Sequence record: PZ445428.1
DNA length: 64,000 bases
DNA from: a phage
Reading direction: 5' to 3' (one strand)
Shown: one piece after another, positions 1-64,000 of the stretch
Layout: every line of letters starts with the position of its first letter
Numbering within the stretch: the first letter of the stretch is position 1
Translations under genes and position numbers: made by a program
The notes under the pieces: model-generated
What the model saw: the letters and a program-made list of their open reading frames with translations, nothing else
The model's database searches: none
Told to the model about the DNA's origin: nothing

Positions 1-162
1 GTTTGTAAACTTGTATTCGGCATAATTTCGTAGACTTAAAATTCCTAGATATTCTGCCAGTTGTCTATTAGACAGTTTGCGTGGATTATCAACTATCGTT
101 GATTCATTCAAAATGAATGAGGAGCCGACCAGCAATTGGTGAGCATCAGGCTCTGCAAGCAT
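1..162 (-). CDS. hypothetical protein, partial (continues beyond window start); HTH-like segment LSNRQLAEYLGIL
   Basis: Minus-strand frame is stop-free from 258 down to 1; ATG at 162, or possible ATT start at 240 placed 9 nt after GAGGAG. Two tandem promoters lie upstream. Absent from ORF track because it is truncated. Confidence 0.4.
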   Translation of the reverse strand, partial: MLAEPDAHQLLVGSSFILNESTIVDNPRKLSNRQLAEYLGILSLRNYAEYKFTN

Positions 163-269
163 TCTATTAAATAACTTAACAATCAGGTCGGAATTTCCTC
201 TAGCTAGTAAGTATAGCTTTTCATAGTCGAAGAATTTAATTTTTGTTTTCTCCTCGAATTTATGTATAT

Positions 270-299
270 ATTATACTAGATTTCGAGAGAATTTAGCAA
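270..299 (-). promoter_or_regulatory. sigma70-type early promoter (TTGCTA-18-TATAAT)
   Basis: Reverse complement reads TTGCTAaattctctcgaaatctagTATAAT followed by ATAAATTCGAGGAG. Confidence 0.6.
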
Positions 300-370
300 G
301 TACAATTTTTATTTTTCTGCTTCGGACTTTCTTATCAATCCGAAACTTTCTCTCTCAAATTTATGTATAT

Positions 371-399
371 ATTATACAATAATTATGAACTGTTGCCAA
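371..399 (-). promoter_or_regulatory. sigma70-type promoter (TTGGCA-17-TATAAT), tandem with 270-299
   Basis: Reverse complement reads TTGGCAacagttcataattattgTATAAT; shares a 20-bp direct repeat (aatttatgtatatattatac) with the promoter at 241-260. Confidence 0.5.
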
Positions 400-1735
400 A
401 TGCAATTTTAGCTAACTGTACTGCTTTCTCCGGAGTCATAGTAATAGTTTTCCATGCATTATTGCGATACACGGCCATACGTCCGGAAGCCTGTCTTAAA
501 CCAGTGCCACCTTTCATAATTAGGTCTACTACTATCGGATCTAACTTCCCATCAACTATACGTTGTACACGACCTGCTAACTGTTCTATTAACGATTCGT
601 TATTAATGAGACTTCCCATTATTAAACAAGACAGCTCGTTAAGAGAAATACCTTCGGAGAAGATACTTTGTGCAGCAGCAAGACAACATGGACCACCTTC
701 TGCTACTTCCTTCTGGATTCGCAGACGATCATCGAGTGGAGTTGCACCAATAATCTCGTAGGTTGTAACACCTCGCTGAGACAGTGCTTCTAGTATCGTT
801 TGTATTAGTTCTGTCCTGTCACTCACAAACAGAACCTTATGTCCCATGTTCACATACAGATGCGCCAGATTAATAATAGTCTGACGATATTCAGGGTTAG
901 AATACACATCATTAGCACGTAAAGCCCACGGAACGTTCTGGTTTCCAGACAATTCAACCGGTACGGAGTACCTGTGGATTGTAGGAGCGACAGTATTATT
1001 AACCGGAGGGCTAAAGATCTTATATCCAAAGAAATCTTTGAACATAACCTGCAAACCATCCTTACGTTTTAACGTACCGGATAGCCCAATCTTGTAGCGG
1101 GCACAGGAAATTTCCAAGAAATTAGTAAATGTAGTTGCAACACAATGGTGAACTTCATCCACAATAACTGTTCCAAACACTTTGGACAGCTGATTAGCGT
1201 GTTTATTTACTGTTTGTATATTACTAACCACAATAGGTGGGTCAATATTATACTTTCCTGAACCAATAACTCCAGGTTCAAACCCAAACCATTTACGAAC
1301 TTCGGCCATCCACATTTCACGGATGGAAGTATTCGTACAGATTACCAGAGTTTTCTGTCCAAACTTATACGCAAGTGCTAATGCTAGGATAGTTTTACCA
1401 AATCCTGGCTTACCATTGATAATGCAGGTATCATCACACTCTTCATAAATAGGTAACTGATCTTCTTCACGCAGTTTAAAAGATGGTTCTGGAATATAAA
1501 CCGGAGCCAATGTGCGTTTATCAACCAGTTCGTACTTCACTCCCTTAGCATCTAGTAAATCCAGACGTGTAATGGGAATCCACTTAATCTCTTTAGCAAC
1601 AACACCGCTATTCTTATACATAATAGGGTATTTACTTGTCATTGTCTCGACATGGTAAGTGGTTTGCTTACTACAATAATCCCAAAGTTCATCATCGGGC
1701 TTGAAATAGGCTTTATTAGATATAACAACCTTCAT
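383..1735 (-). CDS. SF2 DNA helicase (T5 D10-like)
   Basis: Walker A GKPGFGKT and DEVH box VIVDEVHH in a 450-aa ORF adjacent to the DNA polymerase. Confidence 0.8.
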   Translation of the reverse strand: MKVVISNKAYFKPDDELWDYCSKQTTYHVETMTSKYPIMYKNSGVVAKEIKWIPITRLDLLDAKGVKYELVDKRTLAPVYIPEPSFKLREEDQLPIYEECDDTCIINGKPGFGKTILALALAYKFGQKTLVICTNTSIREMWMAEVRKWFGFEPGVIGSGKYNIDPPIVVSNIQTVNKHANQLSKVFGTVIVDEVHHCVATTFTNFLEISCARYKIGLSGTLKRKDGLQVMFKDFFGYKIFSPPVNNTVAPTIHRYSVPVELSGNQNVPWALRANDVYSNPEYRQTIINLAHLYVNMGHKVLFVSDRTELIQTILEALSQRGVTTYEIIGATPLDDRLRIQKEVAEGGPCCLAAAQSIFSEGISLNELSCLIMGSLINNESLIEQLAGRVQRIVDGKLDPIVVDLIMKGGTGLRQASGRMAVYRNNAWKTITMTPEKAVQLAKIAFGNSS

Positions 1736-2229
1736 AATTTTATTCTAAGTCTAGGAATTTCAGGCTCCTCTTGATGGACTTGATAAATAACAGGGCTATT
1801 ATTTACCAGAATATAGCTTATATAAGCTGGTACACTAGAAAGCACGAATGGATACGGAACCTTCGCTACGTAACATTGATACTTTCCATTATAAATTCTT
1901 GCAGAATGCAGAACTTTCGCAGTCACAACATCATAGAACGTAGTTTTCTTCCAGTTAATAAGATTTCCATCAGAATCTATAAACTGGGTACGTTTCGATC
2001 CCACTAACTGGGACAGCATTGATATTCTACCACGAATAGGATAGAGTTTGTAAGGTAATTCCTTTCGTTCCTCGTATAGAACAAGCCTACGTTGAGAAAA
2101 TGTGCCAGGCAACTTCCTGTTATCCAGCACATATTTGTTATATCTTGTAGTTATTACGGAATAATCACCTTCTTGCTCAATTCTTTCAAAAGCCCGCAGT
2201 GCGTATACGGGCAGTTTGAAATTAAGCAC
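1732..2229 (-). CDS. hypothetical protein
   Basis: 165-aa ORF between polymerase and helicase; stop/start overlaps with both neighbours. Confidence 0.55.
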   Translation of the reverse strand: MLNFKLPVYALRAFERIEQEGDYSVITTRYNKYVLDNRKLPGTFSQRRLVLYEERKELPYKLYPIRGRISMLSQLVGSKRTQFIDSDGNLINWKKTTFYDVVTAKVLHSARIYNGKYQCYVAKVPYPFVLSSVPAYISYILVNNSPVIYQVHQEEPEIPRLRIKL

Positions 2230-4789
2230 CGAGAATCCTTTTCACGTTATCCAGATCTTTACATACAGCGATAAACTTATCATCCTTGTACTTGCTGTGG
2301 TCTGGATGCTCTTTATCCATAGCTGCTAACTTCTTGTATTCGAAGTCTGCGTCTAATAATACACCCTTAACATAACGAGTATATTCATCATCATCGATAC
2401 ACGCAATAGACGGGTGCTGTTTCTTCATCTTACCGCAGGAGTAGTCACGAGAACCCCCAGCTTCGGAGTCAGAATCAATACCGATTGGGCAATCAGGAAT
2501 ACTGATACCACGGTCTTTCTGAATGTTACGAATCAGAATCTGGTTATACTGCTCAATCAGATCTTCACGTACAATGGCAACCACGGAGTCGTGAACCAAC
2601 ATGACGATCTTCATCTCCTTTCCTAGACCCAGGGACAGGATTTCTTCATCAGCATCAATAGCACCTAATAGGAGACTGTCAGAAGATGCAGACTGAATGA
2701 TTGCGTTAAATCCAGAACGGATTTCTTCACCCTGAACACCACGATCTTCGGAGTGGATGTTGTGAAGACGACGTTTACGACCAAAGTGACTATAGATGAA
2801 TCCAAAGTTCTTGATCTGATCGTGGCACTTATCAATCCAACGCTTAAGCTGAGGGAACTGACCGAAGTAAGTTTCGATGTAATCTTTCGCATCTGCAACA
2901 GTACATTCAGTGAACGGTTCACCAGTTTTAGCTGCTTGCTCAAGCAATGCTTCGTTAACAGAATGAGCTACCTTAGCTGGGCCAGAACCATACAGAATAC
3001 CGAAGGTAATTGCCTTAGCTGCCTGACGCAGGGCTGGGAACAGTTTCTTAACATCACGTGGTTCACAGGATAACTTAAATACCATGTGGGCGATGTTAGA
3101 GTGGAAGTCAGGATACTTATCCGGCTCATTTTTCATGTTGATGAATACTTGTTGCATGTTTCTGTCACCAGACAGTACAGCAGCATAGTAAACTTCAGCA
3201 GTTGTTAAGTCCCATGCGATTACACGATATCCAGGTGGTGCAACTACACAACCCTTGATAATAGATTCATCACGAGGTAACTGTTGCAAGTTCAGTTTAC
3301 CAGAAGAACTCAGACGACCAGAAGTAGTCATGTGTTCGTGGAAACCTGTACGGATGCAACCATCGGCATCGATACTCAGAAGAATCTTCTCAACATAAGT
3401 AGAGATCAGCTTAGTCAGCTTACGAATCTCTAGCAGAGTCTTAGCAATCGGATGTTGAGTTGCTAATTCATTCAGAGCTTCTGCGTTCGTAGAATCTGCA
3501 CCAGTATCCGTCAACTTACCAGTTGGAGCCAAACCAACATAATCGAACAGAAGAACACGGAGCTGCTTAACAGAGTTCGGGTTAAACGCTTCATTCTGAT
3601 CCTGTTCTAGTTGCTTAACTTCTGGATAAGTATACAGATGCTCACGAGCCTTATTCAGACGATGAGTCAATTGATACTGAGCTTCTTTCAGACGATCTAC
3701 GGAAATAGGTACACCACGATCTTCAACACGTTGCAGGAATACACAACCGGGCATCAGAACTTCGTAATACAGATCACGCAGTTTCTCGTTCTTCTCAATC
3801 TTCGGTAAGAAGAAATTGTGCAGACGCAGAGTCGCATCGGTATCCTTCGCAGCATATGGCCACATAATATCAAATGGAATCAGATCATAGCTGAAATCCT
3901 CTTTCTTGATCTTATGCGCTTTGCAATAATCGTCCTTGAACTTATCGAGTTCAAAGTCGTAGTCACCCATGTCAGTATACTTCATAGCCAAAGATTTCAG
4001 GCCGTGAGTACCACGACGTTCATCGAGAACATAGTGCTGTAACATGGTATCATGAAGTCTACGCTCTTTACTTGCTTTCTCGAAGGAAAGTCCTAGATGG
4101 TAGGAGTAAAAGTGCATATCGAACTTCAAGTTATGGAAAACAATGTCATGCTTCTCACTGTCCAGGATCTTCTGGAGATAATGGACTGTCACTTCCGTAA
4201 GCACATCGGCATCAATATAAACACCCTGATACTCTTGGTGAGAAATGGAAACACCAAGCAGATAACCATCACGGCAATACAGAGCCGAGGTTTCGGAGTC
4301 AAATGCGATCGGGCCGATAACCATGGTATACACCATCTTGATGTATTCTTCGGCTTCATCAGGATCTGTAATCGGGCGATAATCACCAGCTTTAGCAATT
4401 TTCTCCCGACCATTAATAATGTCATGAATGCTTTCAACAGTTGCTTCAAAGACTGGTTTCATTTCAGGTTTAAAGTGTAACTGGGCTGGACTAATACTTG
4501 CAATCCAGTTCGCATAGCCATTATGCTCTACACGTTTACCGGTATAATCACCAATACCTTTCTTGCCTGCAAAATACAGGAAAGGTTCAGCACCAACTAG
4601 TACAACAAAATCGTAATCATTCGGATCGAATGGATTCTCTGGAGTTCCAATGGTAATATGCTTTTTCAGCAAACGCCCAGATAACTTCTCGTTACACATA
4701 TGGAATACATCAACTTCCTCACCGTAAAGCTGGAAGTGTTTATCATAACGAGTATTATTTAGAGCTTTATCAACTACTGCAATTTTCAA
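2222..4789 (-). CDS. DNA polymerase, family A, with 3'-5' exonuclease domain
   Basis: 855 aa; exo motif FDSETSALY; Pol I-like motif B RQAAKAITFGILYGSG; motif C LVHDS. Confidence 0.95.
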   Translation of the reverse strand: MKIAVVDKALNNTRYDKHFQLYGEEVDVFHMCNEKLSGRLLKKHITIGTPENPFDPNDYDFVVLVGAEPFLYFAGKKGIGDYTGKRVEHNGYANWIASISPAQLHFKPEMKPVFEATVESIHDIINGREKIAKAGDYRPITDPDEAEEYIKMVYTMVIGPIAFDSETSALYCRDGYLLGVSISHQEYQGVYIDADVLTEVTVHYLQKILDSEKHDIVFHNLKFDMHFYSYHLGLSFEKASKERRLHDTMLQHYVLDERRGTHGLKSLAMKYTDMGDYDFELDKFKDDYCKAHKIKKEDFSYDLIPFDIMWPYAAKDTDATLRLHNFFLPKIEKNEKLRDLYYEVLMPGCVFLQRVEDRGVPISVDRLKEAQYQLTHRLNKAREHLYTYPEVKQLEQDQNEAFNPNSVKQLRVLLFDYVGLAPTGKLTDTGADSTNAEALNELATQHPIAKTLLEIRKLTKLISTYVEKILLSIDADGCIRTGFHEHMTTSGRLSSSGKLNLQQLPRDESIIKGCVVAPPGYRVIAWDLTTAEVYYAAVLSGDRNMQQVFINMKNEPDKYPDFHSNIAHMVFKLSCEPRDVKKLFPALRQAAKAITFGILYGSGPAKVAHSVNEALLEQAAKTGEPFTECTVADAKDYIETYFGQFPQLKRWIDKCHDQIKNFGFIYSHFGRKRRLHNIHSEDRGVQGEEIRSGFNAIIQSASSDSLLLGAIDADEEILSLGLGKEMKIVMLVHDSVVAIVREDLIEQYNQILIRNIQKDRGISIPDCPIGIDSDSEAGGSRDYSCGKMKKQHPSIACIDDDEYTRYVKGVLLDADFEYKKLAAMDKEHPDHSKYKDDKFIAVCKDLDNVKRILGA

Positions 4790-4851
4790 ATTTAGTCTCC
4801 TTTTGGTAAGTAAGTATAACTTCAGTGTTTCTTCTCTAACTTACCAATATA

Positions 4852-5742
4852 TTATACCAAATCTTTAAGCGATTCAGCAACTAAAATTTCAATACGTTGT
4901 GCTAACGTATCGATCTCTTCTTTATTAAGATCACCTGGGTCTTTTCCTTCAGGAAGAAGGAAGTTACCAACTACAGGTGTTAAACGTGTTTTTGTACGGA
5001 TTAATTTAGCCAATGCTTGGGCAGCTTTATTACCCGAAGCATCGTTATCTAGTAAGATAACTACTACTCTAACTCCAGCAATAATATATGGGCTGAACTT
5101 ATCTGCAATGTTATCAGAAGTAAACTGATGTGTACCAAAGCAACAAGAGGCATAGTTTATCCCATTATCTTCTAGGTTCAACATATCAAAGATGCCTTCA
5201 ACTAGAACGAGAACTGGAGTATTATATCGTACAGGAAAAATCGGGGGTGAAACTTGTTTAGGTTTTACTAAGTATTTAGGAGGGGCAGAACTGTTTATAG
5301 AACGACCCAGGAATAGGATATTACGTCCAACAGCATCTGTTATTGGGAACACGATTCTGCCTTCCCAGTCTGCTTGATGTTGGAAAGCAAAATATTTCTT
5401 CAAGGTCTTAGAACTGATACCTCGGAAATCACCTTCGAAAAGGTAAGCAGATTCAGGAATTGCAAGATTCGTAGATCCATTCCTGATCTCTGAAATCTTT
5501 TTACGTACTTGTGACAATCTTGGTGACTGTCTGTACTGAGTCTCATTAAAATAATGGTAAATGCTCGGTATACCTTTACCGAAGCCGCAACTCAAGCAAT
5601 GCATAACTCCTGATTCAGGATCAATACGTAAACTTGGGTGCTTATCATCATGATCTGGGTTGAGACAACAGATGAGGATGTCCCCACCTGTGTCTTTGTA
5701 TTCAATGCCTTTCAGATCAAGTAGTTCTGTTATCCTACTCAT
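4852..5742 (-). CDS. DNA primase (DnaG-like, zinc finger plus TOPRIM)
   Basis: Zinc-binding CLNPDHDDKHPS...HCLSCGFG; TOPRIM motifs VLVEGIFDMLN and ILLDNDASG. Confidence 0.85.
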   Translation of the reverse strand: MSRITELLDLKGIEYKDTGGDILICCLNPDHDDKHPSLRIDPESGVMHCLSCGFGKGIPSIYHYFNETQYRQSPRLSQVRKKISEIRNGSTNLAIPESAYLFEGDFRGISSKTLKKYFAFQHQADWEGRIVFPITDAVGRNILFLGRSINSSAPPKYLVKPKQVSPPIFPVRYNTPVLVLVEGIFDMLNLEDNGINYASCCFGTHQFTSDNIADKFSPYIIAGVRVVVILLDNDASGNKAAQALAKLIRTKTRLTPVVGNFLLPEGKDPGDLNKEEIDTLAQRIEILVAESLKDLV

Positions 5743-7211
5743 ATATCTTTGGCCTCTTCACCTGAGGAATTTTCTGGTTTTTCTTTCTTAGCACGTTTAG
5801 GTTGGGCTGGTTTATCCTTCTCGATCGGAATAACAAATTCAGCTTCCATTTGAGTGATATCTTCCATTGCCAAGTTAGTAGTGTTATCCATTCGTAGAGT
5901 TTCCCAGTTCATCTTAGGCATAAACTTCACACTATCAGAGGAACGAGTCTTAACGAAGTCAAACATAATAGCACCCTGACCATTATCAGCTTTAGCAGCA
6001 TTAAGGTTGGCAGCCATGTCTGCGGAATCAAGGATACCTTTAGACATACGAGTTCTACCGTCTTGATCAATCTGGTAAGGAGCTACACCAGCAACATTAT
6101 GTTTCTGGCATATAGATTTGAAAGATGAACTTACAACCATCTGCTCTTTCCAGTCATACATGTCAATGGTTTTGGAATCTGGAAGTCTAGTCTGGTTAAT
6201 GTAGTCCAGTAGAGCTACAGTAACTTTATCACCATACTTAGCAACTAGTTTGTTTAGTTCTACGTCTACTGTAGTAATGGAGAGTTCGGGATCATACACA
6301 ACGATCATTGGAGTATGTAACTCATGACTTTCTAACAGCTTACTTTCCATATCATAGAAGTCGCTCATTCTAGCCATTGTGTACTGCTTAACGAAGTTAT
6401 CGAAAAGTTCTTCACCACCATTAAACATTCTAGCCCTAGTTCTTGCTAATCTCAAAAGAGGAGCGCCATCAAGGGTGTTGTTACGCATTGCCAGTGCAGA
6501 TACACCAGCTAACATTGCTAAATTACGCCTAAACACTTCGTGCTCTTTCATCTCAATTGAGAAATATGGAGCAATGTCTCCATTCAAATATTGCTGAACC
6601 TGTATGTTTGAACAGATAATGGATTTACCAGTACCACGCCAACCACCAAGCAGTAACGTTTCTGTACGAGCTAAACCAATTTGCGCGTCGAACTCATTAC
6701 AAATACCAAGAGCAATCATGTTAAGTTTGGTATCTTCTTCTCTCTGGAAAATACGCATTGTGTCTGCGTTGAATACCTTTCCAGTATTCGTTACTTTCTC
6801 TTCTAATTTTAAGTGAAGGGAGGCAACCCTGTTGAGAATTTCTCCCTGATCCAGCATTGTTAAATCTTGAAGCACGTCTGTTTCTAGAAGTTTCAGGAAT
6901 AGATCCTGTGTATATTCAGCTTCTAGGACTTCAAGTGCCTGTTCCATGCTCACTTCTGGAATTTGAGTGTTAGCTAAGACGACTAGAGCTTGAGAAAGGC
7001 GGGCGTTCCTGTTGGCCTCAAGCATAAGTGCGTCAATGGACGGCATTGCGTTATATTTTTTATAATAATTCTGGACGGCTTGGTAAATTGAGGAGAAAGC
7101 GTCATTAAAATGATCTTTATGCAGTTTTGAGAATGTTTCCAATGCTATTTGTTTCTGTTCAGAAGCCAGAAGCATCTTCAACACTACAGCTTGCACGTTA
7201 AACAAGGTCAT
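5739..7211 (-). CDS. DnaB-like replicative helicase (RecA-fold ATPase)
   Basis: P-loop GGWRGTGKS; track start 7262 lies inside a terminator hairpin, so the start is moved to the Met at 7211 (AGGAG just upstream). Confidence 0.65.
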   Translation of the reverse strand: MTLFNVQAVVLKMLLASEQKQIALETFSKLHKDHFNDAFSSIYQAVQNYYKKYNAMPSIDALMLEANRNARLSQALVVLANTQIPEVSMEQALEVLEAEYTQDLFLKLLETDVLQDLTMLDQGEILNRVASLHLKLEEKVTNTGKVFNADTMRIFQREEDTKLNMIALGICNEFDAQIGLARTETLLLGGWRGTGKSIICSNIQVQQYLNGDIAPYFSIEMKEHEVFRRNLAMLAGVSALAMRNNTLDGAPLLRLARTRARMFNGGEELFDNFVKQYTMARMSDFYDMESKLLESHELHTPMIVVYDPELSITTVDVELNKLVAKYGDKVTVALLDYINQTRLPDSKTIDMYDWKEQMVVSSSFKSICQKHNVAGVAPYQIDQDGRTRMSKGILDSADMAANLNAAKADNGQGAIMFDFVKTRSSDSVKFMPKMNWETLRMDNTTNLAMEDITQMEAEFVIPIEKDKPAQPKRAKKEKPENSSGEEAKDI

Positions 7212-7244
7212 TCTCCTTTGCACGCTTTCGTGCCTTCTAAATGC

Positions 7245-7277
7245 AAAAAGGGGAAGGAGCATAGCCCCCTCCCCTTA
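7245..7277 (-). terminator. intrinsic terminator downstream of 7294-8061 gene
   Basis: Minus-strand RNA forms GGGGA...TCCCC stem followed by TTTTT. Confidence 0.5.
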
Positions 7278-7293
7278 GGTTTAATTTACCAGA

Positions 7294-8061
7294 TTATTCA
7301 GCAGCCGCAGCTTTTGCATCCAGTTTAGCACGCTTAGCAGCACCATCATAGTCCTTAGCAACCAGACCACGACGAGACAGCATAGATTTAACACCGCGCT
7401 CAGACTTACCAGTTTTCTCAGCGATATCAGCAACAGTCATGTTAGCCAGATCCAGACCTTCTAACAGATCTTCGCGAGTTTTAGCGCTTGAAGTTTCCTG
7501 TACCGGCATTGCAGCGATACGACCTTCACGAAGCAGGCTCAGAGCTTTACCACGGATCTGCTTGATATTGCGACCGAAGTGAGCAGCGATAGCTTCAATA
7601 GTTGCACCAGCAACAACCTGATTAACGAAATCAGTTTCTTCGTCAGGAGTGAAGGAACGAACGGCAGCAGCTTTTTCAGTTGGCTTAACAGCAGCAGTCA
7701 TTTCCAGACTCAGAATCTTACCCTGTACCTGCTTAGCACCGAACTGACCACCAGCTACAGCAGCAGCGATTTCAGCGTAGGTATACTGACCAGCATGAGA
7801 GTTCAGGAAATCAACCAGTTCAGCTTCCTGCTCAGGAGTCCACGGGGATTTCTGTACTTCGTTAGCTTTCTGTACTTCGAAGCCTTCTTTACGCAGCTTA
7901 GAACCAACAGAGCGGGCGGTTACGTCCTTGCCAGTTTCAGCAGCCAGTTCTACAGCGATAGCAGCAACTTGTTCTTGAGAGATTACAGCTACACCCAGAG
8001 CAACGGCTTTAGCTTTCAGAGACTCGGTTACACCTTCTACGTTCCAGTTCAGTTTAGACAT
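7294..8061 (-). CDS. DNA-binding protein with four tandem HTH-like repeats
   Basis: 255 aa, Ala-rich; four repeats of the form acidic-x-[TI]xxEIAxxxGxxxxxV[RK]xKxxSLxRxG. Confidence 0.6.
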   Translation of the reverse strand: MSKLNWNVEGVTESLKAKAVALGVAVISQEQVAAIAVELAAETGKDVTARSVGSKLRKEGFEVQKANEVQKSPWTPEQEAELVDFLNSHAGQYTYAEIAAAVAGGQFGAKQVQGKILSLEMTAAVKPTEKAAAVRSFTPDEETDFVNQVVAGATIEAIAAHFGRNIKQIRGKALSLLREGRIAAMPVQETSSAKTREDLLEGLDLANMTVADIAEKTGKSERGVKSMLSRRGLVAKDYDGAAKRAKLDAKAAAAE

Positions 8062-8063
8062 TA

Positions 8064-8837
8064 TTATTTTTTCTCCAATAGTTCTTTAATCGACAGGATT
8101 TCTATCCCATTCGTTTCGGCTTTCTTATAAGATGAGGAAGAACGCTTTGATTCATCCTCACAGATGAGGTAGTTTACGTCTTTGGTAACGGACTTCTTAA
8201 CCGTATATCCTAGACTTTCTAAGTAGTTTGTTGCATCCGTTCTATTTGCAAAATCTTGCAAAGAACCGGTAATACATACCACGATTCCGTTCGGTTGAGC
8301 AACTAAATCATCGATAAAGATGATATCAGCTTTTGTGCCCCGAATACCAGAACTAAATTTCCATGGTAGTTCGATAACATCCTTGCCTTGTGGGGAATTT
8401 AGCCAGGCTTTATAATTTTCTCCAGCTTTGCCGTCAGCCTTAACATCATTAAAACTAATGCAACCCTGGGATAGCTTTTTAGCAGCAACCTCTCCAATCA
8501 GAGGGATTCCTAAAGAACCGAGAACTGAACCAAAGTCAATGTCTCCGCGAACCTTAGTATTTAACTCGCTAATTAACTTAGCGGCAACCTTACTTCCCAC
8601 AGCTCCGACCAAATCTTCTTCGGTCAGGTAAAACAGTTCTGAGATCTTAGTCAGTTCCAGCTTTTCAATTGTTTTCGGGCCAAAGCCCTTTAACTTCATC
8701 TTTGTGCAGAAGTTCTCAATTAACTTACTTGACTGAGCTGGACAGTTGGACTTATTCCGACAGAATAATTGTCCGTTGACAAGATCTAGCTTAGAACCAC
8801 AAGAGGGACATTGTGTTGGAATTTCGATTTTCATCAA
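8064..8837 (-). CDS. ligB: NAD-dependent DNA ligase, C-terminal subunit (Zn finger, HhH, BRCT)
   Basis: CPSCGSKLDLVNGQLFCRNKSNCPAQ zinc finger followed by HhH-like and BRCT-like segments; located downstream of the adenylation subunit. Confidence 0.75.
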   Translation of the reverse strand: MMKIEIPTQCPSCGSKLDLVNGQLFCRNKSNCPAQSSKLIENFCTKMKLKGFGPKTIEKLELTKISELFYLTEEDLVGAVGSKVAAKLISELNTKVRGDIDFGSVLGSLGIPLIGEVAAKKLSQGCISFNDVKADGKAGENYKAWLNSPQGKDVIELPWKFSSGIRGTKADIIFIDDLVAQPNGIVVCITGSLQDFANRTDATNYLESLGYTVKKSVTKDVNYLICEDESKRSSSSYKKAETNGIEILSIKELLEKK

Positions 8838-8864
8838 ATTTCTTCCTTATCAATTTATATAACT

Positions 8865-8893
8865 ATTATAGCAAGTATTTAAGCATTTAGCAA
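8865..8893 (-). promoter_or_regulatory. sigma70 promoter between the two ligase genes
   Basis: Reverse complement reads TTGCTAaatgcttaaatacttgcTATAAT then ATAAATTGATAAGGAAG. Confidence 0.6.
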
Positions 8894-9040
8894 CTACAAT
8901 TTTAACTAACTTTGCTTACCCTCGCCATAACTTTCTATCCCTCAACTGAATGATAATAGTATATACCTAAGCGGCGAAAATGTCAATAACCACTTTATAA
9001 TTCCGACATGGGAAACGGGTAGCAAAGGGTTATGAATTAC

Positions 9041-10054
9041 TTAATCTACTCGCTCTACAATACATGGGATTACACCACCAGCACGAATCACTCGAATCTG
9101 GCAACCGATCTCTAAATCGAGAGCGTTAATGTAATCAACGTTATTGAGAGTTGCTTTAATAATCTTGGCATCGTCAATAATTACCGGTTCGAAATATCCA
9201 ACAGGAGTTACTTTACCAGAAGCCCCTACCTGCCACTCAACTTTGAGAAGAGTTGTAATTTCGCCTTCTTCATCTTGTTTAATTGCATAAGCACCACGAG
9301 GATGTTTATTTGTCCAACCTTCACGGAAGAATTTGTTGTTGTCATTAATACGAACAACTTTACCATCCATTGGATACCAGTTGAAGTAGTTTTTAATATT
9401 CAGTACAGTGATGAAATCTTCGTTAGCTAACCAAGACATATCATCTAAGTAAGAGCCTGTAATACCTACAGAATCTTCGGAACACTGAATACCATAAGCT
9501 ACAAAGATCAATCCACCTTCCGCAATACGTTCGATGAAGTCATCTTCTTCTTTTAAGTTAATAGCACCAGAAGCGTAGTTACGTTTGTTTTCTACTTCTT
9601 TAGTGATAAGAACTTCACCAGTGATTTGAGTTGGTACTTTCTGAGAAATCTTTTTCGGAATGTTCAGCAATCTAACGTTGCTTGTGACATCATTTCCTAG
9701 AATACCATTACCACGAGTTAACGCTTGAACAAACGTTCCGTCGATATACAACAGAGAAATTGCGCAACCGTCTAGCTTATCAGTTTCTACATCATCAAGA
9801 GTAGTGAATGGAGCTTTATCACCCCGATCGAAGTAAACTTTCTGCAAAGAATACATACGATACAGATGTGGGATATCACCTTTCGGACCGATGGCATCTT
9901 CCGCTGTTGGGAAACGTTTAAGCAGACGATCATACTCAGCATCAGAGATAATACTATAACCCTGATAATACGCTTCTTGACAACGTTGGATAAACTCTTT
10001 TACATTATTCATCGTCGGCGATTTCCATCTTGAGTTCTTTATTATACTGCGCAA
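9041..10054 (-). CDS. ligA: NAD-dependent DNA ligase, N-terminal adenylation/OB subunit
   Basis: KxDG adenylation motif in VETDKLDGCAISLLY; 337 aa. Confidence 0.8.
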   Translation of the reverse strand: MRSIIKNSRWKSPTMNNVKEFIQRCQEAYYQGYSIISDAEYDRLLKRFPTAEDAIGPKGDIPHLYRMYSLQKVYFDRGDKAPFTTLDDVETDKLDGCAISLLYIDGTFVQALTRGNGILGNDVTSNVRLLNIPKKISQKVPTQITGEVLITKEVENKRNYASGAINLKEEDDFIERIAEGGLIFVAYGIQCSEDSVGITGSYLDDMSWLANEDFITVLNIKNYFNWYPMDGKVVRINDNNKFFREGWTNKHPRGAYAIKQDEEGEITTLLKVEWQVGASGKVTPVGYFEPVIIDDAKIIKATLNNVDYINALDLEIGCQIRVIRAGGVIPCIVERVD

Positions 10055-10205
10055 CCATACCAGCTAAATCAGCAGATTCTTTCAGAAACGCATCTCTGTA
10101 CGCTTTTTGATTTACTGTGCCGATACTATCTTGATATTTAATGCGAGCCATTGAAAGCAAATTAAGTTTTGCTTGAATTTTGGGAAGTGTTACTGTCATT
10201 GCCAT
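10005..10205 (-). CDS. hypothetical small protein
   Basis: Start moved to ATG at 10205, 6 nt after GAGAGGA of the promoter module; overlaps the ligA start. Confidence 0.4.
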   Translation of the reverse strand: MAMTVTLPKIQAKLNLLSMARIKYQDSIGTVNQKAYRDAFLKESADLAGMVAQYNKELKMEIADDE

Positions 10206-10234
10206 AATTGATCCTCTCATCAATTTATATAAAT

Positions 10235-10263
10235 ATTATATATTAAAATTGAGCTGAAAGCAA
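10235..10263 (-). promoter_or_regulatory. sigma70 early promoter
   Basis: Reverse complement reads TTGCTTtcagctcaattttaataTATAAT then ATAAATTGATGAGAGGA. Confidence 0.6.
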
Positions 10264-10290
10264 GTACATTTATAAAGAAAAAGCCAAGAA

Positions 10291-10599
10291 CTATTCAGTC
10301 TTGGCTTTGAGTTCCTCAGCTCTTTTCTGAACTTCGGCAAGAACCTCAGATTCACTAAGGATTTGCGTAAAAGCATAGAATAGCTGTGAAGTAGTTTCTA
10401 GAGTGTACGGAAAAGAGAAGCCGGATTTCGTTGGAAACCATTCTCCAGTAATATCCTGGAGCCAATATCTAATTCCCATGTATAGATTCCCACGAAATTC
10501 AGATACTGTCAATCTTACTTGTTCACCTTCCTTTTCCCATAGAAGGATTGACTGATCATCAATGTGTCCTTCATAGTTTTGGTTTACCTGATCGCTCAT
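10291..10599 (-). CDS. hypothetical protein
   Basis: 102-aa ORF. Confidence 0.5.
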   Translation of the reverse strand: MSDQVNQNYEGHIDDQSILLWEKEGEQVRLTVSEFRGNLYMGIRYWLQDITGEWFPTKSGFSFPYTLETTSQLFYAFTQILSESEVLAEVQKRAEELKAKTE

Positions 10600-10649
10600 T
10601 TACGTTTCTCAAATAGACAAAAAGCCCCATATAGGGGCTAATTGCTTTC

Positions 10650-10946
10650 TTATCGGCCTACTGGAGAAGCACGATCTAACTCTGACTGAAGGCTCGTAAT
10701 GCGACGAACTTTCGCAACAGGAATGAAACGGAAGCTATCGTTAGTACGGGAGAAAACGAGGATCTCGTCGTCTTTATCCTTACGAATACGTTCACGTTTA
10801 ATGCGCTCTGCTAGGTATTTATCCTGAGCAGGATCAAACTCCATCGTACCCTGAAGATACGTGGTTCCTTTCTGACGCAGTTTCTCATAATGGAGATAAA
10901 ACTCACCAAATTTGTTGCATTGTGCAATGATTTCAGCTTTATTCAT
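10650..10946 (-). CDS. hypothetical protein
   Basis: 98-aa ORF. Confidence 0.5.
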   Translation of the reverse strand: MNKAEIIAQCNKFGEFYLHYEKLRQKGTTYLQGTMEFDPAQDKYLAERIKRERIRKDKDDEILVFSRTNDSFRFIPVAKVRRITSLQSELDRASPVGR

Positions 10947-10983
10947 AACTGTATTTCCTTGTGTGGTGGATTTATCTTGAGAA

Positions 10984-11394
10984 TTATTTAGTGATAGCTC
11001 GGACAGCTTCTGCCAGATGAGCAGCTGCTTTACCAGTCAGCTTGTCGATAATCGCTGAATCCAGGAAGTCTGGAGCCAGACCTGCATCAGAGAATGCAGA
11101 CAGAAGATCGGCATGAGCCTGAGCTTTAGAAGTACGAGAACCGCCAGAAGCTTTTTCTCCAGTAGATGCAGTTGATTTGGAAGCAGAGCCAGCAGCTTTC
11201 TTGATATACAGACCCGCTTTAGTCAACTTCATACGGAAGCCGTTCGGAGTTACACCGTTTTCCTGAGCGATTTCGCTAACAATTTCCATGCTAACGCCCG
11301 GACGCTCATCTTCTGGGAATTGCTCCATACGAGCAACGTAATCGGAAGACATTTTTTCGAACAGTTCATCAGTCCACTGAGTTGGAGTAGTCAT
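10984..11394 (-). CDS. hypothetical protein
   Basis: 136-aa ORF downstream of the promoter at 11453-11481. Confidence 0.5.
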   Translation of the reverse strand: MTTPTQWTDELFEKMSSDYVARMEQFPEDERPGVSMEIVSEIAQENGVTPNGFRMKLTKAGLYIKKAAGSASKSTASTGEKASGGSRTSKAQAHADLLSAFSDAGLAPDFLDSAIIDKLTGKAAAHLAEAVRAITK

Positions 11395-11452
11395 ATTTTT
11401 GAATTTCCTTAATTAAGAATTAAACAGAATAGTTCTTTCAAACTATGAGAAT

Positions 11453-11481
11453 ATTATATCAAGAATTACAGGATTAAGCAA
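11453..11481 (-). promoter_or_regulatory. sigma70 early promoter
   Basis: Reverse complement reads TTGCTTaatcctgtaattcttgaTATAAT. Confidence 0.55.
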
Positions 11482-11731
11482 CTGAAATTTTTCAGTAACT
11501 GCTACACATCAAGCTCAACGATCTCCCAATCATCGGCCAGTGCTTCTTCTAGGGTCAGCTCACACACTTCGTCACTAGGCATTAGTGACGTATCGGAGGG
11601 CATCCACACGTACTGGCGTACGGTGTTGCTATCTACGAAGAATTTCAGGATTACTGTGTAATCCTTGTTGTTTTCCCAACTAGTCCGCTGGAGATATTTT
11701 TACGTCTCTAGCTTTTAACAGATCAGTTAAT

Positions 11732-12436
11732 TTACTCGCTGCGTCTTCCTTTTTCTTTATCAAGTTTCAGGGCAGCCTTAACAGCTTCATTAACTAACGT
11801 GATTACTTCTTCACGAGTATATTTGAAACCTAAAGCCTTAACATCGACTCCCAGCTCTTGCAGATGTTTTACAGAAGCTAATTCGTAGTTCATATAATGA
11901 ACGTTCTGTTGTTTACCCTCGCTTAACAACCAAACACGATAAGCTCCTACCGGATTAGTCAATGCTTTCTTAACTTCACCGATACACTGATAGCCAGGAA
12001 CCCAAACAAGCTCACCAACTTCAAATTCTTCTGCCATTGCATCATCTGGAACCAGCGGTGGATTCAACGGATCAACGATATCATTGATACGAAGCAGAGC
12101 ACCATAACGTTCAAGGACAGATTTAACCATAGCTACAGAACGATAGTTACGATCGGCAATTTCTTCGAAAGAATCACCAGATAAATACTGTTCAATTACG
12201 TTTGCGAGCTCAACACCTTGAATTAGTGTGCCACGCTTCTTTTTCTTCATTTCCGCGACTTGAACTTGGCGATCCTGCCATTCTTCAATCATTCGTTCCA
12301 TCGTCGGGTTAGAAGAAACTCCCAGCATTTCACAAGCAGCTTTCTTCGTTCCACCGTTCTCTAGATGTTCAATAACCTTCTTGAATACATCATCGGAGAT
12401 TTCGTGGATTTGCTTTTTTCTACGAGAACCAGCCAT
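11732..12436 (-). CDS. hypothetical protein transcribed from N25-like promoter
   Basis: 234 aa beginning MAGSRRKKQ; start context matches the first gene downstream of T5 promoter N25. Confidence 0.6.
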   Translation of the reverse strand: MAGSRRKKQIHEISDDVFKKVIEHLENGGTKKAACEMLGVSSNPTMERMIEEWQDRQVQVAEMKKKKRGTLIQGVELANVIEQYLSGDSFEEIADRNYRSVAMVKSVLERYGALLRINDIVDPLNPPLVPDDAMAEEFEVGELVWVPGYQCIGEVKKALTNPVGAYRVWLLSEGKQQNVHYMNYELASVKHLQELGVDVKALGFKYTREEVITLVNEAVKAALKLDKEKGRRSE

Positions 12437-12467
12437 TTAAATACTCCTCTCTCAAATTTATGAATCT

Positions 12468-12496
12468 ATTATACAGAAAATTTTTGCAAGATGCAA
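12468..12496 (-). promoter_or_regulatory. T5 N25-like strong early promoter
   Basis: Reverse complement reads TTGCATcttgcaaaaattttctgTATAATAGATTCATAAATTTGAGAGAGAGGAG, nearly identical to the classical T5 PN25 sequence. Confidence 0.7.
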
Positions 12497-12504
12497 ATAA
12501 ATTT

Positions 12505-12738
12505 TTACGATTCCTTGAGCAAAGAAGCCAGCTCAGCATAAACTTTATCTAACTCAAATCCAACGCGAAGGGACACACGAGTCTTCCGTTGTTTCAGAAG
12601 CCATATAGATACGTTAGGGATACCAGCGAGACGAGGTGGTACAACCCTACATAACTTTTCCGCAGTGTCATATCCGGAACGTTTACTCTCTTTTACGGGG
12701 AACTTCCTTGTTTCCCATTTTTTATTCTTCGCTGTCAT
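12505..12738 (-). CDS. hypothetical basic protein
   Basis: Start moved to internal Met with GGGAG 6 nt upstream; the track start would overlap the upstream gene by 68 nt. Confidence 0.45.
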   Translation of the reverse strand: MTAKNKKWETRKFPVKESKRSGYDTAEKLCRVVPPRLAGIPNVSIWLLKQRKTRVSLRVGFELDKVYAELASLLKES

Positions 12739-15577
12739 TTCTAGCTCCCAGTTCTGCCAAAGCCTCTTCATGCATCTGACGTTCTTCATCAGTCATGAAC
12801 TTAACTGGAATCGGCATACACTCGATCTTACAGTAAGTTCTGTACCAGTCCACAATCTTTTCTGTATCCAAATCCTTTCCGATACCCATCATTCCCAAGT
12901 ACATACGAGCATACTTTGGGTTTGCACTCTGACCTGTTTTAAGGAAGAAATCTTTCTTCTTACCTTTCAGAGCTTCGATAAATGGTTTGATTGTGACATT
13001 TGAACACTTCTTAATATCTTCCCAGAACATCTCGTGCATCTTATGGAAGAATGCAGCCCGATCGTTTGGTTTATCCTTGATATACTGTTCAACATGTTCA
13101 ACTGTTACATCTTTAATAGAATCAAGATGATAGTAACGAACTAGCAGAAGTTTTGCTTCATAAGCATCAGCATGACGTGGTGCACAATAATCAGGAGTTG
13201 AGTGCAGGATAGCTTTAATTCGCTCTTCTGTGTACTCTTTGTTTGCACCTTCGATAGTCCCCCAGCTTTCACTGAAGATATCAATAGTCGCACCCTGATC
13301 AAGCAGATAATAGCGTAGAGTACTAGTATAATTCCTAGACTCCAGCTCACGACGACGTGCATAAAGTTGCTGTGCTAACTCAATCCAACCTTCGTCAATA
13401 TTATACTGCTCGGAACCCGCAGAAAATCCACTTGTAGACTTATCAATAAAGTAATAGATATTCTGAGCACCACGGTCGCGCCTGATTGCTTGAAAACGCA
13501 TGTTTGGCGCTTGGTTACTGGTTCGAGTAATAACGAATACGTTATCGAAATAGTTAAAGTCAACCCCACTCGTTACAGAGGGACTACATAATAAACAATC
13601 AATCTGCTGATCAATTAGCTCATTAGTTGTGTAATCCAGAATACGACGAATATCCACATCTGATGTGGAATTTGAGTGAATTTCTTTAACTAACGCACCA
13701 GTATTACGACGTAACGCCATACCTTTTTCGTTCAGTTCATCCGGACCACAGTCAGATACTAGGATAGATTTCTCACCCATCTCTAGAGATGTTTGTAAGG
13801 CAACCCAAATGCTGGATTCATCAGGGAACTCATAAGCATGAGCTTTTGCCAGCATTTTACGGTGATGATTATAGAACGCTACCGGTTTATCAAAGTCGAT
13901 CAGAGAGCCATAGGCTTCAATCGTTTCAGCACTAATATCACCATCAGACAGAATAACTGTTTTAGCTGTCATGAGAATATCACGAAGAACCTGAATACAT
14001 TCACGACGGTTCTTAACAACTGGAGCAAACAACAGGTCATTCATTACCGCGTCACATTCATCGATAAAGATTGTATCAATCTGACCAACAAAACTCTTGA
14101 ATTTATGGATTGAGTGAATCGTAGTTGACATACGATCAATCGCACCACGCTTGAAGTTCAGCATATCTACAGACTTATCATACTGACCAGCACTAAATTT
14201 CTTTGCGTTTGAAGATACCAGAGCACGAGTGTTTGTTACCGCGATGAAATTCCCAGGAAGAACGCCAGCATCCAGCCACTTCGTTACCGCCGTAGTTTTA
14301 CCTGTACCAAGACTTGCCTTAACAAATGTTAGGTGATCTTTTGGAGGTACAATGTTAATCTTCAGATATGGGACTTCCGCTGGAGAATCCGTATTTAACT
14401 GTTTTAGAGGAACACCTTTCAAGTTTTGTGGAATATCTCTACGACTATTGTTAACAAACGCTTTTAACGCCTGTTTACGACCGTTATTGAAGTAATCCTG
14501 AATATTACGACTATTATCTTTAGTTGCAATGTATTCAGACAAGGCAGGTTTAATCTCACGTTCTAACCACGCAAAATCAACACCATCCTCTAACGCTCGG
14601 TGATATAGTTTTGGAATAATACGCAGGTACACTCCATCCTCAGCTTCTTCTAATTCGCTGATGGTTTCCTCTACTTTTTCAGAAGCAGCCTTCTTACCTT
14701 TGATTTGATCGAGTAAAGAGTAGAACTCTTCTTTGAACTCACCCCTAGTTGTTTCATAGTCAACTAGGTTGTTTGGCAGATTTACTTTCGAACCCTTAAC
14801 ATACACAAGGCGTGGCTTATTCTCCGCTTTAAACGGATCAACTATACCATCGCTAAATAAAGGGTCGGCAAAATAGTGAAGCTGTACAGAAGAATAATAA
14901 GCTAAGTCAGCAATATCAAAACCATACTTTTGCTTACTACTATCGTTGATAGACGTAAATAAGAACTTTAACTGTCCCTGCGTCACCTTAACATTAGATT
15001 CCAGCATTAAGTGCATTCGGATACCTGATTTTAATCCAGCCGAAGACGATGCATGAGCAATAAACCCTGCATCAAGAGGAAACATATCCTCACTAATACT
15101 ATGTAACATCTTAATGATATGACGTGCCATGCCAACAAGATTAAACTTGTCGTAACCACCAGTATCCTGAATACCATCCACGTCCATTGCAATAATGTGA
15201 CTAGGATTAGAAACGTTAAAGTTTCCACGAGTACGACGGACATTATCCTTTGGAGCCAAACATTTACCACGAATAGCCACAATATGAGGATCTTGGGTTA
15301 GCCTACGCATAATAGGCAGCATTTCAGCAAGGCTTTGCGGGTCAAGCTCTTCAAGTACATCAAATTTGAAGGGCATGGAAGCTGGTTTACCTTCCGGATG
15401 CTCTTTCGAGAATCGCTTAGCAAAGGTGTAATCTTCCACTTTAATTTCTTTCCAGATGCCTGTTGCTTTATCTCTGGAAAATCCTGCATGACCTTGTAGG
15501 ATTGAGAACACAACAATACTCCTATGCTGGTTATTCGAATACTTTTCTTTAGGACTATTCAAAAAAGAATAGAACAA
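12722..15577 (-). CDS. large P-loop NTPase, helicase or replication-initiator-like
   Basis: 951 aa; Walker A LGTGKTTAV and Walker B FIDECDAV in the central region; N-terminal MDVDG segment may be primase-like. Confidence 0.65.
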   Translation of the reverse strand: MFYSFLNSPKEKYSNNQHRSIVVFSILQGHAGFSRDKATGIWKEIKVEDYTFAKRFSKEHPEGKPASMPFKFDVLEELDPQSLAEMLPIMRRLTQDPHIVAIRGKCLAPKDNVRRTRGNFNVSNPSHIIAMDVDGIQDTGGYDKFNLVGMARHIIKMLHSISEDMFPLDAGFIAHASSSAGLKSGIRMHLMLESNVKVTQGQLKFLFTSINDSSKQKYGFDIADLAYYSSVQLHYFADPLFSDGIVDPFKAENKPRLVYVKGSKVNLPNNLVDYETTRGEFKEEFYSLLDQIKGKKAASEKVEETISELEEAEDGVYLRIIPKLYHRALEDGVDFAWLEREIKPALSEYIATKDNSRNIQDYFNNGRKQALKAFVNNSRRDIPQNLKGVPLKQLNTDSPAEVPYLKINIVPPKDHLTFVKASLGTGKTTAVTKWLDAGVLPGNFIAVTNTRALVSSNAKKFSAGQYDKSVDMLNFKRGAIDRMSTTIHSIHKFKSFVGQIDTIFIDECDAVMNDLLFAPVVKNRRECIQVLRDILMTAKTVILSDGDISAETIEAYGSLIDFDKPVAFYNHHRKMLAKAHAYEFPDESSIWVALQTSLEMGEKSILVSDCGPDELNEKGMALRRNTGALVKEIHSNSTSDVDIRRILDYTTNELIDQQIDCLLCSPSVTSGVDFNYFDNVFVITRTSNQAPNMRFQAIRRDRGAQNIYYFIDKSTSGFSAGSEQYNIDEGWIELAQQLYARRRELESRNYTSTLRYYLLDQGATIDIFSESWGTIEGANKEYTEERIKAILHSTPDYCAPRHADAYEAKLLLVRYYHLDSIKDVTVEHVEQYIKDKPNDRAAFFHKMHEMFWEDIKKCSNVTIKPFIEALKGKKKDFFLKTGQSANPKYARMYLGMMGIGKDLDTEKIVDWYRTYCKIECMPIPVKFMTDEERQMHEEALAELGARNDSEE

Positions 15578-16010
15578 CTATTACTAACGTCAACACAAAT
15601 ATTAATCATCATCAAGCAGTATGGATAAGTTACCATACCTCAGTGCTGTGCTCTCTATACTCATATCCAGAATAGAAATTAGGTCTATCGGCCGCTAAGC
15701 CATTTCTATTTGTCCTCACTATCCTATTGGTAGGTGACTACTGGACGTGTTACCATTCGCAGCTCTTTTCGTTCGCACCCCCATAAAAGCCTCTCCCTAT
15801 CTAACGAAGCTAATATGCACGGTTTGGATTTACCTTTCCGAATTCAGGGTACACAGATCACTTAATTGACAACCAACTAATATCGTATAAACATTAGTAA
15901 TAGTTAAAACAACCTTTAATGGGGCAGCCGAACTGTTCCGTATTGCGGATTGTAAACAAGAAAAATTAGTAAAATCAATTTTTACTAATGTCTCTCAATT
16001 CAATATAAAT

Positions 16011-16040
16011 ATTATATCAACTTTTGGAGCATCCTGCAAG
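16011..16040 (-). promoter_or_regulatory. sigma70 promoter facing the ORF-free region 15578-16010
   Basis: Reverse complement reads TTGCAGgatgctccaaaagttgaTATAAT. Confidence 0.5.
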
Positions 16041-16130
16041 TAAAATTTTCCCGACGGTGCTATCAGTGGCCTTGAGTACGGAGAAAACCGAGCCAAAGTG
16101 ACTCGGTAATCAGGATTGTGCTAAGGAAAA

Positions 16131-16538
16131 TCAATCATCATTTAGACCTGGAACATAGATTCCAATACGGTTTAATTGATGTTTGGCTTCTTCGAGAATA
16201 TCTGGAGTGTACTCCCAAATATCATCTTCCACAAATAACAAATAAGGGGACTCACCTGTTTCGGGGTCACGTGTAATGGCGTAACCGCGTGGGTGGAACA
16301 GGGAGAAGTTTAGGGCAACAATAAGACCCATACGAGATAGCTCATTCCAGTGCATCTCAAAATCTACAGGAACATCATTTTGATCTCTACTGGTAACAAA
16401 GATTCCTAGACAAGGATCTGTCGGGTCAGTAAAGGGGAAAGTTACACTAACCTTTTCAACCCCCAACCAACGTGCAAGGAGCCCTTCAGCCCGCTCCACT
16501 AAACTAGGATCAATAAGACGCCAAGATACTTGTTCCAT
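16131..16538 (-). CDS. hypothetical protein, paralog of 16549-16977
   Basis: C-terminal half aligns with the neighbour: WNELSRMGLIVALNFSLF against WKELDYMGLVFALNYKLF, both ending IPGL/VPGL. Confidence 0.6.
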   Translation of the reverse strand: MEQVSWRLIDPSLVERAEGLLARWLGVEKVSVTFPFTDPTDPCLGIFVTSRDQNDVPVDFEMHWNELSRMGLIVALNFSLFHPRGYAITRDPETGESPYLLFVEDDIWEYTPDILEEAKHQLNRIGIYVPGLNDD

Positions 16539-16548
16539 TCTGCCTCCT

Positions 16549-16977
16549 TTAAGCAGTTAAACCAGGGATCTGATAGCCGAAATGACGCAGCTTCTGGATA
16601 CCCTCATTTATTTCTTCGGGCGAATAATGCCAGCCCTCACGTTCATTTACCTGGAAAGCCGGAGCCTCCCCATTACGATAGTTTACTATCAAACGATGTT
16701 TAATAGGCATGAACAGTTTGTAGTTCAATGCAAAAACCAATCCCATGTAGTCCAGTTCTTTCCAGTCTACAATCTCTTCTACCCCATCTTCCAACATTAC
16801 ACTGATACCAATGCAGCTAGCTTCATCAGAGTCTGAAGTAAACGCGAAAGCAATCTCATTATTCTCACACCAAATCTTGAGAGTATTAATGGCTTCCTCA
16901 AACAGATTATCCGGCAGAGAACGCCAGAAGTTGATAAGAAGTGGATTGATATTGGTTTCAAATAGGTTATTAAACAT
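16549..16977 (-). CDS. hypothetical protein, paralog of 16131-16538
   Basis: Tandem duplicate, 142 aa. Confidence 0.6.
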   Translation of the reverse strand: MFNNLFETNINPLLINFWRSLPDNLFEEAINTLKIWCENNEIAFAFTSDSDEASCIGISVMLEDGVEEIVDWKELDYMGLVFALNYKLFMPIKHRLIVNYRNGEAPAFQVNEREGWHYSPEEINEGIQKLRHFGYQIPGLTA

Positions 16978-16979
16978 AG

Positions 16980-17519
16980 CTATACCTTTAAGTTTTGAAG
17001 GGCTTTACACATTGCAAGATCAGGACTAAACTCCAGCATATAGCTGATAGCATTCAGATCCTGCATATTTATTCCAGTTCTACCATTGACAATAACTGTT
17101 GGATACTGGTACATCATAGCTCCAGCATCATCTAGGACACACCAGTGCTTGAGTTTGTACTTTTCCACAAACCGAAGAACAGAATTGCCTCTAGATAATC
17201 CACCACCAGTAAAATCAGTAGTACCAAGAAAACGATCAACCAGACCTAACGCGGTCATGATCTCAACATTCTCCACCTCGTTACGTACTGTAAACCATGA
17301 TGAAACCCCAACAATCATTATACCGGATGGTTTTAAGAAGTTCTGGAAAGCCTGTAGTAAAGGTTTGAAAACCCAGTCTCCACCAAAGAAGATCTTCTCT
17401 TCATCTGGAGCATGGTGGTGAGAGATGCTCGAATTGAGCACCCCATCAATATCCAGAAAAATAATTGGAGTATTACTTAGATCCACCGGATTTGTCCCAT
17501 TGCAGAGTTTTAGCTTCAT
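16980..17519 (-). CDS. HAD-superfamily phosphatase-like protein
   Basis: HAD motif I FLDIDGVL; motif II VGVSSW; later VLDDAG. Confidence 0.6.
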   Translation of the reverse strand: MKLKLCNGTNPVDLSNTPIIFLDIDGVLNSSISHHHAPDEEKIFFGGDWVFKPLLQAFQNFLKPSGIMIVGVSSWFTVRNEVENVEIMTALGLVDRFLGTTDFTGGGLSRGNSVLRFVEKYKLKHWCVLDDAGAMMYQYPTVIVNGRTGINMQDLNAISYMLEFSPDLAMCKALQNLKV

Positions 17520-17658
17520 CGGAGAAAGGAATATGGTAGTCTACCTTACCCTTACCAAACATAGCCGCCAAAAATACAGTATAGATAGTAATCATACCAA
17601 TCAGGTTTACAGTCCACACCAATACTTTCCAGATACCCTTAAAAATCTTCTTCACCAT
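17473..17658 (-). CDS. hypothetical small membrane protein
   Basis: 61 aa with one hydrophobic helix; overlaps the HAD gene start. Confidence 0.35.
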   Translation of the reverse strand: MVKKIFKGIWKVLVWTVNLIGMITIYTVFLAAMFGKGKVDYHIPFSDEAKTLQWDKSGGSK

Positions 17659-17821
17659 ATTCTTCCTCCTTAATCAGGAATTCTTTCCATTCTGCTGTAT
17701 CCTCATAGATAACGCAGAAATCATCACTCTTGCACGAGAAATCATCAGTAGCATATTCAAAACGGTAGCACCAACTACCATCTGGCCATACTAAAAGATC
17801 ACACATGCTTTTGCGGTGCAT
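17639..17821 (-). CDS. hypothetical small acidic protein
   Basis: 60-aa ORF overlapping neighbours by about 20 nt. Confidence 0.35.
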   Translation of the reverse strand: MHRKSMCDLLVWPDGSWCYRFEYATDDFSCKSDDFCVIYEDTAEWKEFLIKEEEYGEEDF

Positions 17822-18575
17822 AAATAGTTCCTTCCATAAAAGCCCCTACTTGGCCAATAAAGTGTTTGTTACCAAAAACTTCGGCAGCCCCAGCACGCCA
17901 TACAGTAACACCACGTTTCTCATACAAGGACTGTTCTAAGTAGTTGATAGTTGGGTTAACAACCATCATCTTAGTACCCCGTGCCACCGCAGGAAATAGT
18001 TCCCAGTTGAAGTTGATAACTTGGTTACTGCACCCAACCACGATAACCATATCATTAGCCGTAAGACTATCGAAAGTAGCGTTCATCAAAGCGTATTCAG
18101 GGGCTACTTCACCGAAGAATACAACGTTAGGCTTAGCCCAATAAAACTCATCAGGATCTATGGCAGTATAACCCACATCTAGGATATACTCTTTTCGATC
18201 TGGCAATTCCTTAATACGAACTTCTGGTAAATAACCATGAACGTGTAGAACTTCACTTTTTGGCACACCAGCCCTTTCCAGTAGATCATCCACGTTAGTA
18301 GTGATGTTCAGTACAGTCTCTGGATATCGTTGGAACCACTCCCCAATGCGGAGATGCGCAATGTTAGGTTCAACAGTCTGCAATTCCTGACGACGCTTGT
18401 TGTAGAACTCGTGGGTTTTCCAGTAGAACTGTCCACGGAAAGCATGAATATCACATACTTCTTCCAGATCGTATTCATCCCACATTGCCTTGCCACTAGC
18501 AGTATCTGTACGGAATGCACGGATACCACTATCAACACTTAAACCTGCACCACTAACAATAATTAGTCTACGCAT
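17799..18575 (-). CDS. SIR2-family (sirtuin-like) NAD-dependent protein
   Basis: N-terminal IVSGAGLSVDSGIRAFR matches the sirtuin GAGxSxxxGIPxFR NAD-binding motif. Confidence 0.65.
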   Translation of the reverse strand: MRRLIIVSGAGLSVDSGIRAFRTDTASGKAMWDEYDLEEVCDIHAFRGQFYWKTHEFYNKRRQELQTVEPNIAHLRIGEWFQRYPETVLNITTNVDDLLERAGVPKSEVLHVHGYLPEVRIKELPDRKEYILDVGYTAIDPDEFYWAKPNVVFFGEVAPEYALMNATFDSLTANDMVIVVGCSNQVINFNWELFPAVARGTKMMVVNPTINYLEQSLYEKRGVTVWRAGAAEVFGNKHFIGQVGAFMEGTIYAPQKHV

Positions 18576-18813
18576 TTTTCACCTGCTCTCGGAAATTTTG
18601 ACCAATACTATCTAATAGCTCAGCTAATTCTTTATTACCTTTTTCTACTAAGGTATTAGCAATAACTTCCAGCATAGTAGCACAAGATTCAACACCATCT
18701 TTGTAACCAGTTTCCCAGTGTTTCATTAAAACACCCTGAAACTCTTCATTGAGCTTGTTTAGGTCAATGAGGCTAACATTTTCACTTGGTAGCTTCTGAC
18801 TCGAGAATGCCAT
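18568..18813 (-). CDS. hypothetical protein
   Basis: Start moved to ATG at 18813, 9 nt after GGAGG; the upstream part of the track ORF looks non-coding. Confidence 0.45.
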   Translation of the reverse strand: MAFSSQKLPSENVSLIDLNKLNEEFQGVLMKHWETGYKDGVESCATMLEVIANTLVEKGNKELAELLDSIGQNFREQVKNA

Positions 18814-18985
18814 ACAGTTTGTCCTCCAGTTCCATAATACGATTTTCATAGGAAGCACGCAGCTTCTCGATGGATAAAGCACGAACCGTAACCTCATCTG
18901 AGTTAATCGCCAGTTGAGCGAGGTCTTCCGTTTCCATGCGGCCATTGTAAATTAAGCGATATTTAAGATGTTTTACGTTTTTCAT
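18782..18985 (-). CDS. hypothetical protein
   Basis: 67-aa ORF. Confidence 0.45.
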   Translation of the reverse strand: MKNVKHLKYRLIYNGRMETEDLAQLAINSDEVTVRALSIEKLRASYENRIMELEDKLYGILESEATK

Positions 18986-18994
18986 TCTTCTTCC

Positions 18995-19276
18995 TTAGTT
19001 CTGTACTGTAAATGCGTTTTTATCGGCATGAGCATTATAAGGATCATTCATGCGATAGATTTTCACAGCTTTAGTAGACCCTTTTGATTCTTCATAATCA
19101 ATCCAGAGCCACTTGTCTTTGCCTACATAATGTACCCGAAATTTCTTAACTTTCTTATCGTTCCACGTTGCTACAACTCTACGATAATCAAAGCCACCTA
19201 ACCAATCAAGAGCCTTACGTTCTTCACTAGGCTCTCCCAAATGTGAAACGTCCACTTTAGGAAGCAATTCGCTCAT
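18995..19276 (-). CDS. hypothetical protein
   Basis: 93 aa, downstream of the N25-like promoter at 19295-19323. Confidence 0.55.
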   Translation of the reverse strand: MSELLPKVDVSHLGEPSEERKALDWLGGFDYRRVVATWNDKKVKKFRVHYVGKDKWLWIDYEESKGSTKAVKIYRMNDPYNAHADKNAFTVQN

Positions 19277-19294
19277 AGCTTTCTCCTCTCAAAT

Positions 19295-19323
19295 TTATAA
19301 ATCTATTATACACAAATTTTTAG
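19295..19323 (-). promoter_or_regulatory. N25-like early promoter
   Basis: Reverse complement reads TTGCTTTCAGctaaaaatttgtgTATAATAGATTTATAAATTTGAGAGGAG. Confidence 0.65.
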
Positions 19324-19357
19324 CTGAAAGCAAATAAAATAAAAGCCAGGTCGACTA
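19322..19357 (-). terminator. intrinsic terminator after nrdD
   Basis: Minus-strand RNA forms AGCCAGGT...ACCTGGCT hairpin followed by TTTTATTTT. Confidence 0.6.
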
Positions 19358-19375
19358 GCAACCTGGCTGATTCAC

Positions 19376-21250
19376 TTATTTAGCGCGAACGTCTCTATGT
19401 TTCACTCGACCCATAACCTCATGTTGTTTACCAGGGTTAAAAGGACGTGCTCCTGGGTTCCCAAGATAACCACAAACTCGACGAGTTACCTCTAAAGTTT
19501 CAGGATCATGGTTTCCACAGATAGGACATTTGAATCCATCCTCAGAAGCGATAGTCTCACCCAAGAATCCACACTCACCACAGGAATCTACGGGGGTATT
19601 AATACCGAAGTAATGAACCTTACTTGCAGCATAATTAATAACCCATTCCAATGCATCAGGGAATTTCTTCATATCAGGTAATTCCACATAGGAAATGCAC
19701 CCACCAGAAGCAATTGGGGTAAAGTTAGACTCATAATCAAACTTCACGTTTGGAGCAACCTTACGTTCCACATCAAGGTGATGTGAGTTAGTATAGTATC
19801 CTTTACCAAGAATATCTTCATGCTCTGGGAAATATTCACGGTCTAGACGACAGAAGCGATCACATAGGGATTCAGAAGGCGTTGCATACAAACTGTACCC
19901 TAACTGAGTTTCTTCCTTCTTCTGATCTGCACGATCACGCATATATTGTAAAACACGCTGTACAAACTTAATGCAGGTGTCAGACATTGTATCTACATCC
20001 TTACCAAACATAAACTGTAACATTTCATGGCAGCCAATGTACCCTAGTGATACAGAAGCACGCTTGTAGAAATGATCAAACACATATTCATCGGGCCCCA
20101 GACGTAATCCAAAGGCTCCTGACATATAGAGGATGGGCGCAGCTTTAGCTTGAATGTATTTTAAGCGATCAACCCTCCACTCCAATGCTTTAAGTGCAGT
20201 ATCAACACGCAGCTCAAGCAGATCGAAAAACAGATCAATATCTCCATCGGCTTCGATAGCGATTCGAGGAAGGTTTACAGAAACGACACCTAAGTTATTA
20301 CGACCTGATGTTTCTCCATCTTCCGCAGCAGCTAAGAATGAGCGGCAGCCCATAGAAACTTTGTAGTCTCCAGTAACTTCAACTACCTTATCATAGCTGA
20401 TATAGTCAGGATACATACGTTCGGCAGTACACTTCATAGCTAACTTCTTGATATCGTAGTTTACATCACCAGGTTTCATATTAACGCCATCACGAAGTAC
20501 AAATACCAGTTTAGGGAAGATTGCAGTACGTTTATTGATACCCAGACCATCCATACGTACTTCTAGGATTGCTTTCTGTACAAGACGAGCTTCCCAAGAA
20601 GTTCCTAAACCAAAGCCAAAGGTGATAAAAGGACTCTGACCATTAGAGTTGAACATCGTATTGATCTCATACTCTAGACCCTGACAGGCGTCGTAAACTT
20701 CTTTCTCAGTCATTTCCGTAGCCATTACAGATGCTTTGGCTTCGTCCTTAGTCCAACGCTTAGCGAACGCATGGTTCTTATCATAAGATTTACGAACGTA
20801 AGGGGCTAATACTTCATCAAGACGGTCAACAGAAGTACCGCCATATTGATGGGAGCTAACCTGAGTAATAATCTGAGCTGTAATAGCAGCCGCAGTAGTG
20901 ATAGAATTTGGCGTACTGATTTCAGCATTACCAACCTTCATACCATTCTTCAACATATCTTCCAAAGCAACGAGGCAACAGTTAGTCATACCTAAAGCTG
21001 CATAGTCAGCATCGTGGAAGTGAATATCACCAATCATATGAGCATTTCGAATCTGAATCGGCATTTCTTCTAGAATCAGATACTTACTCAACTCACCTGC
21101 TAGCATATCCCTTTGAGTAGGGAAGCGTTCTGAAGGTTTATTGGCGTTATTAAACAGCAGCTCTTCATCTGCTGAACCTTCGATAATTTCCTTGCAGTTT
21201 GTAATTAAAGACTGCATTCTTTTAATCTTCATCTGATCATTGTGATTCAT
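19376..21250 (-). CDS. nrdD: anaerobic ribonucleoside-triphosphate reductase (class III)
   Basis: 624 aa; C-terminal Cys cluster and glycyl-radical motif RVCGYLG. Confidence 0.9.
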   Translation of the reverse strand: MNHNDQMKIKRMQSLITNCKEIIEGSADEELLFNNANKPSERFPTQRDMLAGELSKYLILEEMPIQIRNAHMIGDIHFHDADYAALGMTNCCLVALEDMLKNGMKVGNAEISTPNSITTAAAITAQIITQVSSHQYGGTSVDRLDEVLAPYVRKSYDKNHAFAKRWTKDEAKASVMATEMTEKEVYDACQGLEYEINTMFNSNGQSPFITFGFGLGTSWEARLVQKAILEVRMDGLGINKRTAIFPKLVFVLRDGVNMKPGDVNYDIKKLAMKCTAERMYPDYISYDKVVEVTGDYKVSMGCRSFLAAAEDGETSGRNNLGVVSVNLPRIAIEADGDIDLFFDLLELRVDTALKALEWRVDRLKYIQAKAAPILYMSGAFGLRLGPDEYVFDHFYKRASVSLGYIGCHEMLQFMFGKDVDTMSDTCIKFVQRVLQYMRDRADQKKEETQLGYSLYATPSESLCDRFCRLDREYFPEHEDILGKGYYTNSHHLDVERKVAPNVKFDYESNFTPIASGGCISYVELPDMKKFPDALEWVINYAASKVHYFGINTPVDSCGECGFLGETIASEDGFKCPICGNHDPETLEVTRRVCGYLGNPGARPFNPGKQHEVMGRVKHRDVRAK

Positions 21251-21279
21251 TATATTCTCCTTCTCTAACTAAGACTACT

Positions 21280-21308
21280 ATTATAGCTCATTTGAAGGCG
21301 TATGTCAA
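21280..21308 (-). promoter_or_regulatory. consensus sigma70 promoter for nrdD
   Basis: Reverse complement reads TTGACAtacgccttcaaatgagcTATAAT. Confidence 0.6.
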
Positions 21309-21366
21309 TATAAATTTTCTAAAGAGCTAAGTAACTTGATCTGGCTCAATTTTTGGAAAATTGTTG

Positions 21367-21396
21367 TTGACACCTTACCCTATTTTATACTATAAT
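21367..21396 (+). promoter_or_regulatory. consensus sigma70 promoter, divergent from the nrdD promoter
   Basis: TTGACAccttaccctattttatacTATAAT. Confidence 0.55.
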
Positions 21397-21508
21397 CCCG
21401 CGCCCATGTACGCGATATAAAATGATTATCTAGTATCATACATCTCCCTCTATAAGCAAGCAAATTTTTTATTTAACTGCAATGTCATAGGCTTATTTAA
21501 AATTGTAG

Positions 21509-21537
21509 TTGCTTTTTACTGTAGATATTGGTATAAT
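21509..21537 (+). promoter_or_regulatory. sigma70 promoter for phoH
   Basis: TTGCTTtttactgtagatattggTATAAT. Confidence 0.55.
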
Positions 21538-21610
21538 ATATTTGTAAGTTGATAAACAAGATCTTTTTGTTGATCCTCTGTTAGCGAAGTACACTATAGG
21601 AGTGTTATTT

Positions 21611-22360
21611 ATGGGAAAACTGCGTCAGAAAAGAGAAACCCGTAACGGGTCAAGAAAGCGTAACAGCAACTACGAAGATAACATTATTCAGGGAAACTTC
21701 TCTGATTTTGCTATTCCCGTTGCTAAGTCCCTAGAAGGTAAAAACAAAGAGCAAAAATCATATATCAATATGATCAAGAACAACACCATTACCGTTGGTA
21801 TTGGTGAACCAGGTACGGGTAAGACTTTTATCCCTTCCGTTCTTGCTGCTCAGGAACTTACTAATCCTCGCTCTAATATTGAGCAAGTGATTTTAGTGCG
21901 TCCTAACGAACCTCTAGGCAAATCTCTTGGGATGCTACCGGGTGACCTGGCTGAGAAGCTAGAACCTTGGCTGGAACCGATTGCAGATGGCATGAAATGG
22001 GCTATAGGTGATCAGGCATATAAAGGGTATGTAGAACGTCAGAAAGTTAAATTCCTGGCTATCGAGCATGCTCGTGGACGAACTTTCAACAACTCCTATG
22101 TGATTGTCGATGAAGCTCAGAATATCTCAGTCGAAGCAATGATCTGTCTCCTAACTCGTGTAGGACAAGATTGTCGCTTAGTCATTTGCGGAGATATCGC
22201 TCAGAAAGACATTAAGGGTGACTCAGGCTTAGCACTTCTAATGGAAGTGTATAAGAGGTATGATTACTCTCCATTCTCAATGATTGAACTTATTGAGAAC
22301 GTACGTTCCCGAGAATCTAAAGCATTCTATGACATCTTTAAAGAGATGGGGCTGGTGTAA
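21611..22360 (+). CDS. phoH: PhoH-like ATPase
   Basis: Walker A GIGEPGTGKTF and Walker B VIVDEAQN; start moved to ATG after TAGGAG. Confidence 0.85.
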   Translation: MGKLRQKRETRNGSRKRNSNYEDNIIQGNFSDFAIPVAKSLEGKNKEQKSYINMIKNNTITVGIGEPGTGKTFIPSVLAAQELTNPRSNIEQVILVRPNEPLGKSLGMLPGDLAEKLEPWLEPIADGMKWAIGDQAYKGYVERQKVKFLAIEHARGRTFNNSYVIVDEAQNISVEAMICLLTRVGQDCRLVICGDIAQKDIKGDSGLALLMEVYKRYDYSPFSMIELIENVRSRESKAFYDIFKEMGLV

Positions 22361-22361
22361 T

Positions 22362-22604
22362 ATGGGAAATGTCGTACATCTACATCGCAAAACTAAAATT
22401 CACCGCACTTCGCTGAGTGCTGCAAACATGATTACCCGTAAAGAGGGTGAAGAAAGTCCTAAGACTTCTCTAGCATGGAAAATTGTAGCCTCTAATCCAA
22501 ATCGACCGTTCAACTATAATGAATTGAATACTTCCGTAGATATTTTAATGGCTAAGGAAATACGAGAGAAATTAAGAGATATGGCCGATAAAATTAAACG
22601 GTAA
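22362..22604 (+). CDS. hypothetical protein
   Basis: 80 aa; ATG directly after phoH stop. Confidence 0.45.
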   Translation: MGNVVHLHRKTKIHRTSLSAANMITRKEGEESPKTSLAWKIVASNPNRPFNYNELNTSVDILMAKEIREKLRDMADKIKR

Positions 22605-22609
22605 GACAG

Positions 22610-22645
22610 ATGAGCCTGGGTATGAAAATATCCGGGCTCTTTTTA
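22610..22645 (+). terminator. intrinsic terminator
   Basis: GAGCCTGG...CCGGGCTC hairpin followed by TTTTTA. Confidence 0.5.
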
Positions 22646-22660
22646 TCTGTAAAATTGTAC

Positions 22661-22689
22661 TTGCATAATGACTCAAAACAAAGTAGAAT
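22661..22689 (+). promoter_or_regulatory. sigma70 promoter for nrdA
   Basis: TTGCATaatgactcaaaacaaagTAGAAT. Confidence 0.45.
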
Positions 22690-22727
22690 ATTTCCTAAAT
22701 CCTGAGAACTACAAAAAGGAAACTGCA

Positions 22728-25061
22728 ATGGACTTTCGAATCACAAAAGTAATTAAACGCGACGGTACGATCCAGGACTTTGCTCCTGAAAAACTCAACG
22801 ACTGGGCTGCGTGGGCATGTAAGAATGCTAACGTTAGCTGGTCTGCCGTAGTTATGGCTGCACTGAAAAATCTACCTAAAGGGGTTGTAGATTCCGATAC
22901 ACTTCAAGATGTATTAATCAAAGCAGCAGAAGGTTTGATCAAAGATAACCCTGCGTATGATGAAGTAGCGAAGGAATTACGTCTTGCACAGATGCGTAAA
23001 CGCCTGTATGATTCCTATGAACCACCTTCTTTACGTTTCTTCCATGACCACATGGTTAAAGTTGGGGCTTGGGAAGATATGAGTGCATGGATTTCCGATG
23101 AACAGTTTGACGCTTTGAATGGTGTTATTGATCATGAACGTGATCGTCTCTTCACTAGCGGTGGTCTGAAACAGTTCTTCGATAAGTATTCCCGTCGTAA
23201 TATCGCAACTGGCGAAATTTACGAAACCCCGCAATTTGCCTACATGGGTATGGCAATGGCGATGTTATCTCAACCTAACTGGACAATTCTGGATGCAATC
23301 GACCTCTACAATGCAATGTCGCTCCATAAAATCAACGTTCCTACTCCGCCACTGGTTGGTCTGCGCTCTAGTGACCGTGGATTTGCTAGTTGCTGCCTCG
23401 TGGATTCCACGGACACGCTGGATTCAATCGACACAGCCGAGCACATCGTTTTCAAAATGGTCGCAGCCAGAGCGGGAATCGGGTATCATCTTGAAAGCCG
23501 ATCAATTGCTGATCCGGTGCGAAATGGGGCGTTCCCGCATTCCGGAAAACTGCCATATTATAGACACATCGACCGTTCAGTAAAAGCGAACACTCAGCAA
23601 ACCCGTGGTGGTTCTGCTACTGTATCTTATCCGTACTTCGATCCTGAAATCATTCAGTTGATGCAGGTTAAACAGCAACGTGCTACAGACGAGAACAAAA
23701 TCGATAAGATGGACTACTCTCTGAGCTTTAACAACCTTCTATTGAAACGTTATCTGAAAAACGAAGATATTACGCTCATGTCTTACTTCTATGCACCAGA
23801 AGTCCACGAAGCGTTTTATGGGGAAGATGAGGCTAAGTTTGAAGAAATCTATGTGGCAGCGGAGAAACGTGTGGCATCTCTTACAAAGATCGACCACGAA
23901 GGAAAAACAATTCCAGCAGCTCCTAAAATCCCTGCAAAAGAAATCCTAGATACTTGGTTACGTATCCGTATGGAAACAGGTCGTATGTACGCTCATCACA
24001 TTGGGGAATCTAACCGTCATGGTAACTTCCTTGACCCGATTCGTATGACCAACCTTTGTGTAGAGATTACCCAGCCAACTCGTCCATTCCAGCACATTAC
24101 GGAACTGTACAAAACTCCAGATCAACTGGATGATATGCGTCCAGAAGATATTGGTGAAGTATCTCTGTGTAACCTGGGTGGTGTTGTTCTAGGCCGTATG
24201 AGTTCTCTGGCAGAATGGGAGAAAACTTGCTACATCCTTCTGAAATTCGTTGATACTATCATTGAAATTCAGGACTATCCGTTCCCAACTATGGAATACA
24301 CGGCTAAGAAGCGTCGTAACGTAGGTATTGGTCTGATGAATGCAGCAGGTGCAATGGCAGCAGAAGGTCTGGCTTACGAAGGTGAAGAAGCTCGTAACTG
24401 GATTCACCGTGAAGCTGAGAAGCTCTCTTACTTCCTGCATAAAGCCTCTGTACGTCTGGCAAAAGAACAAGGTGCATGTGATTGGTTTAACCGTACCAAA
24501 CCTTCTCAAGGAACTCTGGTAATCGACACCTATAAGAAAACTGTTGATGAACTGGTATCCGTAGGTCTAGAAATGGATTGGGAATCTCTGCGTGCAGATA
24601 TCCTGAAATACGGTATGCGTAACTCTGTTCTGACAGCTCAGATGCCTGGTGAAAGTTCTTCTGTACTGTTAGGTGTTACCAACTCAATTGAGCCACCTCG
24701 TAAGATTGTATCTATCAAGGGTAGTGCAGTGAACAAAGTAATTGCAATTGCTCCAGGTGCAACTGATTGGGATACTCTCATGAGCTATAAACTAGCCTAT
24801 GATGTAGATCGCATTGAGTGGATCAAGTGGGTAGCAACTATGCAGAAATTCTTCAGCCAGTCTATTAGTACGAACATGTACTATGACTACACCAAGTTTG
24901 AGAATGAAATCATTCCTGGCCCAGTAGTAGTTCGTGATTTCATGACTGCTGTTAAGTACGGATGGAAGACTTGGTACTACGCTAACTTCAACACTGAAAA
25001 CGGTGGTGGAGCAGGTGAAGAAGCCGCAGCTGGTTGTGCATCAGGTGGTTGCCAACTTTAA
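22728..25061 (+). CDS. nrdA: ribonucleoside-diphosphate reductase alpha subunit (class Ia)
   Basis: ATP-cone start MDFRITKVIKRDG; active-site TNLCVEI; C-terminal CASGGCQL. Confidence 0.9.
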   Translation: MDFRITKVIKRDGTIQDFAPEKLNDWAAWACKNANVSWSAVVMAALKNLPKGVVDSDTLQDVLIKAAEGLIKDNPAYDEVAKELRLAQMRKRLYDSYEPPSLRFFHDHMVKVGAWEDMSAWISDEQFDALNGVIDHERDRLFTSGGLKQFFDKYSRRNIATGEIYETPQFAYMGMAMAMLSQPNWTILDAIDLYNAMSLHKINVPTPPLVGLRSSDRGFASCCLVDSTDTLDSIDTAEHIVFKMVAARAGIGYHLESRSIADPVRNGAFPHSGKLPYYRHIDRSVKANTQQTRGGSATVSYPYFDPEIIQLMQVKQQRATDENKIDKMDYSLSFNNLLLKRYLKNEDITLMSYFYAPEVHEAFYGEDEAKFEEIYVAAEKRVASLTKIDHEGKTIPAAPKIPAKEILDTWLRIRMETGRMYAHHIGESNRHGNFLDPIRMTNLCVEITQPTRPFQHITELYKTPDQLDDMRPEDIGEVSLCNLGGVVLGRMSSLAEWEKTCYILLKFVDTIIEIQDYPFPTMEYTAKKRRNVGIGLMNAAGAMAAEGLAYEGEEARNWIHREAEKLSYFLHKASVRLAKEQGACDWFNRTKPSQGTLVIDTYKKTVDELVSVGLEMDWESLRADILKYGMRNSVLTAQMPGESSSVLLGVTNSIEPPRKIVSIKGSAVNKVIAIAPGATDWDTLMSYKLAYDVDRIEWIKWVATMQKFFSQSISTNMYYDYTKFENEIIPGPVVVRDFMTAVKYGWKTWYYANFNTENGGGAGEEAAAGCASGGCQL

Positions 25062-25069
25062 TAAAACTA

Positions 25070-25096
25070 AGGAGATCTTCGGGTCTCCTTTTTCTT
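25070..25096 (+). terminator. intrinsic terminator with UUCG tetraloop
   Basis: AGGAGATC-ttcg-GGTCTCCT followed by TTTTCTTT. Confidence 0.65.
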
Positions 25097-25107
25097 TGAA
25101 ATTTTAC

Positions 25108-25136
25108 TTGCTAATCGCGACCTGATTTGCTATAAT
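25108..25136 (+). promoter_or_regulatory. sigma70 promoter for the HNH endonuclease gene
   Basis: TTGCTAatcgcgacctgatttgcTATAAT. Confidence 0.6.
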
Positions 25137-25160
25137 ATCTCTATATTAAGGAGATATACT

Positions 25161-25679
25161 GTGAAACCTCAATTAACAAAAGAATTTCTAGAGAAATACC
25201 TAGAACTCAGAGAAGATACACTCTATTGGAAGCCAAGAGAAACTAACAAGGGTGGATTTAACACTAGATTTGCTGGAAAACCTGTAGGAGCCGTCAATGG
25301 AAATGGCTACCTATGCTTCCGACTTAATGTGGAAGGTTATAGATGGGAGTTAAGAAATCATGTAGTAATCTTCTGTCTCTATTATGGATATTACCCTACT
25401 AAGACAGTAGATCATAAAGATACAAATAAACTTAATAACCACCCTTTAAGTCTAAGGGAATCAACCGATGCTGGTAACGCCCAAAATAGAGGAGCTGGTA
25501 AAAACAATACTCATGGGCATAAAAACCTAGAGCCTCTTAGTTCAGGAAACTGGAGGGTTAGGATAACACACAACGGTACTGTTTATAGATCTTCCGCAAT
25601 GCCTTTAGAAAAAGCTCTAGAACATAGAGATATTAAACTTAAAGAATTTCATGGTGAATACGCTAATAATGGAGAATAA
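25161..25679 (+). CDS. HNH homing endonuclease, free-standing between nrdA and nrdB
   Basis: GTG start after AAGGAGA; NUMOD-like YWKPRE...GYLCFRL and HNH region TVDHKDTNKLNNHPLSLRE. Confidence 0.7.
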   Translation: MKPQLTKEFLEKYLELREDTLYWKPRETNKGGFNTRFAGKPVGAVNGNGYLCFRLNVEGYRWELRNHVVIFCLYYGYYPTKTVDHKDTNKLNNHPLSLRESTDAGNAQNRGAGKNNTHGHKNLEPLSSGNWRVRITHNGTVYRSSAMPLEKALEHRDIKLKEFHGEYANNGE

Positions 25680-25682
25680 TTA

Positions 25683-26828
25683 ATGACAACCTTACTAAAT
25701 CTGAACTGGAATCCTGATTCTGAAGAGCTATTTCTGGGTGATGCTTTGGGAGTAGCAGACTATGTTCGTGTTGCTCATCCAGAGCTAGAACGACTTGCAC
25801 TATTGCAGAGGAGCCAGTTTTGGACTGAAACAGAAATCAGTCTAGAAAGTGACAAAAAGCAATGGCCTAATCTCCCAAGAGAAATACAAGAAATCACTCT
25901 GCTGAATTTAGCTTGGCAGGTTCAAACAGATTCATTTATTAGTAGAGCACCAGAAGCCGCAGTACTTCCTTTGGTTAGTCGCCCTGAGTTAGAGGGAATG
26001 CTAAAGCAGTGGAGCTACTTCGAAGATCTGCACAGCCGTGCTTATAGCAACATTATCCGTAACGTTCTGACTGATCCAGCAGAATTTATCGATTCTGTTA
26101 CAAAAAACCAAGAAGCATTCGCACGTATCGCTGATTCCGTAGAACTGTTCGATGAACTGTATCAATTAGGTCAGTATTTCATCGCAGTACGTGACCATCG
26201 TGGTGACAATACTTATCCAGAAACCGAGTTTCCTGAAGTTAAACGTGAAACTCAGGCTAAACTGTTAGATGCCTATTTTGCAATCTATGGTCTGGAAGCA
26301 ATGCAGTTCTACGCATCTTTTGCTTGTACCTTTGCTCTAGCAGAAAACGATATTCTGCAAGGTATTGCTAAGAACCTGCAATTGATTGCTAAAGATGAAG
26401 CTCTGCATACTCAAATGTCCAAAGCAGTTATCCAGATCATGTTCCAGCAGTTCGACCAAGATCTGATTGATGAAGCTCTGGCTAAAGCACCAGCGCAGCT
26501 TTTGAAAACTCTGCAAACTGAAATCAACTGGGGCCACTTTATCTTTAAAGGCCGTAGTCTGATTGGTCTGAACGCAGAACTTCTGGAAGAATACCTTTAC
26601 TTTGTAGGACGTAACGCATTTATGCATATTGGCGTAGAATGGCCGAGCAATCTGCCAGTAATTACTAAGAACCCAATTCCGTGGATCATGAACTGGCTGG
26701 ATACTACCTCTTTACAACCTGCTCCACAGGAAATCCAGATTGGTGCAGCTTATCGTGTAGGTCAGGTAACTGAGACTTCAACTGATACCTTGAAAGACCT
26801 GGGTAATGAATTTGAGGGCATGTTCTAA
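25683..26828 (+). CDS. nrdB: ribonucleoside-diphosphate reductase beta subunit
   Basis: 381 aa; di-iron ligand motif KDEALHT. Confidence 0.9.
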   Translation: MTTLLNLNWNPDSEELFLGDALGVADYVRVAHPELERLALLQRSQFWTETEISLESDKKQWPNLPREIQEITLLNLAWQVQTDSFISRAPEAAVLPLVSRPELEGMLKQWSYFEDLHSRAYSNIIRNVLTDPAEFIDSVTKNQEAFARIADSVELFDELYQLGQYFIAVRDHRGDNTYPETEFPEVKRETQAKLLDAYFAIYGLEAMQFYASFACTFALAENDILQGIAKNLQLIAKDEALHTQMSKAVIQIMFQQFDQDLIDEALAKAPAQLLKTLQTEINWGHFIFKGRSLIGLNAELLEEYLYFVGRNAFMHIGVEWPSNLPVITKNPIPWIMNWLDTTSLQPAPQEIQIGAAYRVGQVTETSTDTLKDLGNEFEGMF

Positions 26829-27364
26829 TGATAGCAGCAATCTATGCAACTGGGCCGAAAGGGGAGTTCGGCCTCAATGGTAGACTCCCTTGGGGTTCCT
26901 TCAAAGAGGAACTAGATATATTTTATGCCACACTAGATTCTCTAGCACCTGATAACATCATCATTGGTGCAGGTACGTGGTTGGGCTTTCCTGAAACGCT
27001 TCAAAAGCGGATTTTAGGGGATTCTGATCTGTTTATTTATGCCAATGCCCACAAGCCTTTACCAGAAACTATTGGGTGCCCTACTCGAATTACTAGCATT
27101 GGGTATACTTTGCCTGAATTCTTTAAGGAAGAAGTAACAGTAGTATTGGGCGGAGCAGCTTTGCTCCTAGAGATGTATGCTAAAAATCACTTAGACATGG
27201 CATATGTTTCGACAATCGCATCAGCAACACCATTATCAGCTGATGTACACTTGCATCCACATATTACTATGACTAACTCGATGGCAACCAGAATGGAGTA
27301 TGCATCAGGGGAGAATGCGGATAAAACCCTTTCCTTCCTACAGGAGCTGGTAACGTTTAAATGA
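26828..27364 (+). CDS. folA: dihydrofolate reductase
   Basis: N-terminus [22 protein letters not shown] and VVLGGAALL resemble FolA; ATGA overlap with nrdB. Confidence 0.65.
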
Positions 27365-28215
27365 AACAATATATTGAAACAGGAAAACGTATTCTCGAAG
27401 AAGGTCAGTGGGTAACTAATCCTAGAACAGGTGTACGTTGCCTCACTATTATTGATGCAGATTTCACTTTTAATGTGGGGGCTAATGAATTTCCTCTTAT
27501 TACTACTCGTAAGGCATTTGCAAAACAAGCAATAATGGAAATGATTGGCTATCTACGTGGTTATGACTCCGCAGCACAATTCCGCGATATCGGGGTTAAT
27601 ACGTGGAACGCTAATGCAAATGAAAACCTTGCATGGTTGGATAATCCATATCGTAAAGGCGAGGATGATATGGGACGGGTCTATGGTGTTCAAGGACGTC
27701 ATTGGACAAACTCTGATGGTCTTATGTTTGACCAATTATCCAAGATCTATCGTAACCTGAAAAGAGGGATTGATGATCGTGGGGAAATTCTAACTTTCTG
27801 GAATCCGGGGGAGTTCTCAAAGGGCTGCTTGCGTCCTTGTATGCACACCCATCAGTTCTCTATTCTAGGTGATACCTTATATCTGAATTCATTTCAGAGG
27901 TCTAATGACTTCCTGCTAGGCCAGGTATTTAACATGGTTCAATGCTACGCTTTGCTTGCAATCATGGCTCAAATCACTGGATATAAACCTGGGATCGCTC
28001 GCCAAAAGATCGTGAATCTTCACATCTATGAGAATCAGTATGAAGTTCTAATGGAACACAAACAGTTTGATCGTGAACCTTTTGAGCCGCCTCATCTGAT
28101 TATTAATCCAGATATTCGAACTTTGGATGATGTATTAACTTGGGTAAGTAAGGATGATTTTACTGTTCGTGGCTATGAACATCATCCTGCTATTGCATAT
28201 CCATTTACGGTGTAA
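27361..28215 (+). CDS. thyA: thymidylate synthase
   Basis: [15 protein letters not shown] start, PLITTRK, and active-site Cys in [10 protein letters not shown] resemble ThyA. Confidence 0.85.
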
Positions 28216-28218
28216 CAT

Positions 28219-28572
28219 ATGTTAATTATACTATTATTTGTAATATTCTTTCTAAAACATTTTATGGCCGATTATCCTCTCCAAACACCATATATGCTAA
28301 GAAAGACTCATAAAATAGGGTGGAAACTTCCATTATTAACCCATTCTCTAGTACATGCTGTATTAACATTTGCAATTCTAATTCTATTCACATCACTAGG
28401 GATGGCTATAGCTTTAGCTATTATGGAATTAATTTTACACTTTATTATAGATTATTGGAAAGCACAACGCTGTAAGTACGCTATAAGCGATGCTAAGTTT
28501 TGGATAGCTTTAGGATTTGATCAGTTACTGCACTATCTGACATACGCCTTAATAATCTTGATTATAATCTAA
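28219..28572 (+). CDS. hypothetical integral membrane protein
   Basis: 117 aa, strongly hydrophobic. Confidence 0.5.
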   Translation: MLIILLFVIFFLKHFMADYPLQTPYMLRKTHKIGWKLPLLTHSLVHAVLTFAILILFTSLGMAIALAIMELILHFIIDYWKAQRCKYAISDAKFWIALGFDQLLHYLTYALIILIII

Positions 28573-28577
28573 CTCAA

Positions 28578-28601
28578 ATAGCCCTTCGGGGCTATTATAT
28601 T
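28578..28601 (+). terminator. intrinsic terminator with UUCG tetraloop
   Basis: ATAGCCC-ttcg-GGGCTAT followed by a T-rich run. Confidence 0.55.
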
Positions 28602-28611
28602 TAAATTTCAT

Positions 28612-28640
28612 TTGCTTACTGAGTGAAATTCAAATATAAT
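28612..28640 (+). promoter_or_regulatory. sigma70 early promoter
   Basis: TTGCTTactgagtgaaattcaaaTATAAT. Confidence 0.6.
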
Positions 28641-28664
28641 ATATTTTATAAATTGGAGACACCT

Positions 28665-28919
28665 ATGGGACTCTTTAAAAAGAAAGTTTATTTAACACAA
28701 AGTCAAGAACGCAGGTTCTTAACTCTGTCTCAGTATTATCACTTACCTTTCGATCATTTCGTAGAACGGGCGATAGAACAATTCCTAGAAAAGGAACTAA
28801 GGGCAATAAGACCCGAACCGCCAAGAGTACCCAATGATGCACAGAGAGGCCACCCACGTATTCCTCCTATGCCGCCAATTCCTCAGGCGACTAGGGTCAT
28901 TGTAGAGGGCGAAAAATAA
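28665..28919 (+). CDS. hypothetical protein
   Basis: Start moved to ATG after GGAGAC; the track start lies inside the promoter. Confidence 0.45.
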   Translation: MGLFKKKVYLTQSQERRFLTLSQYYHLPFDHFVERAIEQFLEKELRAIRPEPPRVPNDAQRGHPRIPPMPPIPQATRVIVEGEK

Positions 28920-29188
28920 TGTCTATTCTTTTATCTGCTTTAGAAGCAAAACAAAATACTATTGCTGTTATTAAACAGGAAGTAATTGACCTAGAATCAC
29001 TTATTGCCGTAGAGATTGATAAAGCAATCAAAGAAAAAGAATTTAACTGCCATATTCAGGGATTAACTGAATATTCAGAAAACGCCAGAAACAGCGTTAT
29101 GCAACGACTTACTAAACTAGGCTATATCGTAGAGGCTAAGTATGAGCAGCGTGAAGGTTTTTGGCTTGAAATTGACTGGAGCAAATAA
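28919..29188 (+). CDS. hypothetical protein
   Basis: 89-aa ORF with ATG overlapping the upstream stop. Confidence 0.5.
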   Translation: MSILLSALEAKQNTIAVIKQEVIDLESLIAVEIDKAIKEKEFNCHIQGLTEYSENARNSVMQRLTKLGYIVEAKYEQREGFWLEIDWSK

Positions 29189-29664
29189 TGTCGGTTTTCC
29201 ACATATATACAGATGGTGCATGTAAAGGTAATCCTGGGTTAGGCGCTTGGGGTTTTGTAGTATATGATCCTACTGATGAACGTTTAGGTTCTAAATCCGG
29301 TTTTAATCCAAAAACCACAAATAATGAGATGGAACTCACAGCTATTGTTGAAGTTCTACGTTGGGCTACTAAAAATGATAAGCGCCCAGCTATGATCTAC
29401 ACTGACTCTACATACTGTAAAAATGGCATGGAAAGCTGGGTTTTCTCCTGGCAGAAAAAAGGCTGGAAGAAAGCCGATGGAGAAGCCCCTCTTAACCTAG
29501 AGTTGTGGAAAGAAGCATTCTCATTACTACAAAAATACATAAACTTCCACGACACCACACCGACCTTCGTTAAAGTCAAGGGGCACTCAGGTGGTCCTAG
29601 AAATGACGAAGTAGACGCTCTATGTAATACAGTTATAACAGAGCAAGAGTTAGCTGAGATGTAA
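29188..29664 (+). CDS. rnhA: ribonuclease H
   Basis: FTDGACKGNPGLGAWG, TTNNEMEL, YTDSTY, KGHSG and DEVDALC align with E. coli RNase HI. Confidence 0.85.
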   Translation: MSVFHIYTDGACKGNPGLGAWGFVVYDPTDERLGSKSGFNPKTTNNEMELTAIVEVLRWATKNDKRPAMIYTDSTYCKNGMESWVFSWQKKGWKKADGEAPLNLELWKEAFSLLQKYINFHDTTPTFVKVKGHSGGPRNDEVDALCNTVITEQELAEM

Positions 29665-29684
29665 TAAATAAATTAAAAATTCAG

Positions 29685-29713
29685 TTGCTTAAAGCCCTCG
29701 ATTTTAGTATAAT
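29685..29713 (+). promoter_or_regulatory. sigma70 early promoter
   Basis: TTGCTTaaagccctcgattttagTATAAT; spacer GCCCTC is complementary to the downstream GAGGAGGGC. Confidence 0.6.
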
Positions 29714-29740
29714 ATTCATATTGAAAGTGAGGAGGGCTTT

Positions 29741-30019
29741 ATGCGAATTTATAACTCAAATTCATTAGGTTTCAAACCATTGAGAAAACGTGCACAATCT
29801 CCGCGTCAGATCAGAAAGGCTAATATCGGAGAACCAGAAACGCGTCTTCCGCCACCTCCTGAACAACGTTTAGTTTATCTAGACGAGGAATTGGCAGAAC
29901 GTGAACGTAAAGCTCAAGAAGAAATTGAGCGTAAGAAGATGTGTACTGCTCCGGCATATAATAAAGGTGCATATCAATACGTTTCTGATGAAGAACAAGC
30001 TAAGATGGTCGGCAGATAA
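29741..30019 (+). CDS. hypothetical protein
   Basis: 92-aa ORF. Confidence 0.5.
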   Translation: MRIYNSNSLGFKPLRKRAQSPRQIRKANIGEPETRLPPPPEQRLVYLDEELAERERKAQEEIERKKMCTAPAYNKGAYQYVSDEEQAKMVGR

Positions 30020-30035
30020 TTTTTAAAAAATTCAT

Positions 30036-30064
30036 TTGCTAAACGCTTCAAAATCTCGTATAAT
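30036..30064 (+). promoter_or_regulatory. sigma70 early promoter
   Basis: TTGCTAaacgcttcaaaatctcgTATAAT. Confidence 0.6.
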
Positions 30065-30102
30065 ATACTTCATAAATTGATCAACAAAAAGGAAAATAAA
30101 TA

Positions 30103-30618
30103 ATGGCTAAGCAGAAAAACGCAAAAACTCAGGCAGCTCCAGCAGTTAAGACTTTCCCGCAGACCGAAGCTAATCGTAAGGCTCGTCTGGAACGTCATCT
30201 GCGTAAGCATCCTGAAGATGTTCAGGCTGCACAAGCTCTGGGTCGTCCGGCTCCTGTTCGTCAGAAACCGAAGGCTAAAAACTCAACCCGAGCTGTAGCT
30301 AAACAGGTTGTGTTCATCAAAGGTGAAGGCCACAAGTCTGTACCTGTAACCCTGGGCTTCAACGGTGGAGCTGAAATGTTCTCCCGTAAGGACATGTCCC
30401 CGAAAGAGTACGAAAAAGCAGTTAATCAGAAACGTAAGCCAATGGCCGACGTATTCCGTGAAACTCGCGGCCAGTTCGGCTCTGTTAAACCGAATATCTT
30501 CGGTGTAGAGTATAGCCGTGACAACGTTCGCGCTCTGTGCTACGGCATTGGCATCAAGTTCACTGGTGCTTCTGATCGTAAATCCGCTAAACCGGCTCGT
30601 AAGCGTAAAGCGAAGTAA
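30103..30618 (+). CDS. hypothetical highly basic protein
   Basis: 171 aa, Lys/Arg-rich, possibly nucleic-acid binding. Confidence 0.55.
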   Translation: MAKQKNAKTQAAPAVKTFPQTEANRKARLERHLRKHPEDVQAAQALGRPAPVRQKPKAKNSTRAVAKQVVFIKGEGHKSVPVTLGFNGGAEMFSRKDMSPKEYEKAVNQKRKPMADVFRETRGQFGSVKPNIFGVEYSRDNVRALCYGIGIKFTGASDRKSAKPARKRKAK

Positions 30619-30676
30619 TGATTGATGGGGCGAAAGCCCCATATACTAACTCTCTTTCTAACTAAGGATATTTTTT

Positions 30677-30892
30677 ATGTTCTCTAAGAAACCACGTTCC
30701 GTTACTGAAATCGTTGCTTCCTTTACCACAATTACTGACGAACTTCAAGCTCGTATTGATGCTGATCAGAAAACCGCTGCTGAAATTCAGAAACAGCAGG
30801 AAGAACTTGCTCTGAAATTGGCTGAAACCAATAAGAGCGAAAAATCTGCTCAAACTATTAAGGAAAACATCCTTAAACTGCTGGGTAAGTAA
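30677..30892 (+). CDS. hypothetical protein
   Basis: 71-aa ORF, helical. Confidence 0.45.
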   Translation: MFSKKPRSVTEIVASFTTITDELQARIDADQKTAAEIQKQQEELALKLAETNKSEKSAQTIKENILKLLGK

Positions 30893-30893
30893 T

Positions 30894-31154
30894 ATGAGAC
30901 ATAATAACTCACGTATTATGTCTGGTATGCTTCAACGACTATTTAACGATGGAGCGGTGAGGGCTTATCGGACAGACATTACCAATATTTGGAAACTAGA
31001 GTTTAGGTTATCAGATGATTCCGAAGCCATAAACAACCGTACCTTTACTTGGTATGAATTTGAAGATGAAGTTCAGCAGTTTAGCGAGGGTTACTTTGTA
31101 ACACCTGGAGAAGCTCAGGCTGCCCTAGAGCACTACTGTAGGACTTATCTCTGA
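30894..31154 (+). CDS. hypothetical protein
   Basis: 86-aa ORF. Confidence 0.45.
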   Translation: MRHNNSRIMSGMLQRLFNDGAVRAYRTDITNIWKLEFRLSDDSEAINNRTFTWYEFEDEVQQFSEGYFVTPGEAQAALEHYCRTYL

Positions 31155-31193
31155 TATACTAGGGGGCGAAAGCCCCTCTCATTTGGAGAAACT

Positions 31194-31409
31194 ATGCGTA
31201 ACTTCGTTGCAAAGAATGATTTTAACCGTGCTAGCACTCATAAGTCTGCTAGAGATTATACTCGTCTTTCTAAACATGAGCTTCTAGAAGAAATCATGGA
31301 AGAAAACTGGGATGTTAATGAAAATGGAACAGACCTGTTTGAAGAAGAAGAAATTCCCTTGAAAGACCCCAAGCAGTGGGAGTCTAACAAAGAGACCACT
31401 CTTTGTTAG
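31194..31409 (+). CDS. hypothetical acidic protein
   Basis: 71-aa ORF. Confidence 0.45.
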   Translation: MRNFVAKNDFNRASTHKSARDYTRLSKHELLEEIMEENWDVNENGTDLFEEEEIPLKDPKQWESNKETTLC

Positions 31410-31433
31410 TTTTCTACACAATAAGGATAAGTT

Positions 31434-32135
31434 ATGAAAGTAAAACCATTTGGTATGCTGGACATTGAATCCCTAGGGACTCCAGATAACTGTGGAACAA
31501 CCCATATCGCAATGCCGTCTTTCGCTTTCGTAGCCATGCACGGAATTGATACAGACCCTGACCTGATCTTCGTAACCCTAGACGTTCAAGATCAACTTAA
31601 TGCAGGTGCTAAAGTTACTGCATCTACATTTGCTTTCTGGATGGATCAGGCTAAAAATAGCCCATCTGCCCTCCACATTATGGAAGCTTTACAAAGCAAA
31701 GGTGCAAAACTCATTGCATTCCGTGATGGTAAACACCAGTGCACTAATGAACTAGGTTCAAACTATGGAGCTTACCTCATGGCTAAGAACATGATGGAAA
31801 TCTTCCTAGACGAAAATGCACTGTACTACGGCAATGGCCCAGAATTTGATATGACTATCTACTCTGCTAATACGTTCCATGCTGGAACTAATGAAGCAGT
31901 CGTTCCATGGAAATTCTGGAATCTGGGTAACGTTCGTTCTTTCCGTAATCTGTGGATGCAAGCAGGTTATAATTACAAAGAACTGGAAGCCGAAGGTGCT
32001 AGCTGGGCTAAGGCTAAAATGGAGAAGATGGACACCATTCGTTATGGAATCTATCCAGTTAAGCATGATCCAGCATTCGATGCATTAGTTGAAAGTTACT
32101 GCGTTGCGCGCATGATCGAAAAAATCAAAATTTGA
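31434..32135 (+). CDS. putative DEDDh-type 3'-5' exonuclease
   Basis: N-terminal MLDIESLG (DxE) and C-terminal YPVKHDPAFDALVESY (H-x4-D). Confidence 0.5.
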   Translation: MKVKPFGMLDIESLGTPDNCGTTHIAMPSFAFVAMHGIDTDPDLIFVTLDVQDQLNAGAKVTASTFAFWMDQAKNSPSALHIMEALQSKGAKLIAFRDGKHQCTNELGSNYGAYLMAKNMMEIFLDENALYYGNGPEFDMTIYSANTFHAGTNEAVVPWKFWNLGNVRSFRNLWMQAGYNYKELEAEGASWAKAKMEKMDTIRYGIYPVKHDPAFDALVESYCVARMIEKIKI

Positions 32136-32136
32136 T

Positions 32137-32165
32137 TTGCTTTCAGCTCCAAAATTCTGTATAAT
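32137..32165 (+). promoter_or_regulatory. N25-like early promoter
   Basis: TTGCTTTCAGctccaaaattctgTATAAT then ATTCATAAATTTGAGA. Confidence 0.65.
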
Positions 32166-32205
32166 ATATTCATAAATTTGAGAAAACAAACAAAAGGAAA
32201 ACACA

Positions 32206-32388
32206 ATGCCAGTATCTAAAAACACTCGTAAAAATGGTAAGAAAGCTACTCGTAACCTGGGCCTGCGTCGTATGGCTGAACGTCAGTCCGGCATCCAGAA
32301 AATCTTTAACGTGCTGAATCGCGCTAATCCAAACATTGATAACAGTTCTGATACTGTTCTGCGCACTCTGCTGGCAATCGGTCTGTAA
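32206..32388 (+). CDS. hypothetical small basic protein
   Basis: 60-aa ORF downstream of promoter and SD. Confidence 0.4.
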   Translation: MPVSKNTRKNGKKATRNLGLRRMAERQSGIQKIFNVLNRANPNIDNSSDTVLRTLLAIGL

Positions 32389-32441
32389 TAGACCGCTTTT
32401 AAAACAAATTCAAATCTCAAACTTCATATAAGGAAGAAATA

Positions 32442-33080
32442 ATGACTACTCGTATGTCTAAAACTCGTGCTCTGGCAACCATCAAGTCTCTGGAAGCTAA
32501 AATCCGTAAAGCCACTGAACAACAGCTTCTGGTTGCAGTTGGTGAAGGTAAAGACCACAACCAAGTTGTTGTTGGTGCTGCAATCGAAGTAGATGCTCTG
32601 TCTACTCGTATTGCGAATGACTTCCAGTCTCTGCTGGATATGATGTCTCAGCGCGATCGCATCAAAGCTGCCCTGATTCAGAGCAACGCAGAAACGATTG
32701 TTGAAATCGGTTCTCGCAAAATGACCGTAGCGGAAGCTATCGAAGCCAAGCGTTCTATGGAACTCAAGGCACAGCTGTTGGCTAACATGCGTAAGCAGTT
32801 CCATGCTGCAACTGTTAAGTTCAACACTCAGAAAGCTCAATTTGATGCTAAGTACGAACGTCTTCAGGATAATATGTCCACCCGTGACAAGAAGACTTCC
32901 GAAGATGAAATCAAAATGCAGATCAACCTGCTGGAACTGAAGCACACTCCGTTCCTGATCGATCCTCTGGGTCTGGAAGCGTTGATCAAGCAGCATGACG
33001 AAGACTATCAGGACTTTGCAACTAACGTTGACTTTGTTCTGTCTGAGTCCAACGCCTCTACTTTCATCGAAGTAGAGTAA
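32442..33080 (+). CDS. hypothetical protein
   Basis: 212 aa; the opposite-strand ORF 32424-32996 is judged a shadow. Confidence 0.55.
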   Translation: MTTRMSKTRALATIKSLEAKIRKATEQQLLVAVGEGKDHNQVVVGAAIEVDALSTRIANDFQSLLDMMSQRDRIKAALIQSNAETIVEIGSRKMTVAEAIEAKRSMELKAQLLANMRKQFHAATVKFNTQKAQFDAKYERLQDNMSTRDKKTSEDEIKMQINLLELKHTPFLIDPLGLEALIKQHDEDYQDFATNVDFVLSESNASTFIEVE

Positions 33081-33463
33081 TGAATTAAAAGTCTAGCAAA
33101 TCGGTAGACGAAAGCCCAAGCATCTTACCTCGCAGCAGCGGTTGAAATACGAGGTTAAATAAGACCGCTGACCATACTATAAAGTATAATCTATTGGAGA
33201 TTATGTTTATTACATCAGACTCTTAATCTGACACGTAAAAACAAAGGTCGTTGGTAGTACCAACACAACTTCAAAGATCAACGCTCAAGTATGAAAGCTG
33301 AAAAGTTAAAAGCACTCAAACTTCTAACCTTCTAAAGCTAAAAGATGCAAAGTATTCGTTGATGATTCAAACCCTAGGTCAAAGGTACATGGCTCATAAG
33401 ATATGGCCTGTGGCGCCTCTAGGCTGTTTATCGGTTTGCTAGTCTCTCAATCTAAAAATGTAT

Positions 33464-33492
33464 TTGCGAAAACACTTTCACTTCTGTATAAT
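33464..33492 (+). promoter_or_regulatory. sigma70 early promoter
   Basis: TTGCGAaaacactttcacttctgTATAAT. Confidence 0.55.
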
Positions 33493-33522
33493 ATATTTTT
33501 AAATTGATGAGACGAGGCTATT

Positions 33523-33840
33523 ATGACTTTCCATATTCTGATTGATGATGTTCGTAACTTAAATGGAATGGATATTATCATTCGAACCCCCGAAGCCGCT
33601 GTTGAGTTTCTGAATACAACCGATACCACTGGTCATTTCGTTTATATGGACAACGATCTGGCTGTAGATGGTATGGAAGGTTATCAAATTCTTCGTTTAC
33701 TCTTAGAATTTGGCCAGAGACCCAAGAAAGTGGTACTAGTAACCTCTAACCCGGTAGCTAAAGAGACCATGCGTAATGATCTCCTAGACGAAGGGTATCA
33801 AGAAAGCCCTAATCGTATTGAGTACGATTGGCCGGAGTAA
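33523..33840 (+). CDS. hypothetical protein with receiver-domain-like acidic pocket
   Basis: ILIDDVR...VYMDNDL...VVLVTSNP arrangement is CheY-like; 105 aa. Confidence 0.45.
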   Translation: MTFHILIDDVRNLNGMDIIIRTPEAAVEFLNTTDTTGHFVYMDNDLAVDGMEGYQILRLLLEFGQRPKKVVLVTSNPVAKETMRNDLLDEGYQESPNRIEYDWPE

Positions 33841-33847
33841 ACAAAAG

Positions 33848-34297
33848 ATGAAGGCAGCACTGCTACTAACTGCTGCCCTAGCCTTTAGCTTTAATAGTCA
33901 TGCCACACATGATGCAAAAGAAATAGAATGTATTGCTAAAAACATCTATTTTGAGAGCCGAGGTGAGGGCACGAAGGGAATGCTCGCAGTTGCACAGGTT
34001 ACTAAAAACCGTGTTAACTCTGGTAAGTTCCCTGATACTTACTGTAAAGTAGTATATCAGTCTAACCAGTTTTCTTGGGTATCCAAGAACCCAAAAGTTG
34101 ATAAAACCGATGAGGCTTGGCAAGTTGCTAAGAATTTAGCTAGAGTGATATACTACGTTGATTTACCACAAGATCCAACACATGGAGCGTTATACTTCCA
34201 TAGTGGTAAAGACAAACCTTATTGGACTAAAGTATTTAAGAAAACAACTAAGATCAAAGGACACACGTTCTATAAACCTGTCTCCCAAGAAACTTAA
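33848..34297 (+). CDS. secreted cell-wall hydrolase (SleB/Hydrolase_2-like)
   Basis: Signal peptide MKAALLLTAALAFSFNSHA; NIYFESRGEGTKGMLAVAQVTKNR motif. Confidence 0.6.
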   Translation: MKAALLLTAALAFSFNSHATHDAKEIECIAKNIYFESRGEGTKGMLAVAQVTKNRVNSGKFPDTYCKVVYQSNQFSWVSKNPKVDKTDEAWQVAKNLARVIYYVDLPQDPTHGALYFHSGKDKPYWTKVFKKTTKIKGHTFYKPVSQET

Positions 34298-34305
34298 AAA
34301 TTCGG

Positions 34306-34334
34306 TTGCTTAATGCTTTAAAAACCTGTATAAT
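34306..34334 (+). promoter_or_regulatory. sigma70 early promoter
   Basis: TTGCTTaatgctttaaaaacctgTATAAT. Confidence 0.6.
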
Positions 34335-34365
34335 ACTTTCATAAATTAATGAGAGGAAGCGAAAC

Positions 34366-34536
34366 ATGAAATCAGTTGTAATTATTGGTGTTAATACTCG
34401 TGGTATTCGTACTACTAAAACTGTTAAAACTGCTAAGATTTCTGATGTTACATCAAACCCTAGCAAGTTTGATTTCGCTAAAGTCTCGGCAGTTATGACT
34501 GAAAAATCTTTTAATCAAACACTGGAAGCAAAATAA
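34366..34536 (+). CDS. hypothetical small protein (56 aa, not in ORF track)
   Basis: ATG after GAGAGGAAG; reads MKSVVIIGVNTRGIRTTK...; stop overlaps next ATG. Confidence 0.4.
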   Translation: MKSVVIIGVNTRGIRTTKTVKTAKISDVTSNPSKFDFAKVSAVMTEKSFNQTLEAK

Positions 34537-34979
34537 TGGAAGAGAATATCCTAGACGTTCTGCGTAGAGCTTTACAAGCATCTAAAGTAAATGGTTCTGA
34601 TAAAGAAGTAGTGAAGAGCTACCAGACTATAATTGGCGATCTTCAGCGGGTAGATAAAGACTTTATCACTTCTGAACAATTTGTAAATTATCTGAAAGCT
34701 CAGTTAAAGAGCATTGAAGCAACTAAAGCAAAACTGCAGGGTGCTGATCTGCAAAACTATAGTCTGCAATCTGCTCAGTATGAATATGTACTTAACAGTT
34801 ATTTAGAGAAGTATCTGCCTCCGCAGATGTCCTCTACTGAAATACGCAATTACTTTGCAGAATTAGTTAAACTGAATCCAGGTATTACCAAAGGTACCCT
34901 GATGAAAGCGATTAAGGAAGAATTTTCTGGTCGTTATGATGGTAAACTTGCAGCTCAAGTTGCTGGCGAATTTAATTAA
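34536..34979 (+). CDS. GatB/YqeY-domain protein
   Basis: C-terminal YLEKYLPPQMSSTEIRNYFAELV...GTLMKAIKEEFSGRYDGKLAAQVAGE resembles the YqeY family. Confidence 0.55.
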   Translation: MEENILDVLRRALQASKVNGSDKEVVKSYQTIIGDLQRVDKDFITSEQFVNYLKAQLKSIEATKAKLQGADLQNYSLQSAQYEYVLNSYLEKYLPPQMSSTEIRNYFAELVKLNPGITKGTLMKAIKEEFSGRYDGKLAAQVAGEFN

Positions 34980-34987
34980 AAATTGAT

Positions 34988-35016
34988 TTGCTAAATGCTT
35001 CAAAAGTTGATATAAT
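34988..35016 (+). promoter_or_regulatory. sigma70 early promoter driving the ORF-free structured region
   Basis: TTGCTAaatgcttcaaaagttgaTATAAT. Confidence 0.6.
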
Positions 35017-35021
35017 AGTTA

Positions 35022-36144
35022 CATAAATTAGAGAGAACAGCGAGCCGATTACGCTGAGTGCAGAATCCCAACCGGAGCGCATTGAATAGAGTCGGTGAGT
35101 TGTACTAGGATTCCTGATTAGAGAGGTTCCAGGCACCGCAGGGTTTACTCTGTACCGCTTCCAGCTATCGATATCAGGAATGAATAGTGCGCAAAACTCG
35201 GGAGCTGTCCCGAAACCTCGTAAACTCTTCTCTCTAATTTAATTAAACGATGGATCTCAGCACGAGCCAGTCACAGTGTGAAACATGGTGCGTGACCCAG
35301 GGGTAGAAGACTAGGAGTTGGCTTGAGAAACCCATGTAACTCCTAACGCTGACCCGTCTAGGTTGCAAATCGAGACATGTGTATATCACAATGAGGTAAG
35401 TGACCATCAAATAGTGGGTAGCGTAATTTTTAGGTGAATGATGGAGGTCTAACGACTGAGGGCATCATCTCGGGATTACCAGCCACGAAATAGTGGGGTG
35501 TCGAACTGACTTATGTAATAACACTGCCGTCCTAGTATAAACGGTAATATCAAGCCGTAACTGGTGGAAGATGTAGGTTCGAATCCTACGGTCGGTAAGA
35601 ATTAGATAACTCGGGCTTATACCGGATAAGCATTCGCTGCGGAAGTACATACTATGACGGTTCAGGAGGTACGCCGCCTGATCAGTATGAGGTTAGAATC
35701 GAAACCGCTAAACCACGAGGAAACCTGACGGCCTCAGCCAAACTCGGAAACTCAGGATCGCTGCTTAGTGCGTGCCCTGTTTTAACCTAGAGACTAAGCA
35801 CTCCAGCTTCGCATCGAAAATCGGAGGTGCGATTCTACTAGACCGCGTAACTATGAGAGGGGGAAATGCTCACATGAAACATGTGACTAATGGTGCACAA
35901 TAGAACAGGTAAACGCGATAAGTCCTGTTGAGTAGCAGCAGAAGGCTGGGAGTCATGACCTGAGCCTAACCGAGTTCTCCACATAGGGAGGACATAACCA
36001 CGAAGTCACCTTGACTTAAACTGGAAGATATTGTCTGACGGCAGGGCTGAAGAGCTTAATCTGAGGGGGCTGACCCTACCTACCGCCGGGTATCTTTAAG
36101 AGCTTTTGAGAGAGTTCTTAAAAATACCTAACAAAATCTATTTT
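35022..36144 (+). ncRNA. candidate structured stable RNA(s) or tRNA-like elements, about 1.1 kb ORF-free
   Basis: No ORF on either strand apart from one spurious minus ORF; higher GC; many hairpins (TAGGAGTT...AACTCCTA; AGAGAGAA...TTCTCTCT about 200 nt apart); T-arm-like GTAGGTTCGAATCCTAC at 35573-35589. Confidence 0.4.
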
Positions 36145-36219
36145 CGGGGTGTAGTCTAAGGGATAGGCAGGAGTCTTCTAAATTCCTTTATGCAGGTTCG
36201 AATCCTGTCACCTCGGCCA
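36145..36219 (+). tRNA. tRNA-Arg (anticodon TCT)
   Basis: Hand-folded cloverleaf: acceptor CGGGGTG/CACCTCG, anticodon loop CTTCTAA, T-arm GCAGG-TTCGAAT-CCTGT, encoded CCA. Confidence 0.8.
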
Positions 36220-36245
36220 ATTTTATTAACTAGTAGGAAAATAAA

Positions 36246-36446
36246 ATGAAAACACGATATATAGTAAAAGCAGTAGGTGAACATTCTCAAGTAAATACCA
36301 CTGATGTTACAGCACTAGCGTTTGAAGTAGTCTCCGGTATAGTTATATTTCATAATGGAGATATTAAAGCACCTGAATTTGCTGTGGATTCTGGCCTGTT
36401 TATTTCTGCCACTAAAGTAACTGTAGTATCTAACTCTTCTAAATAA
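36246..36446 (+). CDS. hypothetical protein
   Basis: 66-aa ORF. Confidence 0.4.
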   Translation: MKTRYIVKAVGEHSQVNTTDVTALAFEVVSGIVIFHNGDIKAPEFAVDSGLFISATKVTVVSNSSK

Positions 36447-36457
36447 TAAGGAAATAT

Positions 36458-37402
36458 ATGTTTACTAAAAACACTAAAGAACTAACTTCTGAACAAAAAG
36501 TAATTCGTACTATTAAACGTTGGGGTGTTGGTGCTGTAGTTGGTCTTGGTGCTCTTATTCTGGCTCTCAATTCCTATACAGTTGTTCAGGACGGTACTGT
36601 AAAGACTCAGACATTCTTGGGTAAAGTTAACCCGAACCCTGTACTGCCAGGGTTTCACATTGTCAACCCATTCGCTTCTTTTGATACTTTTAGTACGAAA
36701 GATATTTCCATGAAACTGGATAAGCTTCAGGTTCCTAGCCAGGATAAGTTTAAGTCCACTGTTGATATTACTGTTATGTTGCAGTTCGATGGTGCTAAAG
36801 CTCCGATGAACCGTGTTAACGCAGGTACTCAGGATCAGGCGCTGAACAAGTATGTTGAAGAGAAGATGCTGTCTACTATCCGTGAATTTGGTAAGTCTGT
36901 ACCGAAAGCACAGGATCTGTTCGACGCTAAGATTCAGGCACAGCTGCAAACTGCAATTCAGCAGGAAGTTGAAGAATATGCTCGTCCTTATGGTTACACC
37001 GTGAAGCAAGTATTCCTTCAGGATATTACACTTCCGCCAGTAATCATGGAACAGGTTCAGAACACAAAAGTTCGTGAAGAACAAGTTAACGCCGCTAAAG
37101 CTGAACTAGCTCGTGTTGAACAAGAAGCACAGCAGAAAGTTAAGCAAGCTGAAGCAGATCGTTCTGCTCGTGAAAACATGGCAGTAGCTAACGAACGTGA
37201 CGCAGATGCTAAACTGTACGCAGCTAAGAAAGAAGCTGAAGCTAACGCCGCACTGCAACGTACCATTACCCCTGAAATGATTCGTTGGAAACAGCTGGAA
37301 GTTGAAATGCTTCGTGCTGAGAAATATCAGGGTGGTGTACCGCAGACTGTAGTTGGTACTGGTTATGATGGCCAGATGATCATGGATATGCGTAACAAGT
37401 AA
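36458..37402 (+). CDS. SPFH/band-7 (stomatin/prohibitin-like) membrane protein
   Basis: N-terminal TM segment, SPFH-like core, long C-terminal coiled coil (EQEAQQKVKQAEADR). Confidence 0.6.
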   Translation: MFTKNTKELTSEQKVIRTIKRWGVGAVVGLGALILALNSYTVVQDGTVKTQTFLGKVNPNPVLPGFHIVNPFASFDTFSTKDISMKLDKLQVPSQDKFKSTVDITVMLQFDGAKAPMNRVNAGTQDQALNKYVEEKMLSTIREFGKSVPKAQDLFDAKIQAQLQTAIQQEVEEYARPYGYTVKQVFLQDITLPPVIMEQVQNTKVREEQVNAAKAELARVEQEAQQKVKQAEADRSARENMAVANERDADAKLYAAKKEAEANAALQRTITPEMIRWKQLEVEMLRAEKYQGGVPQTVVGTGYDGQMIMDMRNK

Positions 37403-37427
37403 TAGACATACGTAACATCTGAAGTAA

Positions 37428-37460
37428 GCCCGCGTTTCCTCCGAGAGCGCGGGCTTTTCT
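37428..37460 (+). terminator. intrinsic terminator after the SPFH gene
   Basis: GCCCGCG...CGCGGGC hairpin followed by TTTTCT. Confidence 0.65.
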
Positions 37461-37474
37461 GTATTTAAGGCAAA

Positions 37475-37510
37475 AGAAAAGCCCCTTACCTTTCGGCAGG
37501 GGCTTTGTTT
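37475..37510. terminator. bidirectional terminator at convergent junction
   Basis: GCCCCT...AGGGGC hairpin flanked by T-runs on both strands. Confidence 0.55.
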
Positions 37511-37720
37511 TTGGTTTAGAACCATACTCTCTTGTTACAGCAACCACCCATACGGGAGACCAATCTTGACTGAAAATCTACTCTAGGGGGCAGGATAAGA
37601 GTAGGCTTAAAGGCAAACGGATTGAACACCGGTATTTGCGTAAACATTGCTGGAGAGCAACAACGTGCTACAGGCATTGGGCAGCATGATGTAGGCTTTC
37701 TACAACACATTTAAACCTCC

Positions 37721-38149
37721 TTAGGAGTTATTCCCATTGTTTTGAGCTTTTGCAATCTGACTCTGGCAGTAGCTGTTAAACTTCCCCATGTAAGAGACAA
37801 GAAGCTTTCCATCCTCTGTTTTAGCGAATTCTTCGAAAAGGGACAATACGGCCTGTCCCTCAGCAGAAACTTGCTGTTGTTGAGGTTGTTGAACCTGCTG
37901 CTGTTGAGGCATTTGCATCTGCTGCTGAGGCTGCATTTGTTGAGGCATTTGCGGCTGCCCGCTCATTTGCTGCATCATCTGCATAGGGTTTACACTTCCA
38001 GGATTCTGCTGGAATTGCTGTTGCATATTCTGAGCTTCTGCCAAACGCTGTTGCAACTGCTGTAGGTAAGGGTTATCCAGACCCGGAACGGGCTGCTGGG
38101 AGCCCATTGGTTGATTAAATCCGTTGTTTACAAAACCATATTTACTCAT
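37721..38149 (-). CDS. Gln/Pro/Met-rich low-complexity protein
   Basis: 142 aa with a long QQMQPQQQMQMPQQQQVQQPQQQQ tract; on the opposite strand to all surrounding genes. Confidence 0.55.
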   Translation of the reverse strand: MSKYGFVNNGFNQPMGSQQPVPGLDNPYLQQLQQRLAEAQNMQQQFQQNPGSVNPMQMMQQMSGQPQMPQQMQPQQQMQMPQQQQVQQPQQQQVSAEGQAVLSLFEEFAKTEDGKLLVSYMGKFNSYCQSQIAKAQNNGNNS

Positions 38150-38170
38150 AATGGGCTCCTCCCCTTAATA

Positions 38171-39166
38171 TTAAGCTGGCAGCTTAGCTTGTAGGCCAGC
38201 CAGCGTCTGAGTGATAGCACCTAGGCTAACAGCGATCTGGTTGATTACCTGACCGTTTGCACCACTACCCTGAGCGATTGCTTCGCGTAGACGACATTCG
38301 TTCAGTTCGTCCTGGATACGCGCAGTAGTTACACCAGCGATCGCAGACTGAAGTTCACAGCAGCACTCAGCAATCTGACGTTCCAGAGAGTTCTGGTTAG
38401 CACACATCTGAGCCTGAACAGCGGCGAACTGGTTGTTTGTCTGGATAGACTGAGCAAAAGAGATCTGTGCAGCATCAAACTTGTCCTGTGCACGAGCGAT
38501 CTGGTTAGCAGCGAAAGCTTGATCCATCTGACGAGAAAGATCGAACTGACCCTGAATAACGTTACGAGTTTCCTGACAGATCTGGTTGGACAGGTTAGCA
38601 CCAGTACCATACACAGTAGTCAGAATCTGTTGAGTGCTAGAAGCTTGAGCAGCACCTACACCATTAACAGCGTTTAGAACAGCACCAGTACCTTGATTTG
38701 CTTCAGTACGAGTAGTGTTGATTGCAGCTAGAATACTTGCAGTATCCTGGTTGGAAAGGATAGCGTCCACAGCAGTTCCCTCAGTGGCAACACCAGCACC
38801 ACGACCTAAACCACCGAAACCACCGAATCCGCCTGTTAATAGAGCACCAATCAGGATAGCTCCGAATAGACCCATACCTTCACCACCGAAAGCACCCTGT
38901 GCAGCAGCTGGGTAACCACCCATCAGACCTGGGAAGCCGCTAGTGAATACGTTTACTGGTTCTTGCATTTTATGTTTCCTATGTTTATGACAGCCCTCAT
39001 GGTCGTCATCTTCTTCATCGTCATCATCGTGATCACGATGTTTCTTTTCGTAGGCTTTGACCTTCTCCCACTTATGTTTGTCTGATTCCTCATGACGTCT
39101 CAGTTCTGCTGCGACTTCACTTACGGTCTCAGGTTTCTTAGTTACTTCATCTGTCATTTTTGACAC
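38171..39166 (-). CDS. hypothetical protein: His/Asp-rich N-terminus, glycine-zipper hydrophobic segment, Ala/Gln-rich C-terminus
   Basis: 331 aa; HRDHDDDDEEDDDHEGCHKHRKHK, then GLFGAILIGALLTGGFGGFGGLG, then a Q/A-rich helical region with CCC cluster. Confidence 0.55.
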   Translation of the reverse strand: MSKMTDEVTKKPETVSEVAAELRRHEESDKHKWEKVKAYEKKHRDHDDDDEEDDDHEGCHKHRKHKMQEPVNVFTSGFPGLMGGYPAAAQGAFGGEGMGLFGAILIGALLTGGFGGFGGLGRGAGVATEGTAVDAILSNQDTASILAAINTTRTEANQGTGAVLNAVNGVGAAQASSTQQILTTVYGTGANLSNQICQETRNVIQGQFDLSRQMDQAFAANQIARAQDKFDAAQISFAQSIQTNNQFAAVQAQMCANQNSLERQIAECCCELQSAIAGVTTARIQDELNECRLREAIAQGSGANGQVINQIAVSLGAITQTLAGLQAKLPA

Positions 39167-39218
39167 CTCCTAGTATATAGAAAATGTGTGTCTCTTTGAT
39201 CACTCATCCATAACATAT

Positions 39219-39248
39219 ACTTTACACTACCCCAGCGAAAATGTCAAG
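39219..39248 (-). promoter_or_regulatory. atypical promoter for the minus-strand island (TTGACA-18-TAAAGT)
   Basis: Reverse complement reads TTGACAttttcgctggggtagtgTAAAGT; lacks the conserved early-promoter downstream box. Confidence 0.35.
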
Positions 39249-39364
39249 GGGTCTTTAAAAATTGCCCCCGGATTTTTATTGGGGTAATAATTTTGGGGTC
39301 TGCCCACTCACCTGCTACCCTTAAGTGCCCTACTATTTTCCTACAAAAAGTTTAAAAATTCGAT

Positions 39365-39392
39365 TGCTTGAACGCTAAATTCTCTGTATAAT
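39365..39392 (+). promoter_or_regulatory. sigma70 early promoter
   Basis: TTGCTTgaacgctaaattctctgTATAAT. Confidence 0.6.
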
Positions 39393-39423
39393 ATATTTAT
39401 AAATTAATGAGAAGGAAGTAAAT

Positions 39424-39888
39424 ATGAACAAGTTCAAAGGCATTCGAGTTATTCCTTGTCTTATTCCTAAAACCTTCAAAAGATTCGCTGAATGGCGTGG
39501 TGATGAAGAAGAACTTAGTCATTGCTTCCATAAATATAAAGAAATAGAGTGTGAACCACGTTTCAATCGTCCAGGTCTTTACATGGATCGTATTAACAAA
39601 GAAGCATGGTACGAACTAGAAATGCTTGATGGTACTATTCGAGCTTTCAGCACAGAATATGAGCATCAAGAATGGGTCTGGAAGTATAAGTACTCTCACG
39701 GTGATCGTATTCTGAACAAAGGCGAATATGAAGAAATGCGCCGTATGTTCCAACTATATAACGTGCCTCTAGAGCAGCAGCCAGATGTATACAGAGCTAG
39801 CCGTGAATACTGGCATGATAAAGCAATAGGACGAGATATGGAGTTGTGTTTACTTCGTTCTTCTAAACGAAAAGCTGAGAAGGAATAA
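39424..39888 (+). CDS. hypothetical protein
   Basis: 154-aa ORF. Confidence 0.5.
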   Translation: MNKFKGIRVIPCLIPKTFKRFAEWRGDEEELSHCFHKYKEIECEPRFNRPGLYMDRINKEAWYELEMLDGTIRAFSTEYEHQEWVWKYKYSHGDRILNKGEYEEMRRMFQLYNVPLEQQPDVYRASREYWHDKAIGRDMELCLLRSSKRKAEKE

Positions 39889-39893
39889 AAATA

Positions 39894-40184
39894 ATGAAAC
39901 ACTACGCAGAACGTGAAATTGATGAATTAGACTTTGCTGGCGGGTTTTATTCCACCCATGTTAGTGCTATGACCGCAGAAGGACTTAATTCTAAGTCGGC
40001 TATTGCGGCAGAATTAGCATTTCGTGATTTTACTATTGCTGAAATGCAAGAGCATATTATGCGACTAGAGAATCAGGTGGATGAACTCCTGAAGCACAAT
40101 GAGGAACTAGGTGAAGATCTCCATGAACTCACAGAAGAACGTGATACTCTTTACATGAAGTTAGCCGGTCATGAATCTTTTTAA
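39894..40184 (+). CDS. hypothetical protein
   Basis: 96-aa ORF. Confidence 0.5.
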   Translation: MKHYAEREIDELDFAGGFYSTHVSAMTAEGLNSKSAIAAELAFRDFTIAEMQEHIMRLENQVDELLKHNEELGEDLHELTEERDTLYMKLAGHESF

Positions 40185-40190
40185 ATTTAT

Positions 40191-40219
40191 TTGCTAAATA
40201 ACTTGAATTTCTATATAAT
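40191..40219 (+). promoter_or_regulatory. sigma70 early promoter
   Basis: TTGCTAaataacttgaatttctaTATAAT then ATAAATTTGAGAGAGGAAG. Confidence 0.6.
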
Positions 40220-40249
40220 ATACTTATAAATTTGAGAGAGGAAGCAAAT

Positions 40250-41314
40250 ATGATTAAGACTGGTCTAGTAATTGGTAAATTCGCACCATTAACTCGTGGT
40301 CATATCAACCTTATTAATACTGCGGCGACAATGTGTGAGCGCGTTATCGTTGTAGTTAGCCACGACAATCGTTGGCTGGATAAGCAAAACTCTAGGGATC
40401 AAGAAGTCCTACAGTTGAAGAATCGTTTACGATGGCTTGAGCAGACTTATGCAGATATTGAGCATGTGGAAATCCACGATCTTATCGAAGATGATATTCC
40501 TGAGTACCCTAATGGATGGGAAGCATATACCAAGATACTCCAGGAGTGTTATGGTATGTATCCTGAAATCACTATCTTTTCTAGTGAAATTGGGTATGAT
40601 GCGGAGTACAAAAAGTATCTGCCAAACTTCGGCCATTATATTGTAGACTCGGAACGCACTCGTGTACCAATCTCTGCTACTATGATTCGTGAGAATCTGA
40701 TGAAGTATTGGGAGTTCCTGCCTAGCATAGTTCGTAAAGACTATGTTCGCAAGGTAGTTGTTATCGGTACTGAAAGCTCTGGCAAGACAACTTTAACAAA
40801 GTATCTTGCGAAGTTATATAATACTTCATGGGTTGAAGAGTATGGTCGTACATACTGTGAAGTTGACTTAGTAGGCAACGAAAGCCTACTGACTAGCGAC
40901 GACTACACGAAGATTGCATTTAGGCACAAAGAGCTAGAGTTTGAAGCAGAATGTACTGCAAATAAGATCATGTTTGTGGATACCAATGCTTTCATTACTG
41001 AGTTCTACCATAGACTCTACGAACATCGTAAGAATCCTGTGGTTACGGCTATTGCGAAAGAAGAACATTACGATTTAGTTATTGTTCTAGCACCTACTGT
41101 GAAGTGGGTAGATGATGGTTTACGTATTAACTCAGATCGTTCTATTACTTCAGAACTATTCGAGCAGATGAAGGAGGAGTTCCCTAACCAATTCCCAGAG
41201 GGACGCACTGTTTATATCGACTCACCGGACTACAAAGTTCGTATGGACGAAGCTGTAAATGCTGTAGACTGGTTAATTCATTATGTTGACGCGGGAGCTA
41301 TCCAATATGACTAA
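40250..41314 (+). CDS. nadR: bifunctional NMN adenylyltransferase / ribosylnicotinamide kinase (NadR-like, no HTH)
   Basis: GKFAPLTRGHINLI, NRLRWL, YPNGWEAY, ISATMIRENLMKYWEFLP and kinase P-loop VVVIGTESSGKTTL align along E. coli NadR. Confidence 0.85.
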   Translation: MIKTGLVIGKFAPLTRGHINLINTAATMCERVIVVVSHDNRWLDKQNSRDQEVLQLKNRLRWLEQTYADIEHVEIHDLIEDDIPEYPNGWEAYTKILQECYGMYPEITIFSSEIGYDAEYKKYLPNFGHYIVDSERTRVPISATMIRENLMKYWEFLPSIVRKDYVRKVVVIGTESSGKTTLTKYLAKLYNTSWVEEYGRTYCEVDLVGNESLLTSDDYTKIAFRHKELEFEAECTANKIMFVDTNAFITEFYHRLYEHRKNPVVTAIAKEEHYDLVIVLAPTVKWVDDGLRINSDRSITSELFEQMKEEFPNQFPEGRTVYIDSPDYKVRMDEAVNAVDWLIHYVDAGAIQYD

Positions 41315-41984
41315 TTATCTTGTAAATGACTTTAAAAACTGGAAACCTCTGGAATATCTGTGGCTGTTCATTGCAGTGGCCTTCATTAGTTTGGCTAACT
41401 ATAATGGTACAGCACTAGATTGGGCAACAGCAATCACCAACGTTGTTTGTGTTATTCTGGTTGCAAAGGGGCGTGTTTCTAACTATGTCTGGGGTTTGGT
41501 AGGTGTTCTGACCTACGGAATTACAGCTCTAAATGCTGATCTTTATGGTAACGCAGCGCTAAACCTGTTGTACTACGTCCCTATGCAGTTCTACGGAATG
41601 TACTTGTGGCATAAAAATAAGCCAAGTAATCTGCCGGATGTTCCAACTAAAGTTCTGACAAAAGCTCAAGCTTTGCTGACTCTAGGGATTTTAGCAGTAG
41701 CAACATTAGGTTATGGTAGTTTCCTTGCTACTACGGCTGATCCATTCCCAATGTTAGACGCATTTACCGCGGTTGGCAGTGTGATTGCTATGTGGCTTAT
41801 GGTTAAGCAGTATGCTGAACAGTGGCTGATCTGGATTGCCATTAACTTTGGTACTGTGTACATCTGGCTTGTAACTGCCCAATCTACGGGTGCATCTTAC
41901 GCAATCCTGGCAATGTGGCTGGTATTCTTAGGTAACTCTATTATGGGAGCCTATAAAGGCTACTTTGTAAGAGTTAACAAGTAA
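41307..41984 (+). CDS. pnuC: nicotinamide riboside transporter PnuC
   Basis: Multi-TM protein; DAFTAVGSVIAMWLMVKQYAEQWLIWIAINFGTVYIWL matches the PnuC conserved core. Confidence 0.8.
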   Translation: MTNYLVNDFKNWKPLEYLWLFIAVAFISLANYNGTALDWATAITNVVCVILVAKGRVSNYVWGLVGVLTYGITALNADLYGNAALNLLYYVPMQFYGMYLWHKNKPSNLPDVPTKVLTKAQALLTLGILAVATLGYGSFLATTADPFPMLDAFTAVGSVIAMWLMVKQYAEQWLIWIAINFGTVYIWLVTAQSTGASYAILAMWLVFLGNSIMGAYKGYFVRVNK

Positions 41985-41993
41985 TTGAATTTA

Positions 41994-42014
41994 TAGCCCT
42001 CTACCTGAGGGCTA
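41994..42014 (+). terminator. hairpin after pnuC
   Basis: AGCCCTC-tacct-GAGGGCT with a weak T-run. Confidence 0.4.
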
Positions 42015-42033
42015 TTATACAGAAAATTTCACT

Positions 42034-42061
42034 TGCTAATTGCCGAAATTTTCTGTATAAT
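42034..42061 (+). promoter_or_regulatory. sigma70 promoter driving tRNAs
   Basis: TTGCTAattgccgaaattttctgTATAAT; tRNA-Ser starts about 15 nt downstream. Confidence 0.6.
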
Positions 42062-42075
42062 ATATTCATAAATTC

Positions 42076-42169
42076 GGAAGATTAACCCTAAAGGTAAGGG
42101 AGTTGTTTGCTAAACAACCAGTAGCTGTGGAGACACGGTGTATCAGTTCGAGTCTGGTATCTTCCTCCA
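42076..42169 (+). tRNA. tRNA-Ser (GCT)
   Basis: Acceptor GGAAGAT/ATCTTCC, anticodon loop TTGCTAA, long variable arm, T-arm ATCAG-TTCGAGT-CTGGT, CCA. Confidence 0.8.
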
Positions 42170-42176
42170 AATTCAT

Positions 42177-42254
42177 GGTTCCTTAGCTCAATCAGGTTAG
42201 AGCATTCCCCTCATAAGGGACAGGTTCTCGGATCATACCCGAGAGGAGCCACCA
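42177..42254 (+). tRNA. tRNA with CAT anticodon (Met or Ile2)
   Basis: Acceptor GGTTCCT/AGGAGCC, D-arm GCTC...GAGC, loop CTCATAA, atypical T-loop ATCATAC, CCA. Confidence 0.65.
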
Positions 42255-42271
42255 ATTAACTAGGAGACTTT

Positions 42272-42460
42272 ATGTCTAAATTCCAAGAACTAATGAGAGA
42301 GTTGGGTGAGCATCGCTGCAAGGATTGTTATGGGTCTGGAGAGCAAAACGATGCAGAGCCTGGAGATACTCGATTCAATAAGTGGACTTGTCCTACCTGC
42401 GAAGGTACAGGTATCAACCCTCTTTACACTATTTCTATCTACGTGGGAATTGCTAAATAA
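42272..42460 (+). CDS. zinc-ribbon small protein
   Basis: CKDCYGSG...CPTCEGTG; 62 aa. Confidence 0.45.
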   Translation: MSKFQELMRELGEHRCKDCYGSGEQNDAEPGDTRFNKWTCPTCEGTGINPLYTISIYVGIAK

Positions 42461-42798
42461 TGGATATTTTTACTACTCCAGCAGTCAACCTTTTAGGTGT
42501 AGGTCTGTTCCAAGCTACCATCTATCGTACTGATGATTCTACTGATGTGGTAATGTTCATCGTACCTGAATTCTTCCTAGAAAAGTTCTTTGAAGAGTTT
42601 GAGCAGTTCCGTGAAGAACATAATGCTCACTCCGATATGGAAGATCTAGCAGCTATGTTCCCTGCAGTTTACGGCTATATCTTTGAAAGTAATGGTCTGG
42701 ATCTTAATAAATCTGAGCTGGTCGAACTTAATTGGGGAATTAGTTTTGAAGTTGGCTCTCCATTCCCCCGATACTTCCAGGGTTTAGAGATCCGCTAA
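42460..42798 (+). CDS. hypothetical protein
   Basis: 112-aa ORF. Confidence 0.5.
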   Translation: MDIFTTPAVNLLGVGLFQATIYRTDDSTDVVMFIVPEFFLEKFFEEFEQFREEHNAHSDMEDLAAMFPAVYGYIFESNGLDLNKSELVELNWGISFEVGSPFPRYFQGLEIR

Positions 42799-42806
42799 GA
42801 TTACAT

Positions 42807-42883
42807 GGGGGTGTAATCGAATTGGCATAGGTACTGGACTTAAAATTCAGGTTTTGTGGGTTCGAATCCCACCACCCCTACCA
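42807..42883 (+). tRNA. tRNA with TAA anticodon (Leu by anticodon, short variable arm)
   Basis: Acceptor GGGGGTG/CACCCCT, loop CTTAAAA, T-arm GTGGG-TTCGAAT-CCCAC, CCA. Confidence 0.6.
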
Positions 42884-42900
42884 AATAAAAGGAAACTGAT

Positions 42901-43068
42901 ATGTATCAGAGACCGTCACCACCAGCTCGAAGATCAAGAGAAACTCTTTTGATGGAGTTGGCGAAAAACTTCAAGGCTAAACTTGAAGACGATAATTTTA
43001 CTACAGATGAAGATATTGACTTCATTTGCAAACTATTAAAAATGAAATTGGAGAAAAAACATGGCTAA
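42901..43068 (+). CDS. hypothetical small protein (55 aa, not in ORF track)
   Basis: ATG after AAAGGAAA; MYQRPSPPARRSRETLL... Confidence 0.35.
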   Translation: MYQRPSPPARRSRETLLMELAKNFKAKLEDDNFTTDEDIDFICKLLKMKLEKKHG

Positions 43069-43267
43069 TCCAGAAGTAGTTACACAGCGTTTGCTGATTA
43101 AAGGTGTAGTAGCTGAAGCAGGTCTTACCGAAGCTGTTGCAGATTTTCAGGCACAGTTCACAGCTATTCTCACCCAAGCTAAAGAAACTGGTGCGGAGGA
43201 GTATGCTGCTGCAACTCTAGCGCTCACGTTAGCTGGACTTGATCTGGCAGAAGAAGCCGGAGTTTAA
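43061..43267 (+). CDS. hypothetical protein
   Basis: 68-aa ORF. Confidence 0.4.
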   Translation: MANPEVVTQRLLIKGVVAEAGLTEAVADFQAQFTAILTQAKETGAEEYAAATLALTLAGLDLAEEAGV

Positions 43268-43297
43268 CTCCTCCAAGCAGAAATTTTAAAAATGTAC

Positions 43298-43327
43298 TTG
43301 CTTTTTACTTAAGATTTCTGCTATAAT
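43298..43327 (+). promoter_or_regulatory. sigma70 early promoter
   Basis: TTGCTT-18 nt-TATAAT. Confidence 0.55.
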
Positions 43328-43356
43328 AGTTATATAAATTGATGAGAGGAATCAGA

Positions 43357-43632
43357 ATGTCAAAACGTGTTACAGCAACTGGTATTGAAAGCTCAGTATG
43401 TAAATCCTGGGGTGGTTGGGAAGGTGAGATTGAATGGCTTTATTTCTACAATGTAGAACTTCTGCCTGAAATTAAAGCCCACTGTATCGAAGCTGGTATG
43501 TCTCCTGATGCTAAAGCAGATATCGAAATTACTATGACTAAACTAGAAGGTCGTGTAATTACTGTTAGTGATGAAGGTGAAGAGGTCTTCGAACTTCCAT
43601 TCACCTTGAAAGTCACTCCTTCGTTTGATTAA
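43357..43632 (+). CDS. hypothetical protein
   Basis: Start moved to ATG after GAGAGGAATCAGA. Confidence 0.5.
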   Translation: MSKRVTATGIESSVCKSWGGWEGEIEWLYFYNVELLPEIKAHCIEAGMSPDAKADIEITMTKLEGRVITVSDEGEEVFELPFTLKVTPSFD

Positions 43633-43640
43633 CTGATACA

Positions 43641-43679
43641 GCACTGAGCAAGTTCTTTAAAATTTGACTTGCTCAGTGC
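43641..43679 (+). terminator. 12-bp perfect inverted repeat overlapping the next promoter -35
   Basis: GCACTGAGCAAG...CTTGCTCAGTGC; the 3' arm contains the TTGCTC -35 element. Confidence 0.45.
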
Positions 43680-43698
43680 CTTAAAACTTGATATAATA
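43669..43698 (+). promoter_or_regulatory. sigma70 promoter driving a small RNA and tRNAs
   Basis: TTGCTCagtgccttaaaacttgaTATAAT. Confidence 0.55.
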
Positions 43699-43721
43699 GT
43701 TATCTAATTTGGAAAACATAT

Positions 43722-43820
43722 CTGAATGAGAAGTAACTAAGCGAGTTGCTTTGAGGGGTAAGGTCAGGATAGCCTGAAATATTCCACCTTGAGTTTAACC
43801 GACTTACTTTTCATTCAAAT
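43722..43820 (+). ncRNA. candidate about 100-nt structured RNA upstream of tRNA-Tyr
   Basis: Terminal stem GAATGAGAAGTAA...TTACTTTTCATTC enclosing about 75 nt; no ORF. Confidence 0.3.
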
Positions 43821-43902
43821 ATGTTGGATTAGTATCGTAGAGGTAGCGAAGCAGACTGTAAATCTGCCGACTCGGAAGGGTCTCGGGTGGTTCGACTCCA
43901 TC
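43812..43902 (+). tRNA. tRNA-Tyr (GTA)
   Basis: Acceptor GTTGGAT/ATCCAAC, anticodon arm GCAGA-CTGTAAA-TCTGC, long variable arm, CCA. Confidence 0.75.
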
Positions 43903-43921
43903 ATCCAACACCAAATTTAAT

Positions 43922-43996
43922 GCACCTATCGTCTATCGGTTAGGACATCAGGTTTTCAACCTGAGAAGCTCGGTTCGATTCCGTGTGGGTGTACCA
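43922..43996 (+). tRNA. tRNA-Glu (TTC)
   Basis: Acceptor GCACCTA/TGGGTGT, anticodon arm TCAGG-TTTTCAA-CCTGA, CCA. Confidence 0.7.
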
Positions 43997-44003
43997 AATT
44001 AAT

Positions 44004-44080
44004 GTTCTGCTAGACAAACAGGTAAAGTCCCTACCCTTTCAAGGTAGGGTTTGCGGGTTCGATCCCCGCACAGAACGCCA
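44004..44080 (+). tRNA. tRNA with TTC anticodon (second Glu-type)
   Basis: Anticodon arm CTACC-CTTTCAA-GGTAG, T-arm GCGGG-TTCGATC-CCCGC, CCA. Confidence 0.6.
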
Positions 44081-44088
44081 TATTCTGC

Positions 44089-44165
44089 ATTCCTAGAGTG
44101 TTACTGGACAGCATGTCGGTCTCCAAAACCGTACGGTCTAGGTTCGAGTCCTAGTAGGTTTGCCA
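44089..44165 (+). tRNA. tRNA-Trp (CCA), acceptor stem with U-U mismatches
   Basis: Anticodon loop CTCCAAA, T-arm CTAGG-TTCGAGT-CCTAG, CCA. Confidence 0.55.
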
Positions 44166-44171
44166 ATATTT

Positions 44172-44246
44172 GCACCTTTAGCTGAGATGGATTAGCGCTT
44201 GCCTGAAGAGCTTGAGAGGTTGGATCGTTACCAACGGGGTGCACCA
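44172..44246 (+). tRNA. tRNA-Phe (GAA)
   Basis: Acceptor GCACCTT/GGGGTGC, D-arm GCTG...TAGC, loop CTGAAGA, CCA. Confidence 0.6.
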
Positions 44247-44263
44247 ATTTGAAGGAGATGCTG

Positions 44264-44536
44264 ATGCATCCTGAAAACTTCTTTATATACTGTACTAGTC
44301 CTTTGCTTAAACGCCGGATTAATAAAGTATATCACTACAGAGCTAGTCAACAGCCTTATATTTATGATTCTAGTGGAGATCACATTCCACTTGAGCAACT
44401 AGGGACTGATTATATGGTTTTGAAGCACTTTAATGAGGCAAAGATCTCAAGCGTTCATAACCGACAAAACTCTAAAACGTGGTGGTATAAGAAGCGTAAG
44501 AAAGGCATCAAATTTCTGAAAAATGTAGTTGCTTAA
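44264..44536 (+). CDS. hypothetical protein
   Basis: Start moved to ATG 6 nt after AAGGAG; the track start is TTG. Confidence 0.45.
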   Translation: MHPENFFIYCTSPLLKRRINKVYHYRASQQPYIYDSSGDHIPLEQLGTDYMVLKHFNEAKISSVHNRQNSKTWWYKKRKKGIKFLKNVVA

Positions 44537-44585
44537 ATCCTTAAAGTTCTGTATAATTATTACATAAATTGAACTGGAGAACTAG

Positions 44586-44774
44586 ATGAAAGCACCTAAA
44601 CCGAAATTAGTTAAGTTCGACTGCTGTGACACTGAAATCTTATTTACTAAGTTTGGTGAATTTAAGATGTGTGAATGTGGAACATGTGGTTACGATCATG
44701 GTGATGGATATTATTGCAGAACCCTCGGGCCTTCTGAACTAATCCACTTCTCATGGCCGGAAAGTAAAGAATAA
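44586..44774 (+). CDS. Cys-rich small protein
   Basis: FDCCDTE...CECGTCGYDHGDGYYC; 62 aa. Confidence 0.45.
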   Translation: MKAPKPKLVKFDCCDTEILFTKFGEFKMCECGTCGYDHGDGYYCRTLGPSELIHFSWPESKE

Positions 44775-44776
44775 TA

Positions 44777-44852
44777 CGACCGTTGGCTGAATGGCTTAGG
44801 CGGGGGCCTGCAAAACCTCCTTATGTGAGTTCGAATCTCATGCGGTCGTCCA
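44777..44852 (+). tRNA. tRNA-Cys (GCA)
   Basis: Acceptor CGACCGT/GCGGTCG, loop CTGCAAA, T-arm GTGAG-TTCGAAT-CTCAT, CCA. Confidence 0.65.
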
Positions 44853-44859
44853 AATTTAT

Positions 44860-44942
44860 GGGTCGTTAGCCAAGCGGTTTGGCGGTGGACTGTTAATCCA
44901 TGTCGAAAGACAACGTAGGTTCGAATCCTGCACGGCCCGCCA
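44860..44942 (+). tRNA. tRNA with GTT anticodon (Asn) and extended variable arm
   Basis: Anticodon arm GTGGA-CTGTTAA-TCCAT, extra arm GTCGAAAGAC, T-arm GTAGG-TTCGAAT-CCTGC, CCA. Confidence 0.6.
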
Positions 44943-44970
44943 TTTTTCACTAAAAACTGAGGAAATAGAT

Positions 44971-45156
44971 ATGACAACTCATGCAATTGCTCGACTAGAA
45001 GCTGATCGCGATAGTATTAAGAACAATATTAAAGTTCGTGATCAAATCATTAAGGTTTTAAAGGCAGAACTGCTTGAAGAACTTCAACATCAAGTAGATC
45101 GTCGTGAGTCTTTAAAAGAAGTCGAGGAAGCTCTGTCTAAACTCAAAGCTGAATAA
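44971..45156 (+). CDS. hypothetical coiled-coil protein
   Basis: 61-aa ORF. Confidence 0.4.
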   Translation: MTTHAIARLEADRDSIKNNIKVRDQIIKVLKAELLEELQHQVDRRESLKEVEEALSKLKAE

Positions 45157-45165
45157 ACAAATTAT

Positions 45166-45242
45166 GCGATCGGGGCTGGCTTGGTAATGGTACTCCCCTG
45201 TCACGGGAGAGAATGTGGGTTCGAATCCCATCGGTCGCGCCA
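45166..45242 (+). tRNA. tRNA-Asp (GTC)
   Basis: Acceptor GCGATCG/CGGTCGC, anticodon arm CTCCC-CTGTCAC-GGGAG, CCA. Confidence 0.8.
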
Positions 45243-45248
45243 AATTAT

Positions 45249-45324
45249 ACATCCATAGCTCAATGGTTAGAGCTACCGCCTCTTAAGCGGAGGGTTCTAG
45301 GTTCAAGTCCTAGTGGGTGTACCA
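45249..45324 (+). tRNA. tRNA-Lys (CTT)
   Basis: Acceptor ACATCCA/TGGGTGT, D-arm GCTC...GAGC, loop CTCTTAA, T-arm CTAGG-TTCAAGT-CCTAG, CCA. Confidence 0.65.
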
Positions 45325-45329
45325 AATAC

Positions 45330-45668
45330 TGGGGTCTTAGCTAATCGGTTAAGCGTCATGGATAGCGGTGAATTCCGGCCTATGAAGGGAGTAACACGTA
45401 GTCTCCCAGACTCCACCAAATTTCAGTGCAGAACACGGAGCTAGCAATTCGGAAGTGCTGACGCGCGATAAGCTGCCTATGTACTTGCAAAGCGGACGTG
45501 TCCTAGACTCGGACTCTTGCACTGAAACCAATTAAACATTCTAGCGTGGTGGAGAGGGGACACCAGCTTGCCGAGGGTAGAAGCTCGTTCGATTCGAGTG
45601 AAAGAATGGTTCTCGTAAATCCGCACAAGTGATAGTAGGTTCAAGTCCTGCCTAGATTGACTTATTAT
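45330..45668 (+). ncRNA. cluster of tRNA-like / structured RNA elements, non-canonical
   Basis: Acceptor-like stems with encoded CCA (GGGGTCT...AGACTCCACCA; TTCAGTG...CACTGAAACCA) and T-arm-like motifs, but no canonical cloverleaf by hand folding. Confidence 0.35.
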
Positions 45669-45742
45669 GCGTCCATAGTTAAAAGGTATAATTTCTGGTT
45701 GCCAACCAGATGTTGAGAGTTCGATTCTCTCTGGCCGCACCA
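45669..45742 (+). tRNA. tRNA-Gly (GCC)
   Basis: Anticodon arm TCTGG-TTGCCAA-CCAGA, T-arm GAGAG-TTCGATT-CTCTC, CCA. Confidence 0.75.
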
Positions 45743-46050
45743 AATTTAGGTTTATGCTTCCTAGAGAACGTACTCCTAAATAAACAAGGCGATGAGTTTC
45801 CGGCCGGTTCTAGTCGCTGAAAATCCTCCCGACCAGGTAGGTGTAGGTAAACGAAAGTTTACTTATTAAGTAAGTCCGACACATCGGCGGGTGTGTTCTA
45901 GTATTTAAAGAAGGTCTCGCAAACTTTCTCGCTAGCATGAGTTCATAGCTCGGTGACTTACCTAATAAGTAAATTTATTAAAAATGTAATTGCTATTTAG
46001 CTTAATTCTCTGTATAATATATTTTATAAAGTGATGAGAAGGAAAGCAAA

Positions 46051-46209
46051 GTGAAATTAAAAATTGCAGATGTACTTATGTGTACTTGGGTAATTCCAAT
46101 CATAATTGTTGGTTTTAACGCAGATATACTTTCCACAGCGTGGAAGATTGTAGGGCTAAGTACAGGGTTCACAATGCTAGGGTTAAGCATGTTGTGGACG
46201 AAAAACTAA
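46051..46209 (+). CDS. hypothetical small hydrophobic peptide (GTG start)
   Basis: 52 codons after promoter and GAGAAGGAAAG; not in ORF track. Confidence 0.3.
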   Translation: MKLKIADVLMCTWVIPIIIVGFNADILSTAWKIVGLSTGFTMLGLSMLWTKN

Positions 46210-46213
46210 TATT

Positions 46214-46290
46214 CTCCGATTAGCTCAATTGGCTAGAGTACACCGTTTGGGGTGGTGGGGTTGAAGGTTCGAGTCCTTCATTGGAGACCA
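46214..46290 (+). tRNA. tRNA-Pro (TGG)
   Basis: Acceptor CTCCGAT/ATTGGAG, anticodon arm CACCG-TTTGGGG-TGGTG, T-arm GAAGG-TTCGAGT-CCTTC, CCA. Confidence 0.8.
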
Positions 46291-46305
46291 AATAAGAGGT
46301 TAATA

Positions 46306-46458
46306 ATGCGTCATTTAAATAGGCAAAAAACAAAAGCACCTAAAAGGTTTAAGACTTGGTGCGGTTGTGATAGAGAACTCGTTTCTCTAGGAGAGAAATG
46401 TTCTGTTTGTGGTGTACGCTTTGTTAAGTTCAAACAAAGATTTAAATTTGCGAGTTAG
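46306..46458 (+). CDS. zinc-ribbon small protein
   Basis: 50 aa, CGCDRE...CSVCG; its 3' end overlaps the 5' end of the next tRNA. Confidence 0.35.
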   Translation: MRHLNRQKTKAPKRFKTWCGCDRELVSLGEKCSVCGVRFVKFKQRFKFAS

Positions 46459-46526
46459 ATCTCTGGTAGAGATCACTAGTCTCATAAGCTAGTAAGAGGT
46501 CGGTTCGATTCCGACACTCGCATCCA
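46449..46526 (+). tRNA. tRNA with CAT anticodon (Met or Ile2)
   Basis: Acceptor TGCGAGT/ACTCGCA, D-arm GATC...GATC, anticodon arm CTAGT-CTCATAA-GCTAG, CCA. Confidence 0.75.
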
Positions 46527-46537
46527 AAAAGTATTAA

Positions 46538-46615
46538 GGGTTGCTAGCTCAACTGGTTTAGAGCACTGGTCTTTTAAACCATAGGTTACAGGTTCGAGTC
46601 CTGTGCAACCCACCA
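46538..46615 (+). tRNA. tRNA-Lys (TTT)
   Basis: Acceptor GGGTTGC/GCAACCC, loop CTTTTAA, T-arm ACAGG-TTCGAGT-CCTGT, CCA. Confidence 0.75.
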
Positions 46616-46619
46616 AATT

Positions 46620-46693
46620 GCTCGGTTAGTTTAATGGGAGAACCCCGTCTTTACACGGCGGTTGCGATAGTTCGATTCTATCACCGAGTACCA
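46620..46693 (+). tRNA. tRNA-Val (TAC)
   Basis: Anticodon arm CCGTC-TTTACAC-GGCGG, T-arm GATAG-TTCGATT-CTATC, CCA. Confidence 0.7.
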
Positions 46694-46717
46694 CTTAACT
46701 AAAATAAGGAATTGCAA

Positions 46718-47077
46718 ATGCAATTATCATCTAAAGTTCAAGGTTTCTTCACACATGCAACAGCAGAATTTGCTATTAGCAAGGGTTGGGACTTTGAGCA
46801 AGAACTTTCTGAGTTCTATAAAGATATAGATATGAATACACCATACATGGCCTTAGCTTCTGGACAAGAGTTCTCAGAAGGTGATCTTTTCAAGGCAAGT
46901 CAAGGCGAGGTAACGCCTGGTTTTGCCGCTTTTTGGAGTGGCTTCACAATTAAAGAAGAAGCTCCAGATGATGATGTATTTATGCAAAGCATGCACTCTG
47001 GGAGTTCTGATATGTTATTCGTTAAAGATGTACGACATATCCAAGAAGTGGTAAAAACGTATTTGCAAAATGCTTAA
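46718..47077 (+). CDS. hypothetical protein
   Basis: Start moved to ATG 7 nt after TAAGGA. Confidence 0.5.
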   Translation: MQLSSKVQGFFTHATAEFAISKGWDFEQELSEFYKDIDMNTPYMALASGQEFSEGDLFKASQGEVTPGFAAFWSGFTIKEEAPDDDVFMQSMHSGSSDMLFVKDVRHIQEVVKTYLQNA

Positions 47078-47331
47078 TTTCTTGTTATAATATTTATATA
47101 AATTGATGGGGAGAAATCCTCATCAAAGTTCACTAAGGTATTAGCTCGACCTAGGACTGGCTGCCACCAAGCACGATCCCTACGACTCGGGAGAAGTTCT
47201 AGATTAGTCCACTAGATTCAGCGGCAACTGAATAGTGTATCGGGTTTGTGAAGAGCGGGTATCCAAGCCTGGCTAATGGCACTGGGTATTACGCACACCG
47301 AGCTAATAGCCTTAGTAAACTTGAAGAATTT

Positions 47332-47406
47332 GGGCGAATAGTGTCAGCGGGAGCACACCAGACTTGCAATCTGGTAGGGAGGGTTCGAGTCCCTCTTTGT
47401 CCACCA
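47332..47406 (+). tRNA. tRNA-Ala (TGC)
   Basis: Acceptor GGGCGAA/TTTGTCC, anticodon arm CCAGA-CTTGCAA-TCTGG, T-arm GAGGG-TTCGAGT-CCCTC, CCA. Confidence 0.75.
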
Positions 47407-47412
47407 AATTTT

Positions 47413-47488
47413 GGGGTCATAGGTTATTTGGTTAAACTTACTGCCTTGCAAGCAGTAGAACTCAGTTCAATTCTGAGTGACTCCACCA
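47413..47488 (+). tRNA. tRNA with TGC anticodon (second Ala-type)
   Basis: Acceptor GGGGTCA/TGACTCC, anticodon arm ACTGC-CTTGCAA-GCAGT, T-arm CTCAG-TTCAATT-CTGAG, CCA. Confidence 0.6.
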
Positions 47489-47507
47489 AACAAATTAAGG
47501 AAATAAT

Positions 47508-47726
47508 ATGGTATTCTTAGCAGCCTCTGTAGTTCTTGCATCTTTAGCGTTAGCTATCTATTTTAGAACTGCTAAAGATTTATCTAAAGAAAAGAAAACT
47601 TTCTTTACTGATTACTCTTGGGGTGCTCCATACGCTATCAATTCTATCAGTCTAGAAGCTATGTTGATAATGGTATTCAGTGGTATAGGTTCTATCGTTG
47701 CTGGATTACTTTTTATTTCTAACTAA
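47508..47726 (+). CDS. hypothetical small membrane protein
   Basis: 72 aa, two hydrophobic segments; AAGGAAA upstream. Confidence 0.45.
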   Translation: MVFLAASVVLASLALAIYFRTAKDLSKEKKTFFTDYSWGAPYAINSISLEAMLIMVFSGIGSIVAGLLFISN

Positions 47727-47733
47727 ACAAAAT

Positions 47734-47814
47734 GGGGATGTGGCGAAATTGGCAGACGCGCTAGATTTAGGTTCTAGTCTTCGGGTGTGGGTTCGAGTCC
47801 CTCCATCCCTACCA
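47734..47814 (+). tRNA. tRNA-Leu (TAG)
   Basis: Acceptor GGGGATG/CATCCCT, anticodon arm CTAGA-TTTAGGT-TCTAG, extended variable arm, CCA. Confidence 0.7.
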
Positions 47815-47834
47815 TTTTAAAATAGGATTAATTA

Positions 47835-47999
47835 ATGTTAAAGATGCCAGTAAAACATATTTGGTTAGCTAGAAATAGGGCTACTAATGAATTTGTCTTT
47901 ATTGATACAGGAATGACATATGATCAACGAATATATGATCTTCTGTATTCCGTGTCTGCTGAAGAAGTACACAAATTAATTCTAAAAGATGCAACATAA
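47835..47999 (+). CDS. hypothetical small protein (54 aa, not in ORF track)
   Basis: ATG after TAGGA; the minus-strand track ORFs here overlap tRNAs and are rejected. Confidence 0.3.
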   Translation: MLKMPVKHIWLARNRATNEFVFIDTGMTYDQRIYDLLYSVSAEEVHKLILKDAT

Positions 48000-48001
48000 T
48001 T

Positions 48002-48094
48002 GGAAGAGCAAATCGACTTGGTGACGAAAACCGCTTGGAAAGTGGCTGACTTGTGAAAGCAGGCTTGAGAGTTCGAATCTCTCTTCTTCCGCCA
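48002..48094 (+). tRNA. class II tRNA, probably Ser (GGA)
   Basis: Acceptor GGAAGAG/TTCTTCC, candidate loop TTGGAAA, long variable arm, T-arm GAGAG-TTCGAAT-CTCTC, CCA; anticodon arm is imperfect. Confidence 0.5.
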
Positions 48095-48101
48095 AACAAT
48101 T

Positions 48102-48191
48102 GGAAGTACGGGCGTAGTGGTATGCAACTAGTCTTGAAAACTAGCCCGCTGTAGCGATATGGTGATGGTTCGACTCCATGTGCTTCCGCCA
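48102..48191 (+). tRNA. tRNA-Ser (TGA)
   Basis: Acceptor GGAAGTA/TGCTTCC, anticodon arm CTAGT-CTTGAAA-ACTAG, long variable arm, CCA. Confidence 0.7.
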
Positions 48192-48196
48192 AATCT

Positions 48197-48327
48197 TGGA
48201 ATATGCCGGAATTGGTAGACGGGACTGCCGAATAGGTTTACTAGGAACATCCACTCCTAGAAATATACCTTAAAAGCGGTTGAGTTAAATGGTCTAACTC
48301 GTGAAGGTTCAAGTCCTTCTATTCCTT
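48197..48327 (+). ncRNA. tRNA-like element, about 131 nt, non-canonical
   Basis: Perfect T-arm GAAGG-TTCAAGT-CCTTC and acceptor-like TGGAATA/TATTCCT, but no CCA and no canonical anticodon arm. Confidence 0.35.
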
Positions 48328-48434
48328 GATACATCAATGGCTCAAAGAGTAACGGTGCACCTTTCTAGAGAATTTCCTGGGCGAGAATCCAGGTGTAATC
48401 AACTAGTCGTTAGTGTGATGAGTTTCGGAGAGCC

Positions 48435-48581
48435 GCCACAATTGAAGATCATTGTCTGTTTGAGTCTACCATTTAGGGTCGTTACTTGTAGCGCCTATCT
48501 GCTAGGTCTAATCACTAGGTAAAGGCATGCAAGCTTCTAGTGTAGAGAGTTCGCTACTCCTCGATGGTTTTCAATTGTGGC
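48435..48581 (+). ncRNA. candidate structured RNA closed by a 12-bp long-range stem
   Basis: GCCACAATTGAA (48435-48446) pairs perfectly with TTCAATTGTGGC (48570-48581); the 3' arm overlaps the tRNA-His 5' end. Confidence 0.3.
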
Positions 48582-48653
48582 TATATCATAATTGGTTAAT
48601 GATCCTGATTGTGAATCAGGCCTATGTGGATTCGAGTTCCACTAGCCACCCCA
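48577..48653 (+). tRNA. tRNA-His (GTG)
   Basis: Acceptor GTGGCTA/TAGCCAC, D-arm TCAT...ATGA, anticodon arm CCTGA-TTGTGAA-TCAGG, CCA. Confidence 0.8.
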
Positions 48654-48659
48654 AATATT

Positions 48660-48734
48660 GCGTCCTTATTTCAACGGAAAGAATGTAAAGCTACGAACTT
48701 TACGATCGGGGTTCGATTCCCTGAGGATGCACCA
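48660..48734 (+). tRNA. tRNA-Arg (ACG)
   Basis: Acceptor GCGTCCT/AGGATGC, anticodon arm TAAAG-CTACGAA-CTTTA, T-arm CGGGG-TTCGATT-CCCTG, CCA. Confidence 0.8.
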
Positions 48735-48758
48735 ATTAACTTAAACAGGAAAATAATA

Positions 48759-48959
48759 ATGGCTGATTTCTGTAAAGAATGCTCTATCGATATGTGGGGC
48801 AAAGATACACAAGATCTTTCTGGTCTTATCACTGAAGCTGAAGTTAAAGAAGGCTATGGTGCTGTAGTAATCTGCGAAGGTTGTGGTATTATCCGTGTTG
48901 ATCATGAAGGCAAACGCCTTGAAGAACCTGAGCCAATCGCAACGGTTCCTGTAGAGTAA
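48759..48959 (+). CDS. zinc-ribbon small protein
   Basis: MADFCKECSID...CEGCG; start moved to ATG after AGGAAA. Confidence 0.45.
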   Translation: MADFCKECSIDMWGKDTQDLSGLITEAEVKEGYGAVVICEGCGIIRVDHEGKRLEEPEPIATVPVE

Positions 48960-48967
48960 CAAATTAT

Positions 48968-49043
48968 TGGGATGTAGATCAATTGGCAGATCGTCGGCCT
49001 CTGACTCCGAAGGTTCCTGGTTCGATCCCAGGCATCCCAGCCA
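48968..49043 (+). tRNA. tRNA-Gln (CTG)
   Basis: Acceptor TGGGATG/CATCCCA, D-arm GATC...GATC, loop CTCTGAC, T-arm CCTGG-TTCGATC-CCAGG, CCA. Confidence 0.7.
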
Positions 49044-49050
49044 AACAATT

Positions 49051-49125
49051 GGAGAATAGTGTAGTGGTTCGCACAACGGCCTTTGACTCCGTTAGTGGTA
49101 GGTTCAATTCCTCCTTCTCCTGCCA
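49051..49125 (+). tRNA. tRNA-Gln (TTG)
   Basis: Acceptor GGAGAAT/TTCTCCT, loop CTTTGAC, T-loop TTCAATT, CCA. Confidence 0.65.
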
Positions 49126-49131
49126 ATTTAT

Positions 49132-49206
49132 GCGTGATTAGTTCAGTGGCTAGAATAACTGGCTTCCAACCAGTAGACACGAGTTCGACTCTCGTATCCC
49201 GCACCA
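49132..49206 (+). tRNA. tRNA-Gly (TCC)
   Basis: Anticodon arm ACTGG-CTTCCAA-CCAGT, T-arm ACGAG-TTCGACT-CTCGT, CCA. Confidence 0.75.
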
Positions 49207-49220
49207 AATAAGGAAACGTT

Positions 49221-49442
49221 ATGCACGTTTTTGAGTTTCGTAATAAAAGCCCCAATAGACGCGTTTTGATTATTGGTGAAACATATCGAGCTTACGAGCA
49301 AGAAGATGGTTCAGTTTTACTAAACGATGAAAAGCAAGGTTATAGCTTTCATCCAGAAGAAACGTATGAAGAGTTTCGTACTAAGTTTCTTTTACCAGAC
49401 TGGCTAGCAGTAGCCGAGCAACGAGAATCCGAAGATGGCTGA
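49221..49442 (+). CDS. hypothetical protein
   Basis: 73-aa ORF after AAGGAAA. Confidence 0.45.
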   Translation: MHVFEFRNKSPNRRVLIIGETYRAYEQEDGSVLLNDEKQGYSFHPEETYEEFRTKFLLPDWLAVAEQRESEDG

Positions 49443-49599
49443 TAACCTGAAACTAAAGGTTGACAAACAGAAGAAACGTGTAGAGATTGAGCTTGGTGAC
49501 GAACGCCTAGCACTATCCTTCGAGTTTCTTCAGCAGTTGGCGATGACAGTAATGTCTGATAAGTCTCCTGTATTTGAAAAAGAAATCCCGTTGAAATGA
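49435..49599 (+). CDS. hypothetical small protein (54 aa, not in ORF track)
   Basis: ATG overlapping the upstream stop; MADNLKLKVDKQKK... Confidence 0.35.
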   Translation: MADNLKLKVDKQKKRVEIELGDERLALSFEFLQQLAMTVMSDKSPVFEKEIPLK

Positions 49600-49609
49600 C
49601 GGGTTTATT

Positions 49610-49684
49610 GCTCCTAAAGCATTGCTGGCGATGCAGTTGCCTTGTAAGCATCTGAACCGGGTTCGATTCCTGGTGGGAGCACCA
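49610..49684 (+). tRNA. tRNA-Thr (TGT)
   Basis: Acceptor GCTCCTA/TGGGAGC, D-arm GCAT...ATGC, loop CTTGTAA, T-arm CCGGG-TTCGATT-CCTGG, CCA. Confidence 0.75.
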
Positions 49685-49758
49685 AATTTAAAAATTCATT
49701 TGCCTTCTCTCTTATTTCTTGTTATAATATTTATATAAATTAATGAGAGGGAAACCAA

Positions 49759-50052
49759 ATGAAACGTTATCTTTCTGTCGTGTTCCAAACTGGTGGTCAG
49801 CGTTATACCTACGAATTTCCAGAGTCTTGGAAAATCAAAGAAGGTGATCAGGTTGTTGTACTGACACCGCGTGAAGGCTTCAAAGTGGTTACGGTTAAAC
49901 AAGTATTTCCTAAAGATCACGAACCATCTAAATCTATTAATTATAAGATGATTCATGGTCTGGTACGAAAAGTACCACGGACGGAAGTTGAAGTAGATAA
50001 AGATGGTGAAGCTAAATACCAGTATACTTCTTACCTAGACGAGATGCGATAA
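49759..50052 (+). CDS. hypothetical protein
   Basis: 97-aa ORF after promoter and GAGAGGGAAACC. Confidence 0.5.
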   Translation: MKRYLSVVFQTGGQRYTYEFPESWKIKEGDQVVVLTPREGFKVVTVKQVFPKDHEPSKSINYKMIHGLVRKVPRTEVEVDKDGEAKYQYTSYLDEMR

Positions 50053-50276
50053 TGAGAATTACCTTTACTGAGAAGATAATATGTAATGGGATTATGATCA
50101 TTACAGCGTGGGAAGGTAAACAATGGTGCAGTATAACGGGTCTTAAAGCAGAAGATCAAACACCAGAAAACATTCTCAAAATAAAACAAAACATGGCAAA
50201 ACATGCTAAACGTCCTGGTGCTCCTAGGAATGGCATACGTTTTGCAGCAAAATGCTCCGATAGTTCAAACGGTTAG
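50052..50276 (+). CDS. hypothetical protein; 3' end overlaps tRNA-Ile
   Basis: 74-aa ORF; last 7 codons overlap the tRNA 5' half. Confidence 0.4.
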   Translation: MRITFTEKIICNGIMIITAWEGKQWCSITGLKAEDQTPENILKIKQNMAKHAKRPGAPRNGIRFAAKCSDSSNG

Positions 50277-50329
50277 AACAGGCGACCGATAATCGTCAAA
50301 TCTTGGTTCGATCCCAAGTTGGAGTACCA
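50254..50329 (+). tRNA. tRNA-Ile (GAT)
   Basis: Acceptor GCTCCGA/TTGGAGT, D-arm GTTC...GAAC, anticodon arm GGCGA-CCGATAA-TCGTC, T-arm CTTGG-TTCGATC-CCAAG, CCA. Confidence 0.75.
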
Positions 50330-50373
50330 AAACAACGGAGAGTCACTACCGTAAGTGTGAAGTTGAAAAATAT

Positions 50374-50449
50374 AGTTAGTTGGCAGATCGGTTATGCACC
50401 TCCTTCATACGGAGCGATCAGAGTGGTTCGATTCCACTACTAACTACCA
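50374..50449 (+). tRNA. tRNA with CAT anticodon (third CAT tRNA)
   Basis: Acceptor AGTTAGT/ACTAACT, loop TTCATAC, T-arm AGTGG-TTCGATT-CCACT, CCA. Confidence 0.7.
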
Positions 50450-50818
50450 AACAGAAGATCAGGCCATAGTGCCAGATCCTGCTGAGAAGAGAGTCCACAT
50501 TCTATAAATGGACGGGCGTGACAGCAGGAAGTAGACTGCAACTCGATGCTATCTAAGAGTATAAATGTAGAAGCTAAGACTTTAGATAGTCATTGTCTTA
50601 GCGTGAGTAATCACGTAGTTGCAACAGACCAGGAAGATCGCAACGTTAAAATCAAAGCTCCTGTGCTTTTCTTCTTAATCGAGACCATCAATCTCACCGG
50701 AATGCTAGCACCCCAACAGTAGCTAGTGATTAAGAGAAAAGCAAACCTGCCTTCCAGTTTTTATCTTGCTTCTGGGTTATCAAAAAGCTGAGCCAATTTC
50801 TAACATCAGGGAGATCTA

Positions 50819-51187
50819 ATGAAAGCATATCAAAGTCTTAAATCCGGCGTAATTAACCTTGTTCATGACAATCAGATCATTCAGCTATACTCTAAAGACG
50901 GCGAACTTAAACAGAAAGTTCTAGTTGAAGATCTAGAAGGTATCACACCTCACTTTGATCCTGAAGCCTTCCGCATCGTGGATGTTAAAGTAGTTCCTCA
51001 AGTCGAGGGTGGTCAACACCTAAATGTCAACGTATTAAGTCGTGATCAGCTTTTGGATGCTCAGAAACATCCTGAAAAATATCCTCAGTTGACCATTCGT
51101 GTCTCTGGTTATGCTGTTCGATTTAATGCACTGACGCGTGAACAACAGAACGACGTTATTAGTCGTACATTTACTCAGGCGATCTAA
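50819..51187 (+). CDS. grcA: autonomous glycyl-radical cofactor (GrcA/YfiD-like)
   Basis: [12 protein letters not shown]...[37 protein letters not shown] is near-identical in pattern to E. coli GrcA, including the RVSGY glycyl-radical motif. Confidence 0.8.
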
Positions 51188-51268
51188 TGGGGTTTGGATA
51201 CGATTTCTCCCAGCTACGCAAGGTAGTCGAGCAAACTCCATTTATCTCCGAAGTTTTAGGAGAACTTA

Positions 51269-51568
51269 GTGGACAGAGCATTAAGACGTCACCACCGTCA
51301 ACGTGTCAAGAACAATCGCAAGAAGTATTGGACAGTCTTCCCTCATGAAGAAAGTCCTAAACGGTTAGGTATTATTACTACCACTCCTTGTATTTGCTCT
51401 TGCTGGATGTGTGGCAACCCACGCAAATACTATAAAAATAGTAAAGCAGCAATGAAAATCTCGGAGATTAAAAAGATGGATTCAGGATATAATGAAATCA
51501 CGTTTACAGGTGGTATCTCTGATGAGTTCGATGGTTTTGTATCACAAGACGTTATCGAAATTATCTAA
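51269..51568 (+). CDS. minimal radical-SAM activase, NrdG-like
   Basis: GTG start; FPHEESPKRLGIITTTPCICSCWMCGNP carries a CxxxCxxC cluster and aligns with the NrdG N-terminus; TFTGGISDEF resembles the SGGDP region. Confidence 0.5.
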   Translation: MDRALRRHHRQRVKNNRKKYWTVFPHEESPKRLGIITTTPCICSCWMCGNPRKYYKNSKAAMKISEIKKMDSGYNEITFTGGISDEFDGFVSQDVIEII

Positions 51569-51634
51569 TTAAATAACAAACCCCGGCTATTGAATAAGTA
51601 GTTGGGGTTTTCTTATATACACAGGATTTTCAAA

Positions 51635-51820
51635 ATGAAAATTTTTAAAGTGAACTACCGTGGACTATGGTTAGGTGGTACAGCTATTGTTGTTGCGGAA
51701 ACTGCGGAAAAAGCAATCGAACTGGCTAGAAACCATAGATCTTCTATAGAGTTTGAAGGTGTGACAGTAGAAGAACTCCCTAGCAGTGGGGTAGTATACA
51801 ACGATAACGGGAATTACTGA
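51635..51820 (+). CDS. hypothetical protein
   Basis: 61 aa from an internal Met. Confidence 0.4.
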   Translation: MKIFKVNYRGLWLGGTAIVVAETAEKAIELARNHRSSIEFEGVTVEELPSSGVVYNDNGNY

Positions 51821-51877
51821 TGTTATATTTTAAAGTTCGACCACATTAAGTTAATTCACAGACTTAATGGAGAAAAT

Positions 51878-52273
51878 ATGAGCCGTACTTATCGCAAACA
51901 ATCTGGAAATCATTACTGGCGTGACAAACATCGTTGCACTTATAACTTCCACAGCACTAATGTGCGTATTCCCTATGTTTACACAGATCGTGAAGGTAAA
52001 CAGTGGAAATACTACAAAGTTCGCTCTAATGAAGCATGGGCTATGTCTTGGGATGAAGTTGATGCAGAAATTCAGGAAGGCATCCTGAATAACGAAAAGA
52101 AAGATGGTCACTGGTGGGATTCTATCAACCAGAGTGTTAAATGGCACTCTAACAAAATGGTTCGACAGGGAAATCGCCGTGAGTTACATCGTGTAATGAA
52201 AGATCCAGAAAATTACGACTACAATCGAGATCACGACCTTCGTAAGAAAGGCATCTGGTGGATCTACGACTAA
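51878..52273 (+). CDS. hypothetical protein
   Basis: 131-aa ORF, Trp/His-rich. Confidence 0.5.
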   Translation: MSRTYRKQSGNHYWRDKHRCTYNFHSTNVRIPYVYTDREGKQWKYYKVRSNEAWAMSWDEVDAEIQEGILNNEKKDGHWWDSINQSVKWHSNKMVRQGNRRELHRVMKDPENYDYNRDHDLRKKGIWWIYD

Positions 52274-52349
52274 TTTCGTAAATAATTCATTTGCTAAAAC
52301 CCTCTCCTTTTGATATAATATTTATATAAATTGATGAGAGGGCTTTGAA

Positions 52350-52622
52350 ATGAAAGAAGCAGAAATTAATGAAATGGCTAGGGTTTTCGTAGTTTCCTAT
52401 ATGCAAGGTAGCTGCAATAGTCTTTTCGATTCAGCAGTAGTATTTCAGGAAGAATTAGCTGAGAAAGGTATACATATGGAAGATACTGAAATTGAGGATC
52501 TTCTGATGGAAGCTGCAAGTAGTGCAGAAGTATTCTTGTGTGATAATTGTGGTTGGTGGTGTCCTGAGCATGACCGTTCTGAAGAAGGCTCTTACTGTTC
52601 TGACTGTGAGGGAGAAGAATAA
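52350..52622 (+). CDS. acidic protein with C-terminal zinc ribbon
   Basis: CDNCGWWCPEH...CSDCEG; 90 aa. Confidence 0.5.
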   Translation: MKEAEINEMARVFVVSYMQGSCNSLFDSAVVFQEELAEKGIHMEDTEIEDLLMEAASSAEVFLCDNCGWWCPEHDRSEEGSYCSDCEGEE

Positions 52623-52918
52623 TGAATAAGTTTACTATTGCACTGATGATTTCCGCAGTTAGTTTCAGTTCTCTGGCATCCACCAAAGTTTCTATGAAAA
52701 ATGGTAATGTTAAAGTTCAGCAGAACGGCATTACCACTGAGTATGGTAAAGTCAGATTAGTAAAGGAGCGTAATGGTAATATAGAAATTATGACCAATAA
52801 AAACTTCTCTACTCCAGCTATTACCATTCAGCGTAACGGTAATATTACTACCCAACGTTCCAACAATTCTGACTCGTTTACTTGTCGTTATGATTGTGGT
52901 GTGGAAGTAGAAGAATGA
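52622..52918 (+). CDS. secreted small protein
   Basis: Signal peptide MNKFTIALMISAVSFSSLA; NGN repeats. Confidence 0.5.
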   Translation: MNKFTIALMISAVSFSSLASTKVSMKNGNVKVQQNGITTEYGKVRLVKERNGNIEIMTNKNFSTPAITIQRNGNITTQRSNNSDSFTCRYDCGVEVEE

Positions 52919-53442
52919 TTACTCAAGAAAGGTTAAAAGAACTGCTAGAGTATAATCCTGAGACAGGACAATTTACTAATAAAATCCTAAGAGGTAGACT
53001 AAAGGTAGGTGCATTTGCAGGCACGTTAAGGTCTGATGGGTATATCCAAATAAGGCTTGATAAAAAAGCATATTATGCACAACAACTAGCTTTCCTATAT
53101 ATGACAGGTATACTTCCAGAGGAAGTTGATCACATTAATAGGATTAGGTCGGATAACAGATGGGTTAATCTTAGAGAATCTAACAGACAAGAAAATAGTA
53201 GAAATCGTAAATCCACTAGTAACTCTGGATACTTAGGTGTGTCTTGGAATACAAAGGCACAGAAATGGCAAGTAATGGTGCGAAATTCCACGGGAAATAA
53301 TATATTTGGTGGTTATTTTAACTATGAAGATTTAGATTATGCCGTTGCTAAAGCTAATGGATTACGACTAGAATTGCATGGAACTCTAGCAGTTATCGAA
53401 GAGTTTAGCGGTTTTCCACAAGAAAGAGAGAGAAGAACGTGA
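52915..53442 (+). CDS. HNH homing endonuclease with AP2-like DNA-binding domain
   Basis: EVDHINRIRSDNRWVNLRESNRQEN (HNH) and YLGVSWNTKAQKWQVMV (AP2-like); start moved to ATG overlapping the upstream stop. Confidence 0.7.
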   Translation: MITQERLKELLEYNPETGQFTNKILRGRLKVGAFAGTLRSDGYIQIRLDKKAYYAQQLAFLYMTGILPEEVDHINRIRSDNRWVNLRESNRQENSRNRKSTSNSGYLGVSWNTKAQKWQVMVRNSTGNNIFGGYFNYEDLDYAVAKANGLRLELHGTLAVIEEFSGFPQERERRT

Positions 53443-53732
53443 AAGAAATAAACTTAAACAGTTACGCGAGGATTCTAGCGACGGAACCAGTTCTGGAGTT
53501 CCTTCGTAAAGAACATACTGAATTCTGGCAAGAGTACAGCTTTGAGCATGGTTCAGAAGCAGCCGCAGCCTTTGCTAGAAAAAGAATTGACGAGTATGTT
53601 GACCCAGTAATTACTGATGGATTTATCAAGATGCCCCTTTGGGATCTGATGCAAAAATTCGGTGACACAATGGTAATGGGACGAGTTCCTTACTTCACTG
53701 AAATCTACTTTGACGAAAAGGATATTAAATGA
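53439..53732 (+). CDS. hypothetical protein
   Basis: 97-aa ORF. Confidence 0.5.
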   Translation: MKEINLNSYARILATEPVLEFLRKEHTEFWQEYSFEHGSEAAAAFARKRIDEYVDPVITDGFIKMPLWDLMQKFGDTMVMGRVPYFTEIYFDEKDIK

Positions 53733-54013
53733 TTGTTTCTCCGTTTGCTCTTTGGTTTATTATTGGTGCAGTCGTTGCGATTTACAGCTGTGTTGACGAT
53801 GTGTTCTTCTCGAAAAACAAGGCTGTATTGTTAGAGCATATGCGGCGAACTTCCTCAGATATCTTAACCTTCTTTGGTGAGGAAAAGGCATACAAGATCG
53901 CTCTAGCAATATTTATTATATTTGACACATTATTCGGGCCGGTAGCTCTCTACGGATTCTATCGTAAAACCCGCAAGATGAAACAACTCAAAGCTGAATA
54001 CTTTGGGAAGTAA
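53729..54013 (+). CDS. hypothetical membrane protein
   Basis: 94 aa, two hydrophobic helices. Confidence 0.5.
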   Translation: MIVSPFALWFIIGAVVAIYSCVDDVFFSKNKAVLLEHMRRTSSDILTFFGEEKAYKIALAIFIIFDTLFGPVALYGFYRKTRKMKQLKAEYFGK

Positions 54014-54130
54014 AGAACTCGCGTAGGACCGAGTTAGTGTCACCTACTAACGTTACGGAGGGGAGTCGTGCCCCCGACAGGCAAAAGTGGTGAGTTGGTC
54101 GCTGACCTCAATTTTAACTTAGGAGCTAAC

Positions 54131-54475
54131 ATGACTTTTCTTTTAATTATTCTTGTTGCATGGCTGTTGATCGGAGCTGGTTATGCAATTGCACTTACTC
54201 GTCATCTTGATGAATACTCCGCTGAGTGGTTTGTAAAGTATCTACGACTAGACGATAAAGCTGAATCTTTTTCTAGTGAAGATGAACGAAAAGCTGTTAT
54301 GGAAATGACCCCGAAGCAATGTTTACGTTACATGCGTGTTGTTGGCTTCTTTGGTCTATTATTCCTTGGGCCGATTGGTACTACAATCGCCCCGTACAAA
54401 GAAACAGTTGCCGACATCAAACTATGGAGAACTGCTGGATCGCTACGTCGTGCTAGAGAATTGAGTACCAAATAA
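54131..54475 (+). CDS. hypothetical membrane protein
   Basis: Start moved to ATG after TTAGGAGCTAAC; N-terminal TM helix. Confidence 0.45.
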   Translation: MTFLLIILVAWLLIGAGYAIALTRHLDEYSAEWFVKYLRLDDKAESFSSEDERKAVMEMTPKQCLRYMRVVGFFGLLFLGPIGTTIAPYKETVADIKLWRTAGSLRRARELSTK

Positions 54476-54509
54476 GATTGATCTCAAATCAACTTACTAG
54501 CAAAACAAT

Positions 54510-54545
54510 AATGACAAAGCCCAGCCTGCACTTTTGCGACTGGGC
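54510..54545 (+). terminator. intrinsic terminator
   Basis: GCCCAG...CTGGGC hairpin followed by TATTTTT. Confidence 0.45.
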
Positions 54546-54627
54546 TATTTTTGTAATAAAATTTCAGTTGCGTAGATGCCCAAAGTCTTGTATAATATGT
54601 TTATAGATTGAGGCAAAAGGATAATTT

Positions 54628-55326
54628 ATGAGAATCATTTCAAAGTTTAATGATGTTTATGATTTACAGAACAGTTTATTTGACCCCGACCGTGTTTGGG
54701 AACGTAAATCAGACGAGATTCTGGTAAAAGTAACTGAAGATGTAGAAAAGAACATCGTTCATGATCGCCAAGTATTTCAAGAAGGCTCTATGTCCTTCCG
54801 CGGTGACTTCGAGTATCATGTAAATCCACTATTCGTTGCAGGTGAAGTGTACTGGTTACATGGGTTATACTGCTGGCATCCAAAATTCAGCTTCAAAACG
54901 TTTAATCTCGATGCAGTGTTCGACAAAATGGAAGAAATGGGATTACACGCTCGCTCTTACTTACTAGACAAAAGTCGTGGTGATGTTCGAGAATCCATGC
55001 GAGATATGCTGATTGAGGCAAAACCAAAAGCAGAACGTATCTTATCTGAGCTGAGAGTACCGATTGCGTATGTGAAGGGTATTAAGAAGAACGACAACGA
55101 TGATATTCGTAACTTCGTTATTCAGACCAACATTCGTTTCCATCAGTCAGGTATTCCGTGGCAGGAAATTGAAAGTAACTTATATCGTTTACACCAAGTT
55201 CTCGAACAGTATATCTTCGGAGTGCTAGGAACTGGTGAGCCTGATATGATCACCGTATCAGATAAAGACAGGTTAGCAGCTCATGGTTTCGATACAAAAA
55301 CTTCTTTCAGGAATATGGCAAGGTAA
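54628..55326 (+). CDS. hypothetical protein
   Basis: 232-aa ORF after promoter TTGCGT-17-TATAAT. Confidence 0.55.
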   Translation: MRIISKFNDVYDLQNSLFDPDRVWERKSDEILVKVTEDVEKNIVHDRQVFQEGSMSFRGDFEYHVNPLFVAGEVYWLHGLYCWHPKFSFKTFNLDAVFDKMEEMGLHARSYLLDKSRGDVRESMRDMLIEAKPKAERILSELRVPIAYVKGIKKNDNDDIRNFVIQTNIRFHQSGIPWQEIESNLYRLHQVLEQYIFGVLGTGEPDMITVSDKDRLAAHGFDTKTSFRNMAR

Positions 55327-55732
55327 GTGGTATATTCTGGGAGCTGGACTAGCGATAGGCATCGGATTTGGTGCTTATCATCTAGTAAATAAGGTAGAGA
55401 CTTTAGCAGGAGATCTAGCGGTAGCTACTAAAAAGATCTCAACTCTAGAAACTTCCTTAAACAAGGTGAAAGCAGAGAGTGAACAGCGTGAAACACGCAT
55501 GAATCAATACTTCACTTTCCACAACATTTCACAACAAGATCTTGATAAAAAGATCGCCCAGCTTGATAAAGCTCTTAGTCGTCAAGACATTATAGCTGCA
55601 AAGCCTGGACTGGTAACATTAATAGCTAAAAAGCAGAGTAAAGAGTTCGAGGAAAGATTAGCATGTTTAACTGGAAACTTGGAATACTGCTCGCAGCCGC
55701 AATCACCGTCACAGGCTGCGCAGAAACGGTAG
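55283..55732 (+). CDS. candidate i-spanin-like protein (N-terminal TM plus coiled coil)
   Basis: TM segment WYILGAGLAIGIGFGAYHLV followed by heptad-rich region; 3' end overlapped out-of-frame by the lipoprotein gene. Confidence 0.4.
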   Translation: MVSIQKLLSGIWQGKWYILGAGLAIGIGFGAYHLVNKVETLAGDLAVATKKISTLETSLNKVKAESEQRETRMNQYFTFHNISQQDLDKKIAQLDKALSRQDIIAAKPGLVTLIAKKQSKEFEERLACLTGNLEYCSQPQSPSQAAQKR

Positions 55733-56016
55733 TACCAGAGCCGTCACATGAGTTAAAGCAAGCCCATGTGGATTGGCCTAAAGGACTTCAGCCTTGTAGC
55801 TTTGATTTCAAATTCGAAAAGAAACTAGCTACAAATGGTGAAGATGGCGTAGTAGTTGTTGTACCGTATAAAGATTGGAATATGTTAGCGAAATGTCGTG
55901 AGGCAGAATTTTCGTATATTTCAAGACTGACTAGTATGGTTTGCTTCTACCGCCAAGATTTACAAGAACAACGTTGCTTAGTTTACTATCCACCCATTAC
56001 AAATAGGAAAGATTAA
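55663..56016 (+). CDS. lipoprotein, candidate o-spanin-like
   Basis: Signal peptide with lipobox LAAAITVTGC; five further Cys; overlaps the upstream gene by about 70 nt in another frame. Confidence 0.4.
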   Translation: MFNWKLGILLAAAITVTGCAETVVPEPSHELKQAHVDWPKGLQPCSFDFKFEKKLATNGEDGVVVVVPYKDWNMLAKCREAEFSYISRLTSMVCFYRQDLQEQRCLVYYPPITNRKD

Positions 56017-56762
56017 TGTCAGTATTAGTCGGTTTACATGGTGAGGCTGGTGCGGGGAAAGATACCGTAGCAAAATTGATGTTAGAATGGTGCAATGATA
56101 CGTTCCCAACGTATTTAGCCCGCCAATACAGTTTTGCTAAACCCGTTTACGAACTTGCATCCGTAATCCTCGGGGTAACTCCAGAGTTTCTGGGAGAGCG
56201 CAGGGGAAAAGAGGTTAGTCAATGGTTTAATGTGACTCAATCTCAATTGGAGCGAGCTAGGGATGTGTGGTTTAAATACGGAATCGACAAATATGAAGAC
56301 TTCTCGTACGTTTGGCCGATTTTTGAAGGAAAATACCTTGATCCTCAGCAGCTTATCAGTCAGGAGGAAGCACTATATAGTGTATTTATCTCCCCAAGAA
56401 AGATGCTACAGCTTGTAGGTACTGAGTTAGGAAGGCAGCTGGTGCATGAACGCATTTGGCTCATAATTCTGGAGCAATCCATCGCTAAAGACGACCCAGA
56501 CGTCGCCGTAGTAACAGATGTGAGATTCCCTAATGAAGGAGAGTTGATCAGAGAAACAAATCGTCTAGATATGGATTCTCTGTTAGTAAATGTCGTACCC
56601 GCGGAACGTGAATATACTATAAAGACAAACCATCCGTCAGAAAATGGTATTCCCGTTAAATACATTACTCACGAATTTGTTAATACATTCGAGGGTATGC
56701 ACAACCTTAAACTAGAAGTAAATAACTTCTGTGACTTAGAGCTAGAACCACTAGTTGGATAA
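56016..56762 (+). CDS. deoxynucleoside monophosphate kinase
   Basis: P-loop GLHGEAGAGKDT of the T4 gp1 type. Confidence 0.6.
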   Translation: MSVLVGLHGEAGAGKDTVAKLMLEWCNDTFPTYLARQYSFAKPVYELASVILGVTPEFLGERRGKEVSQWFNVTQSQLERARDVWFKYGIDKYEDFSYVWPIFEGKYLDPQQLISQEEALYSVFISPRKMLQLVGTELGRQLVHERIWLIILEQSIAKDDPDVAVVTDVRFPNEGELIRETNRLDMDSLLVNVVPAEREYTIKTNHPSENGIPVKYITHEFVNTFEGMHNLKLEVNNFCDLELEPLVG

Positions 56763-56775
56763 TTAAAGGATCACT

Positions 56776-57375
56776 ATGACTAATAAGAAAGAAGAGAAGA
56801 CTAACCTGTTTCACACTGTTCGCCAATCTAACGAATATACCTTTTTCTTTGACGAAGAATTAGGTTCACCAGATGAGTATCGTGATCTTTCAATGATACT
56901 GATGCAGGCTGGTGAAGAAGATGAAATTAATCTGATGATTAATGGGCCTGGTGGTTATGTTGATACTGCTGCACAGCTATCTAACCTGATTGCCAACTGT
57001 CGTGGAACGGTTATTGGACACCTGCTCGGTCCTAGTGCCTCTGCTTACTGCACAATCTTCCTGTCTTGCCACGGTTGGGTTGTACATCCACATGCTACGC
57101 TTATGGGACATACGTTCTCTGGCGGATTCTGTGAGAAAGGTCAAGAAATCAAGAAAGCCTATGAATCTTACAACCAGTTCGTAGAAGATATGATGCTCGA
57201 TGTTTACTTCCCGTTCTTCTCCATCGATGAAATCGAGGATATGGTAAAAGAGAATAAAAATATCTATCTCGACAGCAAAGAAATCAATAAGCGTATTGAA
57301 GTATTGGCGAACTATCGCAAAGAGCAGTACAGTAAAGCTCAATGCCCTCATCCAGAAGAACATGGAGAAGTGTAA
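56776..57375 (+). CDS. ClpP/S14-family peptidase-like protein
   Basis: INGPGGYVDTAAQLSNLI, GPSASAYCTIFL and MGHTFSGGF align with ClpP catalytic-core segments. Confidence 0.6.
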   Translation: MTNKKEEKTNLFHTVRQSNEYTFFFDEELGSPDEYRDLSMILMQAGEEDEINLMINGPGGYVDTAAQLSNLIANCRGTVIGHLLGPSASAYCTIFLSCHGWVVHPHATLMGHTFSGGFCEKGQEIKKAYESYNQFVEDMMLDVYFPFFSIDEIEDMVKENKNIYLDSKEINKRIEVLANYRKEQYSKAQCPHPEEHGEV

Positions 57376-57385
57376 GTAATTTTAA

Positions 57386-57416
57386 GCCAGAGTTTAACGA
57401 CTCTGGCTTTTCTTTT
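57386..57416 (+). terminator. intrinsic terminator
   Basis: GCCAGAG...CTCTGGC hairpin followed by TTTTCTTTT. Confidence 0.7.
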
Positions 57417-57531
57417 GCCTAAAATTCTTCTTGACAACGATAAAAAATTGTGCTCCAGAAGTGAACTTTAAAAACACGTTGTAATTTTCCTCTAGACTTA
57501 GTATAATGGTAATGGTTAGAGGAGGTTACAA

Positions 57532-58188
57532 GTGGAAAAGTTTCTACAACTATTAACGGTACTGCTCCAAGAAGCGAAAGATCCAGCTTCGCTTCTAAAA
57601 CGTCTGCTAACTATCTTAGTTGCTGTCATTATTTTCTTATTTGTTAGTAATACTAGCGAGGTGATGTCATTTTTAAAGACTTTCTCCACGTCTGCGGTTT
57701 TACAGGATGTTCAAACCCAAAGGATCGATAACTTTCCTAATATAGCTCGAGAAAAGAGTATGGTGCTTTTCTCGCAAACGGGTGCGGATGCTGTTTTTGT
57801 AGTCAAGTATAAACCCGATGCTATTAATGATTATTCCAACATTATCGCATGGGAGAGCAATGCGCAATTAGATAGGGCTGACTTGGCCGATAAAGCAGTA
57901 AATAAGACGTCTGAAATGTATAGACGTCACCTGGAAGGCTTTAACTACGCTTCGGACTTAACTGTAAAGATTAATAAATATATGGGGGCAAATATCCCTA
58001 CGTTTAAGAACGTTACATTTAATTATATTTACACGTGTCCGTATTTCAACCTGAATAATATCTACGCTGGATATGTAGGTATTGCATGGAAGGATAAACC
58101 CGTAGATACAGCTGACTCGGAACAATTTAACGAGTACTTAACAAAGCTTTGCTCACCGCAGCAAAGATCATTAGGTAGATCTATATGA
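57532..58188 (+). CDS. holin-like membrane protein
   Basis: GTG start; N-terminal TM LLTILVAVIIFLFV; immediately upstream of and overlapping the endolysin gene. Confidence 0.5.
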   Translation: MEKFLQLLTVLLQEAKDPASLLKRLLTILVAVIIFLFVSNTSEVMSFLKTFSTSAVLQDVQTQRIDNFPNIAREKSMVLFSQTGADAVFVVKYKPDAINDYSNIIAWESNAQLDRADLADKAVNKTSEMYRRHLEGFNYASDLTVKINKYMGANIPTFKNVTFNYIYTCPYFNLNNIYAGYVGIAWKDKPVDTADSEQFNEYLTKLCSPQQRSLGRSI

Positions 58189-58598
58189 GTTTTAAATTTG
58201 GTAAAAATAGCGAAAAACAACTTGCTACTGTAAAACCCGAGCTACAAAAGGTAGCTCGGAGAGCATTAGAACTGTCTCCTTACGATTTTACTATCGTTCA
58301 AGGGATTCGTACTGTTGCTCAAAGTGCCCAAAACATTGCTAATGGCACATCATTCCTCAAAGATCCTAGTAAGAGTAAACACGTTACTGGAGATGCAATC
58401 GATTTTGCACCATATATTAATGGTAAGATTGATTGGAACGATCTTGAGGCATTTTGGGCTGTTAAGAAGGCTTTCGAACAAGCTGGAAAAGAATTGGGCG
58501 TGAAACTTCGTTTCGGGGCTGACTGGAATGCATCTAACGATTATCGTGATGAAATTCAACGTGGTACCTACGACGGTGGTCATGTAGAATTGGTTTAA
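58185..58598 (+). CDS. endolysin, M15-family L-alanyl-D-glutamate peptidase
   Basis: 137 aa; zinc-ligand motifs SKHVTGDAIDF and DGGHVEL; matches the size and family of the T5 endolysin. Confidence 0.8.
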   Translation: MSFKFGKNSEKQLATVKPELQKVARRALELSPYDFTIVQGIRTVAQSAQNIANGTSFLKDPSKSKHVTGDAIDFAPYINGKIDWNDLEAFWAVKKAFEQAGKELGVKLRFGADWNASNDYRDEIQRGTYDGGHVELV

Positions 58599-58610
58599 AT
58601 AGTAAGGTAA

Positions 58611-58631
58611 GGCGGGGTTCTCCCGCCTTTT
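58611..58631 (+). terminator. intrinsic terminator after endolysin
   Basis: GGCGGG-gttct-CCCGCC followed by TTTT. Confidence 0.65.
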
Positions 58632-58673
58632 AAAGCAAAGGGGGCTTTAATAACTTAATGATAGGAGAAAGCC

Positions 58674-59090
58674 ATGTTTGCAGAACTATTCACAATGACG
58701 CTATTAGGTATCTGGAAAATAAGTCTGATAGTGTTCGTCTTAATGATAATTTTAACTATAGTCGCACTAGTCACCCAAAATGACCTACTAAAAAGAGTCA
58801 TCCAAGGGCTAGAGTATATAATTATGGGCACATTCGGTGTTTGCAAATGTAAATGCCAGAGGAATACGAAATATTGTTGGTTATGGATGGAATTAGAAAG
58901 CTGTCTATCTGTCGCCTTGGCTGTCTCATTCGGTATGATTCTTATGGCCCTTACTCTAGCACTGATACCATTAATGCTGGCTGGGGGAGTCACGGCTTAT
59001 TTCACTCTTTTCTCCCCTATACTTATGTATTCAATCTACCCAATCACTATGTTCTTAGTGAGGAAGAGATTCCCGCATATTGCACATTAA
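58674..59090 (+). CDS. hypothetical multi-pass membrane protein
   Basis: 138 aa, three or four TM segments; AGGAGAAAGCC upstream. Confidence 0.5.
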   Translation: MFAELFTMTLLGIWKISLIVFVLMIILTIVALVTQNDLLKRVIQGLEYIIMGTFGVCKCKCQRNTKYCWLWMELESCLSVALAVSFGMILMALTLALIPLMLAGGVTAYFTLFSPILMYSIYPITMFLVRKRFPHIAH

Positions 59091-59163
59091 GATAAAAAAG
59101 TAATTGACTTCCTGCTTAAATTTTTATATAATATATGTATAAATTGAATCAGAGGAGTTCACT

Positions 59164-59574
59164 ATGTCAGATCGTTTCTATACTCAGATGGCCAACCATT
59201 ACAATATGGCTCCGTATGAATTGAACATCGCATTACGTGACCTCGATTCACCAGAGCGTCAGAAACTTGAGAAAAAGGCGGGAATTCGTATGTCTAGCAA
59301 GGGCAAAAAACTTACTCGTATTGACTTAAATACTATGCTAATGGAAGAGCTTGGCAGAAACATTGAAGGTCAAAAACTGCCTCTCAATGTGTTAGAATTG
59401 ATGCTGGATAAAGTCAAGAAGAAAACTTATAAGAAAGTAGAAGTACCAGAAGGCAGGCTAAAAGCCCCTTATCAGGCTGCTGTATCCGAGTGCTTGGGAG
59501 CTACTTTAGATATGAGCACTGCGACTGTTAAAGTAATGAAGGCATTTTTGGAGGCCATTAATAAACATGAGTAA
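59164..59574 (+). CDS. hypothetical protein
   Basis: 136-aa ORF after promoter TTGACT...TATAAT. Confidence 0.5.
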   Translation: MSDRFYTQMANHYNMAPYELNIALRDLDSPERQKLEKKAGIRMSSKGKKLTRIDLNTMLMEELGRNIEGQKLPLNVLELMLDKVKKKTYKKVEVPEGRLKAPYQAAVSECLGATLDMSTATVKVMKAFLEAINKHE

Positions 59575-59857
59575 ATTAGTATATCTGTTAAAGGGATCTA
59601 CCTGCAATCCGTGCAAACTTTTCGAGCCTGTGTTCGATAAAGTAGTGGATGAATACAGTTTGGAAGTCCATAAGGAAACTGATAATACTGAGCTAATGCA
59701 GAAGTTTGGTGTACGCCAAGTTCCTGTTGTGGTTCTAGCAGATCGTCTCCCGAACGGTCGTATTGAGGCTAATCATATTATGGTTGGTCGTCAGCTTCGT
59801 AAAGAAACTATGCACGAGGCTATCAAAACATTCCTGGAAGATAATCCAGAAGATTAA
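59567..59857 (+). CDS. thioredoxin/glutaredoxin-like protein
   Basis: CNPC dithiol motif near N-terminus and later VPVVVL element; 96 aa. Confidence 0.5.
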   Translation: MSKLVYLLKGSTCNPCKLFEPVFDKVVDEYSLEVHKETDNTELMQKFGVRQVPVVVLADRLPNGRIEANHIMVGRQLRKETMHEAIKTFLEDNPED

Positions 59858-59864
59858 TAATTCA

Positions 59865-59896
59865 ACCCAGATCTTAGCTGATCTGGGTTTTTTATT
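59865..59896 (+). terminator. intrinsic terminator
   Basis: ACCCAGATC...GATCTGGGT hairpin followed by TTTTTTATT. Confidence 0.75.
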
Positions 59897-59961
59897 AGTT
59901 GCTAAACGCTAAAATTTTTGATATAATATACATATAAATTGATGAGAGGAGTATCAAATAA

Positions 59962-60342
59962 ATGAATTACGCTTACTTAATAATCCATAATAACGTAGTT
60001 TGTGGTACTCGCGCTGTCGAAATGGGTATCACAGAAGAAAAGTATAACTCTTTGTCTGAATCGGAGCAAGAATACTATGTCGAACAAGCTGCTTGGGAAT
60101 ATGCTGAAGCTTATCCCGAAGAACGTGAAGGCCGCGTTACTATTGTTGTGTCTTTGGGCTTGGTTGGCTGTGATACCGAAGTTGATACAGATTTAGAAAC
60201 GCTTGAAGAATGGGAAGAGCTAGATATTGGCGAACAAAACGCTATTATCAAAACATCTTTCTGGGAAGCAGTAGACTGCCATGTAGTCTTTGAGCCTAAC
60301 GATAACGAAGCTGAAAAGCACACTAATTGGATGACTCGATAA
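59962..60342 (+). CDS. hypothetical acidic protein
   Basis: 126-aa ORF after promoter TTGCTA-17-TATAAT. Confidence 0.5.
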   Translation: MNYAYLIIHNNVVCGTRAVEMGITEEKYNSLSESEQEYYVEQAAWEYAEAYPEEREGRVTIVVSLGLVGCDTEVDTDLETLEEWEELDIGEQNAIIKTSFWEAVDCHVVFEPNDNEAEKHTNWMTR

Positions 60343-61205
60343 TGAAAAAAGAATTTAATGTACATGAAACGCTGGTAGTTCCTGATACCGCTAACCTGTT
60401 CTTCGTAGGTGATATTCATGGTTGCCATGATATGCTGGAAGATGCACTCAAACTAGCAGGATACAAGGATCGTCGTGACTATGTTGTTTGCGTTGGTGAT
60501 CTAATCGACCGTGGTAAGCAGAATTTACAGGTTCTAGCGAAGTTCCTTTACAACCCACGTTTCCGCAGCGTTCGTGGCAATCATGATCAGTTTATGATTG
60601 GTGGCGACTATGCCAACTGGATGTACAACGGTGGTAGTTGGGCAATGAATGATATGGATACTGATACCATTAAGGGTATTGCAGCAGATATGGCTGAAAA
60701 ACTTCCAGTATTCATGACTATTCTGCATCGTGGCAAGAAGTATGGCGTAGTTCATGGTGGTGTCCCATTCCAATATAAGGATAATGGGAATGATGTACAT
60801 AAACCTAACTGGGATACTATCATTCAGACTATCGAAGCCAGCAAACTCGATAAGAATGATCATCCAGCATATTACATCGAGCCTTATCTGTGGGATCGTG
60901 ATGTAATTCAGGAAATTGGGTTCAATCTGGCACGTCAAGGTGCTACAGATGAGTATTTCCAGCGGTACGCTAGCTTTAAGGCAGAATTAGTAATGGAAGT
61001 ACCTCCGGTGGATGGTGTGGATTTCGTATTCCATGGTCATACTGGTGTTCCATATCCAATTCTGTACCAGAACCGTGTTTACCTCGATACTGGCGGTGTT
61101 TTCAACGGCAAGTTGACGGTTGCGCAAGTTAGTGATGATGCTAACAAAATTATAACGTTTACCACAGATCGTGATGATAGCTGTGGTGTGCAGAGGGTTC
61201 TCTAA
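60342..61205 (+). CDS. Ser/Thr protein phosphatase (calcineurin-like)
   Basis: GDIHGCHD, GDLIDRG and GNHD motifs. Confidence 0.75.
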   Translation: MKKEFNVHETLVVPDTANLFFVGDIHGCHDMLEDALKLAGYKDRRDYVVCVGDLIDRGKQNLQVLAKFLYNPRFRSVRGNHDQFMIGGDYANWMYNGGSWAMNDMDTDTIKGIAADMAEKLPVFMTILHRGKKYGVVHGGVPFQYKDNGNDVHKPNWDTIIQTIEASKLDKNDHPAYYIEPYLWDRDVIQEIGFNLARQGATDEYFQRYASFKAELVMEVPPVDGVDFVFHGHTGVPYPILYQNRVYLDTGGVFNGKLTVAQVSDDANKIITFTTDRDDSCGVQRVL

Positions 61206-61579
61206 TGGAACGCGAAGAACGTTACATAGTTATAAAGCTAGCCGATATTGAGAAAGCCCTAGAATTAGGGCATATCAATCAAAGCAACATTACTACGCTA
61301 GAGCATATCGTTACTAAGATATGGTATAGTCGTAATCAGCGTGGTAAAGAGGATCTCAAAACTGTCGTGGTAGAACAAGATTGGCCTGAATATGAAAAAG
61401 TTTGGGAAATGCTTGAAGAACGGGATGAAAAAGAAGACTATGCCAACTCTGAGTATAATAGTGGGTGGGATAATGCATTAATGCATATAGGTAGTGGCGA
61501 GAAACCTTACCTAATAAGAGGTATTAGCCCTTACGCTACAGGTTGGAATACTTATATGAAATCCTTGAGGAATGAATAA
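61205..61579 (+). CDS. hypothetical protein
   Basis: 124-aa ORF. Confidence 0.5.
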   Translation: MEREERYIVIKLADIEKALELGHINQSNITTLEHIVTKIWYSRNQRGKEDLKTVVVEQDWPEYEKVWEMLEERDEKEDYANSEYNSGWDNALMHIGSGEKPYLIRGISPYATGWNTYMKSLRNE

Positions 61580-62202
61580 TGAAAGTTAAATTCTGGTCGG
61601 ATTTGCACTTAGACCACCCAGGGACATTACGTTTCCGTCCATGGTTTAAGAACATGAAAGAGCACGATGAATATATTCTGGATACCCTATCCAAGCACAT
61701 CGGCAAGCGTACTAAGCTCGTCCTGCTAGGAGACATTGCAGTAGGTCGTGAAGGTCTGGCAAAATTAAAATCGGTTATCTACAACGTGCCGAACCAACTT
61801 ATCCTGGGCAACCATGATGCTGAACGTCAGGGTCTGCGTATTAAAGATCTTGTAGACGTTTACGATGATATTCAGGCTCTAGGTAAGCAGACTGGTGGTG
61901 GCAAGAAGTTCTGGCTGTCACACTGCCCATTGCACGAAGCTGAACTTCGGGGTAAGGTAAACATCCACGGACACGTTCACACCAATTCTGTACGTGACCA
62001 ACGTTATATCAACGTTTCATTTGAAATGAGCAAGACACCGATTACTCTAGAAGATATCGTGTCTGGTAAGTATCAGACGTGGAACAAGATTGTTGACCCA
62101 ATTACTGGTGTTGTATCTGAAATTAGCCAAGATATGGTTGATATCCTTAGTAAGGGGTTTACTTTCGCTGATGGACACCCTGTGAGGACTAACAATGTTT
62201 GA
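61579..62202 (+). CDS. calcineurin-like metallophosphoesterase
   Basis: DLHLDH, LGDIAVG, GNHD and GHVH motifs. Confidence 0.65.
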   Translation: MKVKFWSDLHLDHPGTLRFRPWFKNMKEHDEYILDTLSKHIGKRTKLVLLGDIAVGREGLAKLKSVIYNVPNQLILGNHDAERQGLRIKDLVDVYDDIQALGKQTGGGKKFWLSHCPLHEAELRGKVNIHGHVHTNSVRDQRYINVSFEMSKTPITLEDIVSGKYQTWNKIVDPITGVVSEISQDMVDILSKGFTFADGHPVRTNNV

Positions 62203-62296
62203 TTTTGATGGAATGGCTCGTGAAATATTTATTGCGATAGCAATAGTAGTTCTTATTTCTTTCTTCACTGGCCTAGGAATAGGCCTTTTATTTTAA
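62195..62296 (+). CDS. hypothetical 33-aa hydrophobic peptide
   Basis: MFDFDGMAREIFIAIAIVVLISFFTGLGIGLLF; below the ORF-track size cut-off. Confidence 0.25.
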   Translation: MFDFDGMAREIFIAIAIVVLISFFTGLGIGLLF

Positions 62297-62363
62297 AACT
62301 TCAGTTGCTAAAATGCTTTAATTTCTGTATAATTACTTTATAAATTGATGAGAAGGAATCAAA

Positions 62364-62795
62364 ATGCAAAAGGTTGATAAAGCACTCTTAATCGCAGCAG
62401 CAGATAAGTTTGAACAAGTTAAAGCTACTTTTAGAGCAGTCTTCCAGACCTATGTTCAAGACAAATCAAACCCTATTTCTGAACGTTTGATGATGTGGGA
62501 ATGTTTTGCTTGTAATGCTCTGCTAATTTCCGATTATAAGGGAGAAGTATCTGAGGAGTTACACGAGATCTTTATTAATGAAGATACTCCACGCTATCAG
62601 TTAGTGAACTTCCAAGATCTGGCTGAGCAAGTTATTCCTGATGATCTTTGGGACAAGTATTACGGTGATCCTGAAGAAGATGGTATGGAACCTGAGAAGT
62701 GCATCGAACTGATCTGTAAAGATCATCCGCATATTGCGGAAAAGTTTGAAGCGGTATTTGCTTCTGAGTTCTCCGGTTTTGTGAATGACTGGTAA
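62364..62795 (+). CDS. hypothetical protein
   Basis: 143-aa ORF after promoter TTGCTA...TATAAT. Confidence 0.5.
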   Translation: MQKVDKALLIAAADKFEQVKATFRAVFQTYVQDKSNPISERLMMWECFACNALLISDYKGEVSEELHEIFINEDTPRYQLVNFQDLAEQVIPDDLWDKYYGDPEEDGMEPEKCIELICKDHPHIAEKFEAVFASEFSGFVNDW

Positions 62796-62873
62796 TTAAT
62801 TTAAAAATTCACTTGCTTGATGCTTCAAAATGCTGTATAATAGCTTCATAAATTAATGAGAGAGGATTCAAAC

Positions 62874-63125
62874 ATGGAAAACATGACTAAAAACGAAATG
62901 GCAAACGTATTGGCTATCCTGCTGGATATGCAGGGTCTGGAAGGTCAGCTGATGAAGATGTCCATTCCGGCAATGAAGAAGATGTATGATTCTCTGAACA
63001 AGAACGCTATGGCATTCAACCTCGCTAAACAAGAAGCACGTTTTGCGAAAGAGCATCAGGCAACTGCCGAACGTCGTGCAGCTTCCTTTGAGCGTGAAGT
63101 TAAACAACTGAAAGGTAAGAAATAA
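62874..63125 (+). CDS. hypothetical protein
   Basis: Start moved to ATG after GAGAGGATTCAAAC. Confidence 0.45.
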   Translation: MENMTKNEMANVLAILLDMQGLEGQLMKMSIPAMKKMYDSLNKNAMAFNLAKQEARFAKEHQATAERRAASFEREVKQLKGKK

Positions 63126-63523
63126 TGACTAATGGAAAATTCTTACTTGTACTAGGGCTGAATGCTCTAGTTTCTATAGCTATCACACTCGGTGTTACTG
63201 ATTTTATGCTCAACCAACATGAGAAGAAGGAAGCACTTGAGCAAGTATATATTAGCCCTGAAATTAAAGCACAGGCAGAACGTAATAAAATGCTCGCAGA
63301 AGCAAACCTTGTGCTTAATCAAGCAGAGTTTGATAAAGCTCTCTCGATATATTCAGGTGCTAAAATAAAAGATGCGCATGTGCTAAAGGATTTAGAAGAA
63401 ATAAAGCATCAAATTGAAGAGGCCAAAAGATTTTGTAAATCAATTGACCAATCTTTAGAAAAAATCACGTTCTATAGAACTATAAGCCCATATATTGAGT
63501 GTGGTCATGGAGTAGTTAAATGA
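63125..63523 (+). CDS. hypothetical membrane-anchored protein
   Basis: 132 aa, N-terminal hydrophobic segment. Confidence 0.5.
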   Translation: MTNGKFLLVLGLNALVSIAITLGVTDFMLNQHEKKEALEQVYISPEIKAQAERNKMLAEANLVLNQAEFDKALSIYSGAKIKDAHVLKDLEEIKHQIEEAKRFCKSIDQSLEKITFYRTISPYIECGHGVVK

Positions 63524-63801
63524 TAACAGAAATTCTAATTGGATTGCTAGTAATTACAACGATAGCAGCAATCGGTGGTATAATTGGCATCATTAATGCC
63601 AGTAAAAATATGGAAGCTATGAAGCTTACTAATGAAGGGTTACACAAACGTCTGGTCGAACAAGAAGAAGCTATTGAAATGGCTCAGCGAAGATCAGATA
63701 TTCTTAAAGATAAACTAACAACTGTCGAGTCTCTGGCCGGAAACGTTAAACTGCCTGTTAAAATATTACGTGCACAGATTATTACGGAGATTAAGAAATG
63801 A
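63520..63801 (+). CDS. hypothetical membrane-anchored protein
   Basis: 93 aa, N-terminal TM helix. Confidence 0.5.
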   Translation: MITEILIGLLVITTIAAIGGIIGIINASKNMEAMKLTNEGLHKRLVEQEEAIEMAQRRSDILKDKLTTVESLAGNVKLPVKILRAQIITEIKK

Positions 63802-64000
63802 TTATGTTCCTCCTAGCGATGTATCTTGTTGTTATTGCGGTTCTGGTTCAAAAGTACCACACCTGGACTATTAAGAACGTTGCAAAAGTAGCACTGTTTA
63901 TTATTCCAGTTCCGGTTCTTATCGTTGCCTTAGTTCTCACGATGATTGCGGGTAAGATCACCAAGACTAACGTTAAACGTATTATCGACGAAATACAGCA
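63798..64000 (+). CDS. hypothetical membrane protein, partial (runs off window end)
   Basis: ATG overlapping upstream stop; MIMFLLAMYLVVIAVLV... Confidence 0.4.
   Translation, partial: MIMFLLAMYLVVIAVLVQKYHTWTIKNVAKVALFIIPVPVLIVALVLTMIAGKITKTNVKRIIDEIQ

What the first reader, a model, noticed from the sequence alone, without database searches (positions are those of the whole stretch)
40250..41984. Phage-encoded NAD+ salvage pair: NadR-like enzyme plus PnuC transporter
Two co-transcribed, overlapping genes encode a PnuC nicotinamide-riboside transporter and a NadR-type NMN adenylyltransferase / ribosylnicotinamide kinase that lacks the regulatory HTH domain. Together they could import nicotinamide riboside and rebuild NAD+ during infection, which would counter NAD+-depleting abortive-infection systems. 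The same window also carries a SIR2-like protein (17799-18575).
Basis: partly seen in the sequence, partly recalled or inferred. Interest (0 to 1): 0.75.

Follow-up and report, generated by a model that had tools for sequence, protein, structure and literature searches.

The report
Known phage NadR–PnuC NAD+ salvage operon
A T5-like coliphage (BASEL phage TrudiGerster) carries an intact two-gene cassette for importing nicotinamide riboside and turning it into NAD+, but the cassette is already annotated, and its proposed role against NAD+-depleting defences has been published but I found no test of it.

Summary
The window is 100% identical to Escherichia phage TrudiGerster (BASEL Bas27, Epseptimavirus). 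At 40250-41314 (+) lies an HTH-less NadR-type enzyme combining NMN adenylyltransferase and ribosylnicotinamide kinase. At 41307-41984 (+) lies a PnuC nicotinamide riboside transporter, and the two genes overlap by 8 nt. Profile, sequence and fold matches are all strong, the catalytic motifs are intact, and both genes are under strong purifying selection (dN/dS 0.04 and 0.03). The pair has its own T5-type early promoter and a hairpin at its 3' end.

None of this is new. GenBank already annotates both genes. More than 200 Epseptimavirus genomes carry the pair, and the same pairing recurs in five unrelated phage lineages. A roughly 90%-identical orthologue has a solved structure (PDB 9x6f/9x6h). 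Osterman et al. 2024 point to this NadR+PnuC operon in BASEL phages as a hypothetical NAD+ reconstitution pathway that they did not test. Iyer et al. 2022 list phage NadR among the NAD+-synthesis enzymes they propose as counters to NADase effectors.

The anti-defence role therefore remains an untested hypothesis. It has a real caveat: the pathway needs external nicotinamide riboside and cannot recycle ADPR plus nicotinamide. A rival role is supplying the phage's own NAD+-dependent ligase and Sir2-like protein, both encoded in the window.

The parts
40191..40219 (+). T5-type early promoter (TTGCTA-17 nt-TATAAT) dedicated to the cassette
   Evidence: It matches the sigma-70 consensus at 10 of 12 positions. 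The motif TTGCT[A/T]-17-TATAAT occurs 24 times in the window against 0.74 expected, always in the direction of the local genes. It is conserved upstream of the orthologue in Salmonella phage BSP22A.
40227..40245 (+). Conserved leader TAAATTTGAGAGAGGA with the ribosome-binding site GAGAGAGGAAG, 5 nt before the ATG
   Evidence: Read from the sequence. The leader motif occurs 12 times in the window against 1.26 expected, mostly just downstream of T5-type promoters. It is conserved in BSP22A.
40250..41314 (+). NadR-like bifunctional enzyme, 354 aa, with no HTH. The NMN adenylyltransferase domain spans about aa 1-160 and the ribosylnicotinamide kinase domain about aa 166-345.
   Evidence: Pfam, NCBIfam and PHROG hits. 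PDB matches to 9x6f (1.3e-218), 8x7f, 1lw7 and 6gye. AF2 model with pLDDT 93.6 and TM-score 0.84 to NadR 8x7f across both domains. Motifs GKFAPLTRGH, ISATMIR, GTESSGKT, FVDT and DDGLR are present, with their key residues conserved across 45 homologues. dN/dS is 0.043.
40268..40693 (+). Cytidylyltransferase-like (HIGH nucleotidyltransferase) domain, aa 7-148
   Evidence: PF01467, 3.6e-08, 34.1 bits against a cutoff of 21.
40751..41191 (+). AAA_28 P-loop kinase domain, aa 168-314
   Evidence: PF13521, 1.8e-30, 106.8 bits against a cutoff of 27.
41307..41984 (+). PnuC nicotinamide riboside transporter, 225 aa; its start overlaps the NadR stop by 8 nt
   Evidence: PF04973 at 1.1e-42 and TIGR01528 at 117.7 bits against 42.45. 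phrog_1880 at 3e-74. 4qtn PnuC at 4.3e-32 over residues 9-215, with the SNYxxG and EQWxxWxxxN stretches aligned. dN/dS is 0.026.
41993..42015 (+). 9-bp GC-rich hairpin just after the PnuC stop; a possible terminator or 3'-end stabiliser, without a clean U-run
   Evidence: Folding gives -15.4 kcal/mol, z = -4.76, and none of 200 shuffles fold as well. The consensus terminator scan did not call it.
42033..42061 (+). Next T5-type promoter, in front of tRNA-Ser(GCU) and tRNA-Met(CAU); marks the 3' boundary of the cassette
9041..10012 (-). Context: NAD-dependent DNA ligase subunit A, which consumes NAD+ and releases NMN
   Evidence: GenBank annotation of the identical record. The reaction products are established knowledge of NAD-dependent ligases.
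8064..8834 (-). Context: NAD-dependent DNA ligase subunit B
   Evidence: GenBank annotation.
17799..18575 (-). Context: canonical (CobB-like) Sir2 family protein, a potential NAD+ consumer
   Evidence: PF02146 at 2.3e-23. phrog_2162 at 1e-104. The closest solved structure is E. coli CobB, 1s5p, at 6e-19.

Best explanation
This is a functional two-gene nicotinamide riboside (NR) salvage cassette expressed from a T5-type early promoter. PnuC inserts into the inner membrane and lets NR in by facilitated diffusion. The HTH-less NadR-like enzyme traps NR by phosphorylating it to NMN in its C-terminal P-loop kinase domain. Its N-terminal HIGH-type nucleotidyltransferase domain then adenylylates NMN to NAD+. 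The NMN can come from imported NR or from NMN released inside the cell by the phage's NAD-dependent ligase. The net effect is to keep the NAD+ pool of the infected cell up, at a cost of two ATP per NR. Shown here: family membership, intact motifs, full-length NadR fold, purifying selection, a dedicated promoter, and conserved pairing across phage lineages. Inferred: the enzyme and transport activities, the timing of expression, and the benefit to the phage. That benefit could be supply for the phage's own NAD+-using enzymes, buffering against NAD+ depletion, or both.
For: Profile hits sit above the curated cutoffs for Pfam AAA_28, CTP_transf_like and NMN_transporter and for NCBIfam PRK08099 (NadR) and TIGR01528 (PnuC). 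PHROG families 3462 and 1880 match at 9e-148 and 3e-74. Sequence matches reach solved NadR structures, including a roughly 90%-identical phage orthologue (9x6f/9x6h), and PnuC 4qtn. The AF2 model (pLDDT 93.6) superposes on NadR 8x7f, 1lw7 and 6gye across both domains, with TM-scores of 0.75-0.84. G9, K10, F11, G17, H18, R147, G173, E175, G178, K179 and D244 are invariant in 45 homologues. dN/dS against phage BSP22A is 0.043 for NadR and 0.026 for PnuC. A T5-type promoter and leader lie immediately upstream and are conserved in BSP22A, the genes overlap by 8 nt, and a hairpin follows. NadR and PnuC lie on the same strand, adjacent in four and about 1.3 kb apart in the fifth, in 5 of 5 distant phages from other lineages.
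Against: No activity, transport or expression was measured here. TIGR01526 (nadR_NMN_Atrans) scores 272.7 bits, below its 341.15 cutoff. The enterobacterial PnuC subfamily model NF011926 is far below its cutoff (66 against 335), so substrate specificity rests on the general PnuC equivalog model and on linkage to NadR. T5 itself lacks the pair yet keeps the ligase region, so the cassette is dispensable for the basic T5-type life cycle.
Confidence: 0.85

Rival explanations
1. Anti-defence reading (the first reader's, and that of Osterman et al. 2024 and Iyer et al. 2022). The main selective benefit of the cassette is to overcome NAD+-depleting abortive-infection systems such as SIR2-HerA, DSR1/2, Thoeris and other TIR or SIR2 NADases. 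It would do so by rebuilding NAD+ from imported NR faster than the NADase removes it.
For: The cassette is accessory and sits in a variable slot: it is absent from T5 and flanked differently in BSP22A, which is typical of host-interaction genes. The hypothesis is published for this operon in BASEL phages and for phage NadR in general. NARP1 and NARP2 show that phage NAD+ synthesis can defeat such systems. No other NAD+ synthesis gene is annotated in the genome.
Against: It is untested; Osterman et al. state that the operon 'was not examined'. Searches of the held literature found no experimental test. NadR and PnuC cannot use ADPR or nicotinamide, the products of SIR2 and TIR NADases, so rescue would depend wholly on external NR. 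New NAD+ would still be exposed to the active NADase; this follows from established pathway knowledge. E. coli already has its own pnuC and nadR.
Confidence: 0.35
2. Self-supply reading (Stitch genome note, 2015). The cassette mainly feeds the phage's own NAD+-consuming enzymes. The two-subunit NAD-dependent DNA ligase releases NMN with every nick it seals, and NadR could re-adenylylate that NMN directly. The CobB-like Sir2 protein is a second consumer. This would speed replication of a nicked 114-kb genome regardless of any defence system.
For: Ligase subunits A and B (8064-10012, -) and a canonical sirtuin (17799-18575, -) lie in the same early region. The NMN adenylyltransferase motifs are intact. 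This explanation was proposed for the EPS7-like phage Stitch. Like the replication genes, the cassette sits behind a T5-type promoter.
Against: T5 keeps the ligase and replicates well without the cassette. This reading explains NadR but not why a transporter is always linked to it. Nothing has been measured.
Confidence: 0.3
3. Different-substrate reading. The PnuC-like protein carries another nucleoside or vitamin, as the Pnu relatives for thiamine, riboflavin or deoxynucleosides do, and the kinase domain acts on that compound rather than on NR.
For: The enterobacterial PnuC subfamily model and TIGR01526 both score below their cutoffs. The Pnu family is known to include other specificities (established knowledge, not tested here).
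Against: The PnuC equivalog model TIGR01528 scores well above its cutoff. The alignment to the NR-bound transporter 4qtn keeps the conserved SNYxxG and EQWxxWxxxN stretches. The NadR fold and both motif sets are intact. The orthologue's PDB entry is named nicotinamide-nucleotide adenylyltransferase.
Confidence: 0.04
4. Decaying passenger genes with no function for the phage.
For: The pair is absent from T5.
Against: dN/dS is 0.043 and 0.026 at substantial synonymous divergence. The ORFs are intact in more than 200 Epseptimavirus records. The promoter and ribosome-binding site are conserved.
Confidence: 0.01

Closest known systems
NadR+PnuC operon of other Epseptimavirus phages (EPS7, Stitch, S114/S147, BSP22A and the BASEL T5-like phages); PDB 9x6f/9x6h
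   Same: These are orthologues. NadR is about 90% identical and PnuC about 98%, with the same gene order, promoter and leader. The PDB chain 9x6f is 100% identical over its residues 7-355 to the Salmonella phage S114/S147 protein. The window itself is the published genome MZ501108.1, with both genes annotated.
   Different: The TrudiGerster NadR allele is more divergent than its PnuC (dS 1.48 against 0.34). Its C-terminal tail differs, so the genes overlap by 8 nt instead of being separated by 1 nt. The upstream neighbours also differ.
Haemophilus influenzae NadR (1LW7) plus PnuC (Neisseria mucosa structure 4QTN): the bacterial NR 'V-factor' salvage route
   Same: The two-domain NMN adenylyltransferase plus ribosylnicotinamide kinase architecture is the same, with no working HTH, and so are the signature motifs. 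The fold TM-score is 0.80, and 0.84 to NadR 8x7f. PnuC is homologous over all helices.
   Different: Sequence identity to the solved bacterial NadRs is only about 28-34%. The phage genes form an overlapping operon behind a phage promoter, whereas the closest bacterial HTH-less homologue examined (58% identity, CP050253.1) is not next to pnuC.
E. coli/Salmonella trifunctional NadR
   Same: It matches NCBIfam PRK08099 above the cutoff over model positions 65-406.
   Different: It lacks the N-terminal HTH repressor domain (model positions 1-64), so it cannot be a DNA-binding regulator of nadA, nadB or pncB.
Phage NAD+ reconstitution pathways NARP1 (Adps+Namat) and NARP2 (Nampt plus NMN adenylyltransferase; KVP40 NadV/NatV type)
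   Same: All are two-gene phage modules that end in NAD+, and this one has been proposed as a possible further pathway of the same kind.
   Different: The enzymes and input are different. NARP1 and NARP2 rebuild NAD+ from the NADase products (ADPR and/or nicotinamide), whereas NadR and PnuC need imported NR. A counter-defence role is shown experimentally for NARP1 and NARP2 but not for NadR and PnuC.

Membership tests
NadR family (bifunctional NMN adenylyltransferase / ribosylnicotinamide kinase) | N-terminal HIGH-type nucleotidyltransferase domain with the (H/T)xGH and ISxxxxR motifs | tested here: met
   PF01467 scores 34.1 bits against a cutoff of 21. GKFAPLTRGH and ISATMIR align to GKFYPLHTGH and ISGAQIR of NadR 8x7f. 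G9, K10, F11, G17, H18 and R147 are invariant in 45 homologues.
NadR family (bifunctional NMN adenylyltransferase / ribosylnicotinamide kinase) | C-terminal P-loop kinase domain (AAA_28) with Walker A and Walker B motifs | tested here: met
   PF13521 scores 106.8 bits against a cutoff of 27. GTESSGKT and FVDT are present; G173, E175, G178, K179 and D244 are invariant.
NadR family (bifunctional NMN adenylyltransferase / ribosylnicotinamide kinase) | Curated whole-protein model score | tested here: inconclusive
   NF005988 (PRK08099 NadR) scores 259.6 bits, above its 201 cutoff. TIGR01526 (nadR_NMN_Atrans) scores 272.7 bits, below its 341.15 cutoff.
NadR family (bifunctional NMN adenylyltransferase / ribosylnicotinamide kinase) | Two-domain NadR fold | tested here: met
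   The AF2 model has pLDDT 93.6. Foldseek gives TM-scores of 0.84 to 8x7f, 0.80 to 1lw7 and 0.75-0.77 to 6gye, 6gyf and 6gzo over about 350 columns.
NadR family (bifunctional NMN adenylyltransferase / ribosylnicotinamide kinase) | Catalytic activity (NR to NMN to NAD+) | not testable with these tools
   This needs enzyme assays. The orthologue's PDB entries 9x6f/9x6h are named nicotinamide-nucleotide adenylyltransferase, but no paper on them was found in the library.
Trifunctional enterobacterial NadR (repressor form) | N-terminal HTH DNA-binding domain | tested here: not met
   The match to PRK08099 starts at model position 65 with protein residue 3. The ORF extends only 6 codons upstream of the ATG.
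PnuC nicotinamide riboside transporter | Pfam NMN_transporter and NCBIfam PnuC equivalog above cutoff | tested here: met
   PF04973 scores 146.4 bits against 27.3. TIGR01528 scores 117.7 bits against 42.45.
PnuC nicotinamide riboside transporter | Homology to the solved NR-bound PnuC across the helices, with conserved signature stretches | tested here: met
   4qtn matches at 4.3e-32, residues 9-215 against 12-225. SNYVWG aligns to SNYLFG and EQWLIWIAIN to EQWALWIVVN.
PnuC nicotinamide riboside transporter | Membership of the enterobacterial PnuC subfamily (the host type) | tested here: not met
   NF011926 scores 66.2 bits against a cutoff of 335, so the gene is not a recent copy of the host pnuC.
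PnuC nicotinamide riboside transporter | NR transport | not testable with these tools
   This needs uptake or complementation assays.
Phage NAD+ reconstitution (counter-defence) pathways, NARP type | Deleting the module sensitises the phage to NAD+-depleting defence, and the module restores NAD+ during infection | not testable with these tools
   The source paper states this was not examined for NadR+PnuC. The literature searches found no later test.
Phage NAD+ reconstitution (counter-defence) pathways, NARP type | Uses the NADase products (ADPR and/or nicotinamide) as substrates | tested here: not met
   The domain content is an NMN adenylyltransferase, an NR kinase and an NR transporter. No Nampt, Adps or Namat is annotated anywhere in the genome. 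That these enzymes use NR and NMN as substrates is established knowledge.

The most novel reading that the evidence does not exclude
NadR+PnuC would be a third kind of phage NAD+ reconstitution route, one that works by import rather than by recycling. Its power against SIR2- or TIR-type NAD+ depletion would then depend on the environment: NR, NMN or NAD+ in the gut, or released by neighbouring lysed cells. In T5-like phages it would also close an NMN-to-NAD+ loop for the phage's own NAD-dependent ligase. Bas27 and its relatives would be a ready experimental system. The idea is already in print, so only its demonstration and the dependence on environment would be new.
Probability: 0.3. Interest if true: 0.5.

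Novelty: already known. Interest (0 to 1): 0.2.

Why it matters
NAD+ depletion is a common endpoint of bacterial immunity, and phage routes that rebuild NAD+ (NARP1 and NARP2) are a recent discovery. The NadR+PnuC operon is the obvious next candidate and is widespread: NadR-like genes occur in 792 of 50,697 phage records and PnuC in 504. Showing whether it rescues phages from SIR2- or TIR-type NADases, and whether that rescue depends on external nicotinamide riboside, would be useful. It would confirm a published hypothesis rather than reveal something unexpected. As a sequence finding this is a correctly read, already annotated auxiliary metabolic operon.

Tried and rejected
1. I looked for a paper on PDB 9x6f/9x6h and found none in the held library. 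The entries are also missing from the Foldseek PDB library, which covers entries first released up to 2026-04-08. They were therefore probably released later, and I could not obtain a description or release date.

2. I looked for experimental tests of phage NadR/PnuC against defence systems using five literature queries. They returned only the hypothesis statements.

3. I tested whether T5.076, which occupies the syntenic slot in T5, is homologous to the window ORF at 39424-39888. It is not (E = 0.12).

4. I checked whether the two small upstream ORFs (39424-39888 and 39894-40184) have NAD-related domains. Neither has any significant Pfam domain, and both fall in PHROG families of unknown function. 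I do not count them as part of the module, and they have their own promoter at 39364-39392.

5. I considered a recent capture from the host and rejected it. PnuC fails the enterobacterial subfamily model, and NadR is only about 30% identical to the solved bacterial NadRs.

6. I considered pseudogenisation and rejected it on dN/dS.

7. The promoter-like hit inside NadR (40793-40822, 11 of 12 positions) is not the T5-type motif. The total count of generic sigma-70-like hits in the region equals the chance expectation (9 against 8.1), so I did not treat it as an internal promoter.
Full report
**Identity of the window.** A megablast of 40000-42200 returns Escherichia phage TrudiGerster at 100% identity over the full query (MZ501108.1 / NC_105114.1; BASEL collection locus tags bas27_; Demerecviridae, Markadamsvirinae, Epseptimavirus). 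Window position equals record position minus 32480. The record already annotates bas27_0092 as 'putative nicotinamide-nucleotide adenylyltransferase' (window 40250-41314) and bas27_0093 as 'nicotinamide mononucleotide transporter' (window 41307-41984). A further 223 phage records, mostly Salmonella and Escherichia T5-like phages, carry the same stretch at 80-95% DNA identity with similar annotations.

**Check of the observation.** The ORF listing shows both reading frames on the + strand.

- **Protein 1 (354 aa).** It hits Pfam AAA_28 (1.8e-30) and CTP_transf_like (3.6e-08), both above gathering score. It hits NCBIfam PRK08099 NadR at 259.6 bits against a cutoff of 201, aligned to model positions 65-406. 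It hits phrog_3462 at 8.8e-148. TIGR01526 is strong but below its cutoff (272.7 against 341.15).
- **No HTH.** The match starts at model position 65 and the ORF can be extended by only six codons upstream. The HTH repressor domain of enterobacterial NadR is therefore truly absent.
- **Protein 2.** It hits Pfam NMN_transporter (1.1e-42), TIGR01528 PnuC (117.7 bits against 42.45) and phrog_1880 (3.2e-74). It fails the enterobacterial PnuC subfamily model (66 against 335), so it is not a recent copy of the host gene.
- **SIR2-like ORF.** The ORF at 17799-18575 (-) is real (PF02146, 2.3e-23). It is of the canonical sirtuin type, and its closest solved relative is E. coli CobB, 1s5p.

**Anatomy of the cassette.**

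- **Promoter.** A T5-type early promoter, TTGCTA-17-TATAAT, lies at 40191-40219. This motif, allowing one mismatch, occurs 24 times in the window against 0.74 expected. Every copy points the way the local genes run.
- **Leader.** The promoter is followed by the leader TAAATTTGAGAGAGGA at 40227-40242. That motif is itself over-represented (12 matches against 1.26 expected) and contains the ribosome-binding site 5 nt before the ATG at 40250.
- **PnuC start.** The best candidate is the ATG at 41307. It has GGGAG 9 nt upstream, it is the GenBank start, and it corresponds to the start in phage BSP22A. It overlaps the NadR stop as ATGACTAA, an 8-nt overlap. The ATG at 41283 listed has no ribosome-binding site.
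- **3' end.** Ten bases after the PnuC stop sits a 9-bp GC-rich hairpin at 41993-42015 (-15.4 kcal/mol, z = -4.76). The next T5-type promoter follows at 42033-42061, ahead of tRNA-Ser(GCU) and tRNA-Met(CAU).
- **Conclusion.** The pair is a self-contained two-gene transcription unit. Co-transcription is inferred from this layout, not measured.

**Are the proteins intact?**

- **NadR sequence matches.** phmmer against PDB sequences finds NadR from several sources: 8x7f at 1.6e-55, H. influenzae 1lw7 at 4.7e-54 and L. lactis 6gye at 2.1e-42. It also finds a phage orthologue, 9x6f/9x6h, at 1.3e-218.
- **NadR motifs.** The printed alignments show GKFAPLTRGH (an (H/T)xGH motif with Thr in place of the first His, which the superfamily allows), ISATMIR, the P-loop GTESSGKT, FVDT and WVDDGLR. 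All align to the corresponding H. influenzae-type residues.
- **NadR conservation.** In an alignment of 45 homologues at 45-90% identity, G9, K10, F11, G17, H18, R147, G173, E175, G178, K179 and D244 are invariant.
- **NadR fold.** An AlphaFold2 model built on that alignment has mean pLDDT 93.6. It superposes on full-length NadR structures with TM-scores of 0.84 (8x7f, with NAD), 0.80 (1lw7) and 0.75-0.77 (L. lactis NadR with NR or NAD).
- **PnuC.** It aligns to the Neisseria mucosa NR transporter 4qtn over residues 9-215 (4.3e-32), with the SNYxxG and EQWxxWxxxN stretches conserved.
- **Selection.** Against the orthologues in Salmonella phage BSP22A, dN/dS is 0.043 for NadR (dS 1.48, 89.7% aa identity) and 0.026 for PnuC (dS 0.34, 98.7% aa identity). 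Both genes are under strong purifying selection.

**Distribution and context.**

- **Breadth.** tblastn finds NadR-like genes in 792 phage records and PnuC in 504, out of 50,697.
- **Linkage.** I opened five distant NadR-bearing phages: Aeromonas AhSzq-1 (Shenzhenvirus), Bacillus pW2, Cronobacter GAP31, Enterococcus A2 and Vibrio D30. In all five a PnuC gene lies on the same strand, adjacent in four and about 1.3 kb away in GAP31. The linkage is thus conserved across phage lineages, as Osterman et al. state.
- **T5 lacks the pair.** In T5 the syntenic slot runs from T5.077 (86% identical to window 38171-39166) to the tRNA-Ser/tRNA-Ile pair. It holds only T5.076, which is unrelated. This agrees with the Stitch genome note that the pair is 'found in EPS7 but not in T5'.
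- **Variable flanks.** The flanks also differ in BSP22A, so the cassette sits in a variable accessory slot.
- **NAD+ consumers nearby.** The window encodes the two subunits of an NAD-dependent DNA ligase (8064-8834 and 9041-10012, -) and the Sir2-like protein.
- **No other NAD+ synthesis gene.** None, including Nampt/NadV and NadM, is annotated anywhere in the genome.
- **Closest bacterial homologue.** The closest named homologue on a chromosome-length bacterial contig is an HTH-less NadR, 58% identical, on a 2.6-Mb chromosome (CP050253.1). It lies among core genes and is not next to pnuC.

**Mechanism.** From established knowledge of the bacterial PnuC/NadR route, PnuC is a facilitator and uptake is driven by NadR phosphorylating NR to NMN. 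The NMN adenylyltransferase domain then makes NAD+ from NMN and ATP. The phage proteins have everything this needs (shown: family, motifs, fold, selection). I infer that the cassette raises or sustains NAD+ in the infected cell, and I put 0.85 on that biochemical function. What the extra NAD+ is for is not decided by any data here.

- **Anti-defence reading.** It is plausible because the cassette is accessory. But NadR and PnuC cannot use ADPR or nicotinamide, the products of SIR2 and TIR NADases. Rescue would therefore depend on external NR, unlike NARP1 and NARP2.
- **Self-supply reading.** NAD-dependent ligases release NMN, which NadR can turn straight back into NAD+. This fits the co-resident ligase, but it does not explain the obligatory transporter, and T5 manages without the cassette.
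- **Both readings.** They are not exclusive. I give them about 0.35 and 0.30.

**Comparison with what is known.**

- Iyer et al. 2022 list phage NadR among the phage-encoded NAD+ synthesis enzymes that they propose counter NAD+ depletion by NADase effectors (PMC9503650).
- Osterman et al. 2024 (bioRxiv 10.1101/2024.02.11.579819) say that phage NadR genes usually sit in an operon with PnuC. [quoted passage not shown]
- The 2015 Stitch note proposed the ligase-supply role.
- The PDB chain 9x6f is 100% identical over its residues 7-355 to the NadR-like protein of Salmonella phages S114 and S147. The orthologue has therefore been purified and solved. I found no paper on it in the library, and the entry is absent from the structure library that covers entries first released up to 2026-04-08.
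- Five literature queries found no experimental test of the operon against a defence system.

**Verdict.** The proposed biological role repeats a published, still untested hypothesis. Novelty: already known. Interest is low (0.2). The only open point is the experiment itself, for which this BASEL phage would be a convenient system.

Noticed in passing
window, 24 sites, e.g. 8865-8893 (-), 25108-25136 (+), 40191-40219 (+), 42033-42061 (+), 62305-62333 (+): The extended T5-type early promoter TTGCT[A/T]-17 nt-TATAAT occurs 24 times against 0.74 expected. All copies lie on the - strand before about 21 kb and on the + strand after it, matching the divergent gene orientation. Many are followed by a shared leader, TAAATTTGAGAGAGGA (12 matches against 1.26 expected).
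   Followed up: partly
window 40250-41984 compared with L011 (Salmonella phage BSP22A) 1546-3280: The two genes of the cassette have very different divergence from the common Epseptimavirus allele: NadR dS is 1.48 (89.7% aa identity) and PnuC dS is 0.34 (98.7% aa identity). The NadR C-terminal tail also differs (HYVDAGAIQYD against HHFNVGEF). This suggests a recombination breakpoint at or near the gene junction. Only the two TrudiGerster records match the stretch containing this allele at 99% identity or more.
   Followed up: partly
window 38171-39166 (-): A conserved 331-aa protein of unknown function (86% identical to T5.077; phrog_8119; no Pfam hit) with an odd composition. It has an acidic, His-rich N-terminus (HRDHDDDDEEDDDHEGCHKHRKHK), a Gly-rich hydrophobic segment, and a long Q/A/N-rich C-terminal part with a CCC motif. 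It is transcribed divergently from the NadR side.
   Followed up: partly
window 39424-40184 (+), compared with T5 (L003 17280-17798) and BSP22A (L011): The slot between the T5.077 homologue and the tRNA cluster is variable. TrudiGerster has two small ORFs of unknown function (154 aa in phrog_30487; 96 aa, coiled-coil-like, in phrog_34533) plus NadR-PnuC. T5 has only T5.076, annotated as TOPRIM/primase-like. BSP22A lacks the T5.077-079 homologues and has an extra 297-nt ORF after PnuC.
   Followed up: partly
window 36458-37402 (+): An SPFH/Band_7 domain protein (PF01145, 4e-19) that corresponds by position and annotation to the T5.080 'lipoprotein'. Phage-encoded SPFH proteins are little studied.
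   Followed up: no
window 42272-42460 (+): A 62-aa Cys-rich protein between tRNA genes with CxxC...CxxCxGxG spacing. It gives sub-threshold hits to the Anti-TRAP and DnaJ_CXXCXGXG zinc-finger models (2e-05 each, below their cutoffs) and falls in phrog_6060, labelled 'anti-termination protein Q-like'.
   Followed up: no
window 42076-42169 (+): GenBank annotates this tRNA-Ser as 'codon recognized: CGA', but ARAGORN reads the anticodon as GCT (codon AGC), as for T5 tRNA-Ser3(GCU). This looks like an annotation slip in the public record.
   Followed up: yes
window 25161-25679 (+): A putative homing endonuclease ORF sits between the ribonucleotide reductase alpha (22668-25061) and beta (25683-26828) subunit genes. 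T5 has an HNH endonuclease (hegH) next to nrdB in the equivalent place.
   Followed up: no
L009 4001-5050 (CP050253.1, a 2.6-Mb bacterial chromosome): A chromosomal HTH-less NadR, 349 aa and 58% identical to the phage protein. That is closer than any solved bacterial NadR (about 30%). It lies among core genes (lptF/lptG, pepA) and not next to pnuC, so it may be near the bacterial source lineage of the phage gene.
   Followed up: partly

What the first reader, a model, noticed from the sequence alone, without database searches (positions are those of the whole stretch)
42076..50449. tRNA cluster of about 31 genes with duplicated anticodons and atypical members
Hand folding gives about 31 tRNAs in 8.4 kb covering most amino acids. 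Unusual features: two adjacent TTC tRNAs, two adjacent TGC tRNAs, three CAT tRNAs, a TAA-anticodon tRNA with a short variable arm, a GTT tRNA with an extra arm, U-U mismatched acceptor stems (Trp), and an atypical T-loop (ATCATAC). Some could be decoys or repair substrates for anticodon-nuclease defences.
Basis: partly seen in the sequence, partly recalled or inferred. Interest (0 to 1): 0.45.

Follow-up and report, generated by a model that had tools for sequence, protein, structure and literature searches.

The report
T5-like phage tRNA gene cluster
This is the well-known block of about 30 transfer-RNA genes carried by T5-like phages (here Escherichia phage TrudiGerster/Bas27), which lets the phage keep translating when bacterial defences destroy host tRNAs; the cluster is ordinary for this family, though a few of its tRNAs have odd, conserved shapes that I did not find described.

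Summary
The window is 100% identical to Escherichia phage TrudiGerster (Bas27), a T5-like Epseptimavirus. Positions 42076-50449 are its tRNA-rich region (TRR).

ARAGORN, Rfam and the GenBank record together give 30 tRNA genes there. All are on the + strand, all encode CCA, and they cover all 20 amino acids. A 31st gene, Arg-TCT, lies at 36145.

Most are conserved in relatives with compensating base changes, so these are working genes, not pseudogenes. The three CAT tRNAs sit where T5 annotates Ile2, fMet and Met. The Glu and Ala pairs are only 55% and 62% identical, so they are different alleles rather than fresh duplicates.

Gene order and seven promoter positions match phage T5. Lys-TTT is identical to the T5 tRNA that resists the PARIS nuclease. 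Tyr is identical to the SP15 tRNA that rescues infection from retron-Eco7. The anti-defence idea is therefore established, but as resistant or abundant substitutes, not as repair substrates.

I found no description of four conserved variants:
- a swapped A54/U58 T-loop
- an Asn tRNA with an extra arm
- a Leu tRNA without the long arm
- a mismatched Trp acceptor stem

The parts
42076..42169 (+). tRNA-Ser(GCT), type II, discriminator U73
   Evidence: ARAGORN; RF00005 43.9 bits; 93-95% identical to SB10, TrudiRoth and saus132
42177..42254 (+). tRNA(CAT) no. 1, in the T5 tRNA-Ile2(CAU) slot; T-loop ATCATAC (A54/U58 swap)
   Evidence: 54.8 bits. T5 slot annotation. Rare allele, also in GSW6, Eos and KKP_3711, with anticodon-stem covariation and a conserved loop. 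C29-G41 is invariant in every variant.
42807..42883 (+). tRNA-Leu(TAA), type I (5-nt variable loop), Leu-type D-arm, A73
   Evidence: 57.4 bits; 100% identical in SP15, SB10, TrudiRoth and saus132; aligned with other type-I Leu-anticodon tRNAs
43823..43913 (+). tRNA-Tyr(GTA), type II
   Evidence: 32.6 bits. 100% identical to SP15 tRNA-Tyr, which rescues infection from retron-Eco7 (PMC11555353). Anticodon stem-loop identical to E. coli tyrU; the variable arm differs.
43922..43996 (+). tRNA-Glu(TTC) no. 1, My1-type allele, G1.U72, A73
   Evidence: 52.8 bits; exact copy only in Salmonella phage EH7, otherwise at most 84% identical; aligned with My1 Glu
44004..44080 (+). tRNA-Glu(TTC) no. 2, T5-type allele, G1-C72, U2-A71, G73
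   Evidence: 49.3 bits; 94% identical to T5; 55% identical to Glu no. 1
44089..44165 (+). tRNA-Trp(CCA) with U2.U71 and U3.U70 mismatches
   Evidence: (36.3 bits). The My1 orthologue keeps pyrimidine-pyrimidine mismatches at 2:71 and 3:70 while pairs 4:69 to 7:66 all covary.
44172..44246 (+). tRNA-Phe(GAA); T-loop ATCGTTA (A54/U58 swap); two U.U mismatches in the anticodon stem
   Evidence: RF00005 33.4 bits; ARAGORN -ps90; the same loop in GSW6 and My1 Phe with a compensating T-stem change
44777..44852 (+). tRNA-Cys(GCA)
   Evidence: 38 bits; 99% identical to TrudiRoth, 89% to T5
44860..44942 (+). tRNA-Asn(GTT) with an extra variable arm (GTC-GAAA-GAC), G73
   Evidence: 56.3 bits. More than 260 phage records are 95-99% identical, and T4-like Jiaodavirus copies are 80% identical. 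The arm helix is 100% paired, and 2 of its 4 pairs change on both sides.
45166..45242 (+). tRNA-Asp(GTC)
   Evidence: 46.8 bits; 97% identical to T5
45249..45324 (+). tRNA-Lys(CTT)
   Evidence: 64.8 bits; absent from T5, 100% identical in SB10 and saus132
45537..45661 (+). homologue of T5 'RNA2' (tRNA-like stable RNA); not annotated in the GenBank record
   Evidence: 89% identical over 125 nt to the T5 rna2 feature; acceptor-like and T-arm-like helices in the fold
45669..45742 (+). tRNA-Gly(GCC), A73
   Evidence: (61.8 bits)
46214..46290 (+). tRNA-Pro(TGG)
   Evidence: 52.5 bits; 99% identical to T5
46449..46526 (+). tRNA(CAT) no. 2, orthologue of the T5 'initiator tRNA fMet'; U1-A72, U73; lacks the three G-C pairs of a canonical initiator
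   Evidence: 48.9 bits; 94% identical to T5 fMet over 64 nt
46538..46615 (+). tRNA-Lys(TTT) carrying A39 and C41
   Evidence: 69.2 bits. 100% identical to T5 tRNA-Lys, which AriB does not cut because of U39A and A41C (PMC11464382 and PMC12409363).
46620..46693 (+). tRNA-Val(TAC)
   Evidence: 57.8 bits; 96% identical to T5
47139..47251 (+). homologue of T5 'RNA2H' (stable RNA of unknown function); not annotated in the GenBank record
   Evidence: 95% identical over 113 nt
47332..47406 (+). tRNA-Ala(TGC) no. 1, T5 allele
   Evidence: 54.9 bits. 100% identical to T5 tRNA-Ala, which the T5 record says converts into an effective suppressor.
47413..47488 (+). tRNA-Ala(TGC) no. 2, SB10/saus132 allele
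   Evidence: 61.8 bits; 62% identical to Ala no. 1
47734..47814 (+). tRNA-Leu(TAG) with a shortened variable arm (81 nt)
   Evidence: (53.5 bits)
48002..48094 (+). tRNA-Ser(GGA), type II
   Evidence: GenBank; ARAGORN -ps90; below the Rfam threshold (25.4 bits on the tRNA-Sec model); 97-98% identical to SB10 and saus132; aligns with T5 Ser2
48102..48191 (+). tRNA-Ser(TGA), type II
   Evidence: GenBank; ARAGORN -ps90; 38.3 bits on the tRNA-Sec model; 96% identical to T5 Ser1 over 70 nt, with compensating acceptor-stem changes
48195..48338 (+). homologue of T5 'RNA1' (tRNA-like stable RNA); not annotated in the GenBank record
   Evidence: 96% identical over 144 nt; weak RF00005 hit at 48259-48327, 24 bits; fold z-score -2.0
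48577..48653 (+). tRNA-His(GTG)
   Evidence: ARAGORN; RF00005 58.6 bits in E-value mode; 99% identical to T5
48660..48734 (+). tRNA-Arg(ACG)
   Evidence: 53.4 bits
48968..49043 (+). tRNA-Gln(CTG)
   Evidence: 59.5 bits
49050..49125 (+). tRNA-Gln(TTG)
   Evidence: 46.2 bits
49132..49206 (+). tRNA-Gly(TCC), A73
   Evidence: (65.5 bits)
49610..49684 (+). tRNA-Thr(TGT) with G39 and a U28.U42 mismatch
   Evidence: 47.4 bits. 96% identical to T5 Thr; the anticodon stem-loop is invariant in T5 and My1. T5 Thr contributes to PARIS evasion (PMC12409363).
50254..50329 (+). tRNA-Ile(GAT)
   Evidence: 56.6 bits
50374..50449 (+). tRNA(CAT) no. 3, orthologue of T5 elongator tRNA-Met
   Evidence: 43.2 bits; 91% identical to T5 tRNA-Met
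36145..36219 (+). tRNA-Arg(TCT), the outlying 31st tRNA gene
   Evidence: 49.3 bits; 99% identical to T5 tRNA-Arg
35490..36131 (+). homologue of T5 'RNAX' (stable RNA); includes a tRNA-like element without CCA at 35525-35598, which ARAGORN calls 'Ser(ACT)'
   Evidence: 36.2 bits; 97% identical to T5
42033..42061 (+). T5-early-type promoter TTGCTA-17-TATAAT before Ser-GCT (position of T5 P15b)
   Evidence: T5 promoter features
43298..43327 (+). promoter TTGCTT-18-TATAAT (position of T5 P15c)
43669..43697 (+). promoter TTGCTC-17-TATAAT upstream of tRNA-Tyr (position of T5 P14a)
   Evidence: nearly identical to the SP15 and T5 sequences upstream of Tyr. The SP15 Tyr promoter is reported as exceptionally strong (PMC11555353).
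44529..44557 (+). promoter TTGCTT-17-TATAAT (position of T5 P14b)
45990..46018 (+). promoter TTGCTA-17-TATAAT (position of T5 P13a)
47063..47091 (+). promoter TTGCAA-17-TATAAT (position of T5 P13b)
49700..49728 (+). promoter TTGCCT-17-TATAAT (position of T5 P11)
42272..42798 (+). two small ORFs (62 and 112 aa) between tRNAs
   Evidence: GenBank; phrog_6060 ('anti-termination protein Q-like') and phrog_9447
42901..43632 (+). three small ORFs (55, 68 and 91 aa)
   Evidence: phrog_7716, phrog_5153 and phrog_4551, all of unknown function
44264..44774 (+). two small ORFs (90 and 62 aa)
   Evidence: phrog_5876 and phrog_7042
44971..45156 (+). small ORF (61 aa)
   Evidence: phrog_5473
46718..47077 (+). 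small ORF (119 aa)
   Evidence: phrog_7572
47508..47726 (+). small ORF (72 aa)
   Evidence: phrog_15739
48337..48522 (+). small ORF (61 aa)
   Evidence: phrog_24969
48759..48959 (+). small ORF (66 aa)
   Evidence: phrog_2210
49221..49599 (+). two small ORFs (73 and 54 aa)
   Evidence: phrog_5598 and phrog_5919
49759..50052 (+). small ORF (97 aa)
   Evidence: phrog_4760

Best explanation
This is the tRNA-rich region (TRR) of a T5-like phage, Escherichia phage TrudiGerster (Bas27). It holds 30 functional tRNA genes covering all 20 amino acids, with small ORFs and tRNA-like stable RNAs between them. It is most likely transcribed from seven T5-type early promoters.

The tRNAs give the phage its own decoding capacity. 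Their main value is to replace host tRNAs that tRNA-targeting defences destroy, such as PARIS AriB, PtuAB of retron-Eco7 and Septu, and PrrC. They can do this for two reasons. They differ from the host isoacceptors at the sites the nucleases recognise, and at least some are made in large amounts. Secondarily, they fit the phage's AT-rich codon usage.

Shown here: identity, anatomy, conservation and covariation. Shown in the literature for identical or near-identical tRNAs: Lys, Thr and Tyr counter-defence. Inferred: that the other tRNAs, including the structurally odd ones, serve the same purpose.
For: **Identity and layout**
- 100% identity to MZ501108, an Epseptimavirus.
- Same gene order as T5, and seven promoter-like sites at the same relative positions as the seven promoters annotated in T5.

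**The genes look functional**
- 28 of 30 pass the Rfam tRNA threshold. The other two are homologous to T5 Ser1 and Ser2.
- All 30 encode CCA.
- Stems covary between relatives.
- Ala no. 1 and Lys-TTT (100% identical) and His and Pro (99%) match T5 tRNAs that the T5 record reports as convertible into amber suppressors.

**Direct links to published counter-defence**
- Lys-TTT is identical to the AriB-resistant T5 tRNA, with A39 and C41 (PMC11464382 and PMC12409363).
- Thr has G39 where the host has U39 in the AriB motif.
- Tyr is identical to the SP15 tRNA that rescues infection from retron-Eco7. It has the same strong-promoter sequence upstream and a variable arm that differs from the host's (PMC11555353 and PMC13096335).

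**Divergence from the host and mosaic make-up**
- Every phage tRNA is only 55-80% identical to its E. coli K-12 isoacceptor.
- Different alleles occupy the same slot in different relatives, as expected under diversifying pressure.

**Codon fit**
- Phage GC3 is 37%. CTA, TTA, AGA, GGA, ACA, CCA, GTA and AAG are all well used, and each has a matching phage anticodon.
Against: - There are no experimental data for Bas27's own tRNAs.
- Bas27 is still restricted by the anticodon nuclease Ec1ApeA (bioRxiv 10.64898/2026.01.26.701840).
- A bacterial Schlafen cleaves T5-encoded tRNAs as well as host ones (PMC13056530). The set is therefore no general shield.
- The Asn allele here keeps the host's AriB site, UAAUC|C.
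- SP15 tRNA-Asn, which is 99% identical, did not rescue infection from PrrC170.
- According to the T5 record, about half of the T5 tRNAs could not be turned into suppressors. This is uninformative wherever the anticodon is an identity element.
- For most of the 30 tRNAs no cognate defence is known, so codon supply or host shut-off could explain them equally well.
Confidence: 0.85

Rival explanations
1. Codon-usage compensation only. The tRNAs exist to decode A/U-ending codons that the AT-rich phage uses more than its host does, and they have no role in immunity.
For: - The window is 41% GC, and GC3 of its long ORFs is 37%.
- Many of the anticodons begin with U.
- CTA (16%), TTA (20%), AGA (12%), GGA (19%), GTA (34%) and AAG (44%) are used more than the commonly quoted E. 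coli values. Those host values come from general knowledge and were not computed here.
- The phage carries Lys-CTT. The K-12 lysT operon fetched here holds only Lys-UUU genes, and from general knowledge K-12 has no Lys(CUU) gene at all.
Against: - The set covers all 20 amino acids, including tRNAs for codons the host reads well.
- T5 and SP15 mutants that lost the roughly 8-kb region grow on defence-free hosts, yet become sensitive to PARIS or retron-Eco7.
- Sequence changes sit exactly at nuclease recognition sites.
- The two explanations are not mutually exclusive.
Confidence: 0.35
2. Host shut-off compensation. T5-like phages degrade host DNA early in infection, so host tRNA synthesis stops, and the phage supplies a full replacement set to sustain late translation.
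For: - The set is complete for all 20 amino acids.
- It has early-type promoters.
- It has its own initiator-like and Ile2-like tRNAs.
- That T5 degrades host DNA is general knowledge and was not tested here.
Against: - tRNAs are stable over a single infection cycle.
- TRR-deleted T5 and SP15 are viable.
- Shut-off does not explain the allele mosaicism or the site-specific substitutions.
Confidence: 0.2
3. One reading: some members are decoys that soak up anticodon nucleases, or substrates of a phage RNA-repair pathway.
For: - A decoy-or-supplement role is mentioned as a possibility for T6 tRNA-Tyr, which Septu does cleave (PMC13096335).
- The Asn allele here keeps the host's AriB site, so it could be cut.
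Against: - For the cases that have been worked out, the phage tRNA is not cleaved (Lys) or acts through abundance (Tyr).
- No RNA ligase or polynucleotide kinase appears among the annotated genes around the cluster. The whole genome was not checked.
- The 'duplicates' are divergent, well-formed alleles, not degenerate copies.
Confidence: 0.1
4. The atypical and duplicated members are decaying pseudogenes.
For: - Several members score low on the covariance model: Tyr 32.6, Phe 33.4, Trp 36.3 and Cys 38 bits, and both Ser fall below threshold.
- T5 marks its Gln-CUG as a pseudogene.
- tRNA-like remnants do exist in the region: the RNA1, RNA2 and RNAX homologues.
Against: - The lowest-scoring member, Tyr, is identical to an experimentally active tRNA.
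- The odd features are conserved across genera with compensating changes. This holds for the CAT no. 1 anticodon stem, the Phe T-stem, the Asn extra arm and Trp acceptor pairs 4-7.
- All members keep CCA, G53-C61, U55, C56 and G18G19.
Confidence: 0.05

Closest known systems
tRNA gene region (tRNA-rich region, TRR) of phage T5 and T5-like Demerecviridae (AY543070; SP15)
   Same: - Same genome position, strand and gene order.
- Seven promoter positions match, and the stable-RNA homologues (RNA1, RNA2, RNA2H, RNAX) are present.
- Many tRNAs are 94-100% identical, including the experimentally characterised Lys, Thr and Tyr.
   Different: - 30 genes in this region against about 23 in the corresponding T5 region.
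- Extra Leu-TAA, Glu no. 1, Lys-CTT, Gly-GCC, Ala no. 2 and Arg-ACG.
- Different alleles at the Ile2-like, Trp, Asn, Leu-TAG and Phe T-arm slots.
- No HNH homing endonucleases inside the region.
Phage T4/T6 tRNA cluster with SegB, and T4 Pnkp/Rnl1 repair of PrrC-cleaved tRNA-Lys
   Same: - A clustered set of phage tRNAs involved in a tRNA-centred arms race.
- T6 tRNA-Tyr counters Septu.
- The extra-arm Asn allele is shared with T4-like Jiaodavirus phages at 80% identity.
   Different: - T4 has 8 tRNAs and relies on repair enzymes or gene amplification.
- Here the set is complete, and the mechanism is substitution. No repair genes were seen in the neighbourhood.
Mycobacteriophage tRNA arrays with anticodon-loop mutations (van den Berg et al. 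2023, PMC10264068)
   Same: The idea that phage tRNAs diverge from host tRNAs at nuclease recognition sites (abstract; cited).
   Different: - Here, about half of the compared tRNAs have an anticodon loop identical to the host's.
- The differences lie in the anticodon stem, the variable region, the T-loop and the acceptor stem.

Membership tests
T5-like (Demerecviridae) tRNA-rich region | Lies in a T5-like genome, in the early region and next to the formate-acetyltransferase-like gene | tested here: met
   100% match to Epseptimavirus TrudiGerster. The 'putative formate acetyltransferase' gene follows the last tRNA, as T5.056 does in T5.
T5-like (Demerecviridae) tRNA-rich region | About 8 kb holding 20 or more same-strand tRNA genes, interspersed with small ORFs, in the T5 gene order | tested here: met
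   30 tRNAs in 8.4 kb, all on the + strand; 15 small ORFs with PHROG hits; order matches T5 and five other relatives
T5-like (Demerecviridae) tRNA-rich region | Early-type sigma-70 promoters spread through the array | tested here: met
   Seven TTGCnn-17/18-TATAAT sites at the relative positions of T5 P15b, P15c, P14a, P14b, P13a, P13b and P11. This is sequence evidence only.
T5-like (Demerecviridae) tRNA-rich region | Dispensable on naive hosts, required on hosts with tRNA-targeting defences | not testable with these tools
   Shown for T5 and SP15 deletion mutants in PMC11464382 and PMC11555353, not for Bas27.
Canonical tRNA (Rfam RF00005) | Cloverleaf scoring at or above the gathering threshold of 29 bits | tested here: met
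   28 of 30 pass. Ser-GGA and Ser-TGA fail RF00005, but ARAGORN calls them at a relaxed threshold and they are homologous to T5 Ser2 and Ser1.
Canonical tRNA (Rfam RF00005) | Universal T-loop U54-A58 pair | tested here: not met
   This applies to two of the 30 genes. CAT no. 1 (ATCATAC) and Phe (ATCGTTA) have A54 and U58. All the other T-loop invariants are kept.
AriB(PARIS)-resistant phage tRNA-Lys(UUU) | A39 and C41 in place of the host's U39 and A41 | tested here: met
   The sequence is identical to T5 tRNA-Lys. The anticodon stem-loop reads CTGGT CTTTTAA ACCAT, against the host's GTTGA CTTTTAA TCAAT (criterion).
PtuAB(retron-Eco7)-evading phage tRNA-Tyr | The SP15/T5-type tRNA-Tyr sequence with a distinctive variable arm and a strong upstream promoter | tested here: met
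   100% identical to SP15 tRNA-Tyr; the promoter region is nearly identical (criteria).
Initiator tRNA-fMet (bacterial) | A 1:72 mismatch, A73, and three consecutive G-C pairs at the bottom of the anticodon stem | tested here: not met
   CAT no. 2 has U1-A72, U73, and the anticodon stem CTAGT/GCTAG. It is the orthologue of the gene that the T5 record labels fMet, so its function remains open.
tRNA-Ile2 (lysidine, CAU) | A TilS and IleRS substrate: C29-G41, A37, A38, A73, and C4-G69/C5-G68 | tested here: inconclusive
   CAT no. 1 has C29-G41 (invariant across all variants), A37, A38, A73 and C5-G68, but U4-A69. The slot is annotated Ile2 in T5. The criteria come from general knowledge.
Phage tRNA repair system (T4 Pnkp + Rnl1) | Polynucleotide kinase-phosphatase and RNA ligase genes in the phage | not tested
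   None is annotated in the 26.5 kb around the cluster. The rest of the genome was not examined.

The most novel reading that the evidence does not exclude
Four conserved structural departures may be shape-level escapes from defence nucleases or tRNA-modifying toxins. Such enzymes would read the tRNA elbow, the variable region or the acceptor stem rather than the anticodon loop. The four departures are:
- an A54/U58-swapped T-loop in the Ile2-like, Phe and (in phage My1) His tRNAs
- an Asn tRNA that has gained a variable arm while keeping the host's AriB site
- Leu-anticodon tRNAs that have lost the long variable arm, which is the part PtuAB cuts in tRNA-Tyr
- a Trp tRNA with fixed pyrimidine-pyrimidine mismatches at 2:71 and 3:70

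I found no description of any of these in the searchable literature.
Probability: 0.3. Interest if true: 0.55.

Novelty: already known. Interest (0 to 1): 0.2.

Why it matters
As a whole the cluster adds nothing new. T5-like tRNA-rich regions are annotated in hundreds of genomes, and their counter-defence role was shown in 2024-2026 for PARIS, retron-Eco7, Septu and PrrC.

What could matter is narrower. This one phage collects several tRNAs whose architecture, not just sequence, differs from the universal pattern, and comparative data show those differences are under selection. If they mark escape from defences that recognise tRNA shape, they are ready-made probes for finding such defences. 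They would also help map what AriB, PtuAB and similar nucleases need beyond the anticodon arm.

Tried and rejected
- **Pseudogenes.** Rejected. The odd features are conserved with compensating changes, and the lowest-scoring gene, Tyr, is identical to an active tRNA.
- **Recent tandem duplication of Glu and Ala.** Rejected. The pairs are 55% and 62% identical, and each copy matches a different allele lineage in relatives.
- **'Three Met tRNAs'.** ARAGORN's label is naive. The three slots correspond to Ile2, fMet and Met in T5.
- **tRNA-Sec hits on the two Ser genes, and Plastid-ycf2, psbI-rps4 and other sub-threshold Rfam hits.** These are artefacts of long-arm tRNAs or of the antisense strand of tRNAs.
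- **The 'tRNA-Ser(ACT)' at 35525.** Not a working tRNA. It has no CCA and a poor anticodon arm, and it lies inside the homologue of T5 RNAX.
- **The generic promoter scan.** It shows no overall enrichment: 24 sites against 20 expected. Only the T5-type subset with a perfect TATAAT is meaningful.
- **Failed or discarded runs.** One search failed on a file path. The T-loop survey in the second half was mis-parsed and is superseded.
- **Literature searches.** Searches for an A54/U58 T-loop and for a long-arm Asn tRNA in phages found nothing relevant.
- **RNA-repair genes.** I did not search the rest of the phage genome for them.

Full report
**1. What the window is**

Positions 42000-50500 are 100% identical to Escherichia phage TrudiGerster (Bas27 of the BASEL collection, MZ501108). 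This phage is a Demerecviridae/Epseptimavirus, that is, a T5-like phage. 518 phage records share similar sequence. The GenBank record annotates 30 tRNA genes between window positions 42076 and 50449, plus tRNA-Arg(TCT) at 36145.

**2. Checking the observation**

- ARAGORN at default settings finds 27 tRNAs in the stated range and two upstream.
- Rfam at gathering thresholds finds 26 of those 27 plus Phe at 44172. It missed His only because of its speed filters, since His scores 58.6 bits in E-value mode.
- ARAGORN at a relaxed threshold recovers Phe(GAA), Ser(GGA) at 48002 and Ser(TGA) at 48102.
- The union is 30 genes, the same as the GenBank list. All are on the + strand, all have an encoded CCA end, and they cover all 20 amino acids.
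- Rfam E-values run from 1e-13 to 1e-3, so chance is excluded.

Every specific oddity is present:
- adjacent Glu-TTC genes and adjacent Ala-TGC genes
- three CAT anticodons
- a 77-nt TAA tRNA with a 5-nt variable loop
- an 83-nt GTT tRNA with an extra hairpin
- Trp with U2.U71 and U3.U70
- the T-loop ATCATAC, in the first CAT tRNA

**3. Comparison with T5 and other relatives**

The richly annotated T5 record (AY543070) shows the same gene order: Ser3(GCU), Ile2(CAU), Tyr, Glu, Trp, Phe, Cys, Asn, Asp, Pro, fMet, Lys, Val, Ala, Leu, Ser2, Ser1, His, Gln2, Gln1, Gly, Thr, Ile1, Met. The three CAT tRNAs here therefore occupy the Ile2, fMet and Met slots.

I fetched the equivalent regions of SP15, My1, SB10, TrudiRoth, saus132, GSW6, Eos and KKP_3711. 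The array is mosaic. Some tRNAs are 96-100% identical to T5: Lys-TTT, Ala no. 1, His, Pro, Asp, Thr, Val and Arg-TCT. Others are replaced by quite different alleles at the same slot: the Ile2-like tRNA, Trp, Asn, Leu-TAG and the T-arm of Phe.

The two Glu genes are 55% identical and the two Ala genes 62%. Each matches a different allele lineage, so they are not recent duplications.

Seven sites of the form TTGCnn-17/18-TATAAT lie at the same relative positions as the seven promoters annotated in T5. The one before Tyr is nearly identical to the SP15 and T5 sequence, which is reported as an exceptionally strong promoter.

The gaps without ORFs contain homologues of T5's stable RNAs: RNA2, RNA2H, RNA1 and, upstream, RNAX. 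The fifteen small ORFs all match PHROG families. Fourteen of those families have unknown function, and one carries the label 'anti-termination protein Q-like'.

**4. Are the odd tRNAs real?**

- **Ile2-like CAT tRNA.** This allele is rare: 13 records hold a near-full-length match, and the listed T5-like matches come from six phages. In GSW6, Eos and KKP_3711 the T-arm CTCGG-ATCAT(A/T)C-CCGAG is kept, while the anticodon stem changes with compensation (TTCCC/GGGAC, AACCC/GGGTT, ATCAA/TTGAA). C29-G41 never changes.
- **Phe.** The loop ATCGTTA recurs in GSW6 and in the distant phage My1, with a compensating G-C to A-U change in the T-stem. My1 His has the same loop on a different stem.
- **The swap itself.** In all eight cases A54 occurs together with U58, while G53-C61, U55, C56, a purine at position 57 and G18G19 are retained. 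This looks like a concerted swap of the universally conserved U54-A58 pair. That pair's conservation is described in PMC7912444.
- **Extra-arm Asn.** This allele is common. More than 260 records are 95-99% identical, and it is also found at 80% identity in T4-like Jiaodavirus phages. On six diverse copies the extra helix is 100% paired. Two of its four pairs change on both sides, including a pair gained by insertion on both strands.
- **Trp.** The My1 orthologue changes all of pairs 4:69 to 7:66 with compensation, yet keeps pyrimidine-pyrimidine mismatches at 2:71 and 3:70.
- **Leu-TAA.** It keeps the Leu-type D-arm (G13.A22, A14, A15, UUGG, 20a) and A73, but has no long arm. Type-I tRNAs with Leu anticodons also occur in SP15 and TrudiRoth (TAG) and in My1 and KKP_3711 (TAA).

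Together these results rule out pseudogenes.

**5. Mechanism**

All phage tRNAs are only 55-80% identical to the E. coli K-12 isoacceptors that I fetched.

Published work links specific members to defence evasion:
- T5 Thr(UGU) and Asn(GUU) are also needed.
- SP15 and T5 tRNA-Tyr rescue infection from retron-Eco7 PtuAB. PtuAB cuts the variable arm of host tRNA-Tyr, and the phage tRNA differs there.

Here, Lys-TTT is identical to the T5 tRNA and Tyr is identical to the SP15 tRNA. Thr has G39 in place of the host's U39.

Codon usage in the window (GC3 of 37%) also fits the anticodon set, so codon supply is a compatible second benefit.

There are limits:
- Bas27 is still restricted by the anticodon nuclease ApeA.
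- A bacterial Schlafen cuts T5 tRNAs as well as host ones.
- The Asn allele here keeps the host's AriB site.

**6. Verdict**

The anti-defence link is correct and already demonstrated. The mechanism, however, is substitution by resistant or abundant tRNAs, not repair, and a decoy role is only a suggestion in the literature.

The cluster is an already-known kind of object, annotated in this very genome.

What remains of interest is a set of conserved structural variants that I did not find described: the A54/U58 T-loop, the extra-arm Asn, the arm-less Leu and the mismatched Trp acceptor stem. Whether they are immune-escape adaptations is an inference only.

Noticed in passing
window 45537-45661, 47139-47251, 48195-48338, 35490-36131: Homologues of T5's 'stable RNAs of unknown function' fill the ORF-free gaps of the cluster. 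They are RNA2 and RNA1 (both tRNA-like), RNA2H and RNAX, at 81-96% identity. None is annotated in the TrudiGerster record. RNA1 folds as a tRNA-like molecule with extra hairpins.
   Followed up: partly
window 35525-35598: ARAGORN calls a 'tRNA-Ser(ACT)' here, and RF00005 gives it 36.2 bits. It has good acceptor and T arms but no CCA and a poor anticodon arm. It lies inside the RNAX homologue and overlaps an annotated minus-strand ORF. It is 97% identical in T5.
   Followed up: partly
window 42177-42254 and 44172-44246; L004 2505-2579 and 12722-12798; L021, L022 and L023 at 3001-3078: T-loops with A54 and U58 in place of the universal U54 and A58 recur in three tRNA isotypes (Ile2-like, Phe, His) across T5-like phages of different genera. 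A54 and U58 always occur together, and the other T-loop invariants are intact.
   Followed up: partly
window 44860-44942; L024 61-145; L025 61-146: The Asn(GTT) allele with an extra variable arm is shared between T5-like siphoviruses and T4-like Jiaodavirus myoviruses at 80% identity. This suggests the tRNA gene has been exchanged between phage families.
   Followed up: partly
window 42076-42169: The GenBank note for this tRNA-Ser reads 'codon recognized: CGA'. The anticodon is GCT (codon AGC), so this is an annotation slip.
   Followed up: yes
window 42076-50449 versus L002 (T5) and L006 (TrudiRoth): This tRNA region contains no HNH homing endonuclease genes. T5 has four to five inside or next to its tRNA genes, and TrudiRoth has three. 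Such endonucleases are a plausible driver of the allele mosaicism.
   Followed up: no
window 40232-41984: Directly upstream of the cluster lie a NadR-like nicotinamide-nucleotide adenylyltransferase and a PnuC-type NMN transporter (GenBank annotation). These NAD-salvage genes sit next to the tRNA block. T5 has a different gene at this position.
   Followed up: no
window 45249-45324: The phage carries a tRNA-Lys(CTT), and its long ORFs use AAG for 44% of Lys codons. The K-12 lysT operon fetched here holds only Lys(UUU) genes, and from general knowledge K-12 has no Lys(CUU) gene.
   Followed up: partly
literature (bioRxiv 10.64898/2026.01.26.701840): Bas27, this phage, is used as a phage restricted by Ec1ApeA, a HEPN nuclease that cuts the tRNA anticodon loop. 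Its 31 tRNAs therefore do not protect it against every tRNA-targeting defence.
   Followed up: no
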